A stretch of DNA of 64,000 nt, taken from assembly GCF_039654945.1 (NCBI RefSeq), contig NW_027361688.1:2852001-2916000 (forward strand), read 5' to 3'. Position 1 is the first letter of the stretch; every line of letters begins with the position of its first letter. The translations under genes and the position numbers were made by a program. Below are positions 1 through 64,000 of this stretch, in pieces. The DNA comes from Dendrobates tinctorius (lineage: Eukaryota). Under the pieces are notes generated by a model. The model worked only from the letters and a program-made list of their open reading frames with translations, was not told the origin of the DNA and did no database searches.

Positions 1-409
1 CGTTCAGCATGAAACTCAGGCGCAGAGCTGGGATTCGGGTGTAACTGACCCTGGGTCAGGTTTATTAACGGTGAAAGCAATGCAAAAGGAAATAAAACAT
101 AAAACAAATCCTTGCCTGTCCGGCACTAACTAAACAAAGTACAACCTAACTACCAACTGGCGGGCTTCTCCCGTCCAGCCAAACCACAGTTGCAGTGGGC
201 ACTGCTCTCACTCACGTGTGTCTCACACACAGACAGGCTCTCTGTGTTCCCAGGCTGAGACACTCACACAACCACCTTGCATCCTTTTATATCCACCTCC
301 CATTATTCATTAGCAAGCAGGTGCGATACTGACCAGACTAGGCCACATAGGAAAGGAATCTGGGCGAGATATACCTGCCCTCATCCACTATTCCCACATG
401 ATTCTCACA
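1..409 (-). mobile_element. Partial LTR (runs off the window edge)
   Basis: Minus strand starts TGTGAGAATC at 409, with a TATAAAA-like box near 284-290 and AATAAA at 61-66. It truncates the left arm of the adjacent palindromic MITE. Confidence 0.5.
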
Positions 410-858
410 GGGGCTATGCGCTTATTGGTAGGTAGTTGCTAACTATCTTCCTGTGCTGCCATGCGCCAATCTCTCCAAGCTCAGAACAGTCATGGACCAC
501 GCTTACCGGCAACTCTCTTGCTTCCTGTGATGTCATAGTTCCTTCTCTTCATCGATGCTCTATCGAAGGAGCATACGATTAACGTCATGTCGATTGGCAG
601 CCAGCTCAGCCTAACCCAGCATGGTGTTGGCTGTCAGTCAACAAGACATCAGGAGTGATGACCTGTCAACAGAGCAGAGAGGAAGAGAATGAACTACTCT
701 GTTGAAATGACATCACAGGAAGCAGGAAAATCAATGGCATGAGAGGTCCATAACCACTCTGAGCTGGTAGAGTTTGCCACAGGACAGTCAGGTAGTCAGT
801 AACAATCCGACTATAAGCGCTTATACCGATAGGGAAACAAAAGTCCCAGATAACCTCT
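410..858. mobile_element. Palindromic TTAA-type (Kolobok/T2-like) MITE, left end interrupted
   Basis: Inverted arms (CTTCCTGTGATGTCAT ~520-536 vs ATGACATCACAGGAAG ~707-722). Right end GATAACCTCT|TTAA. Confidence 0.55.
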
Positions 859-994
859 TTAAATTTGAGTGCAGTAAGATTTGCTTATTAAACATGGAAC
901 ATGGCACCCCAGGTTCTCCCTTTGTATGGAGAAGAAGGATTCGGAGTAGTTGCAGTTGAAGGTTCGGTTTGTCCAGTTCCAAGAGAGTTCTTAC

Positions 995-3900
995 AAGTTT
1001 GCATCTCGAGTAGAGCCCAGCACCCCGTATGCCACCAGGACTATGTCGTGGGATTTGCAGAATTCCAGCATCTTGGCCTGATTATTGTAGATATGACATT
1101 CCACCTGGAGATGTACAACATGTCTAATGTAAGGACCAAAGACAGATTCCAATGGTAATTTGTAAGGAAATGAAACGAGGAGTATCGTCTGGTTTGGTTG
1201 AAGCCAATACAACTTTTCCTACTCTGCTTGCTATGCTTGAACCCAAAATTCTGGCTTAGTATTGAGGCCACTCCTATGAGACATAAAGGTCGGTGGCTCA
1301 CTAGTAAACCTCCCGGTCTACAAACGCTAAATCACAACTACACAAATAAATTTGGCTGAAGGACAATTCAGTATCAAGCACCTTCTCCTACCCCTTGTTC
1401 AAAACCTACAGTCTATAGACTAAGCTTATGATCTCGACCATGCGTGCACCAGCAGTGGGGTGAGGACGGTGATGTTCCTAGCTCTGGTAGACTCAAAAAT
1501 GTCTGCCCAGGGAACACTCCTTAAAGAGATTTTTGCAATGGGATCAACCCTCCTAAGCTGTGTATATAGGCATGTAGGTCATAGGAAGTGGAATAAAATG
1601 ATACCTTGATATCTATGATCCGACGGCTTATTCGAAATAAATCCATGTTATTCTTAATATGTAGATAAGCTTTTTAGATATATGGGTGGGGCATAGATCT
1701 CCCTAGGAATTTGCCTCTAAACCTTATTTTAAATTAAGGGGGCATTACCAGTGTGAGACATGTAATGACTGACAGTCTGCTCTCATGATCCGCATGTCTC
1801 ACACTGGTAACACCGCCTTTCATTTAAAATAAGCTCTTGAGGTGGAGATGTAGGGAGATCTTTGTCCGGCCCAGAGATCTAAACTGCTCACAGGGCCAGC
1901 GTTAGGGGCAGGCAGACCAGGCAGCTGCCTAGGCCCCCGCTCCTCCAGGGGCCCCCAGCCAGCGGCACATCACACAGCCGCTATGGGGCCCCTGTGAGGC
2001 AGGGGGGCCCACCTGCCCCCAGCACCGACTCCCGCCGCCGTCGCCGCATTGAAGGAGGCAGTGATAGAGGAGAGAGCACCAGCTGACGCTCCCTCTCCCA
2101 TCTTTCCCCGCTCTACCTCTGACACAGCGGGGGCGCGATGACATCATCATGTTCTCACTGTGTGCCAGACAGAGCAGGAAGAGACAGGAGCAGCCAGCAG
2201 CGCAGGTGTGGCGCCCCTGAGGCTTCAGTCACCACAGAGGTACTGCACCTCCTCCTGAGGTGTGGTGCCCCACCATCCAGGTAAGGTGGGAACTCCTAAC
2301 CAGGCTCCAACACCTGCACCCCTCACCACAAAGTAGTGTAGCAAAGCCACATTGCGGCTCCTTGCTTAGAGAGTAGCAGAGCACCTTTGGTGGTTCCCTG
2401 CTTGGAAACACGAAACGTGCTGGGAGGTGGGTGGAGTTTAGAATACATAAAAGAGTGGGAAGGTATAGGATTTCAGGTCAGTCAGTCGGAGAGAGTCACT
2501 CAGAGAGGAGTGAGGAGAGAGGATCCCTGGAAGAGGGATGGAGGAAGGAGTGCCGCAGCTGCCTCAGTGATCTGAGCCAGCTGGCATGGGAAAGGAAAGA
2601 AGGAGAAAGACATTGGACTGAAAACTGATCTTCTATGAGAGAGAGGGATTAGTACAGAATGAAGGAGTAAGAGGGAACAGAGAGGACGTGGGTTAGAGGA
2701 GAACCCTGCCTAGAAGTTCTAAGCGCAAGGCCGGGGCCCGGTCCCCGAGGTTGTATGGACACTAATGGTTCTGCAGCAGACACCGGTAGAGTAGTGGGCT
2801 GTAAATGCACTACTCCCATCTAAGACTTGGGGGCACAACAGCAACATTGATAGTGAGCCGGGACTCAGGAGTAAGGAGTCCCCGAAGCAGGCTACAGCTG
2901 TCTGCCGTACAAGTAGAGTTCTTGGGAACATTTGTCAGGAGGCACTCCAGTGTAACTCAGTACTAGGAGTACTTCACTTAAAGGCGCTATAGAGGAGACG
3001 TTCTGAAAGGTACATGTTGGCGGAGTGTTGGAAGGGAGCATCCTATCTTGCCTGGAGGTTGACTGAGCCCAGGACCCGGAGGACTCGGCACGGAGGCAGG
3101 CATCTGTGTGAACTGCAGACTGTGAGTAAAGCTTTGGAACTACATGCCCTGGTGTCCTCCACTTATTCCCGCACCACTACACCCCACACTACTACATCTG
3201 TGCTCCAGCCTCTACACCGCCTGTGCCTCTCCTCCTTTGCTACATCTACACTGCCCTGGGACTACAGCTCCACCTGTGGGGAGCTTCACCATCTTGGCTG
3301 CAACCCACCACCGGTCCCAGAGGATCTCCATGCAGCGTCAGCCTAACACCTCACTTGCCGAACACCACAGGTGGCGTCACGAACTATTCTTAAACTTTAT
3401 TTCATTGTTCATTCATCCCCTTTTTGCCGGCCACGGACCGGGTCACAGCTTCCGTGACAACTCCCATTGAGATCAACGGGCCCGGTACCGAGTACCCCGC
3501 TAGGCCCTGGTGGGGTGCTCCATTCCGGCGTCACGAACAGGATGACGAGACCCGATGCCATCGGGTTCTGTGTGCCTAAGATTTGTTGGACTTAAAACTT
3601 TTGAGAATGTACAGAAGACCCAATTTGATAGACTGTGAAATGAATACTGAAAATGGCCGACAGCCTGGAGAAGAAGGGCGTGATCATATGGGTGGTCCTA
3701 AAAAAAGAGCGTGGACTGTCCTGGCCCTCCCCTGTCTAAACTTCTATGCGACAGCAACATGGCCCACCCCCCGAGGGGTTCGTATACTGGCTTGGTATTG
3801 AGGCGCTGGAAGAAGACGCCGCCCCCGGAAGGAGGAGCGGAAGCCAGCGGCGGGAAAGGCACCGAGACAGGAAGAAGGAGAACGCCAGAACGCCATGATG

Positions 3901-6900
3901 GAAGGAGAAAAGAAGTCAGAAGAACGGGGGGAGGGGAAGCCACTCGCCCCCCGGCCGCCCCTGCGGAGGACACGACCGCTGATACACCCTCTGCAGCGCC
4001 CGCCACCACCTTACAACAGATATTGCCATTGGATGAGCCCTGCCCGGAGGAGGTATATGAGGGTTCCGGAGCAGATTGGAGGGCCAGGACCGCGTCCTCG
4101 TCTGGACCGGGCGCGGTTGCACAGGCCTCCACCGCCGGCCCCGGCAGAAACCGGCCTTGCCCCTGTCCAAATCCAGCTGTGATCTACCCCGTCGGCAACT
4201 CCGGGAGTTGCGGCTGCCGCCGTCCACTACCAAGCACCGGGACCGGAACCTCAGCCGGGAGCGCAAGGTATGATTACTGCTCCAGACATGACCCTGGTGT
4301 TAGGAGCGGAACCAACGAATAGGAAAGGCCCAATTGGCCTCCGCTGGCAGCCCCAGACTGCAGTGATGCTAGCTGAGGTCCCGATGGACACCGAAGAATC
4401 GGATTCTGAGGGACCATTGACAGCGCCAGCTGAGTCCCCGACAGCAGCAGAAGTGCCATCGGTGGTAGCGGATATGCCGTCTCCGCAGGCAGTTGACGTT
4501 TCCATGGCCCTTTCCACTACCCCGATCAGTCCCTATCTCACCCTTTGGGAGGCAGAGTACATGCGTATGGCAAGCAACCAGCAACAAGATGAAGACACCC
4601 AGAGCATTTAATCTGGTAGCAGTTCCCAATCATCAGCTTCCAGAACCCCAGGAGGTGACAAAAACAATTAGTTAAGATGCTACTTTAAAGTAAATGTCGT
4701 TACCCAGGAGGGTATTTGCACAGTTGTGCCATTGTTTTCTATTTTTTGCACCAGTTTCCTATTTTTGGTTATCATGTCCTAGTTTATTCTCCCAGAGTTG
4801 CCCAGTTTTGTTGGCAGCCTTTACACTTGAACTGTGGAGATCATGACCACTGAATGGTCCAGAACTGTTAATGTATATAGTTTGCACCTCTTTAGGTGCG
4901 CTCTCTTGGTTTTACGTAGGACTCTCTTTTTGAAAGATCTATCTCGACATAGGGACATTTCCAGACGCGATGGCCGGACCAGTGTCTATCTTTGCACTTG
5001 ATAATAATGCTTAATGTTATTCTCTGAATAAGAAGCTAGAACGTAATAGTGTATAATGAAAGTATTAATGACAGATTTTAGAGAAGCATATTGAGAAACA
5101 AACATAGTGAATGTTTTACAGAGTTTTTGAATAAAGATGTTGAGAATGTGAATGCAGAATTGAAAATTACAGGTGACGAACCAGGTATCTACGGTTATCA
5201 TCCTAAGTCTAGAAGAGACAGTGAAAAGTAGAAAATGTGAAAGATAATGGAAAGAGATGTGTTGCTAGAAAATGTGAATTGTTATTGATATTGCTCCTGT
5301 AGCACTTTACATTAGGTAGAATAATTTAAAACATTTAGATAGTTAATTTGTTTGTAACGTTCAAGAAACCGTGCCTCCTATATTAGGAAGCTTAGTATAA
5401 GAAATGTTTATTCAGCATTACCAAAATTTTGTATGTTCCTATATTGTTAACTCTGTTTGACTTGCAGGCCACGGACGTGCTGTGTTTAACAGGGGGGGAA
5501 TGTGGCGCCCCTGAGGCTTCAGTCGCCACAGAGGTACTGCACCTCCTCCTGAGGTGTGGTGCCCCACCATCCAGGTAAGGTTGGAACTCCTAACCAGGCT
5601 CCAACACCTGCACCCCTCACCACAAAGTAGTGTAGCAAAGCCACATTGCGGCTCCTTGCTTAGAGAGTAGCAGAGCACCTTTGGTAGTTCCCTGCTTGGA
5701 AACACGAAACGTGCTGGGAGGTGGGTGGAGTTTAGAATACATAAAAGAGTGGGAAGGTATAGGATTTCAGGTCAGTCAGTCGGAGAGAGTCACTCAGAGA
5801 GGAGTGAGGAGAGAGGATCCCTGGAAGAGGGATGGAGGAAGGAGTGCTGCAGCTGCCTCAGTGATCTGAGCCAGCTGGCACGGGAAAGGAAAGAAGGAGA
5901 AAGACATTGGACTGAAACCTGATCTCTCTTCTGAGAGAGAGGGTTAAGTACGGAATGAAGGAGTAAGAGGGAACAGAGAGGACGTGGGTTAGAGGAGAAC
6001 CCTGCCTAGAAGTTCTAAGCGCAAGGTCGGGGCCCGGTCCCCGAGGTTGTATGGACACTAATGGTTCTGCAGCAGACACCGGTGGAGTAGTGGGCTGTAA
6101 ATGCACTACTCCCATCTAAGACTTGGGGGCACAACAGCAACATTGATAGTGAGCCGGGACTCAGGAGTAAGGAGTCCCCGAAGCAGGCTACAGCTGTCTG
6201 CCGTACAAGTAGAGTTCTTGGGAACATCTGTCAGGAGGCACTCCAGTGTAACTCAGTACTAGGAGTACTTCACTTAAAGGCGCTATAGAGGAGACGTTCT
6301 GAAAGGTACATGTTGGCGGAGTGTTGGAAGGGAGCATCCTATCTTGCCTGGAGGTTGACTGAGCCCAGGACCCGGAGGACACAGCATGGAGGCAGGCATC
6401 TGTGTGAACTGCAGACTGTGAGTAAAGCTTTGGAACTACATGCCCTGGTGTCCTCCACTTATTCCCGCACCACTACACCCCGCACTACTACATTTGGGCA
6501 CCAGCCTCTACACCGCCTGTGCCTCTCCTCCTTTGCTACATCTACAGTGCCCTGGGACTACAGCTCCACCTGTGGGGAGCTTCACCATCTTGGCTGCAAC
6601 CCACCACCAGTCCCAGAAGATCTGCATGCAGCATCAGCCCAACACCTCACTTGCCAAACACCACAGGTGGTGTCACGAACTATTCATAAACTTTATTTCA
6701 TTGTTCATTCACCCCCTTTTTGCCATGTAGCCCCAGGGCCACGGACCGGGTCACAGCTTCCGTGACAACTCCCATTGAGATCAACGGCCCGGTACCGAGT
6801 ACCCCGCTAGGCCCTGGTGGGGAGCTCCACAGGCACGAGGAGAAGGTGAGGATTTTTTTTTAAAATCAGTGTGAGTACTGGACTGTGGGGCCACTCTGGG

Positions 6901-9900
6901 GGGGCTATATACCATGCGGCTGTATTATACCATGCTGGGGGGCTATATACCATGCTTGGGGGGGCTATATACCATGCTGGGCTGTATTACACCATTCTGG
7001 GGAGGCTATATACCATGCTGGGCCGTATTATACCATGCTGGGGGGCTATATACCATGCTGGGCTGTATTACACCATTCTGGGGGGCTATATACCATGCTG
7101 GGCCGTATTATACCATGCTGGGGGGCTATATACCATGCTGGGCTGTATTACACCATTCTGGGGGGTTATATACCGTGTTCGGCTGCATCATACCATGCTG
7201 GGGGGGCTATATACCATGCTGGTCTCTATTATAACATTCTGGGGGGGCTATATACCATGCTGGGGGGCTATATGCAATGCTGGGCTGTATTATACCATTC
7301 TGGGGCACTATATACCATGCTGGGCTGTACTATACCATTCTGGGGGGGGGCTAAATACCATGCTGGGCTGTATTCTACCATGCTGGGCTGTATTACACCA
7401 TGCTGGGGGGCTATATACCATGCTGGGCCGTATTATACCATACTGGGCTGTATTATACCATGCTTGGGGGGGCTATATACCATGCTGGGCTGTATTATAC
7501 AATGCTGGGCTGTATTATTCCATTCTGGGGGGGCTATATACCATGCTGGGCTGTATTACACCATTCTGGGGGGCTATATACTGTGTTCGGCTGCATCATA
7601 CCATGCTGGGGGGGCTATATACCATGCTGGGTTGTATTATACCATGCTGGGGGGCTATATACCATGCTGGACTGTATTATACCATACTGGGCTGTATTAT
7701 TCCATGCTGGGGGGCTATATACCATGCTGGGCTGTATTATACCATGCTGGGCTGTATTACACCATTCTGGGGGGGGCTATATACCATGCTGGGCTGTATT
7801 ATACCATACTGTGCTGCATTATTCCATTCTGGGGGGCTATATAGCATGCTGGGCTGTATTATACCATGCTGGGCTGTATGATTCCATTCTGGGGGGCTAT
7901 ATACCATGCTGGGCTGTATTACACCATTCTGGGGGGCTATATACTGTGTTCGGCTGCATCATACCATGCTGGGGGGCTATATACCATGCTGGGCTCTATT
8001 ATACCATTCTGGGGGGGCTATATACCATGCTGGGGGGCTATATGCAATGCTGGGCTGTATTATACCATTCTGGGGCACTATATACCATGCTGGGCTGTAC
8101 TATACCATTCTGGTGGGGCTAAATACCATGCTGGGCTGTATTCTACCATGCTGGGCTGTATTACACCATGCTGGGCTGTATTATTCCATGCTGGGGGGCT
8201 ATATACCATGCTGGGCTGTATTATACCATGCTGGGCTGTATTACACCATTCTGGGGGGGGCTATATACCATGCTGGACTGTATTATACCATACTGGGCTG
8301 TATTATTCCATGCTGGGGGCTATATACCATGCTGGGCTGTATTATACCATGCTGGGCTGTATTACACCATTCTGGGGGGGGGGGCTATATACCATGCTGG
8401 GCTGTATTATACCATACTGTGCTGCAGTATTCCATTCTGGGGGGCTATATACCATGCTGGGCTGTATTATACTATGCTGGGCTGTATTATTCCATTCTGG
8501 GGGGCTATGTACCATGCTGGGCTGTATTACACCATTCTGGGGGGCTATATACTGTGTTCGGCTGCATCATACCATGCTGGGCGGGCAATATACCATGCTG
8601 GGCTCTATTATAACATTCTGGGGGGGCTATATACCATGCTGGGGGGCTATATGCAATGCTGGGCTGTATTATACCATTCTGGGGCACTATATACCATGCT
8701 GGGCTGTACTATACCATTCTGGGGGGGGCTAAATACCATGCTGGGCTGTATTCTACCATGCTGGGCCGTATTATACCATGCTGGGCTGTATTATTCCATG
8801 CTGGGGGGGGCTATATACCATGCTGGGTTGTATTATACCATGCTGGGCTGTATTACACTATTCTGGGGGGGCTATATACCATGCTGGGCTGTATTACACC
8901 ATTCTGGGGGGGCTATATACCATGCTGGGCTGTATTATTCCATGCTGGGGGGGCTATATACCATGCTGGGTTGTATTATACCATGCTGGGGGGCTATATA
9001 CCATGCTGGACTGTATTATACCATACTGGGCTGTATTATTCCATGCTGGGGGGCTATATACCATGCTGGGCTGTATTATACCATGCTGGGCTGTATTACA
9101 CCATTCTGGGGGGGGCTATATACCATGCTGGGCTGTATTATACCATACTGTGCTGCATTATTCCATTCTGGGGGGCTATATATATCATGCTGGGCTGTAT
9201 TATTCCATTCTGGGGGGCTATATACCATGCTGGGCTGTATTACACCATTCTGGGGGGCTATATACTGTGTTCGGCTGCATCATACCATGCTGGGGGGCTA
9301 TATACCATGCTGGGCTCTATTATACCATTCTGGGGGGGCTATATACCATGCTGGAGGGCTATATGCAATGCTGGGCTGTATTATACCATTCTGGGGCACT
9401 ATATACCATGCTGGGCTGTACTATACCATTCTGGGGGGGCTAAATACCATGCTGGGCTGTATTCTACCATGCTGGGCCGTATTATACCATGCTGGGCTGT
9501 ATTATTCCATGCTGGGGGGGCTATATACCATGCTGGGTTGTATTATACCATGCTGGGCTGTATTACACCATTCTGGGGGGGCTATATACCATGCTGGGCT
9601 GTATTATTCCATGCTGGGGGGGCTATATACCATGCTGGGTTGTATTATACCATGCTGGGGGGCTATATACCATGCTGGACTGTATTATACCATACTGGGC
9701 TGTATTATTCCATGCTGGGGAGCTATATACCATGCTGGGCTGTATTATACCATGCTGGGCTGTATTACACCATTCTGGGGGGGCTATATACCATGCTGGG
9801 CTGTATTATACCATACTGTGCTGCATTATTCCATTCTGGGGGGCTATATACCATGCTGGGCTGTATTATACCATGCTGGGCTGTATTATTCCATTCTGGG

Positions 9901-12900
9901 GGGGCTATATACCATGCTGGGCTGTATTATACCATGCTGGGCCGTATTATACCATTCTGGGGGGCTATATACCATGCTGGACTGTATTATACCATACTGG
10001 GCTGTATTATTCCATTCTGGGGGGGCTATATACCATGCTGGGCTGTATTATACCATGCTGGGCTGTATTATTCCATTCTGGGGGGCTATATACCATGCCG
10101 GGCTGTATTATACCATGCTGGGCTTTATTATACCATGCTGGGGGTGCTATATACCATGCTGGGCTGTATTATACCATACTGGGCTGTATTATTCCATTCT
10201 TGGGGGCTATATACCATGCTGGGCTGTATTATACCATGCTGGGCTGTATTATACCATTCTGGGGGGCTATATACCATGCTGGACTGTATTAGACCATGCT
10301 GGGCTGTATTATACCAGTCTGGGGGGCTATATACCATGCTGGGCTGTATTATACCATGCTGGGCTGTATTCTACCATGCTGGGCTGTATTATACCATTCT
10401 GGTGGGGCTATATACCATGCTGGGATGTATTTTACCATTCTGGGGGGCTATATACCATGCTGGGCTGTATTAGACCATGCAGGGCTGTATTAGACCATTC
10501 TGGGGGGCTTTATACCATGCTGGGCTGTGTTCTACCATGCTGGGCTGTATTATACCATGCTGGGCTGTATTATACCAGTCTGGGGGGGCTATATACCATG
10601 CTGGGCTGTATTATACCATGCTGGGCTGTATTACACCATGCTGGGGGGCTATATACCATGCTGGGCCGTATTATACCATACTGGGCTGTATTATACCATG
10701 CTGGGCTGTATTATTCCATTCTGGGGGTCTATATACCATGCTGGATTGTATTATACCATGCTGGGCTGTATTATACCATGCTGGGGGGGCTATATACCAT
10801 GCTGGGCTGTATTATACCATACTGGGCTGTATTACACCATTCTGGGGGGCTATATACCATGCTGGGCTGTATTATACCATACTGGGCTCTATTATACCAT
10901 TCTGGGGGGGGCTATATACCATGCTGGGCTGTATTATACCATACTGGGCTGTATTATTCCATTCTGAGGGGGCTATATACCATGCTGGGCTGTATTATAC
11001 CATGCTGGGCTGTATTATACCATGGTGGGCTGTATTATACCATACTGGGCTGTATTATTCCATTCTGGGGGGGCTATATACCATGCTGGGCTGTATTATA
11101 CCATGCTGGGCTGTATTATACCATTCTGGGGGGGCTATATACCATGCTGGGATGTATTATACCATTCTGGGGGGCTATATACCATGCTGGGCTGTATTAG
11201 ACCATGCTGGGCTGTATTATACCATTCTGGGGGGCTTTATACCATGCTAGGTTGTATTATACCATGCTGGGCTATATTACACAGCCCACCATGGTATACA
11301 GCCCAGCATGGTATACAGCCTGTATACAATGGTGGGCTGTATTATACCATGGTGGGCTGTATTATACCATTCTGGGGGTGCTATATACCATGCTGGGATG
11401 TATTATACCATTCCGGGGCGCTATATACCATGCTGGGCTGTATTAGACCATGCTGGGCTGTATTATACCTTTCTGGGGGGCTATATACCTTGCTAGGTTG
11501 TATTATACCATGCTGGGCTGTATTCTACCATGCTGGGCTAGTATATAGCCCAGAACCACATGGTATATACCCCAGCACCACATGGCATACAGCCCAGCCC
11601 ACCATGGTATACAGCCCAGCCCACAGTGGTATACTGTCCAGCCCACCATGGTATGCAGCCCAGCATGGTATACAGCCTGTATACAATGGTGGGCTGTATT
11701 ATACCACGGTGGGCTGTATTATACCATGGTGGGCTATATACCATGCTGTGCTGTATACCATGGTGGGCTGGACAGTATACCATTGTGGGCTGGGCTGTAT
11801 ACCATGTGGTGCTGGGGTTTATACCATGTGTTGCTGGGCTATATACCATGTGGTGCTGGGCTATATACTATGCGGCTGTGTTATATACCATGGGGGGGTA
11901 CATTTTACATTATATTCTATAGGGGGAGGCTGTGTTATATAATATGGGGGGCTACATTATATTCTATGGGGAGGTGGGCTGTATTACATTCTATTTGGGG
12001 CTACATTATATTCTATGGGGGGCTGTATTATATTTATTGTATTCAATGGGATCTGCACTATACTATATGAGGAGGGCTACATTGTATTCCATGGAGGGGC
12101 TACATTATACTATATAAGGGGCAGTATTATATCTTATGAGGGGGTTGCCATATATTTTATGAAGGGGCTGCATTATACTATATGGGGGGTGGGGCTGCAT
12201 TATATTCTATGGGGGGTTACATTATATTCTGTGGAGTGGCTGCATTATACTCTGGTAGCTGCATTATTTTCTAAGGGGTGGCTGCATTATATTATATGGG
12301 GGTTACATTATATTGTATGGCAGGGCTGCATTATACTCTGTGGGGTGGATGCATTATGCTCTATTGGGTGGCTGCATTATACTATATGTGGGCTGCATTA
12401 TACTGTATCGAGGACTATGGGGAATAAATTATATGAAGAACTATGGGGTGCATTATGCTATGGGAAGTGAATTGTACTACATGGGTGACTATGGTGGTGC
12501 ATTATACTATATGGTGAACTATGAGGAGTGTATTATACTATATGTAGGACTGAGGAGTGTATTATATGGAGGACTATGGGGCAGATTATATTACATGGAG
12601 GACTATGGGGTGTAAACTGTAGATGTGCTGCTGATAACATGATACTGTATGGTGATCTGTTAGGGTGTGTGCGCTCGTTGCAGATTAGTCTGCATCTTTT
12701 TCTGCAGAGAATCTATATCTCTTGGCAGAAACCGCAGGGTAAAACACATGCATTTTTCCTGCGGATTCCTAGCATGTGCACAGTGGATTTGATGAAGGTT
12801 CTAGTGCGGTTTGGCAGTGAGGATGAGAGAGAGAGATTGATTTGTATGTCCTGGAACGTACACTGCAGCTGCGGTTCCGCAAAAAAGAAGTAACATGCCG

Positions 12901-15900
12901 CGGAAAATAAACCGCAACAAATCTGCACAGAATTTTCTGCAGCATGTGCACGGCGGATTTGGTTTTCCATAGGTTTACATGGTACCGTAAACCGCATGGA
13001 AACTGATGACCAAATCCGCTGCGGATCCGCAGCAAAAACCGCAACGTGTGCACACACCCATAGTGATCCACTAGTGATCGTTCTGTCCCCATCATTCTTT
13101 CTCAGACGGTGGAAAGAGGCCGGGAAACAAGTATTGAACGACTTCAATATTGTCGATCACACTCATTTAGCGGCCTGAACCGAAATGCTTCTGTGTGATG
13201 TGCAATATGTCAGCATTTGGGGCCCAATTTTAAACTTTGCCTAGGGCCCCACTTTGCCTAAAACCGGCCCTGACTGCTCATTTACATATTATGAAAAATG
13301 TGGCTTTCTCTGGCATAAGCCATCAGATCGCAGATATCAAGGTATCATTTTATTCATTTTTTATATCCTATGTGCCCATATAGACAGCTTAGGAGAGTTG
13401 ATCCTACTGACAGGGGCCCTCTAAGTGGATCCAGCTACAATGCTAAGGTTTTCAAGTGACTACATTACCAATGTGCTATTAGACAATCTTTTCTAAGCAT
13501 ACGTCATATCTAAATCTAGTGGATTTTTGTTTTTTTGCTATTGGCAATGTCTTATTTAAAAAAAAAAAATGTAAAAAACTTATGTGTTCCATGATCTTGG
13601 AGACAGATAAGTTCTGCGTTACCTGGTTGCACACAGGTTTGTATCTCAGCCCCGGCATGTTGAGGATGAGCTCCAGTTGCTTATGGTTGAAGTTGGAGAC
13701 GCCTATAGATCTGACCAGTCCGGCTTCTTTACAATCTTCCATAGCCTAAAAGAAAAAAAAATCTCAAAAAGGGAAAAACCTTCTAAGAAGAGTGGGATGA
13801 GAAGTGACAACTATACTGAGCCCATTTCTGCCTTGTAGATCTGTTATCACTGTCTACTGGAGGATTCCGGTCACAACCTATTCACGAGATAGTCAAAAAT
13901 GTTCCCCGTCCAATCATTGGCCAGGACTTATTTTTTACCCCTTATATTCCGGTGGCACTGCTTATAAAAGTGACATCCCAATGCACACTCTAAAATAACA
14001 TCTCATATATCGGTACATGGGATTGAACTTTTAGCTGGAAGTATGACAACATGGATTGGGTATTTATCTCCTATACAAGCCTATGTGTTTCCAAAGATCA
14101 CAGCTCACCTCCTCCAGTACAATGACTGATAGCACCTCTATAAACAGTAGATAACACAGGATATACCATTCACAATAGATGATGTCACAGCTCACCCCCT
14201 CTACCTCCTGGACAATGACGGATAACACCTCTAAATGCAGTACATAACACAGGATACAACATTCACAATAGATGATGTCACAGCTCACCTCCTCCCCCTC
14301 TTGTACAAAGACTCATAACACCTCTATACATCATTAATAACACAGGACCATTCACAATAGGTGATGACACAGCTCACCTCCTCTACCTCCTGGACAATTA
14401 CTGATAACATCTCTATTTACAGTAGATAACACAGGATTCAACATTCACAATAGGTGATGTCACAACTCACCTCCTCCTACTCCTGTACAATGATTGATAA
14501 CACCTCTATATACAGTAGAGACCACAGAATCTACCATTCACAATAGGTGATGTCACAGCTCACCTCCTCCTGTACAATGACTGTTAACATCTCTATATAC
14601 AGAAGATAACAGAGGATTCAACATTCACAATAGGTGATGTCACAGATCACCTCCTCCTTCTTCTATACAGTAACTGATAACACCGCTATGTACAGTAGAT
14701 AACATAGGATTCACCATTAACAATAGGGTATATCGAAGCTGAGCCTGCTCCCTGTCCCTTCATGATGACCTTCATTAGATGCTTCAATGCAAAAGATACA
14801 TTCTGGGTCTGAACATTGTGGCTATGTACATATGTTGTTTCCTGAAACAGTAGAAAGTTAAAATCTAAAATAAAAGCCCCAGTGGCCAGTTTCAAATCTG
14901 CAAAGTATTTATTTTTCATTATAAATACAGATTGTGATATGTTTAAAAAAAAATTGCCAAAATTTTTAAAAAATGCATGCAACACAAAAATCTGATTTAT
15001 GCAATTGGTCATTTTCTGATGATACCTTCTCTTTTAGTCATTCTGCAGAGTTGCTGTTACGTAAGTGTTGAATTCATCATCATTGAAGAAGAAACAAGCC
15101 ATTAGAGTCACTCGTAAACTGAGATGTCACCGGTGGCATGTGGAAGGACCATGTGACTACAATATCAGACTGAAACCTCTGAAAAGTCTAAGGTTTGTCT
15201 ACATACCTTCCAAGTGTCTCGAATATCAGTATTGTGATAAATCAGTTTTCCATTTTCATCTGTTGGCCGTAGTTCATCACCAGGCTTAAAAGTAAAAATA
15301 AAAAATATATGTATATCAAAACATAATCTATGAAATTCAGTGTCAAAAAGAAGGAAGACCGTGAAATAAGTTGGATCTGTTCTTTAGCCACCACAAGAGT
15401 TCAAGCTATGACCAGTTTAGAAAATGTTGGGGGTCATGTACAGACCTTGAATTCGATAGGACTATGAATAAGATAAAGATCTAAGTAATCCAGACGTAGA
15501 TCCTTCAAAGACTTCTCAAGAGCATAACGGACCAACTCGGGGGACTGATAGGTGCTCCACAGCTAAAAGGGGGAAAGGTAAAAATTGTTTAAAAATTGAT
15601 TTAAAAGTTAAGCATCCAAGGAAGAGTGGATGATGGCTACGAAATACTGTAAAAAAGAGCTACCACCCTGCATCTGTTACTTTTGACAATGACCGAGATA
15701 GCGGCCAAACAGGACAACTGATGGCTGCCTATGGAAGCATCTCATGATCACCTTGCTGGTGTAGAACACGTCTTCTCTCTTGACCGTTCCATCCATGATC
15801 TTCGCGTTGATGCTTCGCCCGACCTCAACCTCATTCCCGTACATTAATGCGGAATCAATGTGATGATACCCAACATCAAGAGCGACTTTCACAGCTTCCC

Positions 15901-16666
15901 CCGCCATAGACTTAGGGAACTAAAATAATGATAGGAGACAAGGGTGGACAGGAACATAGGGTTACGTGAACATTTCATTTTGCAAAACCACATCCAGGTC
16001 GAAGTCTCCATCATAGTTGACATCTTCTCCGACTGTGTCCTTTCCCCTTATCCTACCTCTTTATTCTACCTTCACCAAGGCTTGTTCAGGCTACAACTTG
16101 ACTGATTATCTCTAACACTGTGCTTGTTACGCCCCTCCAGGTACCCACAATTTTCTACCTGCGCTTCTTCTTGTATGCCATTTCTTATGTCTACTGTGTC
16201 TCCAAGCAATATGCCAACATCAGCTCCTCTTGTTAGCTCCTCATTGCCATGCACTATCTGCCCTACTGAATGTTCAGGCTGTAAGAGAAGAATGAGTGAA
16301 TGTCTCCTGGACAATTCCAAGGGGAACCACTGTTCTCATGGCATTCTTCGATGCGATGAATGATATGAAGCACAGAAATTTCCCTGCCCTCCATGATTAC
16401 ATTATAGACAGTTACATAAGTCAACCACTCCTCTTATATCATGCCCGTACTATTATAAGCACTGCTATGATGGTGGCAGTAAATTATTCCACCCTCATTA
16501 ACTTTTAGAATCGTATCGCAAAGTTCCGAAGATTTAAGAAGCCATCCTAAATTTGTAGCTATGAGCTATCACAACTTACCTCCTGAGGGGCATAGGTGCC
16601 CAGTCCCACCACCGGTATTTTGTGCCCATCGTTCAGTGTAAATCGTGAGTGTTTTGTCAGCGCCAT
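995..16666 (-). CDS. AKR1C-like aldo-keto reductase, gene A (exons 1-6; exons 7-9 lie beyond the left edge of the window)
   Basis: GT-AG exons: 16580-16666 ([29 protein letters not shown]), 15752-15919 (..[16 protein letters not shown]), 15446-15562 ([17 protein letters not shown]), 15207-15284, 13623-13745 (..[17 protein letters not shown]), 995-1104 ([18 protein letters not shown]). Sizes 87/168/117/78/123/110 match the AKR1C exon pattern. Tetrad D/Y/K/H present. Confidence 0.93.
2207..6829 (+). mobile_element. Non-autonomous LTR retrotransposon (LTRs 2207-3522 and 5501-6829; ~2-kb interior without gag/pol)
   Basis: Two highly similar ~1.32-kb TG...CA direct repeats. 4-bp TSD CAGG. PBS (C)GGCGTCACGAACAGGAT at 3526-3543 is complementary to the 3' end of a vertebrate tRNA-Ser(CGA). 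PPT AGGGGGGGAA at 5491-5500. No RT/IN motifs inside. Confidence 0.92.
6890..12620. repeat. ~20-bp minisatellite array (GCTGGGCTGTATTATACCAT / GCTGGGGGGCTATATACCAT), degenerate after ~11900
   Basis: Directly visible tandem units with higher-order blocks. Source of the long repetitive ORFs at 6871-12600. Confidence 0.97.
12663..13059. mobile_element. PIF/Harbinger-like MITE
   Basis: TIRs GGGTGTGTGCGC..GTTGC and GCAACGTGTGCACACACCC, with TTA / ATA flanks. Confidence 0.6.
14095..14730. repeat. ~75-80-bp minisatellite in intron 4 of gene A
   Basis: Tandem CACAGCTCACCTCCTCC..TGTACAATGACTGATAACACCTCTATATACAGTAGATAACACAGGAT..CATTCACAATAGGTGATGT, about 8 copies. Confidence 0.9.
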
Positions 16667-17493
16667 AATCCTGCTTGTGGCTCAGATCCGTCCCGAAGTT
16701 TCTTCTGTGAACATTGACTTGTTTTGGCTGAGCCCCAGGAGCACCGCCCCACCTCTTGGCTCTATTATAGTCCACTGACTAGCCGGCTCTCACTGAGCAT
16801 AGATTATTCTGGGTCACTGCTTGCCTGTGCCAGCTTCTGAGCAGTGGGAGAAAGCCTTATCTTCTACTTTTAAGAGAATGCCTTTTCATTTTGTTACTGG
16901 CTGGTACATACTGTATATTATAAATGTCATGTTTATTTATATACAGCTGCAATTATAATTATAACGACCTCCCCACCCATCTTCCATCATTGCAAATTCA
17001 GTAAACCAATGAAACGTGAATAATAAAATAGCTCAAGAGCACTACATTAACCAGTGATTTCTGCAAAAATGCCACTTTTACTGATTACTGCAGCCTCAGA
17101 ATTATACACCCCTTCATGACAAACATCTTTAGTACTAAATGGAGCTTCTCTGGCTGTTATAACTTGCAGCCCCTCTGGCTGTTGTGACCTGTTGCAGGTC
17201 TGGCAGCACTTTGGAAGAATTCTTAGACTGTTGTAAACAGTAAAAGTGGACTTTTGGGGTGAATTACCTGAAATCTAACACGTACTGAGTTGTTTCAAAG
17301 GCTCTTGATGCAGAAAGCAGAACATTTGTTATTTTTTTGGTAACAAACCTAATTTGAAATGGGGTGAGAGGTAGCAAGGAGCAGGAGACTGTCTGCCTTG
17401 AGGTCAGTGGTGTAACATGGAGAGATCAGTCTTATAATACTTAGGACTGAATAGGAGTTGCTTAAAGAAGAGTATTTTTAAGATAAGGCCAGG

Positions 17494-18305
17494 TGTTAGA
17501 TGAGTCACCGAAGGAGGAAAAAACAAAATACTAGCTAAGTCCAGAAAAACCAGAGAGGTTGGCAGCTATCGGATTGCAGACCCTTGAACCTATCCACAAC
17601 AACTAGCAGTAGCCGTGGGGGGTTCCTACGGTGCCCTAGACCCCTCAATCACAGCCGGAGAACTACATAGCCTAAAGACAGAAAGGGGAAAAACTAAACT
17701 GCCCCAGAGCAGACCCCAAAGCAATAGGCAGTCCCCAACATATAATGACGGTGAAGCAAGATGAAAACACTAACACAGATAGAAAGATAGGTTGAGTAAA
17801 TGATGGGGCCCAAGCTAACTAAAATAGGACACGATAGGAAAGCTGCTGTCTGCCATCCGCAAAAACCCTATCCAAAATGTGCCAACCGACTGATAGGAAA
17901 AACAGGCCCTGAAGTCGCTAGGCTTCAAAAGACTAAATCAGCACTCAGGTATATTCTGAAGACAGAGCAACAGATCAACAGATCAGAGACAAAAATGGAA
18001 TTCAGCTCACCCCCGGCCGGGGATGGCAGAACTCCCAAAAAACAAGGCAAAACAAAACTGAAGTGTGCAAAGCAGAGCAGAAAAACTTAGCTTTGAGACG
18101 CAGGAATCAGACTGGTCTCCAAGAATCCAGCAGGATCACCAGCAAGGCAGAAGGGCGTCGGCTGCCTTATATCCAGTCCTCAATTCCAGCTACCCAGTCA
18201 TCATCTAGCTGCCCAGGTGTTTGGTAATCAGCCTCACTACCTTCCTTCACCAGAGGAGGGAGTTCATCAGACCTCAACGGTGAAGGGAAAAATGAACTCA
18301 CAACA
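17494..18305 (-). mobile_element. Solo LTR upstream of gene A
   Basis: TGTT...AACA termini with direct repeat GCCAGG on both flanks (17488-17493, 18306-18311). TATA-like ATATAAG on minus near 18166-18172. Confidence 0.7.
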
Positions 18306-19637
18306 GCCAGGTGTGAGAGTGACCATCCTCCTGTACTATTGAAAAAAAAATTGTATTGTGCTAGTTATACCTTGAGTTGTCATTTCATTGTTTCAAGTTG
18401 TTACGCACCTGTCTCAGCCGGGCATGGCTTCTCCACCTTCCTGTATGGCCGCTGCATTCTGTTGTGCTCCACATTGTGTTTCACATGTGGCCTGGCATGC
18501 TCCCATGACATCATCTGCCTAAGCCTATTTCTGCTTGCTTGTTGTGCTCTTCAGTCAGCTCCTGGTCTACATCTGCCTTATGACCCCACATACCTGTTGT
18601 CTTCATTACTTCGGATTTGCCTGCATTGTCTCTGCACCTGTCCTCCTGTGGTTTCCAGTGTGCCAAATCCTCACTCCACATGAGCCTTCCTACCTGCTAC
18701 ACCAACGCCCAGTGTCCATATGCCCACCTAGACCAGAGGCTTAGTATATCCACCTCACTGGGTGAGTCTAACAGGTCCATTTGGAGATGACATTGTTACC
18801 ATTTTGTAAGTAACCACCAAGCACAACAGCTTCACGTAGAATGCAGCAACCAACAAGCTTTGTGTGCTATTTATGGGAACTTTTTTTTCCCAACTTAAGG
18901 GAACTCTTGACCACATCTTAGACGTTGATGCTGAGATCATCAGTTCTGATAGTAAACATTGAACTAACCAAAGTGCAACCATAAATGGTGCCGACCCCTG
19001 GTAAAGCTGACCAGATCAGAGTATGCAACATACTGCGTTAACATGGAGAGTATTGCTCTTCCATATACTTTTTTCACTACACAAGATCTTACACATTGCC
19101 TCTTTTGCTGTCTTTTTTCCAGTGAGACTATCTTGTGAATCTTTTTGATTCTTTCTATTGACAATATTCCTGGGCAATGGGTCCAAGAAGTTTGGGCAGA
19201 CACCGTGCCCACTGTGGTTCGGTTGCTCACTGACGGACTTTAACGTAGAGTTTTTCCATAAATGCCATGGAAGACGTGGACGTGGTAGATCCAAGAGGCT
19301 TCAAGGTTTTGTCTCATGCTCATGGTGGTTGTTGCTCATGGCTGTGGTTGGTGATCGCGAGCTTTGTAGTGGCCTGAGACCATGTCTTGTGGCCAGAATC
19401 AAAAGTCTAGGATAAAAGTCCCAACCATAGGTTTTCACCCTCTCCAAAGTCAATCTAAGGAGGCTCAAAAAGTGCATCGTTGAGCAATATTCTAAAGAAC
19501 CCAAATGCACCCATTAACAAGTCAAAGACATTCTTCTGGTGCATTGTGACATCCCTTAAGAATGGAAACCATGATGCACATGGTATCAATGCCTTACGTG
19601 GTCTGTAATCCGTTCCTCTTTCAAAGTTTATGGAATA

Positions 19638-21044
19638 CTAGCTGAAGAGCCCGGCGTTGCCTGGGCGTAGTAACCAACTGTCGTTAGTTGTAACAAATTA
19701 TAATGATTATATTTCACATAAAAACATTTCACATCATATATTCAACACTACAGATTTGCAACACAAATTAACTAAATGATTACCCAAGTATTGATAGTAT
19801 TTTATTTTCAACTCATTCAAGAGCCTTTTGATAAACAACATTTTTGTTTTTTCCTTTCGGTGCAAAGATGAACAGATTTTTGGCAGTTCCAACTCTTGAA
19901 CAGACCACGTAAAAGTTGACCGTGAGAAAAGCATGGAGATTGCAAATCGATCCCTACTACTTTCAAGGACTGTCCCTAAGCATTGTTAATGGACATTGCA
20001 AATAGCAGTTGAACTGGAAACCAGAGGCGTTTAAAATCAAAAAACAAATCAGATGGAATGAGTGGAATTCTTGGAATGAAAATGTCCTCTTCTTTGGCAC
20101 ATCCTGTTTCTGAGCTGTGTATCTAACCCTATCCTGTGTGATAATGTCTGCTGAGCTGTGTACCTAATCCTCTCCTGTGTGATACTTTCTGGTGAGCAGT
20201 GTATCTAATCCTATCCTGTGTGATACCATCTGCTGAGCTGTGTATCTAACCCTATACTGTGTGATACTGACTGCTGAGCTGTGTACCTAATCCTATCATG
20301 TGTGTTACTGACTGCTCAGCCGTGTATCTAATCCTATCCTGTGTGATACTGACTGCTGAGCCATGTATCTAATCCTATCCTGTGTGATACTGACTGCTGA
20401 GCCATGTATCTAATACTATTCTGTGTGATACTGTCTACTGAGCCGTGTATCTAATCCTATCCTGTGTGATACTGACTGCTGAGCTGTGTATGTATTCCTA
20501 TCCTGTGTGATACTGAATGCTGAGCCATGTGTCTAATCCTCTCCTGTGTGATACTGGGCTCCCCCTGCAGTCTGTGTCAGAGGGTGGTCTGTGTTGGCAC
20601 GGTAATAAATTGTGTTATTTCCAGCTTAACAGAAAGACGATAACACCATAGAAATGATAAGAATAATATGCCAAATTGTTTGGTGAATTGGAACGCGCAG
20701 GGTTAAAATTTCACCTCACAACATAGCCTATGACGCTCTCGTGGTCCAGACGTGTGACTGTGCAAAATTTTGTGGCTGTAGCTGCGACGGTGCAGATGCC
20801 AGTCCCGGGCATACACACATACACTTTTTCCCCATTATGTACCTAGGGGCAAAATTGTTTGGTGAATTGGAACGCGCAGGGTTAAAATTTCGCCTCACAA
20901 CATAGCCTATGACGCTCTCTGGGTCCAGACGTGTGACTGTGCAAAATTTTGTGGCTGTAGCTGCGACGGTGCAGATGCCAATCCCGGGCATACACACATA
21001 CATACTGTACATACACACACACACATTCAGCTTTATATATTAGA
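19638..21044 (-). mobile_element. Non-autonomous Helitron with a RepHel helicase remnant
   Basis: Minus strand A|TCTAATATATAAAG ... CCCAGGCAACGCCGGG hairpin ... CTAG|T. Region ~19815-20045 translates, with lesions, to [60 protein letters not shown], the PIF1-type helicase C-terminus. Confidence 0.88.
20100..20555. repeat. ~41-bp minisatellite inside the Helitron
   Basis: Tandem CTGCTGAGCTGTGTATCTAATCCTATCCTGTGTGATACTGA, about 11 copies. A ~150-bp direct duplication follows (20672-20822 / 20852-21000). Confidence 0.9.
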
Positions 21045-21704
21045 TGGAGAGCTCAACAGAGATTTCATTTCCTAAGTGTAAATTAACTCATTAATCACTT
21101 GGCTTCAGTGATTTGGGCCATGGGCATCTCAGAAGTTTGCGTCCACACCTTAGTATGGGCATTCGTCACAGTGAACCATACTCGTTGTAGTGGATTGGCT
21201 TTGCAGCCATACCAATCAAGTTGGGTCTTGCACCTTACCTCTCTGTAGAAGAATTTTCCCAGCCACTATGGCAACTCCTACAGTCTGTCTCTTCATTTGC
21301 GGTCACCTGCCAACTAGATGCTTTGGGCTTTTCACAATATTAATGAATTGAGAGAAGCTGGACGAGACTAGTTGGCATGTGACCGCAGTCACAAGACCGC
21401 CAGCTCGCACTGGCAATACCGTGGAATCATCGCAACTTTTGCACCGTAGAGTGACTGCAGATTTTAAAACAAAACTTCTTGGCAATCCCTTTAAGGCTGA
21501 AAACCCCTTTAAATATCTCCTCTTTTTCTTTTCTGGCCCAGGTACAAGATGCCAGTATATTTCTGCAGGGGTAACAAACAGGAACCAGTTCCAGACTTGG
21601 CTCTGCTATAATCTTAGAGATAAAATTTGACATTGAATTGGGCTGAAACGCTACGACACAAAAGTCACGTAATAGGCATTTCCTGTTGAGGTTAATAAAA
21701 CTAC

Positions 21705-24700
21705 TGTTAGGGTCGGCGGAACGCACCAGATATAAATAATGGAAGGCGCGTTCGCCGCCCGGGGTCCACCGTGCGGTAGATGACAAGACCGCTGCTGGAC
21801 AATGGCAGATACGCTAGAAGTGCGATACAGCGCTCGGGTTAACGTCACCCGAGAGCCTGAGAGCGGACTCTGTTTAGTCACAGAGACGCCAAAGTATGAA
21901 CTAGACGTAAAGGCTGAACCTGTTAGCTGCACAGGTCAGCCGGCGTGTGGCGTCGCAGCCGCGAACACCAAAAGCTGCTACTACTGCAGCGCGGCCGTAA
22001 CTGAAGCCGCTAAGCGACGATGCCGGAGGAGCCGGGCACCGACGGACGCTAGTGTAGGTGAGGAAGGCTCAGTGGCGTGTAGCCTGCCACAATCTGGAGC
22101 TGACTAACCCAACATACTGTCACCATTCGTAATATCCGAGGGAAGGGGTTTCATAATAAGTCAGACACCAGTCCATGCATCCATCACCATACACACACAG
22201 CATAATATGCTACACTAGCGCATGGCCGAGCCGCCATGCAGGCTTTTTATAGCCATGCGCTTCCGGGACCTTCCAGTACTATAGGAAGGACCAATCAGAT
22301 CCGACATAGGACCTTCACATGTGACCCCTGCTCTCCACTGAGAGGACAAGTTGCGGGCATGCCCAGTCGCACGGCGCGAGGACTTAGCCTCTAGAGCAGT
22401 TCCCTGCAAAGCAGGTTGCGTTATCATTGCTGCACCAGAAGTGGCAGCAACATCCAGGCTCACAGAACGAGTCTGCGGGGAATGCCTGGCTCGCCGAGAT
22501 TGCTGAGCAGGAGTCCGAGCGGTCGGAGGAGAATGGGAGACCGCAGGATGTCTGGCTCTGGATTCCTGCTGTGCAGTGCCAGGAATCCGACGCCTAACAT
22601 TACCCCCCCTCCTAGGGCCTGAGCCTCACTGCGCTCAAAGGCCGCGATCAGGAGCGGTGCGTGAATATTTTCCACCGGCTCCCAGGTCCGAGCCTCGGGC
22701 CCATGACCCTTCCAGTCCACCAAATAAAATTTTTTGCCACGGACAAACCTGCGCCCCACGATGGCGTTAACCTCAAACTCATCAGACGATAAGTCTGATG
22801 ACCCGGCAGATGACTCAGAAAACCGGACCATGTGAACTGGTTTGAGGAGGGACACATGGAACACGTCCGAAATGGCCAAATGTGGAGGTAGAGCCAGGCG
22901 GTAGACCACCGAGCTAAGTCGCTCGAGGACCTTGAATGGTCCAATGTATCGCGGTGCGAACTTGGGAGACTCAACCCGCAGTTTAATGTTTCGGGTGGAG
23001 AGCCATACCATGTCGCCAGGGGAGAAGCTTGGCGCAGGCCGCCGATGCATGTCGGCGGACGCCCTCATCCTTTCTTTAGATGCCCGGATAGCATCCTGAG
23101 TGCGATCCCAAATGTCCCGGGCCTCCACTGCCCAGTCTGCCACCCTGGAGTCAGTGGAGGACACTGGCATCGGGACAGGGACACGTGGATGTTGGCCATA
23201 GTTTAGGAGAAAGGGCGTCTGACCAGTGGAATCAGCCACCGCATTGTTTAGGGCAAATTCTGCCCAAGGTAGCAAGGATGCCCAGTCATCCTGCCTGGCA
23301 GAGACAAAATGTCGTAAATAGGTGACCAAGGTCTGATTGGCTCTCTCGACCAAGCCATTCGTCTCGGGATGGTAAGCGGAGGATAGATTTAGCTCGATGC
23401 TGAGTAAACTGCAGAGCTCCCTCCAAAACCGAGACGCAAACTGGGGACCACGGTCACTCACGATTTTGTCCGGCATGCCATGTAGACGGAATACGTGTTT
23501 AATGAACAAGGTGCCCAGACCTCGAGCGGAAGGCAGGCGTGCGAGTGGCACCAGATGCACCATTTTGGAAAAATGGTCGGTGACCACCCAGATGACCGTA
23601 CTGCCACCAGACTTGGGCAGGCCAACTATGAAGTCCATGCCAACCATCTCCCATGGTCTATCCGCCACTGGCAGGGGAAACAACAGCCCCGCCGGCCTCT
23701 GTCTAGAGGGTCTGTTCCGAGCACACGAAACACATGCCTGCACGTACTCCTTGACATCTCGAGCCATATGTGGCCACCAATATGACCTTGCCAGGAGTTC
23801 GGCGGTCCGTTTTTTACCAAAATGGCCACCCACTCTGGAGGCATGTGCCCAGGCGAGGACCTCCGGCCGTAGCTGAGGAGGCACCAAGGTCTTGCCCGGT
23901 GGTACCGACTCGAGCGCAACTGGAGCCACGGTCGTAAAACTCTCCGGCGGGAGAATTAACCGAGGCTCAGCTTCTCCCTCCTCCACTGAGACCACTGAAC
24001 GTGAGAGAGCATCCGCACGGACGTTCTTCTCTCCAGAGAGGTAGTGGAGGGTGAAGCGGAATCGTGAGAAGAAGAGCGACCACCTGGCCTGACGGGAATT
24101 CAGGCGTTGGGCCGTCTGTAGATAGACCAGGTTTTTATGGTCCGTATATACCAGAAAGGGAAACCGGGCTCCCTCCAGGAGATGTCTCCATTCAGAAAAA
24201 GCCAACTTCATGGCTAGCAGCTCCCTGTCGCCGATGGAGTAATTTTTCTCCGCCGGTGAGAAGGTCTTGGAATAGAAGAAGCAGGGGTGCTTCCGACCTT
24301 GAGCATCCTTTTGATAAAGGACTGCTCCTGCACCGACGGAAGAAGCGTCTACCTCAAGGATAAACGGCTTATCCACATCGGGACGATGTAATATGGGAGC
24401 GCCAGCAAAATGTGATTTTATAGCCGAGAAGGCCTTGGAGACATGTTCTGACCAAGCATTGGGGTTAGCTCCTTTCTTGGTGAGAGCAACCAAAGGAGCC
24501 ACCAGTGTGGAAAAGTGTGGTATGAACTGGCGGTAGTAATTCACGAACCCCAAAAAGCGCTGCACCGCTTTGAGGGAATGGGGTTCCTGCCAGTCCATTA
24601 CCGCTTGTAGTTTGGCTGGATCCATGGCCAGCCCCTGGGCCGAGATGATATAGCCCAGGAACGGCAAGGACTCCTGCTCAAACTGGCACTTCTCCAGCTT

Positions 24701-27654
24701 GGCAAATAACGAGTTCGCCCGCAGACGGTCAAAGACCCTGCAGACGTCTCTCCGGTGGGTGGTCAAATCTGGCGAAAAGATGAGTATGTCATCCAGATAG
24801 ACCACCACCGAGGTAGAGAGCATGTCGCGGAAGACGTCGTTGACAAAATCTTGGAAGACAGCTGGGGCATTACAAAGGCCAAAGGGCATAACCAGGTATT
24901 CGTAATGGCCATCCCTGGTATTAAAAGCTGTCTTCCATTCGTCTCCTTCGCGAATGCGGATCAGGTTATATGCACCCCGCAGATCTAGTTTAGTAAAGAT
25001 CCGGGCCCCCCGCAACCTGTCAAATAACTCCGAGATCAACGGTAGGGGGTATTTGTTTTTAACCGTGATAGCATTGAGACCTCGGTAGTCGATGCAGGGG
25101 CGTAGCTCTCCGTTCTTCTTCTGTACGAAGAAGAATCCGGCACCAGCCGGTGACACCGATTTTCTGAAGAAACCCCTAGCCAGGTTCTCCCGGATATACT
25201 GGGACATAGCCTCCGTCTCAGGGAGTGATAAAGGGTAAACACAGCCTCGGGGAGGCTCTGTGCCTGGCAGGAGATCAATCGGGCAATCATAGGAACGGTG
25301 CGGTGGGAGCGTCTCCGCAGACTTCTTAGAGAAGACGTCCGCGTAATGGTGGTAGGGTTTGGGGAGCGAGGAGAGATCCGCAGGCACTTCTGTGGAAGCC
25401 ACCTGAACGCTGCCCCTCAGGCACCTTCCCTCACAGTCCTTGCCCCAGCCCAGTATCCTCCCTGAAGCCCAGTCAATATGCGGGGAGTGGTAACGAAGCC
25501 AGGGAACTCCGAGGAGCACCTGATCGATGCCATTGGGCATAATTAGCAGGGACAGAGTCTCCCGATGTGAGGGTGAAATAGAGAGTCCGAGTGGGGCTGT
25601 CTGATGGGTCACCTGAGATGGTAACGGTGCCCCATTTACCACCCTGATGGTCAGAGGTTGGGGGAGTATCACCAGAGGGATAGCGTGTCTCTGGGCAAAA
25701 GTCGAGGACATAAAGTTCCCCTCGGCCCCGGAATCCAGGGTGACCTCTGCCTCCCAGGAGGAGGACCCACTATCTAATGTACCCTGGAACACCGGTTTGG
25801 GTGAAAAGGGTCCCACCTTGGATTGACCACCACCTACGGCCACTGAACGTGGTCGTCTTTTCGGCCGCTGAGGGCATGTGCCAGCCGAGTGGCCCAACTG
25901 TCGGCACTGATAACAGCGCACAGAGGTTCGCATCGGACGCAACTTAGTGCCGGTGCGAGACACCTCCATAGGCTCAGAGGAGAGGTGCTCCTGTGCGGGA
26001 AATTTCAGCGGCTCAGTAAAGGTGGGAGCCAAATTAACCCTACGTTTGGATTGCGCTCGTTCCAACCCGCGCTCCGTGTAGCGGAGATCAATGCGGGTGG
26101 AAACGGCGATCAACTCCTCCAAACTGGTGGGAATCTCCCTAGTAGCTAGAGCATCTTTTACGTGCTCAGCCAGGCCTCTCCAAAACACCGGGACCAACAC
26201 TTTGTCCGGCCACTCTAACTCGGAAGCCAGTGTCTGAAACTGGACAGCATGATGGCTAACCGAAAGTGACCCTTGTGTTAAAGATAACAGTTGGAGAGCC
26301 GTATCGTGGGTGACCCGTGGTCCCAAGAAGACTTGCTTCAGAGCCGCGAGGAACTGAGCAGCCCCCTGTACCACGGGATCACCACGTTCCCACAATGGCG
26401 TGGCCCACTGTAATGCCCGGCCAGACAACAGAGAGACAATAAATCCCACCTTAGCCCGCTCCGTAGGGAACCGTGCAGCCAGCAACTCCAGCTGGATGGA
26501 GCACTGACTAACGAATCCCCTACAGGAGGCACTATCACCCGAAAACTTATCGGGGAGCGGGAGGCGAGACATTGTCGGCAGGGGCAAAAGTGTGGGCGCA
26601 CGTGAGACAGCCTCAGCGACTGTCTGAGCAGCAGCTAGCGCAGCATTCGCAGCTGAGATGGTGCTCTCAATAGCCGTCAACCTGCTCTCCAGCTGCCGAA
26701 TGTAGCGCTGCAGCTGCTGCACGTCTGCCATTGCCAGCCAGACCCGGGCGCTAGTGTAATGTTAGGGTCGGCGGAACGCACCAGATATAAATAATGGAAG
26801 GCGCGTTCGCCGCCCGGGGTCCACCGTGCGGTAGATGACAAGACCGCTGCTGGACAATGGCAGATACGCTAGAAGTGCGATACAGCGCTCGGGTTAACGT
26901 CACCCGAGAGCCTGAGAGCGGACTCTGTTTAGTCACAGAGACGCCAAAGTATGAACTAGACGTAAAGGCTGAACCTGTTAGCTGCACAGGTCAGCCGGCG
27001 TGTGGCGTCGCAGCCGCGAACACCAAAAGCTGCTACTACTGCAACGCGGCCGTAACTGAAGCCGCTAAGCGACGATGCCGGAGGAGCCAGGCACCGACGG
27101 ACGCTAGTGTAGGTGAGGAAGGCTCAGTGGCGTGTAGCCTGCCACAATCTGGAGCTGACTAACCCAACATACTGTCACCATTCGTAATATCCGAGGGAAG
27201 GGGTTTCATAATAAGTCAGACACCAGTCCATGCATCCATCACCATACACACACAGCATAATATGCTACACTAGCGCATGGCCGAGCCACCATGCAGGCTT
27301 TTTATAGCCATGCGCTTCCGGGACCTTCCAGTACTATAGGAAGGACCAATCAGATCCGACATAGGACCTTCACATGTGACCCCTGCTCTCCACTGAGAGG
27401 ACAAGTTGCGGGCATGCCCAGTCGCACGGCGCGAGGACTTAGCCTCTAGAGCAGTTCCCTGCAAAGCAGGTTGCGTTATCATTGCTGCACCAGAAGTGGC
27501 AGCAACATCCAGGCTCACAGAACAAGTCTGCGGGGAATGCCTGGTTCGCCGAGATTGCTGAGCAGGAGTCCGAGCGGTCAGAGGAGAATGGGAGACCGCA
27601 GGATGTCTGGCTCTGGATTCCTGGTGTGCAGTGCCAGGAATCCGACGCCTCACA
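21705..27654 (-). mobile_element. Full-length Ty3/Gypsy chromovirus (Tf1/sushi lineage) LTR retrotransposon
   Basis: 895-bp LTRs at 26760-27654 (5') and 21705-22599 (3'), differing at about 8 positions by eye. 5-bp TSD ACTAC. PPT (AGGAGGGGGGGTAA on minus) at 22600-22613. Intact ORF inside. Confidence 0.97.
22460..26731 (-). CDS. Gag-Pol polyprotein, 1423 aa (gag, CCHC knuckle, protease, RT, RNase H, integrase, chromodomain)
   Basis: PEG10/RTL1-like gag (LPDKFSGD..CRGFVSQC). CYQCRQLGHSAGTC zinc knuckle. LDSGA protease. RT LRPCIDYRGLN..MPFGLCNAP..YLDD. RNase H VDAS..RELLA..TDHKNL..ADALSR. Integrase HHCC and DDE. Chromodomain FEVNAIV..YLVDWKGHGPEARTWEP. Confidence 0.97.
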   Translation of the reverse strand: MADVQQLQRYIRQLESRLTAIESTISAANAALAAAQTVAEAVSRAPTLLPLPTMSRLPLPDKFSGDSASCRGFVSQCSIQLELLAARFPTERAKVGFIVSLLSGRALQWATPLWERGDPVVQGAAQFLAALKQVFLGPRVTHDTALQLLSLTQGSLSVSHHAVQFQTLASELEWPDKVLVPVFWRGLAEHVKDALATREIPTSLEELIAVSTRIDLRYTERGLERAQSKRRVNLAPTFTEPLKFPAQEHLSSEPMEVSRTGTKLRPMRTSVRCYQCRQLGHSAGTCPQRPKRRPRSVAVGGGQSKVGPFSPKPVFQGTLDSGSSSWEAEVTLDSGAEGNFMSSTFAQRHAIPLVILPQPLTIRVVNGAPLPSQVTHQTAPLGLSISPSHRETLSLLIMPNGIDQVLLGVPWLRYHSPHIDWASGRILGWGKDCEGRCLRGSVQVASTEVPADLSSLPKPYHHYADVFSKKSAETLPPHRSYDCPIDLLPGTEPPRGCVYPLSLPETEAMSQYIRENLARGFFRKSVSPAGAGFFFVQKKNGELRPCIDYRGLNAITVKNKYPLPLISELFDRLRGARIFTKLDLRGAYNLIRIREGDEWKTAFNTRDGHYEYLVMPFGLCNAPAVFQDFVNDVFRDMLSTSVVVYLDDILIFSPDLTTHRRDVCRVFDRLRANSLFAKLEKCQFEQESLPFLGYIISAQGLAMDPAKLQAVMDWQEPHSLKAVQRFLGFVNYYRQFIPHFSTLVAPLVALTKKGANPNAWSEHVSKAFSAIKSHFAGAPILHRPDVDKPFILEVDASSVGAGAVLYQKDAQGRKHPCFFYSKTFSPAEKNYSIGDRELLAMKLAFSEWRHLLEGARFPFLVYTDHKNLVYLQTAQRLNSRQARWSLFFSRFRFTLHYLSGEKNVRADALSRSVVSVEEGEAEPRLILPPESFTTVAPVALESVPPGKTLVPPQLRPEVLAWAHASRVGGHFGKKRTAELLARSYWWPHMARDVKEYVQACVSCARNRPSRQRPAGLLFPLPVADRPWEMVGMDFIVGLPKSGGSTVIWVVTDHFSKMVHLVPLARLPSARGLGTLFIKHVFRLHGMPDKIVSDRGPQFASRFWRELCSLLSIELNLSSAYHPETNGLVERANQTLVTYLRHFVSARQDDWASLLPWAEFALNNAVADSTGQTPFLLNYGQHPRVPVPMPVSSTDSRVADWAVEARDIWDRTQDAIRASKERMRASADMHRRPAPSFSPGDMVWLSTRNIKLRVESPKFAPRYIGPFKVLERLSSVVYRLALPPHLAISDVFHVSLLKPVHMVRFSESSAGSSDLSSDEFEVNAIVGRRFVRGKKFYLVDWKGHGPEARTWEPVENIHAPLLIAAFERSEAQALGGGVMLGVGFLALHSRNPEPDILRSPILLRPLGLLLSNLGEPGIPRRLVL

Positions 27655-29429
27655 ACTACTATGCAAATAAAAAAAGAAATCAGCAGCTCTCAGGGCCGTA
27701 AGCAAACAATGTACAGAGGAGGAACAGATCAGCTGAGTACACCGTGTAGTGGGTGAATAGGAGAGAAGAGTAGAAGAGCTGCAGTATCCAAAAACACCCA
27801 CTCGACAGTGGATGGTGCTATGATATCCCTGCACCATACACTCCGTCCAAACACCGGTGGACCTGAAAATAGCTAAAAGGTTGTGATCTGATATCTATGA
27901 CCTATCATCATCAATATCGATAGTGGTGATTACAGTTAAATTATGCAAATTAGCTAAACTATTGTAATATTTGCATATTGTGTTGCAATTAACGTTCTAA
28001 TTTTCATATGCACTGTTTGGCCCAAATAAGGATGGTATATATAGATGATAAATGAGTAAACTAAACATCATCACTTGACGTGGTGAAATTCTTCTGATTC
28101 CGGTGACTACTTTAGTCACCTCCTCTTACGGGCCGCCAAGGTGCCTGCTCTGCTCTTTCCCATCCAATTGCCCCACTTTCTCCACACCGCCTCACTTCTG
28201 GCTTGCTACGCCCGTTTCATATTGTCCAGCTCCCTTCTGCTGCTCTTTGAGGACTGTGAGTCCAATTATATTGCAGCTTCCATGCCACCTGATATAAGGG
28301 GAAGGCTAATAGTGGGCAACCAGGTAAGTGGTTGGGGCTAATGGGAATTCCTCTCTTCTACTCACTGGTGGCTGGAAATAGAAGCTGCAGACTGCTGCCT
28401 GAGGTGAGATGCTCATCTTGCCTAATGGAAGATGCAGTCATGCTCGGCTCTCCAGCTGAGGTCCTGAGAGTTCACTGCATAGCATCAGGACACATCCTAA
28501 CTGAGCCCAACTTACACAGGTTACGCAGCCTCTATACAGTGAAGAAAATTGCATCTATAGATATGCCAGCAAGTCATGTTCAGGGTTAGAGTTAGGGTTA
28601 GGGTTGGGGTTAGGGTTATACACTTGACAGCATGGGCAACATCTCGGTCCTCCTGGACCTGTTAGGAGAAGTGTGGTGGTTGCTCAGTGGAGAGGTTCCC
28701 AGTACACTCAATGCGAATGTGTCTCTCCAGACCACACAACATAATAACGTAGAGTGTAAAAAAATAAAGACGCTTATTACTCATACCTCAACCACCCTCA
28801 TCTTCTCACTAATTCAGCTAGTTTTCATTCACACACCACGGCTCTTTGATGCGCCGTGTGTCCCGTCAAACTCACAATATCATGACGCCTGTAGGACACA
28901 CAAGGCATTGTAAGCGTTGGGTCATGTGGTCGAAAGGCGAGGGCTAGGAGAGTTGAGTACTAATATTTTTACATTTTATTTATTACGCTACAATTGATTT
29001 GCAGAACAAATTTCTTGGCCTAATTTGAGCAAATTGACAAAATTGAAATTTGGAAACATCCAGCTACCTGAAGCTTCTTCTGCCAGGTGAGGACGTTCTG
29101 GTGGCTCAGCCTCCGGTTGTCTACGAAGCTTTTATCGCATTAGTATTTGATGTGATTTATTCCCCGGTTTCAGGAAGGAACGGCGCTCCATCACGCTACG
29201 TGCTCCCTCCAAATTTTCATTTTGACTCACCAACATATTGGTTTAAATAAAGATAACGTCACTTTATTGCTTTCCTTCTGGTAGGCCGTACAGTAAATTT
29301 CCCGCAGTCATGTATTTTAGCTTTAGTGGTTTCTTTATTACATTTGCACCATTCAGATACTTTCTTGTCCTTCATGTAGATAAGTCGGAGAATATTTTTA
29401 TGGCCTCGGCACCGCCAAATAGAGGTGTT

Positions 29430-32400
29430 TTAGTATTCTTCATGGAATGGAAATTTGGGGTGATCCTTCCACCTGCAAAATCAGAAAGAATAAAGTTACA
29501 CACCAAGCATACACATCTCGTGACATTGTGTTGCAAAATCATTTTTTTATGTTTCCAAGCTGATAATCTTGCGCCATAGATTTAATAATATGTCGAACCG
29601 AGAGCAAAAATAAGGGAAGAGAAATCTGGATTCGCCAGCCAGATTTTTTTCCACTTTCTTCATTATGTAAGATATCTGGCAGAAACCTTATACTTCTCAC
29701 AGTCACAAAAGATGTTCTCATTCCTGCAGAAGATCTGGGTGGAGGAACGCCAAAAACGTCCTCTCCGCGTCCCTTCTTTACCCCCGTCGCCCTACTTTCT
29801 CTTAGACCAATCCAGGTGATCTATGGCGGTAATATTTAGGCTGTCCTCCACTTACTTGTGATCCACATAGCGTCTGTTCTGGTTCAGTTCATTCAGAGGT
29901 TTCATTTCCTCCTCGCTCAACTGGAATTTAAAAACCTAAAATTGCAATCACCAAAGACAGAAGTCAACTTTTCCGAATGCAAAAAGGACGATTGAAAGGT
30001 CACAATTCTCGAAATATGGCAAGAAACTAAATTTGTCAAATCTATCATTTTATGTAGACAGCTCCCATGCAGAGTTATGTGCGTTACATGGCTACAAATC
30101 ACAAACCCTGTGTAAATTATCAAGAAAATAGATTAGAGCAGGGTATGCTAATGGCACGGAGACACACCGCTACAGTGCACAGCTCCACGGCTCTTGTTGA
30201 CGGCTGTATGTACGTCTGGGTCATTGTGACCTCGATGTGGTCTGAACCTAATCATCTTTTTGAGAATTTGAATGGAAACTAGACCCCACAAAACAACTTT
30301 ATACGGCTCAGTTTTGTAGTGATGTCGAGGAATTCTTCGGCAGATAACGATTTAAAGTGTAACCGTCGTTTTAATCTTTATTTTGTAAATCCATTATACA
30401 TATGAAAATAAGAAACTTTGTCATATATTTTATCAGGGAAATCTGTTTCTATCTTTCTGCTCCTGGACTAATCTTTCATTCTCAATTCAGGAATAAAATC
30501 TGTATTCAGTGGAGACAGGAGATAGGAGATGATGTTTGGTGCTTGTAAAATTTTATGTAGAGGGGAGGAGCTTAAGGCGGACACAGGGACACAGACATTC
30601 TAGGAAGCAGGCTAGAGGCAGATACCAACATTCTAGGGAGGAGCTGGAGGCTGACACAGACATTCTAAGGAGGAGATAGAGGCAGACATAGACATTCTAG
30701 GGAGGAGCAAGAGGAGGACATAGACATTCTAGGGAGGAGCTAGAGGCAGATACAGACATTCTAAGGAGGAGATAGAGGCAGACAGACATTCTAGGGAGGA
30801 GCTAGAGGCAGACACAGACATTCTAGGGAGGAGCTAGAGGAACACACATACATTCTAGAGAGGAGCTAGAGGAACACACATACATTCTAGAGAGGAGCTA
30901 GAGGAACACACATACATTCTAGAGAGGAGCAAGAGGAGGACACAGACATTCTAGGGAGGAGATAGAGGCAGACAGACATTCTAAGGAGGAGGTAGAGGCA
31001 GACACAGACATTCTAGTGAGGAGCTGGAGGCAGACACAGACATTCTAGGGAGGAGCTAGAGGCTGACAGACATTCTAGGGAGGAGCCAACATCACGAAAC
31101 AATCACTGACCTCAGGGAGACCAGTCAAAGAAAACACTGCAGAAGCCGGCAAAGGCGCTCAATCAGTGAAATCCTAGGTACATTGCTCCTTGGGAAATAC
31201 GAATATGCAAATAAAGTCCATGGAGCCTCACTTAAGAGTCTCAAACACGGGACTAGCCAGATCTTTCTCCAGGGAAGGACCCAGCCAAGGAGTGGCTCCT
31301 TTCGGAAACCACCATTACCACCATATTAAGTGGCCCTTTGAGTCAATATCCAGCTCTTTACGAGTTTACAGATATGACAAGGGAAATACCAAGGCCAGGT
31401 ATCCATCCACAGACAGCTGTTTCGGGGGTGTTGCCCCTCATCAGTGTGGAGTAGGATTCTGGCTAGGTGGGAGCAATGCCTAGTAGACCAACACCACGAA
31501 ACAAATCACTGACCTCAGGGAGACCAGTCAAAGAAAACACTGCGGCAGCCGGCAAAGGCGCTCAATCAGTGAAATCCTAGGTGCATTGCTCCCTGGGAAA
31601 TACGAATCCTACTCCACACTGATGAGGGGCAACACCCCGAAACAGCTGTCTGTGGATGGATACCTGGCCTTGGTATTTCCCTTGTCATATCTGTAAACTT
31701 GTAAAGAGCTGGATATTGACTCAAAGGGCCACTTAATATGGTGGTAATGGTGGTTTCCGAAAGGAGCCACTCCTTGGCTGGGTCCTTCCCTGGAGGAAGA
31801 TCTGGCTAGTTCCATGTTTGAGACTCTTAAATGAGGCTCCACGGACTTTATTTGCATATTCGTATTTCCCAGGGAGCAATGCACCTAGGATTTCACTGAT
31901 TGAGCGCCTTTGCCGGCTGCCGCAGTGTTTTCTTTGACTGGTCTCCCTGAGGTCAGTGATTGTTTTGTGATGTTGGTCTACTAGGCATTGCTCCCACCTA
32001 GCCAGAATCCTACTCCACACTGATGAGGGGCAACACCATGAAACAGCTGTCTGTGGATAGATACCTGGCCTTGGTATTTCCCTTGTCATATCTGTAAACT
32101 CGTAAAGAGCTGGATATTGACTCAAAGGGCCGCTTAATATGGTGGTAATGGTGGTTTCCGAAAGGAGCCACTCCTTGGCTGGGTCCTTCCCTGGAGAAAG
32201 ATCTGGCTAGTCCCGTGTTTGAGACTCTTAAATGAGGCTCCACGGACTTTATTTGCATATTCTAGGGAGGAGCTAGAGGAACACAAAGACATTCTAGGGA
32301 GGAGAAAGAGGAGGACATATACATTGTAGGGAGGAGCTAGAAGCAGACAGACATTCTAGGGAGGAGCTAGAGGAAGACACAGACATTCTAGGGAGAAGCT

Positions 32401-35400
32401 AGAGGAAGACACAGAGATTCTAGTGAGGAGTTAGAGGCAGACACAGACATTCTAGGGAGGAGTTAGAGGCAGGCACAGACATTCTAGGGAGGAGCTGGAG
32501 ACAGACAGACATTCTAGGGAGGAGCTAGAGGCACATACAGACATTCTAGGGAGGAGCTAGAGGCACATACAGACATTCTAGGGAGGAGCTAGAGGCAGAT
32601 ACAGACATTCTAGGGATGAGCTAGAGGAAGACAGACATTCTAGGGAGGAGCTAGAAGAACACAGAGACATTCTAGGGAGGAGTTAGAGACAGACAGACAT
32701 TCTAGGCAGGGGCTAGAGGCAGACACAGACATTCTAGAGAAGAGCTAGACGAAGACACATGTATTCAATTTCCACTGAAACGATAGATACACTTCTTCAT
32801 AGAACTTTATCAGCACCAACTGTCAACTCTGATCTCAGTAATGGGAATAACTGTAATTCACTAAAGAAAGATTAAACCTGAGAATTGAGAATTTTGATAA
32901 TGAAAGATCAGTCCAGATCATACTGTTCATTTCTGAAAAAAAATAATTTACTCTTTAAGAAATAGATTCCTCTTGTAAAATAAAAACGCCTTGTACTCAT
33001 CTCCCGAAGTGGTGAAGTTCCAGCGATGTCATTTAAGCCCTGCAAGCAGCCCAATAGCGGCCTATGAATGGTCTCAGGGTTCACGAGACAATGTCATGTG
33101 AGTTCTGATATTGCTCTGTGGGAGGTGGGAAAATGGTATTATTATTTTGTATGGGGGATTACATTTAAAAAGGAATTATCCACATAGTGGACAACCCCTT
33201 TAACTGCGAATATCTCAGGCTGGGTAGAGAACATTGTAAAACCCTTGGTGAGGCGCACGCTTGGTTTTAGCTAGGATACCATGAACATTTTCTGCAAACT
33301 CACAGCCCTGCATCCACTCCCTGAGGACACAATATTCGCCAACATGAGATTGTGCTTGCTGTATGCCAATACTTCCTTTAAAAAAAATAATCAGGTCACA
33401 GAGCAGAGCACATCCAGCAACTAATAAGGTCTGTGTGCCATCATAATTACTTCTCCTTTTGGGAAAAAAATTTATATGGGCATCATCATGGCAGCAAAAT
33501 GTTTCCACGATATGCCAACTGGTTTATGGCTAAACTAGAGGAGGACATTTTATCATATTTCAAGTATCTCCAGAACAACCACAACTCTCATATAAACAGC
33601 CACTGAACGTAAGTAATCTCCTTGTCAGACACGTCCTCTCATCACCATCAGAGCCGGGCACATTCCCCTGTAAAAGTAAAAAATTCAGGACTTGTACCCA
33701 TATTTTATCAACAATCACAGTCCACACACCCAACACAAGACTATAAGATCCTTCTCATATACATCCTCCAATGTGGTGTACATGATACAGTGTACAAGGT
33801 GACCCCTGAAGAAGCCTATACTGGCGAAACTAAACAAAAACTACAAATGAGGAGGAATCGTTAAGGAATTAGTTGGACACATCTGATTGATGTTTTCAAA
33901 ACCCATGGGTCAAGTATTGAGAAACAAACAAACCATACATGCCGTAAACTAAAACATGTGAATAATATGGGTCCTGTCTTTTATTGGACGTTCAACCTTG
34001 AAGAGTCTTACAGTACAGAAGGGTGTGGAGAATTTCCAAGGAAAACGGAAAAAACTTCAAATATTCAGAGGAGGAGACTTGGGGCAAACAAGTCCATATA
34101 GTGGATCCGTCATCTGAGAATGGTCACTTTCTTTTTGTGTTGGGTACCATTTTGGTTGACCGATAGGGTTGTTTTTGATGGTGGAAAAGCTTATGTATGA
34201 ACACAAAGATGGAGACATGTTGCAGTAAACCATCTTCACTGGACCACCTTCTAACTTCTCAAGATTCTGACTCTCTTACCTCAAGATTCTGCTTGATCCT
34301 TTCAGGATTAAAACTCTTAGCAAGAACTACAATCCCTCTCTGCAGCAAGTGTCTCATTGCCACCTGGGCAGGAGTTCGGCCATGTTTTTTCGCAATTGCA
34401 TTGAGCACAGGGTCCTCCAGCAGGAATGGAGCAGTCTGGTCAATCCTGAAAGAGTGAAGTTACAACAAAGACAATCGTAGACAGCAGGCTAAATTAAGGA
34501 GGCTACACTAAAGGCGACACGGTGCCTTCTGGTTCCGCTTTGGTATGAAGCCAAGGATTGGAGAAAAAGGCTACAAGTTTTTGGTCAGCAGTCATAAATG
34601 TGACTATGGATTGATCAATTCTCAGAGATTATTTCCTTCAAGAAGGTGATATGTCACTTCTTACCAGTTCACATCACGAGTCGAGCCCAGCACCCCGAAT
34701 GCCACAAGGACTATGTTGTGCGACTTGCAGAACTCCAGGAGCTTAGACTGATTCATGTAGATGTGACACTCAACCTGAAAATGGACAAAACGTCTCTCAT
34801 GTGTGGGGAGGCACAGGGTAGAGATCCAGGAGAGACAGAATATTTCTACATTACCTGGTTGCACACAGGTTTGTATCTCAGTCCCGGCATATTAAGAATA
34901 AGTTCCAGTTGCTTGTGGTTGAAGTTGGAGACGCCTATAGATCTGACCAGTCCGGATTGCTTACAATCCTCCATAGCCTAAAAGTAAAAAAAAAAATAAT
35001 GTGTCGCCCATTGCTGAATTATAAAAGGAGTGAGGGATTGAAAATTCCAAATTGTCTATACAGCCCCTATACAAACCAATCTGTCTCCATGGCAACAGAC
35101 TACAAACACATTTTGTGTAGTCGGATCACATTTCCCTTTGTCTGTTCTTACGTCTGGCTACCATACATTCATTAGACTTAAATGACGTTAGATTGGAAGA
35201 GATGGAAGAGAACTTGACTGTACGATCAGATCAGAAAGGGTTGGTGTTATGTTACCATGGAAACACATGGGCATGTAAAGGAGCTGTATGCACAAAACGG
35301 TACAAGATTTTTAATGAAGGATGGTTACAAAATTTCTTCATTTTTCATTTAAGATGCCTTGGAACAGAAGGAAAAGGAATGTAAAGTTGAGAATAGACTT

Positions 35401-38046
35401 CGAGTCTATATGTATCTATATAGTGTTCATTCTTACAGCAGCGTTTAAAAGTTTGGGCACCCCTGGTCAAAATGACTGTTATTGTGATCAGTTAAGCAAG
35501 TTGAAGATGAAATGATTTGTACAAGGCCTAAAGTTACAGATGACACACTTCCTTTGTATTTTAGTCATATATATATGTATATAAATATATAATTACAAAA
35601 AGGAAAATGAGCCGATACAAATATTTGGGCACTCTTGAAGATTTGAGGGCTCAGATAACTTTGACCAAGGTCTCAGACTTTAATTAGCCCGTTAGGGTTA
35701 TGGCTCGTTCACTGTCATCATTAATAAGGGCCTGGTGATGCAAATTTCCCAGCTATATAAAAACACAGCCTCCTCTAGCCCTGTGCCAAAAACAGCAGCC
35801 ATGGGTTCTTCTAAGCAGCTGCCTAGCCCTCTGAAAATGGTGGAGGCCCACAATGCAGGAGAAGGATATAAGAAGATAGCAAAGTGTTGTCAAGTTGCCC
35901 TTTCCTCAATTCGAAATGTATTTAAGAAATGGCAGTTACCAGGAACAGTGGAGGTCAAGATAAGATCTGGAAGACCAAGCAAATATTTCTGTGAGAGCTG
36001 CTCGTAGGAATGCTAGAGAGGCAAATTGCTTTACTGCAAAGGACGTTCAGAAAGATATAGCAGACTCTAGAGTTGTGGTACATTGTTCTACTGTTCAGAG
36101 ACAGCTGCACAAATATGGCCTTTATGAAATATTCATAAGAAAACCTCTCCTGTGACCTTGCAAAAAATACAGTTTAAAAAGTATGCAAAAGAACATCTAA
36201 ACAAGCCTGTAGCATTTTGGCAACAAGTCATATGGACAGATCAGGATAAAATAGAACTCCTTGGCCACAATGATCAAAGATATGTGTGGAGAAAAAAGGG
36301 CACAGAATTTCAGGAAAAGAACATCTCACCAACCATTAAGCATGGGGGTGGATCAATCATGCTTTAGGGTTGTGTTGCAGCCAATGGCACGGGGAACATT
36401 TCACAGGAATGGATTCAATGGAATTTCAACAAATTCTTGTTGCAAATATAACACCATCTGTGAAAAAGCTGAAGGTGAAAAGAGGAAGAGGATGGCTTCT
36501 ACAAATGGATAATGATCCTAAACACACCAAAATCCACAATAGACGACATCAAAAGGCGCAAGCTGAAGGATTTACAATGGCCCTCACAGTCCCCTGATCT
36601 GAACATCATTTAAAATCTGTGGCCAGACCTCAAAATAGCAGAGGATGGAAGACGACCCGGGAATCTCACAGAACTGGAGGAATCCTCCAAGGAAGAAAGG
36701 AGGAAAATCCCTCAAACACAAGTTATAAGAATATTGTCTGGCTGCAAAAAGTGTTTACAAGCTGTGAGGCTTGCAAAAGGGGGCGCTAATAGGTACTAAC
36801 CATGTAGGGTGTCCAAACTTTTTTTACCTTAAATACAAAGAAAATCTATTTAGGCCTTTTAGAGATCATGTCACCTTCAACTTGCTTAACTTGTCACAAT
36901 AACATTAATTTTGACCAGGGCTGCCCAAACTTTTAGACCCAAGGAATATGATAAAAACACAATAAGATGGGCATTAAACATTTGATTTCAGCATGTATGG
37001 TGGAGAAATTATCACTCAAGTAGAAATAAACCAATGCTAGAGCCACTCGTAAATGCTAATGTCACCAGTGTTAAATAGGACGTCTAGGTGGCTTCAAAGA
37101 CTGGTTGATTCCTCTACAAAGTTTAGTTCCCTGTTTTGGGATTTTAGGATAAGTCTCCATACCTTCCAGGTGTCTCGAATATCAGTATTGTGATAAATCA
37201 CTTTTCCATTTTCATCTGTTGGAAGTAAATCATCACCGGGCTTAAAAACGAGAGAAAGAAAGTAATGGAAATTTAGTAGACCAGAAGACAAGCTGGATCG
37301 TCCTTCTAGCCTCACAGAAAATTTAGGCTGTGACCTGGTTATAAAATGTTGTTGGGGGTTATATACTGACCTTGAGTTCGACAGGAGTATGAATAAGAAA
37401 GAGGTCTAAGTAATTCAGACCTAGGTTCTTCAAGGACTTCTCAAGAGCAGGACGGACCAACTCCGGGGACTGATAGGTGCTCCACAGCTAGAAGAGTAGA
37501 AAACCCCAAAAATGTAAACTAAATTACAGGCTATTTGAGGGTCTTTGGAACGGAGGATGATGGATAACAGTGGGGTGGCCATTAGTGGTTGCCACCGGGC
37601 ATCTGTAACTTGTTATAAAACACCAAGATAAGGGTTGAAGAAGACAACTCAACTAATGTCGCAAGCTTTACCAAAACCAGTGCCTCTACATGGAAAGAAT
37701 ATCAAAGCAAATACCTTGGTAGTGCAGAAGACGTCTTCTCTCTTGACCGTCCCATCTGCGATCTTCGCATTAATCGCTCTTCCTACCTCCACCTCATTGC
37801 AGTATACGAATGCCGAGTCGATGTGTTGATATCCAACCTCAAGGGCGATCTTCACGGACTCTTCCACCATAGATTTGGGGAACTATAAGCAAGGTCATAA
37901 AATAATGACACTGTGCAATTCATGGCTCAGACAGTAACCCTAGACTTGTAGCCATTTACCTCCTGTGGGGCATATGTACCGAGTCCAACCACTGGTATCT
38001 TGTGCCCATCATTCAGTGTAATTCGTGAATGTTTTGTGAGCGCCAT
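29430..38046 (-). CDS. AKR1C-like aldo-keto reductase, gene B (complete, 9 exons, 323 aa)
   Basis: Exons 37960-38046, 37715-37882, 37371-37487, 37163-37240, 34855-34977, 34665-34774, 34280-34445, 29856-29935, 29430-29472. All GT-AG, open frame of 972 nt ending [13 protein letters not shown]. Motifs [38 protein letters not shown] on minus at 29334-29339. Confidence 0.95.
31406..31450 (-). ncRNA. Type I minimal hammerhead ribozyme (sense to gene B pre-mRNA)
   Basis: Minus strand reads TCCACA CTGATGA GGGG CAACAC CCCC GAAAC AGCT GTC^ TGTGGA: stem I, CUGAUGA core, stem II, GAAA, palindromic stem III, GUC cleavage triplet. Confidence 0.88.
31613..31656 (+). ncRNA. Type I minimal hammerhead ribozyme
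   Basis: TCCACA CTGATGA GGGG CAACA CCCC GAAAC AGCT GTC^ TGTGGA, with predicted cleavage after C31650. Confidence 0.9.
32014..32057 (+). ncRNA. Type I hammerhead ribozyme copy with damaged stem II
   Basis: Same motif but the stem II 3' strand is CCAT instead of CCCC. Cleavage site C32051 is 401 nt from the previous one. Confidence 0.75.
33685..33862 (+). mobile_element. Decayed Penelope-like GIY-YIG endonuclease fragment
   Basis: Translates across frameshifts as ..TQDYKI../[30 protein letters not shown], matching the PLE pattern NVVYxIxC..YxGETxQxL. Confidence 0.65.
35436..36934 (+). mobile_element. Decayed Tc1/mariner DNA transposon in intron 4 of gene B
   Basis: TA|CAG left end. Long TIRs (AAAAGTTTGGGCACCCCTGGTCAAAAT..TTAAGCAAGTTGAAG vs its reverse complement at ~36875-36934). 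Broken transposase: [58 protein letters not shown]. Confidence 0.93.
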
Positions 38047-38749
38047 AATGCTAATTGTAGCTCAGATCTGACCACAAGTTCCTCCAGATAGTGTTGAGTT
38101 GCCCAGCAGCTCTCCTCTTCCTTTTGAAGCTCACTTAGAAAACTCCAGTTATATTCAGTTCTCTATGTTTGCATAGTGGGCTAGAAAGGGTGTGGAAACA
38201 TAACGATTAGAAAAAGCTTAGAGGTGCCAGCAAGCCAGAGTGACGCCCTGTGAAAACATGCCCGTTGTACTCTAACACTTTCAACTGTCCAGAAATTACA
38301 ATGGAACAGTGAGACTTCTGCAGATGAACGAGCATTTTGCTCAATTGTCAGATGAATTGCGACATGTTTGCAAGGGTCGATGAATGGGAAGGAGTGTTTC
38401 TTATGGGCACTCATTTGTCAATTATCGGCCAGTAAAAGAAGAAGCAGGCAAATGGGGTGATGAGGGTTGTTTGGCAGGTGCTACATGGTGATTGCCCCTG
38501 GTCAGGAGAATATCACGGGTCTAGAAGGCTGGTTTGGGTGGGCATGTAGCCTACAGAAAAAGCTCATCGTGCTGTGGCTCAGCGTAGTTAGTATCCTATT
38601 CACATTGCTGCAACGAGAACTGGTGGGTAAACGGACAGTCACCTCTTTTTCATCCTCTTACCAAGTTGCCCGTTGAAACTGAATTTGAATAATGAAATAT
38701 TGGGCTCAGAAACAATATTTGTGGATGTCTTAGAGGCAGGAGGAAAAAA

Positions 38750-39415
38750 GGCCCCGTTACACACAACGATATTGTGAATGATATCGTTGCAACGTCGCCA
38801 GTTTGGTGACATTGCAGCGATGTCAAAACGACATCGTTGTGTGTGACACATAGCAACGATCAATGGTCAGTTGGCTGATCGGTAATCATTACCTAATGGT
38901 CTGGGCCATAAATCTATCGTTGGTCTCCCGCTGGGCAGCACACATCGCTGCGTGTGACAGCGAGAGACCAACGATCAGCGAGCTCCCAGCGCCATACAGC
39001 AGACGCTGGGAGCTGGTATCCAGGGTAAACAGCGGGTAACTAAGAGCCGCGCGGCGCTTAGATACCCACTGTTTACCCTGGATACCAGCGTGCTCACTGG
39101 TCCCGATCGGGTATCCAGGGTAAACAGCGGGTAACTAAGAGCTGCGCGGTGCTTAGATACCTGCTGTTTACCCTGGATACCAGCGTGCTCACTGGTCCCG
39201 ATCGGGTATCCAGGGTAAACAGCGGGTAACTAAGAGCTGCGCGGTGCTTAGATACCTGCTGTTTACCCTGGATAACAGCGTGCTCGCTGGTCCTGATCGC
39301 TGGTGAGTCTGTCTGTGTGACAGCTCACCAGCGATCAGCTAACTATGTCCCAGCGATCCCATCCACGTCGGATCGTTGGTGGGATCGCTGGGACATTGAA
39401 GCGTGTAACGGGGCC
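38750..39415. mobile_element. MITE (Harbinger-like) with a triplicated internal palindrome
   Basis: TIRs GGCCCCGTTACAC / GTGTAACGGGGCC. Three ~94-bp tandem units, each a hairpin ATCCAGGGTAAACAG...CTGTTTACCCTGGAT (39018-39273). Confidence 0.8.
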
Positions 39416-39559
39416 CTAAGGCTAAAGTCCTTATGTTTGTTGTCCAGCAAGTCATGGTGAAACATCCAGAGACAGGGGGTGGAAAATCATATGAGGTAGC
39501 TGTTCATGACCTACAACAGGACTGTAAAGAGCCAGCTTCTGTTCTCCCCTCAAAGCGGC

Positions 39560-40585
39560 TGCCAGGAGGCAGATTACACACAGTGTGAAGACTCTGCTCT
39601 TGCTTTCCTCTCACTGAGCCAACCAGGAGGCAGAGCGTACACTGAGAAGACTCTGCTCTTGCTTTCTTGTCACTCTAGCTGCCAGGAGGCAGAGCGCACA
39701 CACTGTGAAGACTCTCCTCTTTCTTTCTTGTCACTCTTGCTGCCAGGAGGTAGAGTGCACACACTGTGAAGACTCTGCTCTTGCTTTCTTCTCACTCTAG
39801 CTGCCAGGAGGCAGAGTGCACACACTGCGAAGACTCTTCTCTTGCTTTCTTCTAACCATAGCTGCCAGGAGGCAGAGTGCACATACTGTGAAGACTCTTT
39901 TCTTGCTTTCTTCTCACTCTAGCTGCCAGGAGGCAGAGCGCACACACTGTGAAGACTCTCCTCTTTCTTTCTTCTCACTCTTGCTGCCAGGAGGTAGAGT
40001 GCACACACTGTGAAGACTCTGCTCTTGCTTTCTTCTCACTCTAGCTGCCAGGAGGCAGAGTGCACACACTGCGAAGACTCTCCTCTTGCTTTCTTCTAAC
40101 CATAGCTGCCAGGAGGCAGAGTGCACATACTGTGAAGACTCTTTTCTTGCTTTCTTCTCACTCTAGCTGCCAGGAGGCAGAGCGCACACACTGTGAAGAC
40201 TCTCCTTTTGCTTTCTTCTCACTCTAGCTGCCAGGAGGCAGAGCGCACACACTGTGAAGACTCTCCTTTTGCTTTCTTCTCACTCTAGCTGCCAGGAGGC
40301 AGAGCGCACACACTGTGAAGACTCTCCTTTTGCTTTCTTCTCACTCTAGCTGCCAGGAGGCAGAGCGCACACACTGTGAAGACTCTCCTCTTGCTTTCTT
40401 CTAAACCTAGCTGCCAGGAGGCAGAGTGCACATACTGTGAAGACTCTTTTCTTGCTTTCTTCTCACTCTAGCTGCCAGGAGGCAGAGCGCACACACTGTG
40501 AAGACTCTCCTCTTTCTTTCTTCTCACTCTAGCTGCCAGGAGGTAGAACACACACTGTGATGACTCTGCTCTTGCTTTCCGATCA
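39560..40585. repeat. 61-bp minisatellite
   Basis: Tandem CTAGCTGCCAGGAGGCAGAGCGCACACACTGTGAAGACTCTCCTCTTGCTTTCTTCTCACT, about 16-17 copies, with a 244-bp higher-order repeat. Confidence 0.95.
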
Positions 40586-41271
40586 CTGTGGTTCTTTTTT
40601 AAGCCCTTTGAGCTATTCGTATTTAGTCTTAAAAAAAAACCTTTCTAAGATTGAATTGTATATGTTAACATCGCCCTACTGGAACTATGACGGATAGAGG
40701 TGGTGCTCACTTCTGACCCAAACAAAAAGAGAGAAAAAAGAAAAAAAATGTACTAATTTTCAAAAATTCTTGTAATCATTCACTTGCATTTATGTCCCAC
40801 AACTTGTATGTTGTGTGTGCCAGTTGCAGCAATCCTACTCCTTCTTTACGTTGACACCTTCTGCATTCTGAGCTGGGTATTTTTTGCTATGCGGACTCCA
40901 TAGTATCATGATAATATATGCTCTCCCCTTCCTTTCTTTACTGATGATGCCTACAATGAGATCATGTCTTCCACCCACCCCAAGTCTCGAAGAGTGGGCC
41001 ACGAGTTGCGGTAGCTGAAATAAATTGGTCCCGGCGAAGTCAGTCCCAATCCAACCCCATGGACTTCTGCAACATTGTTTTGCTTTCCCACTAACTACAA
41101 GTAAAAAATGTGGAGAGCAATGGATAAGGGTCAAGTATACACTACTCAGCATATGATATGAGGTGCGCCTGCAAGAGTTATTTTATCTCCTCTCACTCAA
41201 AATTCAACCTCTGTTCTAGGCTATAAAGTGATCATAAATCACACCCCGACACAGTTCACACACCCCGGTTA

Positions 41272-43297
41272 TGTAACGCGCTGCCACCACTCATCAAACA
41301 CAGGGGCTGATGAGTCCCCAAAATATGTTATTCTCAGACAACCAAAAAGGCCACACACTCTCTGAAAGGCTACGGATTCTTTAGAGCAATCAAGGATCAA
41401 ACTGATTAAATATTTTAAGTTTTAGTGTAAAAATGTACAGTGCTTACAATAAAAAGTATACAAAAGGTAAAAATAAAAACGGCACACAAATGTGCAAAAC
41501 AGTTCTAAATTAAAAAGGGAGAAATAACAGAAATAAATAAATGTTTCCATCTACAGTTATCTTCTGTTTCCTTGAGGGAAGGGGAAGTGAATTATGGATC
41601 ACATCTGCACGCTGCAGACTCTCACATGTGAACCACTTTTCTATTGTGTCACCCATATTTATATGCCTGGTCATGGCTCATATTTCCAGGATGGCCTAGA
41701 CAATGGGCTAATTTAAAAAATATCCTATGTCTCCCCCACTCCTATCTAAACAGTAATTGGGAATATCCAGCCTTGCTACAAATCACCATCTGCCCACACT
41801 TTGAAGCTGGGCTCACTAGACCGAAGTGTCACGATTGCCACCTCTCAGTATTCTTCCAGGAGAACCCCTTTGGTTCCGAGTTCCTGCAATAAGAGTAGGC
41901 AGACTTTATGTCCTTTGTGTAGATACAGTTGTGGCGCCCCTGAGGCTCAGTCGCCACAGAGGTACTGCACCTTCTCCTAAGGTGTAGTGCCCCACCACCT
42001 AGGTAAGTTGGGAACTCCTTTCCACACTCAAACATCTGCATCCCACACACAGGATAGTTCAGTAGGTCCGCCTAGCAGCTTCAGGCTGGGGGTAGCAGAG
42101 CACCCTTCGTGGAACCCTGCTTCGTAACACGAGATGTGCTGGGAGGTGGGTGGAGTTAGTATAAAAGAGAGGGAAAGTTGAGAATTGTAGGTCAGTCTGA
42201 TGGGAGGTCAGGCGAGAGGAGTTCAGTTCTGAAGTTAGTTTTGAGTTCAGTTTAGAAAGAGTGCTGCAGCTGCCTCTGTGATCTGAGCCAGCTGGCACGG
42301 GAAAGAGAAGAGAAGGAGAAAGACGTAGACCTGCAACCTAAGCTTCCATAAGAGAGAGAAGGAACAGCGCAGAACGAAGAAGTAGGAGAACAGAGAGGAG
42401 TTGTGGGTTGGAAGAGGAACCCTGCCTATAGGTTCTCAGCGCTAGGCCGGGGCCCGGTCCCTGAGGTTGTATGGACACTTATGGTTCTGCAGCAGACACC
42501 GGTGGACTAGTTGGCTGTAAATGCACTACTCCCATCAAAGACTTGGGACACAACAGCAACTGAATAGAGAGCCAGGACTTCTGAGAAGGGAGTCCCCGAT
42601 AGAGGCTACAGCTGTCTGTCATTCAAGTAAGGTTCTAGGAACATCTGACAGGAGGAATTCCACAGAACTACGGTACTGGAGTTCTTCACACTAAAAGGCG
42701 CAATAGAGGAGTCGTTCAGGAAAGGCACATGTTGGCGGGGTGTTGGAGAGGAGAACCCTGACTTGCCCGGGAGGTTGATTGAGTCTCTACCCAGGAGGAC
42801 ACGGCACGGAGGCAGGCACCAGTGTGTACCACGGACTGTGAGTAAAGCTTTGGAACTACAAGCCCTGGTGTCCTCCATTCATTCATCGCTAACACCTCCA
42901 GCACCGCTACATCTGGGTAACAGCATCTATACCATACTGCGCCTCTCCTCGTCCATTGCACCTACACTGCCCTGGGACTACAACTCCACTTATGGGGAGC
43001 TATACCATCTTTGCTGCACCACACCATCAGTCCCAGCGGATCTGCATGCAGCGTTGGCTTACCATTTCCCTTGCCAAACACCACGGGTGGCGTCACGAAC
43101 TATTCAAATAAACTTTGACACCATTAACATCACCGCCATTGATATTGGGCGCCCAGGGCCACAGACCGGGTCACTGCTGCTGTGACACATTCCCCCTGAC
43201 ACCGACCCGGTACCGGGTACCCCGCTGCCCTGGGTGTGAGGGCAACTCACAGTCATGCTGATGCAGACTTAACTAGTTATTTTACTGATGTTATACA
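41272..43297 (-). mobile_element. Older LTR (probable 3' LTR) interrupted by the solo LTR below
   Basis: Minus strand: purine tract AGGGGAGA (43298-43305), then TGTATAAC at 43297, ending GTTACA at 41272. TATAAA-like box near 41657-41663. Confidence 0.45.
41930..43249 (+). mobile_element. Solo LTR, diverged subfamily of the 2207-6829 element
   Basis: Starts TGTGGCGCCCCTGAGGCTCAGTCGCCACAGAGGTACTGCACC, collinear with LTR 2207-3522, ends CA. 4-bp TSD CAGT. Confidence 0.92.
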
Positions 43298-45862
43298 TCT
43301 CCCCTATAACTATATATTCCATTCACAGTAAGAGTTGAAACTTGTCAGGGGGATAGTTGTGCCTACAGCAATGGAAAATAGAAATGTGGGAGTGACACCG
43401 GCTGTACTCTTCCTTGGCTGGACTCCAAGATGTTAACTAAAGAATCCAGGAGAGCAGTTGAGCCATCAGGACTCGAGTGCACAAGCTTTAGTGCACAAAC
43501 CTTTGTGGATACAGTAGATTCAGATACACTGGATGGTGCAGGGCTTATATCTTCTGCAGCTTCTGCTTCATCCAGTCCCAAAAATGGGCCACTCCCCTTA
43601 GGAAATCCATACCCCCCCAGAGAATATGTAGACAATTAAGCTATGTGGCCATCTGATCAGATACTTCTAAGAATGACTTAGGTGTTTAGGGGACGTATAG
43701 CAGGGGTGAGCTACTACCAGGAATCATACCATCACGGTGACGTCCAGGCCAAAATATTAAGGTTCTTTATAACTTCAGTGGGGCAAATTTATATTAATAC
43801 ATTCCTACAAAAGAAAAGTAAAAAAAAAAAAAAACAACTAAAATTAAATAAAATAGTTTTCTTGTGGTTCATAAATCCATAAGAAATCTTAAACACGAAT
43901 CTGTATAGTGATCATCGGTCCTTAGGATTCCACTGCCATTGTCCGTGATGAAGACCCCATTCAGAGGCTGAAACGTACTGAATGATGGATGTTCTAAAGC
44001 TCTGTTTCAGTCATTTTTTCCATAGTAACAGACTACAAACAAAGCTTGTGTAGTCAGATTATGCAGTCATTTGATGCTTACTTTTATGTTTCTCCTTTGT
44101 ACATTTTTTAAACTACCAATAATTTGGGAAAGGGTCAGTATGGGATAAATTGAAGGTAGTGTCAGGCTGTCATTACAAAGTTGAGGTTGGATCCCCTTTT
44201 TTGAGTACGGTAATCAGAAGAATTTGAGAAAAATCTGTTTCTCTTATTTTCCAGTTTTTCGGTGTATAAGATGAACCATCGAAGAATATTTATTAAAATG
44301 AAACCTTCAGTGGTTTGGGGGTCACAAAGCCTTAAAACCATGATGGGAGCTAGATGACTTTGATCATTGTTGACCTCATGGTGTAGAAGGACAACATTAA
44401 CTCTAAAGAAGTGGAGTTTGGTAATCAGAGAAAGGAAGGATAACAAAGAGGAAAAGTAAGGGAGGTAGAATCTTCAAATGGTATGGTGGCCCATAGTGTA
44501 AAGATTTGGTTCATCAGTTTCCCCTTCCAACATTTTGGTTACTTTCAATTGAAGGATCTGTCAAGAAGAGGCCATTGTTCGAAATCGATCTATCCATGTT
44601 GGTTTTCCTACACTTTGTGTTAGCTCTTGAGTGTTACCTTCTCAGGGATTATGACGCATGTGATCATCAGGTTCCTTAAAACCACCACTATACATTATGG
44701 CTTCTTCTGGAGGAACAAAACATAGATATTGAGTTTAACAGATGTTTTGATAGGAGAAGAGAAAACTACTGATGTTCATTCCAGGGCTTTCTGATGTGGA
44801 GGGTTAGTGAATACAATATTCTTTTGAGCACTTTTTGTTTTTTTTATAAAAATCAGTTGGGGAAGAAGGTGTTTTTTTTCTAGATCAAGGGACTTAGACT
44901 TGACCAGAGAAGCAGAAGATGTAATTATTGTGTACCAATGGTTGGTGGACTTGTCGTAACGATTGTGGTGGGGACATTACTACATAAAGGGGCCAAGATG
45001 GCGAACTTTATTATTTGAAGAGGCAAAGACAGGGGACATTATATCAGGATGAGCGACATTATTATGGGAAGGGACCAAGATGGAGATATTATTACAGGAA
45101 GGGGCCAGGATGTGGGGCTTTATGATAGGAAGATGTCTGGATGAGGGCCATTATACCATGAAAGGCCCAAGATGGAGGACATTATTATAGGATGGGGCCA
45201 TTATTAAAATGAGGCAAACACATATCTATTTATATGATATTGAACACTACAGGGGCCCATACATCTGACCTATATATAGGTTGATGCCCAGTGAATATTT
45301 TGTACCAGGACCCATTGGACTCTAGTTATGCTATTGCTTGTAGGGTCAAATAAGTTGAAATAATCCAAGTTCTTTTTCATTTTGTACAATACAAAGAGCT
45401 TCCACCATCTTATCAAAATTATAATGTGGCCTTCAGAATGTGCCCTACAACACTGACTATGTTTAGCGGGCCCTTCCGTCCTAAACGATGATGTGTTTTC
45501 CTGGGTAGAAGTAGAATTCAGAATTATGTGTGAGGAAATATTATTATAACATCTCCACAAACATGTGATAATTGTATTTTGACCTGGCCAAGAGCCAATT
45601 CTGCGCTTCAGAATGGTCATAATGAATACTGTAGATTCATTATGTAGCTAAATACACTGACATCATAGGCCCAGAGTGAATTTGAATGTGCAGAGCATGA
45701 GTTTTTTTCCACCAGTCGAAGGCGTGGTTCTTGTAGTAAAGAACGGAAAACATCCAGCCCATCACTTTTCATATGTTATCTTTGACTGCCAAGAATTTGA
45801 ATGCCTGCAAAACAAATGGTACAACTAGCACGGAGGGAGTGAGACGCACTCTAAATGCAGAA

Positions 45863-45870
45863 TATATAAA
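45863..45870 (+). promoter_or_regulatory. Probable TATA box of gene C
   Basis: TATATAAA about 55 nt upstream of the ATG at 45921. Confidence 0.55.
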
Positions 45871-45920
45871 AAAACTATTAGAGAGAGACGATCACTGATG
45901 TGTCAGATCCCAGACGGGAG

Positions 45921-52880
<6,960 letters not shown>

Positions 52881-53541
52881 AGGACTTTTCTTGGGCCAGG
52901 AGCCCCCGATAGGATGGACCCCGATTATGCCACGTGGGGAAAAAAAAATAATATAAAATAATAAACTACAGATTATTTTATTGTTATTGATGTAAAATAG
53001 ATATAATAGAATTTTACTTAATATAAAACTCTCAAAAAACATTAGAGATGAGATGACGGAATGCATAAAAAAGAGAATAATGAAAAAGTGCGAATGGCTG
53101 CAATTTATATCTAGCAGTATGTGACTGCACTGACTATTGGGTGATATGGCTGCACTGTATACGGAAGGGAAACAATGGCGCAGTGGGTAGAGAAGCATGT
53201 GTCTGCACTGTGACACGTGGCTAAACTGTTTATAGGGTCGTGTCTGCACTGTATGTAGGGTAGCATTACTGCACTGTATATGTTTTCTGTAGTGATACTG
53301 TATATAGGGTCTTGCGGCTGTACAGTATATAAGGTCATGTGTCGGCACTTATATCTATCTGGCACTGTGTATGGTGGTTGCTAAATGAGGATCCCAGACA
53401 GACACAAAAACATATCTGGCAAATGAACTTAATAGAAACTAATAATATTCAATGATTTATCCGTCATGTTCCCAGAGGATATTTGGCCTTTGTTAAGATC
53501 CCTGCCATTATAAACTAGATGTGCAAACAACATTCTCTTAA

Positions 53542-53986
53542 ATGGATTATCCATGAATAAGATAAAACAGACCCAGTGATGTCCTTCAAACTGCAGCCTG
53601 TCCAAATCGCATTCATGCACAGACAGCATTATGAAGAAACACTGCTCCTGTGACCTGTGTCTCAACTGACAGAGGAGCTGTATCACAAGCACATATACTA
53701 TTGCTGCTGGAGAAGAAATAACTCTTCTCCTCAGCTCTCTGAGCACAGTGGACTGAGGCTGGTAAAAAAATGCTTTGAGCTCACTGAATCTAGGTGAAAT
53801 TTTTTTCTTCTCATGTTATAGCCCTTTTCCTGGGCTTATGATACATCTCCTCTGTCAGTTGAGACACAGGTCTTGTGAGCTATGTTTCTTAAGACTGATT
53901 TAACCTTTGCTGACACATGACAATGACGAGCTTCCATTTAAATTATGTGACGGGAACTGATTTTATCAGATTCTTACAAGACTCCT
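53542..53986. mobile_element. TTAA-type palindromic MITE between the 3' ends of genes C and D
   Basis: TTAA flanks. Inverted GACCTGTGTCTCAACTGACAGAGGAG (~53652) vs CTCCTCTGTCAGTTGAGACACAGGTC (~53847). Confidence 0.7.
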
Positions 53987-54393
53987 TTAAGGTTCCCATA
54001 CACACTAGATGGAAGCAGAACCAATAATTTCCACTGGATAAGCCCGCCATTTATTAGTTATGGAGGTCTCCTGGCTGTCCCCCGACAGATAGCTTAGGTG
54101 AGAAGAGTGAGGCAAGTTAAATGGCAATCATTTTGTTCACACAGATTATGAGAAGCCGCCGGAGATATTGGCTTACAACGCTCTCCCAAATGGCAGAACA
54201 TCAGCTGACCTCAAAAGGGGCGAGGCTTACTAGAGCCACTCCCAGAGTGGGCGGACCTCTCTATTTAAAGGGAAGAGCTGGCAAGGCTTAAGTGTCCTAA
54301 ATTTTATGATGTAAGTTGGGTAGATGGAAAGAGATCATTAATCGTCAAGTTCCGAATGTGTCTTCTGAGGACAAGGGTGACTGTCCAAGGAAC

Positions 54394-57300
54394 CTAGTAC
54401 TCATCGTGAAAGGGATAATTGGGCTCTTCTTTCCAACTAAAATGGAAAAAAAAGTTAAATAAATAAAAATTAAAAGATATTTAAATAAACATAATTACTT
54501 TAGGTTTTTTCTTTTTGCCAAATATCATCTGAAACTGAATATCTTTAACGAAACTTACGAATCAAGAGTCAGGTAACGCATGTTGTTATGGATTCCATCA
54601 AGAGTTTTCATGTCTTCATCACTTATCACAAAATCAAAAACCTGTAAAAGGAAAAAAAAAATAAAATGCAAAAAAGTCTTAAAATATTTACGTTTATATG
54701 TAAAAAAAAAAAATTTTTAGATTTCAGACCCCGAATATATACAGAGGACAATGATGAGACGGAATGTGGTCAGTTATTATATCTATTTACCTGGAAGTTC
54801 TGCTTGATCCTCTCAGGGCTGTAGCTTTTTGCAAGGACGACAACTCCCCTCTGTAGAAAATATCGCAAAGCTACCTGTGCCGGAAAGCGGTGCACGTTAT
54901 TAGCGACTTTATTTAGCACAGGATCATCAAGAACTCTGGGGGAACTCTGATCATACCTGTGAGGAAAAATGAAAGGAATGTAAATTCCATAATACTACAA
55001 CTGTGTATTATTAGCAGCTGTGTTATAGTACTTATATTCTTGTACATAGGGGCAGTATTATAGGAGTTATATTCTTGTACATAGGGGCAGTATTATAGTA
55101 GTTATATTCTTGTACATAGGGGCAGCATAATAGTAGTTATATTCTTGTACATAGGAGCAGTATTATAGTAGTTATATTCTTGTACATAGGAGCAGTATTA
55201 TAGTAGTTATATTCTTGTACATAGGAGCAGTATTATAGTAGTTATATTCTTGTACACAGGGGCACTATTATAGTAGTTATATTCTTGTACATAGGAGCAG
55301 TATTATAGTAGTTATATTCTTGTACATAGGGGTAGTATTATAGTAGTTATATTCTTGTACATAGGAGCAGTATTAAAGGAGTTATATTCTTGTACATAGG
55401 AGCAGTATTATAGTAGTTATATTCTTGTACATAGGGGGCAGTATTATAGTAGTTATATTCTTGTACATAGGAGCAGTATTATAGTAGTTATATTCTTGTA
55501 CATAGGAGCAGTATTATAGGAGTTATATTCTTGTACATAGGGGGCAGTATTATAGTAGTTATATTCTTGTACATAGGGGGCAGTATTATAGTAGTTATAT
55601 TCTTGTACATAGGGGTAGTATTATAGTAGTTATATTCTTGTACATAGGGGGCAGTATTATAGTAGTTATATTCTTGTACATAGGGGGCAGTATTATAGTA
55701 GTTATATTCTTGTACATAGGGGGCAGTATTATAGTAGTTATATTCTTGTACATAGGAGCAGTATTATAGTAGTTATATTCTTGTACATAGGAGCAGTATT
55801 ATAGTAGTTATATTCTTGTACATAGGAGCAGTATTATAGTAGTTATATTCTTGTACACAGGGGCACTATTATAGTAGTTATATTCTTGTACATAGGAGCA
55901 GTATTATAGTAGTTATATTCTTGTACATAGGGGTAGTATTATAGTAGTTATATTCTTGTACATAGGAGCAGTATTATAGGAGTTATATTCTTGTACATAG
56001 GAGCAGTATTATAGTAGTTATATTCTTGTACATAGGGGGCAGTATTATAGTAGTTATATTCTTGTACATAGGAGCAGTATTATAGTAGTTATATTCTTGT
56101 ACATAGGAGCAGTATTATAGGAGTTATATTCTTGTACATAGGGGGCAGTATTATAGTAGTTATATTCTTGTACATAGGGGGCAGTATTATAGTAGTTATA
56201 TTCTTGTACATAGGGGTAGTATTATAGTAGTTATATTCTTGTACATAGGAGCAGTATTATAGGAGTTATATTCTTGTACATAGGAGCAGTATTATAGTAG
56301 TTATATTCTTGTACATAGGGGCAGTATTATAGTAGTTATATTCTTGTACATAGGGGGCAGTATTATAGTAGTTATATTCTTGTACATAGGGGGCAGTATT
56401 ATAGTAGTTATATTCTTGTACATAGGAACAGTATTATAGTAGTTATATTCTTGTACATAGGAGCAGTATTATAGTAGTTAAATTCTTGTACATAGGAGCA
56501 GTATTATAGTAGTTATATTCTTGTACACAGGGGCAGTATTATAGTAGTTATATTCTTGTACATAGGAGCAGTATTATAGTAGTTATATTCTTGTACATAG
56601 GGGTAGTATTATAGTAGTTATATTCTTGTACATAGGAGCAGTATTATAGGAGTTATATTCTTGTACATAGGAGCAGTATCATAGTAGTTATATTCTTGTA
56701 CATAGGGGGCAGTATTATAGTAGTTATATTCTTGTGCATAGGAGCAGTATTATAGTAGTTATATTCTTGTACATAGGAGCAGTATTATAGGAGTTATATT
56801 CTTGTACATAGGGGGCAGTATTATAGTAGTTATATTCTTGTACATAGGGGGCAGTATTATAGTAGTTATATTCTTGTACATAGGGGTAGTATTATAGTAG
56901 TTATATTCTTGTACATAGGAGCAGTATTATAGGAGTTATATTCTTGTACATAGGAGCAGTATTATAGTAGTTATATTCTTGTACATAGGGGGCAGTATTA
57001 TAGTAGTTATATTCTTGTACATAGGAGCAGTATTATAGTAGTTATATTCTTGTACATAGGGGGCAGTATTATAGTAGTTATATTCTTGTACATAGGGGGC
57101 AGTATTATAGTAGTTATATTCTTGTACATAGGGGCAGTATTATAGTAGTTATATTCTTGTACATAGGAGCAGTATTATAGTAGTATATTCTTGTACATAG
57201 GAGCAGTATTATAGTAGTTATATTCTTGTACATAGGGGCAGTATTATAGTAGTTATATTCTTGTACATAGGGGCAGTATTATAGTAGTTATATTCTTGTA

Positions 57301-59980
57301 CACAGGGGCAGTATTATAGCAGTTATATTCTTGTACACAGGAGCAGTATTATAGTAGTTATATTCTTGTACATAGGGGGCTGAATTATAGTAGTTATATT
57401 CTTGTACATAGGGGGCGGTATTATAGTAGTTATATTCTTGTACATAGGGGGCAGTATTATAGTAGTTATATTCTTGTACATAGGGGGCAGTATTATAGTA
57501 GTTATATTCTTGTACATAGGGGGCAGTATTATAGTAGTTATATTCTTGTACATAGGGGCAGTATTATAGTAGTTATATTCTTGTACATAGGGGGCTGAAT
57601 TATAGTAGTTATATTCTTGTACATGGGAACAGTATTATAGTAGTTATATTCTTGTACATAGGGGGGCAGTATTATAGTAGTTATATTCTTGTACATAGGG
57701 GTCAGTATTATAGTAGTTATATTCTTGTACATAGGGGTCAGTATTATAGTAGTTATATTCTTGTACATAGGGGTCAGTATTATAGTAGTTATATTCTTGT
57801 ACATAGGGGTCAGTATTATAGTAGTTATATTCTTGTACATAGAGGGCAGTATTATAGTAGTTATATTCTTGTACATAGGAGCAGTATTATAGTAGTTATA
57901 TTCTTGTACATAGGAGCAGTATTATAGTAGTTATATTCTTGTACATAGGAGCAGTATTATAGTAGTTATATTCTTGTACACAGGGGACAGTATTATAGTA
58001 ATTATATTCTTGTACATAGGGGGCAGTGTTATAGTAGTTATATTCTTGTACATAGGAGCAGTATTATAGTAGTTATATTCTTGCACATAGGAGCAGTATT
58101 ATAGTAGTTATATTCTTGTACATAGGGGGCAGTATTATAGTAGTTATATTCTTGTACATAGGAGCAGTATTATAGTAGTTATATTCTTGTACATAGGGGC
58201 AGTATTATAGTAATTATATTCTTGTACATAGGGGGCAGTATTATAGTAGTTATATTCTTGTACATAGGGGGCAGTGTTATAGTAGTTATAGTCTTGTATA
58301 TAGGGCTAATTTTGTCTTTTCCTGAAGAACCCCGGGTACTATTATGTCCTTCTCTATTACATAAGGTAAATAAATATAGTTTTTCTCACCTGGTCTCATC
58401 TCTGCTGGACCCCAGTACGCTGTATCCGACCAGCACGATATCACGAGATTTACAGAACTCCAGTAATTTGCTCTGATTCAGGAATATTTGACATTCTACC
58501 TGTATATAAAGATTTATACATCCATTTGTTAATATCTTAAATTTGATAATCAACCATAATGTTGTCATTATGACAAACCAGGAATTGGAGCACGGCAGAA
58601 AGTCTTATATACTGTATTTTGGGGTGGGATTATTAATTTTAGTGAGAAATCCATGGTAATTACCTGGTTGCACACTGGTTTGTACTTGAGTCCTGGCATG
58701 TTGAGAATCAGCTCCAGTTGCCTTCGGTTAAAATTGGAGACTCCGATGGATCTGACGAGGCCGGCGTCTCTGCACGCTTCCATAGCCTAGAAATGTCCAA
58801 ATCAGTCAGTGGTATAATATAAAGTGGGGGTCATTTTGTTGAGATCATCCCGGCGATCACAGGAAGTTGTGCTGGCTATAAACTTCCCACGCAGTGGCCA
58901 CTAAAGGTGGAGTGTGGTATTACATGCCAGCTAATCAAATGAATGGATGACCATGTAGTGGCTCCTCCTTTAGGATAATGTCATAATATGCCAACCAAAA
59001 CTGGTAGTTGATATTTTGTCTTACAGTTTGTGTTCATTTTTGATAAAAAAAAGGGCAAAAAATGTGAAAAGTGCAAATGCTTACTGAGCAATACCAAGGC
59101 TTGAACGCAATAAATTTCATGGGGTAGGAGCATTCTCCTTAAGCCAACTTTGTATATCCAGACCCCATATTTACCTTCCATGTATCTCGGATATCTGTGT
59201 TATGAAAAATCATTTTCCCATTTTCATCCATCGGATAGAGATCATCTCCAGGCTGGAGGAGAAAACGGAAAAAAAAAAATGAGACTGTGATGTCCTCTAT
59301 TTCAGCTGGAGTTTGCAGTGCAAATGTGAACAGTTTCTTACTTAATGCTGCAAAAACCATCTACTGCTCCATCATTGCTCTAACCTTAAATGCTAGGGGT
59401 GTGTGGATAATGAAGAGATCCATGTAATCCAGCTGTAGATCCTTCAGAGATTTTTCTAAGGCCGGTCGGACCCTCTCGGGAGTGTGGTTATTGCCCCAAA
59501 GCTGCAAAAAAATATACATTGAAAATGAACAAACCTGCAACTAAACATCGCCCCCTAAAGGACACTTTAATGAGAAAAATCGAGACAAATTTTAATCAAA
59601 GTTTATAAAGTTTGCTCACCTTCCCGGTGTAAAAAATATCTTCTCTTTTCACCGTCCCATCAGCAATCTTTGCTCTGATGGCTTGGCCGACCTCAACTTC
59701 ATTGTCATACATATAGGCGCCGTCGATGTGCCGATATCCAACCTCAATGGCCCTCTTGACGCCCTCTATGGCTTGTTGTTTGGTGTACTGTGAGATGTAA
59801 TGGTGATCATATTTTTATGTGCAACTTTCCAAAATAATATGAAGGGTAGAATTTTCTACAAGGAGTGAACAGCTTTACTTTCTGCTTACTCACCGTTTTG
59901 GGGGCATAGGTGCCAAACCCAATCACCGGCATTTTATGCCCATCGTTCAGAACAACACAGGAGTCCGACCTGAGAGCCAT
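54394..59980 (-). CDS. AKR1C-like aldo-keto reductase, gene D (complete, 9 exons, 324 aa)
   Basis: Exons 59894-59980, 59620-59787, 59385-59501, 59175-59252, 58664-58786, 58390-58499, 54791-54956, 54559-54641, 54394-54436. All GT-AG, 975 nt, [25 protein letters not shown]...HIDGAYMY...IIHTP...[13 protein letters not shown]. Confidence 0.95.
55025..58305. repeat. 33-34-bp minisatellite (~97 copies) in intron 6 of gene D
   Basis: Tandem GCAGTATTATAGTAGTTATATTCTTGTACATAGGA/GGG. Confidence 0.97.
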
Positions 59981-60519
59981 GGTGCAGTGTGTCCAGTGTC
60001 TTCTTCTGCACGGCTGCTCTTCCTATAACTCGTGTGCTGTTTTTCATGCGTTCTCCCTCCCTCTATCATGAAACCTCAGCCGGGAGTTGGAGTCCTTCCA
60101 ACTAATCCCTCTGAACAAAGCCCTGAGCGTCTTTGTGAGGTCCAGTCAGGGGAGAAGCTGTTTCGACACAAGTGTTGACGAGCTGCACAGGCTTTTTTCT
60201 CTTCGGTTCTCTGGTTTTGGAAGCAAAACAAGAGTTGTTTTCTGACAAACTTTCGGAAGGGAAGCCATGTCAAAAATTTACCACCCCCCCCCGGGCGTGG
60301 TCAAAAAATTCTGGAGCAGTGTAAAAAGATGAAGAAGTTACGATTAGTGAGTGAAACCCTATAAAGGGGTATTTCAGCCTAAACAAGTTATAACCCAGAT
60401 GATAACTCTTCGATTGGCGCGAGTCCCACTAGTGTTGAACTGGAGTACCTGGGGAAGAAAAAAGGAGACAGTGCCGGACTCATCTTTACCATTTGGTCTA
60501 TATTGGATTGGGTGAACTG

Positions 60520-61690
60520 GGAATACAAATCCAAATACAGTTATATCTTGACTTCAGCAAAGCATTTGACAAAGTCTCTCATACAATCCTTATTGACAAA
60601 AATGACTAATTATGGAATGGACAAGGCAACTGTTAGGTGGATTCATAACTGGCTTAGTGATCGGACCCAAAGAGTCGTCGTAAATGGCTGCACATCCAGT
60701 TGGAAGAATGTCTCAAGTGGGGTACCACAGGGCTCTGTCCTGGGCCCTGTATTGTTCAACATCTTTATTAATGATTTAGATGAAGGAATTGAGGGTAAAC
60801 TGATTAAATTTGCTGATGACACAAAGCTAGAAGGGATAGCTAATACTAGAGAAGAGAGAGAGAGGATTCAAAAAGATATAAATAAACTGAAGCAGTGGGC
60901 AGCAACTAACAGAATGGTTTTTAACAGGGAAAAATGCAAAGTGCAACATCTGGGCAATAAAAATGAAAAAAGCATATACAGAAAGGGAGGAATAGGGCTA
61001 AGCAACAGCGGCTAAGCAACAGCACATGTGAAAAAGACTTGGGTATACTAATAGATCACAGACTGGAGATGAGTCAACAGTGTGATGCAGCAGCAAAAAG
61101 GCAAATGTAATTCTAGGATGTATTAACAGAAGCATACAGTCTAGATCACGTGAAGTCATTATGGCCCTCTACTCCTCTTTGGTCAGACCTCATCTGGAAT
61201 ATTGTGTCCAGTTTTGGGCACCACATTTTAAAAAAGACATCAACAAACTGGAGCAAGTTCAGAAAAGAGCGACCAGAATGGTGACCGGTCGGCAAACCAT
61301 GTCTTATGAGGAAAGGTTGCAGAATTTGGGAATGTTTAGCTTGCAAAAGAGAAGCCTGAGAGGAGACTTAATAGCTGTCTACAAATATCTAAAGGGCTGT
61401 CACATTGTAGAAGGATCATCTTTATTCTCATTTGCACAAGGAAAGACTAGAAGCAATGGGATGAAACTGAATGGGAGGAGACACAGATTAGATATTAGAA
61501 AAAACTTTTTGACAGTTAGAGTGATCAATGAGTGGAACAGACTCCCACGAGAGGTGGTGAGTTCTCCTTCAATGGTAGTCTTCAAACAGAGGCTGGACAG
61601 ACATCTTACTGGGATGATTTAGCGAATCCTGCTTTGAGCAGGGGGTTGGACCAGATGGCCCAGGAGGTCCCTTCCAACTCTACGATTCTA
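60520..61690 (+). mobile_element. 5'-truncated CR1 LINE (RT and 3' end), frameshifted
   Basis: LDFSKAFDKVSH / SGVPQGSVLGPVLFNIFINDLDEG..KFADDTKL / LYSSLVRPHLEYCVQFWAP..LRGDLIAVYKYL..FKQRLDRHL. CR1 3' UTR ends CCCTTCCAACTCTACGATTCTA. Confidence 0.95.
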
Positions 61691-64000
61691 AAAATGGATG
61701 CACAAGATATGGAACTCCTATACCATGTGTTTTTTTTGCACACCCACTGAGTCTAATAGGCAAGTAAGATCCCAAAACATTTTAAGAGTTATGGATGATG
61801 CAATTAATTTTTTCCTTCAGGGCGACCGATATTTCATCGGAACTAGCCCACCAACTTGCACCGGTCCTTTTGTGGTCTGTTTGGCACATAAGCAACCTAT
61901 GGATAAAAAATACTCTCGTCTGAACGAGTCCTAGACTAGAGGAATGCTTCTACTGTTTGGATAGCAGATGGATGTCACTGCTCTATTGTCTTTACCAGCT
62001 TCCTGGTAGGAAACTGAAAGATCGGAACGGTTCACGTGGCTTTATTGGCAGTCATCCAATATGGAGGCAAGAATCTTGGAATGTTGCAGAACATGAACAG
62101 TGACAAACACAACTTTAGCAAAGTGTAGTGTGCCCCTGAGCGAGCTGGTGCTTTTACCTCTTTCCTGGTCTCCAAGGCCTAATTTTCACACGCATAAACC
62201 TACCACACTTCTGGTTCCTCAAAGACAGTCCCAATAGGTGCCGCTCACCTCACACGATCTCAGGACGGCCCGGCTATGGAAACCATCTCCTCCCAGACTG
62301 CCACGTTACTTCTCTGGGTTCCTCACTAAGCCTGACGTGACTTATCTTCCTGCTATCGAGCTCATGCTCCATGGAGTAGCCACAGGGCTATGACTAGCAT
62401 CACTCCCTCTCATGCAGTTTTCTAGTGCTCACCTGACTTTGGCTATGATAGCTATTTTAGGTAGCACACGCTTGTCCTCTCTGTCTGCTCACCTGGACTT
62501 TGGCCATTACAGCTACTTTAGGCAGCATGCATTTGCCTCCTTGCCCAGCTCTGATCAAGGGGCAGGATTCAGAGCAGTCCTTTCTTCTTCGTTAACATAA
62601 GTGGCCGTTTTTCTATACCCGAGACAGATACAGAGGCAATCTTCCTTCTTTACCCTGGCGCAAAACACATCTTGACATGTTTCTACCACTCATTTGCTTG
62701 CCACCACTCAGCAACATAGTCCCTGCTCGCCACACGTTCCCTCTGCATCTGACACTGTCAGCAGTGACCTCTGTCTGTCACTCACTGTCTAATCAAGCTC
62801 TCTTGGTTTCCACAAGAAACCACATTTTAACTCATAAGCTTTTATAGCTTTATCATCCTCACGGACACACATATTGGATTCCTGAGAATGGATAAACGTA
62901 GACTTAGACAAGTGCACTGAACATAAATTCACGTGAGATCTGGAAACACACAGGTCGTCATCTTCCTCTGGCAGAGCTGTGACCGTGTAATAAAAAATAA
63001 AAGTGGAAGAACAATGCAAAATCATAGATGAAACCTTAATTAGTACAAATACATATTAATGAGAGGTGATTGCAGTGAACAAGGAAACCGCCCAAAGTCT
63101 AATCCACCCCTATGATCTCTAGTTTTGACTACATGATAAATCTAGTGGAAAAAAACCCCCAAAAGTTGGAAGTTCATTGCGCCAGAAAATGGTTAAAATC
63201 AGTTCTCGTTATCGGTTCCTTCTGGTCTCAACACAACTTCCTTGACCAATCACATTTTCAAAATGTCAGAAACTAAGGTATAACCCTTTCTTACACCAGA
63301 ACAACAACAACTTTATAGAAGAAGACTTCTCGTGGACCCCTCGTGGATGGATCAGTAATGGTGAGTTCTGGGATGGCATCCGCATGGCACAAGCTCAGGG
63401 ACCGGACCTGCATCAGCTGAATTTTTTTGAAGCCTTTTAATGTGACTTTTTTATTGTGCAAAAATAAACATTAATAGTGGAAATCCAGTTACCAAGTCAC
63501 TTATACTGTAGTAGTCGTATCTGTAGCCACCAGTTCAGCATTTCTCTTACTTTCTACCACTCTGGATTAGGAGTAAATCTCCCTAAATAGTGAGCATTTC
63601 ATACTCCTAGAAAGAGTTCTGAAAGCTGTCACTAGAGGGCGCTTCCTCCATATACTGTATAGGTCACTGCTGATTCACATGGAGCTGAGCTGTTACTCGG
63701 CTGTTTCATTTTCAGACCGGAGAGCTCTGTCTCTTCTCCAAAGACATTCTCTCACCAGGTCATTTAACCCGACTCAGACAGTGGGATTCAGATAATTTCC
63801 CTACAGCTACATCTCTGTACACTATTTAGTATCTCGGCTCTGCTTTACCAAGACTCTAGTACCCCGACTCTGCTATTCTAGCTCTATTTCTTCTATCCTC
63901 CACTGCCACCTCAATGCTGCTCCAGCCCAGTATTTTCTGGTCTCCACTGCCACCTGTCATACACAGTGTAGGACAGACTAAGTGAAACACAAAGGGTTAA

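What the first reader, a model, noticed from the sequence alone, without database searches (positions are those of the whole stretch)
31086..32262. Tandem ~401-nt units each with a hammerhead ribozyme: candidate frog retrozyme (self-cleaving, possibly circular RNA)
Seen: a non-coding unit repeats ~2.9 times. Each copy contains TCCACA-CTGATGA-GGGG-loop-CCCC-GAAAC-AGCT-GTC-TGTGGA, and the two plus-strand cleavage sites (31650, 32051) are 401 nt apart. Established: this is the minimal type I hammerhead, with a palindromic stem III that works as a dimer, found in Penelope-like element repeats, newt satellite 2 and non-LTR retrozymes that yield monomeric linear and circular RNAs. Inference: this is a copy of an anuran non-autonomous ribozyme retroelement family with a ~400-nt monomer, mobilised by a Penelope RT. 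Whether this family is already described cannot be determined here.
Basis: partly seen in the sequence, partly recalled or inferred. Interest (0 to 1): 0.9.

Follow-up and report, generated by a model that had tools for sequence, protein, structure and literature searches.

The report
Decayed frog hammerhead retrozyme insertion
This is an old, non-coding copy of a self-cutting-RNA repeat, a hammerhead "retrozyme" of a kind already described in amphibians, pasted head-to-head into a short-repeat tract inside a gene intron; it is ordinary except that its shape records how it was inserted.

Summary
The repeat is real: 1,177 nt (31086-32262) built from a 401-nt non-coding unit, 2.94 units in all, with three hammerhead motifs (0 expected by chance). 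It is not a plain tandem. 522 nt (1.3 units) lie inverted, head-to-head with 659 nt (1.64 units) in direct orientation. The whole sits inside a 32-bp minisatellite, bounded by an 11-15-bp target duplication.

Two motifs (31406-31450 minus, 31613-31656 plus) align end-to-end to Rfam Hammerhead_1. They score 20 bits, below the gathering score of 34. The third (32014-32057) has a broken stem II and no match. The motif folds as a catalytic hammerhead only as a dimer, through an 8-bp palindromic stem III.

The family is highly repeated in DNA contigs of the source species and occurs in three other coded organisms. No ORF has a domain, and the window holds no Penelope RT.

The insertion geometry fits priming of reverse transcription from both target strands on a multimeric RNA, as shown in vitro for a Penelope enzyme.

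The kind is known: amphibian non-LTR retrozymes linked to Penelope pseudo-LTRs. This copy is about 1.5% decayed, lies in intron 7 of an AKR1-like gene and folds into a roughly 400-bp hairpin, so it is probably inert. Circular RNA is untested. The scan has noted similar insertions elsewhere in this genome.

The parts
30588..31086 (.). Left part of the 32-bp minisatellite (consensus ATTCTAGGGAGGAGCTAGAGGCAGACACAGAC) that was the insertion target
   Evidence: Tandem Repeats Finder: period 32, 15.8 copies, 86% matches
31072..31086 (.). Left copy of the candidate target-site duplication, ATTCTAGGGAGGAGC
   Evidence: Read from the sequence. Removing one copy restores the 32-bp phase of the minisatellite.
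31086..31607 (-). Inverted arm M: unit positions 208-401 then 1-326 (1.3 units). Its 3' end (position 326) abuts the left flank.
   Evidence: BLAST of the unit: 31607->31412 at 96.9% and 31411->31086 at 96.6%; inverted-repeat pairs I1-I4
31406..31450 (-). Hammerhead motif M. Core and stems are intact and loop 2 has one extra C. It is in the sense orientation of the host AKR gene.
   Evidence: Pattern match; RF00163 model positions 1-45, 19.8 bits, E 0.0067 on 81 nt
31604..31607 (.). Head-to-head junction: the GAAT is shared by both arms (4-nt microhomology)
   Evidence: The BLAST ranges overlap at 31604-31607; alignment
31604..32262 (+). Direct arm P: unit positions 355-401, 1-401, 1-211 (1.64 units). 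Its 3' end (ATTC, positions 208-211) overlaps the satellite's ATTC.
   Evidence: BLAST; direct-repeat family D1 with spacing 401 at 97%
31613..31656 (+). Hammerhead motif P1, intact. The predicted cut is after C31650.
   Evidence: RF00163 model positions 1-45, 20.0 bits, E 0.0059 on 81 nt; the dimer fold gives a double hammerhead
32014..32057 (+). Hammerhead motif P2, degenerate. The stem II 3' strand has changed from CCCC to CCAT.
   Evidence: no RF00163 match at E<=1; its fold is no better than shuffles, z = -0.19
32259..32273 (.). Right copy of the candidate target-site duplication. Its first 4 nt (ATTC) could equally belong to the element.
32259..32759 (.). Right part of the 32-bp minisatellite
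   Evidence: Tandem Repeats Finder: period 32, 15.9 copies
34277..34453 (-). Exon 7 of AKR1-like gene B, upstream of the intron that holds the element
   Evidence: tblastn of paralogue peptides: 74.6% over 59 aa, E 1e-26
29861..29941 (-). Exon 8 of AKR1-like gene B, downstream of the intron
   Evidence: tblastn of paralogue peptides: 59% over 27 aa, E 6.5e-07

Best explanation
This is one old retrotransposed copy of a non-autonomous, non-coding, hammerhead-bearing repeat family with a 401-nt monomer. That makes it a vertebrate 'non-LTR retrozyme', the ORF-less tandem form of a Penelope-like pseudo-LTR.

Proposed mechanism (inferred):
1. A multimeric RNA of at least 2.9 units, or a rolling-circle copy of a unit circle, was reverse-transcribed at a staggered break in a 32-bp minisatellite.
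2. The top-strand 3' end primed at unit position 326, the family's usual 3' terminus, and gave arm M.
3. The bottom-strand 3' end (...GAAT) primed internally at AUUC (positions 208-211) and gave arm P.
4. Synthesis of M stopped where P had been primed.
5. The two cDNA 3' ends (GAAT and ATTC) annealed through 4 nt.
6. The product is a head-to-head insertion inside an 11-15-bp target duplication.

A Penelope-type RT/GIY-YIG enzyme, which cleaves and extends both strands in vitro, is the likely driver.

In family RNAs the hammerheads would act as dimers, through the 8-bp ACAGCUGU stem III, to release 401-nt monomers.

This copy has since decayed by about 1.5%. One ribozyme is broken. Any transcript of it folds into a duplex of about 400 bp, so it is most likely inert as a ribozyme or circle source.
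For: Shown:
- Unit coordinates of the arms: M = 208..326 and P = 355..211. The flank end of P (208-211) and the inner end of M (208) coincide to the nucleotide. About 7/401 would be expected by chance (my estimate).
- A 4-nt overlap is present at both joints.
- The duplicated ATTCTAGGGAGGAGC restores the satellite phase when one copy is removed.
- The hammerhead core and helices align over the whole RF00163 model.
- The dimer minimum-energy fold is a double hammerhead at -37.9 kcal/mol, against 2 x -16.2 for monomers whose own best fold is non-catalytic.
- No ORF longer than 130 aa, no Pfam domain and no protein relative. The only RT found among the long ORFs scanned is a Ty3/Gypsy element about 4.4 kb away.
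- 4,242 DNA contig pieces of the source species match the unit. Copies occur in four coded organisms. At least six contigs end at unit positions 312-326 with unrelated flanks, which suggests a defined 3' terminus.

From papers:
- Penelope-like insertions are partial tandems, often with an adjacent inverted 5'-truncated copy and a bias for microsatellite targets (PMC8557442).
- A Poseidon enzyme cleaves and extends both strands and starts RT at internal sites (PMC11167929).
- Frog retrozymes are sister to Penelope pseudo-LTRs (10.64898/2026.07.22.740005).
- As in that Poseidon element, the ATG inside CUGAUGA lies 26 nt (after the codon) upstream of the cut site (read from the sequence).
Against: - The hammerhead scores are below Rfam's gathering score (20 against 34 bits), and no cleavage was tested.
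- No Penelope RT lies in the window, and the family's link to a particular autonomous element was not tested.
- The RNA evidence is weak. All runs were contigs, and the 'RNA' labels of most are guesses.
- The target duplication lies in a tandem repeat, so a 17-nt target deletion would fit as well.
- A copy in another species seems to share both termini. That points to defined RT start sites rather than chance microhomology, so the L1-style 'twin priming' detail may be wrong even if dual-strand priming is right.
- Private differences between units cannot distinguish a circle template from a multimer template.
Confidence: 0.78

Rival explanations
1. A plain direct 2.9-unit array was inserted or amplified first. 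One part was later inverted at the DNA level, by a fold-back or template switch during replication or by break repair.
For: The two arms are contiguous in unit coordinates (P ends at 211 and M starts at 208). That is also what inverting one segment of a direct array gives. A 4-nt microhomology at the junction is common in repair events.
Against: One inversion breakpoint would have to fall exactly on the boundary between element and flank. The scan's unchecked notes and the Penelope literature report the same head-to-head form inside one target duplication as a regular insertion product (PMC8557442). Another inverted joint of this family is seen in a different species (joint 31891/32172).
Confidence: 0.08
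2. It is not an independent retrozyme. It is a heavily 5'-truncated insertion of an autonomous Penelope-like element, of which only pseudo-LTR sequence was copied.
For: Penelope insertions are mostly 5'-truncated and carry the hammerhead in the pseudo-LTR (PMC8557442, PMC11167929). The hammerhead has the same layout as in Poseidon of Anolis, with the ATG in the core 26 nt before the cut.
Against: Three successive 401-nt periods contain no coding sequence between them. A pLTR-ORF-pLTR template would place several kb of ORF between two hammerheads. An ORF-less tandem of pseudo-LTR units is what the 2026 preprint defines as a non-LTR retrozyme, so the difference is partly one of naming.
Confidence: 0.1
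3. It is ordinary satellite DNA spread by unequal crossing-over. The hammerhead-like motif is a fossil or a chance match with no ribozyme activity and no RNA intermediate.
For: The Rfam score is below threshold. The fold z-scores of single motifs are modest, at -2.1 and -1.9. The circular unit fold is not exceptional, z = -1.45. Eight of nine frog retrozyme dimers tested in the 2026 preprint did not cleave in vitro.
Against: The element has sharp borders inside an unrelated minisatellite, with a target duplication. Dispersed copies have unrelated flanks and a shared 3' end. All invariant core bases and the three helices are present, and the dimer fold is the canonical double hammerhead.
Confidence: 0.04

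Closest known systems
Metazoan non-LTR retrozymes (Cervera & de la Peña 2020, PMC7229834), including axolotl Rtz_330/353 and newt satellite 2
   Same: Type I hammerhead inside a non-coding repeat of 150-450 bp. A weak stem III with a palindromic tetraloop, so that it works as a dimer. Multicopy and dispersed. Target duplications longer than 4 bp. GC below 50% (48% here).
   Different: This locus is not a head-to-tail array but two arms head-to-head. Expression and circles are not shown for this family. The monomer (401 nt) is at the upper end of the reported range. The sequence family was not compared with theirs.
Frog (Xenopus) non-LTR retrozyme families derived from Penelope pseudo-LTRs (Li, Clavereau & Pollet, bioRxiv 10.64898/2026.07.22.740005)
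   Same: An anuran host, an ORF-less unit with a type I hammerhead, and an inferred dependence on Penelope-like elements. The paper also records intronic copies (about 43% of copies).
   Different: The species here is coded and unknown to me. No sequence of their 57 families was available, and their supplementary primer tables hold no matching motif. Membership of one of their families is therefore untested. They do not describe head-to-head geometry.
Penelope-like element insertions (Poseidon/Neptune; PMC8557442, PMC11167929)
   Same: A partial tandem plus an adjacent inverted 5'-truncated copy within one insertion. A short-repeat target. The hammerhead has the ATG of CUGAUGA 26 nt before the cut. 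Both target strands appear to have been used as primers.
   Different: There is no RT/GIY-YIG ORF. The two 3' termini are about 115 nt apart (positions 209 and 324), not the published 30-40-nt 'tail'. The family repeats at 401 nt with no coding body.
L1 twin priming (5' inversions of LINE-1 insertions; from my own knowledge, Ostertag & Kazazian 2001)
   Same: The inverted and direct segments are adjacent in RNA coordinates. There is microhomology at the inversion joint. A single target duplication encloses both.
   Different: The template is a multimer of a 401-nt unit and has no poly(A). The same termini seem to recur in another species, which twin priming by chance microhomology would not predict.

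Membership tests
Hammerhead ribozyme, type I (Rfam RF00163) | Invariant core: CUGAUGA, GAAA, and a cleavage triplet NUH (here GUC) | tested here: met
   All three motifs carry CTGATGA...GAAAC...GTC (sequence)
Hammerhead ribozyme, type I (Rfam RF00163) | Three helices around the core, with stem I open-ended | tested here: met
   Full-length alignment to the model structure, positions 1-45 of 45, for two motifs. Stem I is 6 bp, stem II is 4 bp, and stem III is 2 bp as a monomer or 8 bp as a dimer. The third motif has a broken stem II.
Hammerhead ribozyme, type I (Rfam RF00163) | Score at or above Rfam's gathering threshold (34 bits) | tested here: not met
   20.0 and 19.8 bits; nothing on the whole window
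Hammerhead ribozyme, type I (Rfam RF00163) | Self-cleavage at the predicted site | not testable with these tools
   One 107-nt contig of a run guessed to be RNA ends exactly at 32051. That is a single observation and is not evidence on its own.
Metazoan non-LTR retrozyme | Type I hammerhead repeated at a period of 150-450 bp in head-to-tail copies | tested here: met
   The period is 401 within each arm, at 1.64 and 1.3 units. Only arm P contains two hammerheads in tandem.
Metazoan non-LTR retrozyme | Non-autonomous: no coding capacity and no LTR, PBS or PPT | tested here: met
   ORFs are 130 aa or shorter, have no Pfam hit and have no protein relatives. PBS and PPT were not specifically searched for.
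Metazoan non-LTR retrozyme | Dispersed multicopy family with target duplications | tested here: met
   4,242 contig pieces in a DNA run of the source species, with many unrelated flanks. An 11-15-bp duplication here and an 11-bp one in another species.
Metazoan non-LTR retrozyme | Expressed as unit-length linear and circular RNA | tested here: inconclusive
   Contigs are present in runs guessed to be RNA, and an amphibian metatranscriptome holds a related hammerhead core. There were no raw reads, no ends and no circle-specific signal.
Penelope-like element (autonomous) | ORF with a telomerase-like RT and a GIY-YIG endonuclease | tested here: not met
   No such ORF lies in the element. Among the ten ORFs scanned in the window, the only RT is Ty3/Gypsy.
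Penelope-like insertion grammar | Partial tandem with an adjacent inverted 5'-truncated copy inside one insertion | tested here: met
   compared with the description in PMC8557442
Penelope-like insertion grammar | A 30-40-bp 'tail' at one end, from two adjacent RT start sites | tested here: inconclusive
   The two termini are at about positions 209 and 326, which are 115 nt apart. The 28 nt at positions 327-354 are missing at the head-to-head junction of the two arms. Neither feature is a clear tail.

The most novel reading that the evidence does not exclude
The two insertion termini, at unit positions of about 209 and about 324, are not accidents of microhomology. They are two defined internal RT-initiation sites on the retrozyme RNA, used on opposite target strands. 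A second insertion in another frog species shows the same two ends inside its own 11-bp duplication. If so, this family would be a natural, non-autonomous in vivo footprint of the dual-strand, internally initiated reverse transcription so far shown only in vitro for one lizard Penelope enzyme. It would also define the cis signals that let retrozymes hijack that enzyme.
Probability: 0.25. Interest if true: 0.6.

Novelty: new member of a known kind. Interest (0 to 1): 0.33.

Why it matters
The element adds little that is new in kind. Hammerhead retrozymes in amphibians, their action as dimers and their kinship with Penelope pseudo-LTRs are all published.

Its value is as a clean, fully resolved insertion. 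Both arms, both joints and the target duplication can be read to the nucleotide, and they fit reverse transcription primed from both target strands on a multimeric template. A census of such junctions and termini across this genome could test how retrozymes are mobilised, which the recent papers call an open question.

For annotation, it is a caution. An 'intronic sense hammerhead' here is buried in a duplex of about 400 bp and should not be read as a regulatory ribozyme.

Tried and rejected
- Rfam at gathering score on the whole window gave nothing, and at E<=10 on 1.35 kb only noise. The hammerhead appears only when 81-nt stretches are searched.
- Tandem Repeats Finder reports no 401-nt array. 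The copies are too few and one arm is inverted.
- A scan of metagenome contigs for the family's hammerhead pattern gave 0 hits.
- I tried to fetch other copies through the unit's 130-aa ORF with a protein search. There were no hits.
- A look-up of earlier findings by sequence was blank.
- The supplementary tables of the 2026 frog preprint hold primers only, with no matching motif, so family identity is untested.
- The 'skips ~1200' joints in DNA contigs looked like an empty allele. They carry extra letters and are other satellite arrays, so I rejected them as evidence of polymorphism.
- The circular fold of the unit is not unusually stable, z = -1.45, so it gives no support for a rod-like circle.
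- Depth differences along the unit were not used, because contig depth cannot rank parts.
The window has no N.
Full report
**What is there**

Positions 31086-32262 (1,177 nt) interrupt a 32-bp minisatellite. The minisatellite runs 30588-31086 and 32259-32759 (Tandem Repeats Finder).

The inserted DNA is built from one 401-nt unit. I number the unit from the base after the predicted cleavage site, so position 1 is 31651. BLAST of that unit against the window gives five pieces and nothing elsewhere in the 64 kb:

| Strand | Unit positions | Window coordinates | Identity |
|---|---|---|---|
| plus | 355-401 | 31604-31650 | 95.7% |
| plus | 1-401 | 31651-32051 | 100% (the query itself) |
| plus | 1-211 | 32052-32262 | 97.2% |
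| minus | 208-401 | 31607->31412 | 96.9% |
| minus | 1-326 | 31411->31086 | 96.6% |

- Arm M is inverted: 522 nt, 1.3 units.
- Arm P is direct: 659 nt, 1.64 units.

The repeat finder shows the same thing. It reports direct families at spacings of 401 and 403, and four inverted pairs of up to 342 nt at 97-98% complementarity.

**The ribozyme motif**

The pattern CTGATGA-N8-24-GAAACAGCTGTC occurs three times, against 0.00 expected in shuffles. The matches are at 31412-31444 (minus), 31619-31650 (plus) and 32020-32051 (plus).

The layout is:
- Stem I: UCCACA/UGUGGA. It can be extended by 3 bp past a bulged C.
- Core: CUGAUGA.
- Stem II: GGGG-CAACA-CCCC.
- GAAA.
- Stem III: A-U and C-G around the palindromic loop AGCU.
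- GUC, followed by the cut.

Rfam results:
- Nothing at gathering score on the whole window.
- Nothing at E<=10 on 1.35 kb.
- On 81-nt stretches, the two intact motifs align over the whole Hammerhead_1 model (positions 1-45 of 45). They score 20.0 and 19.8 bits, E about 0.006, against a gathering score of 34.
- The third motif has CCCC changed to CCAT in stem II. It gives no match and folds no better than shuffles.

As a monomer, the minimum-energy fold is not the catalytic one: the CUG of the core pairs with the CAG of stem III. Two copies together fold into the classical double hammerhead, with an 8-bp intermolecular stem III (ACAGCUGU), at -37.9 kcal/mol against 2 x -16.2. This is the behaviour published for newt, axolotl and Penelope hammerheads (PMC7229834).

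**Non-coding and multicopy**

- The longest ORFs in the element are 130 aa or shorter. None has a Pfam domain, and the longest has no protein relative.
- Among the window's long ORFs that I scanned, the only reverse transcriptase is an intact Ty3/Gypsy polyprotein at 22460-26731.
- Laying public contigs on the locus gave 4,242 matching pieces in a DNA run of the source species.
- Matches also occur in three other coded organisms and in an amphibian metatranscriptome. The last covers only a related hammerhead core.
- At least six contigs of two species stop matching at unit positions 312-326 and continue into unrelated sequence. This suggests that the family has a defined 3' terminus there.
- All runs were assembled contigs. 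Transcription, RNA ends and circles could therefore not be shown.
- One 107-nt contig ends exactly at 32051, the predicted cut. This is a single observation and I give it no weight.

**How it got there**

The geometry is precise.

- Arm M's 3' end (position 326) abuts the left flank, with 1 nt of overlap.
- Arm P's 3' end is ATTC (positions 208-211). It overlaps the satellite's ATTC.
- The inner end of M is position 208, the same ATTC. It is joined to the inner end of P (position 355, GAAT) through the 4 shared bases at 31604-31607.
- The 15-mer ATTCTAGGGAGGAGC stands on both sides, at 31072-31086 and 32259-32273. Removing one copy restores the 32-bp phase of the satellite. The target duplication is therefore 11-15 bp. 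A 17-nt target deletion cannot be excluded.

Read as RNA, P followed by M is one continuous multimer, 355...211/208...326. This is what priming from both strands of a staggered break predicts:
1. One cDNA starts at the 3' terminus (326) from the top strand.
2. The other starts from the bottom-strand end ...GAAT, annealed at AUUC.
3. The first cDNA stops where the second began.
4. The two cDNA ends (GAAT and ATTC) anneal.

I estimate the chance that the two coordinates coincide within a few bases at roughly 7/401.

The literature fits this reading:
- Penelope-like insertions are partial tandems, often with an adjacent inverted 5'-truncated copy and a bias for microsatellites (PMC8557442).
- A purified Poseidon enzyme cleaves and extends both strands and starts reverse transcription at internal RNA sites (PMC11167929).
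- In that element the ORF's ATG is the one inside CUGAUGA, and the cut lies 26 nt after the codon. The spacing is identical here (read).

One observation complicates the simple 'twin priming by microhomology' picture. In another species, two contigs put the same 11-mer (ATGTACTTCAG) on both sides of a copy whose ends lie at 31090 and 32260. These are the same two termini, in a different target. If this holds, the termini are set by the RNA, as two RT start sites about 115 nt apart, and not by chance annealing. This is my 'novel case'.

**State of this copy**

Where three copies overlap, every difference is private to one copy:

| Segment | Private differences |
|---|---|
| P_a (355-401) | 0 |
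| P_b (1-401) | 7 |
| P_c (1-211) | 2 |
| M_a (208-401) | 3 |
| M_b (1-326) | 6 |

That is 18 differences in 1,181 nt, or about 1.5%. Six of the 16 substitutions are at CpG. The copy is old. The data cannot distinguish a circle template from a multimer template.

The element lies in intron 7 of an AKR1-like gene on the minus strand. I mapped exons 1-9 at 38046-29433 by tblastn with peptides of the three paralogues in the window. Exon 7 is at 34277-34453 and exon 8 at 29861-29941. This confirms another note of the scan.

Only arm M's hammerhead is in the sense of the gene. In the predicted fold of the whole locus on either strand (about -930 kcal/mol), that motif is paired over 42-43 of its 45 bases with the antisense of the degenerate P2 motif. 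Only P1 sits in the roughly 250-nt apical loop.

- On the host strand there is a single buried hammerhead with no dimer partner.
- On the other strand there is one intact and one broken motif.

Release of a 401-nt monomer from this locus is therefore unlikely. A long intronic duplex RNA is the more likely product (inference).

**Comparison with what is known**

The kind is established:
- Type I hammerheads in 150-450-bp repeats are non-LTR retrozymes. [quoted passage not shown]
- A 2026 preprint found them in all seven amphibians sampled. It defined 57 Xenopus families and placed them as sisters of Penelope pseudo-LTRs. It also notes that about 43% of copies are intronic. Only one of nine dimers cleaved in vitro (10.64898/2026.07.22.740005).

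I could not compare sequences with those families, so the exact family name is open.

The scan's own notes list many hammerhead-bearing and Penelope head-to-head insertions with 13-14-bp duplications elsewhere in this genome. One note reads this very locus as twin priming. I reached the same geometry independently.

**Verdict**

- The interpretation as a frog hammerhead retroelement copy is well supported.
- Penelope mobilisation is supported only indirectly.
- Circular RNA is untested, and unlikely for this copy.
- This is a new member of a known kind. Its modest interest lies in the cleanly readable insertion junctions and the possibly recurrent termini.

Noticed in passing
window 22460-26731 (-), with repeated ends near 22476 and 27531: A full-length Ty3/Gypsy retrotransposon with an uninterrupted 1,423-aa gag-protease-RT-RNaseH-integrase-chromodomain ORF. 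The same peptide stretch appears at both ends, which points to LTRs. It looks young.
   Followed up: partly
window ~13482-16681 (-), 29433-38046 (-), ~47007-52877 (+), ~59142-60022 (-): A cluster of four AKR1-like (aldo-keto reductase) paralogues in mixed orientation. The hammerhead element lies in intron 7 of the second.
   Followed up: partly
window 6871-12893 (+): A block with long overlapping ORFs in all three plus frames (up to 1,010 aa), strong AT skew and repeated peptide words (e.g. ...[12 protein letters not shown]...). It has no Pfam hit and looks like a long tandem repeat rather than a gene.
   Followed up: no
window 31090 and 32260 (contigs of run X17, organism D): In another species, a copy of this family has the same two termini as here and is flanked on both sides by ATGTACTTCAG. 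That looks like an independent insertion with an 11-bp duplication, so the termini recur.
   Followed up: partly
window 31945-32051 (107-nt contig of run X17): A contig from a run guessed to be RNA ends exactly at the predicted hammerhead cleavage site. This is a single case, and a branch in the assembly graph could give the same result.
   Followed up: no
window 31664 (loose ends): Ten DNA contigs share the hammerhead and the first ~14 nt after the cut, then continue with a different sequence (ATGTTTTGGCATAGGTGGTTT). Other families, or a parent element, therefore carry the same ribozyme module.
   Followed up: no
window 30588-31086 and 32259-32759: A 32-bp minisatellite (ATTCTAGGGAGGAGCTAGAGGCAGACACAGAC) of about 1 kb. 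Related arrays occur elsewhere in the genome (joints). It served as the insertion target, in line with the reported Penelope bias for short repeats.
   Followed up: partly
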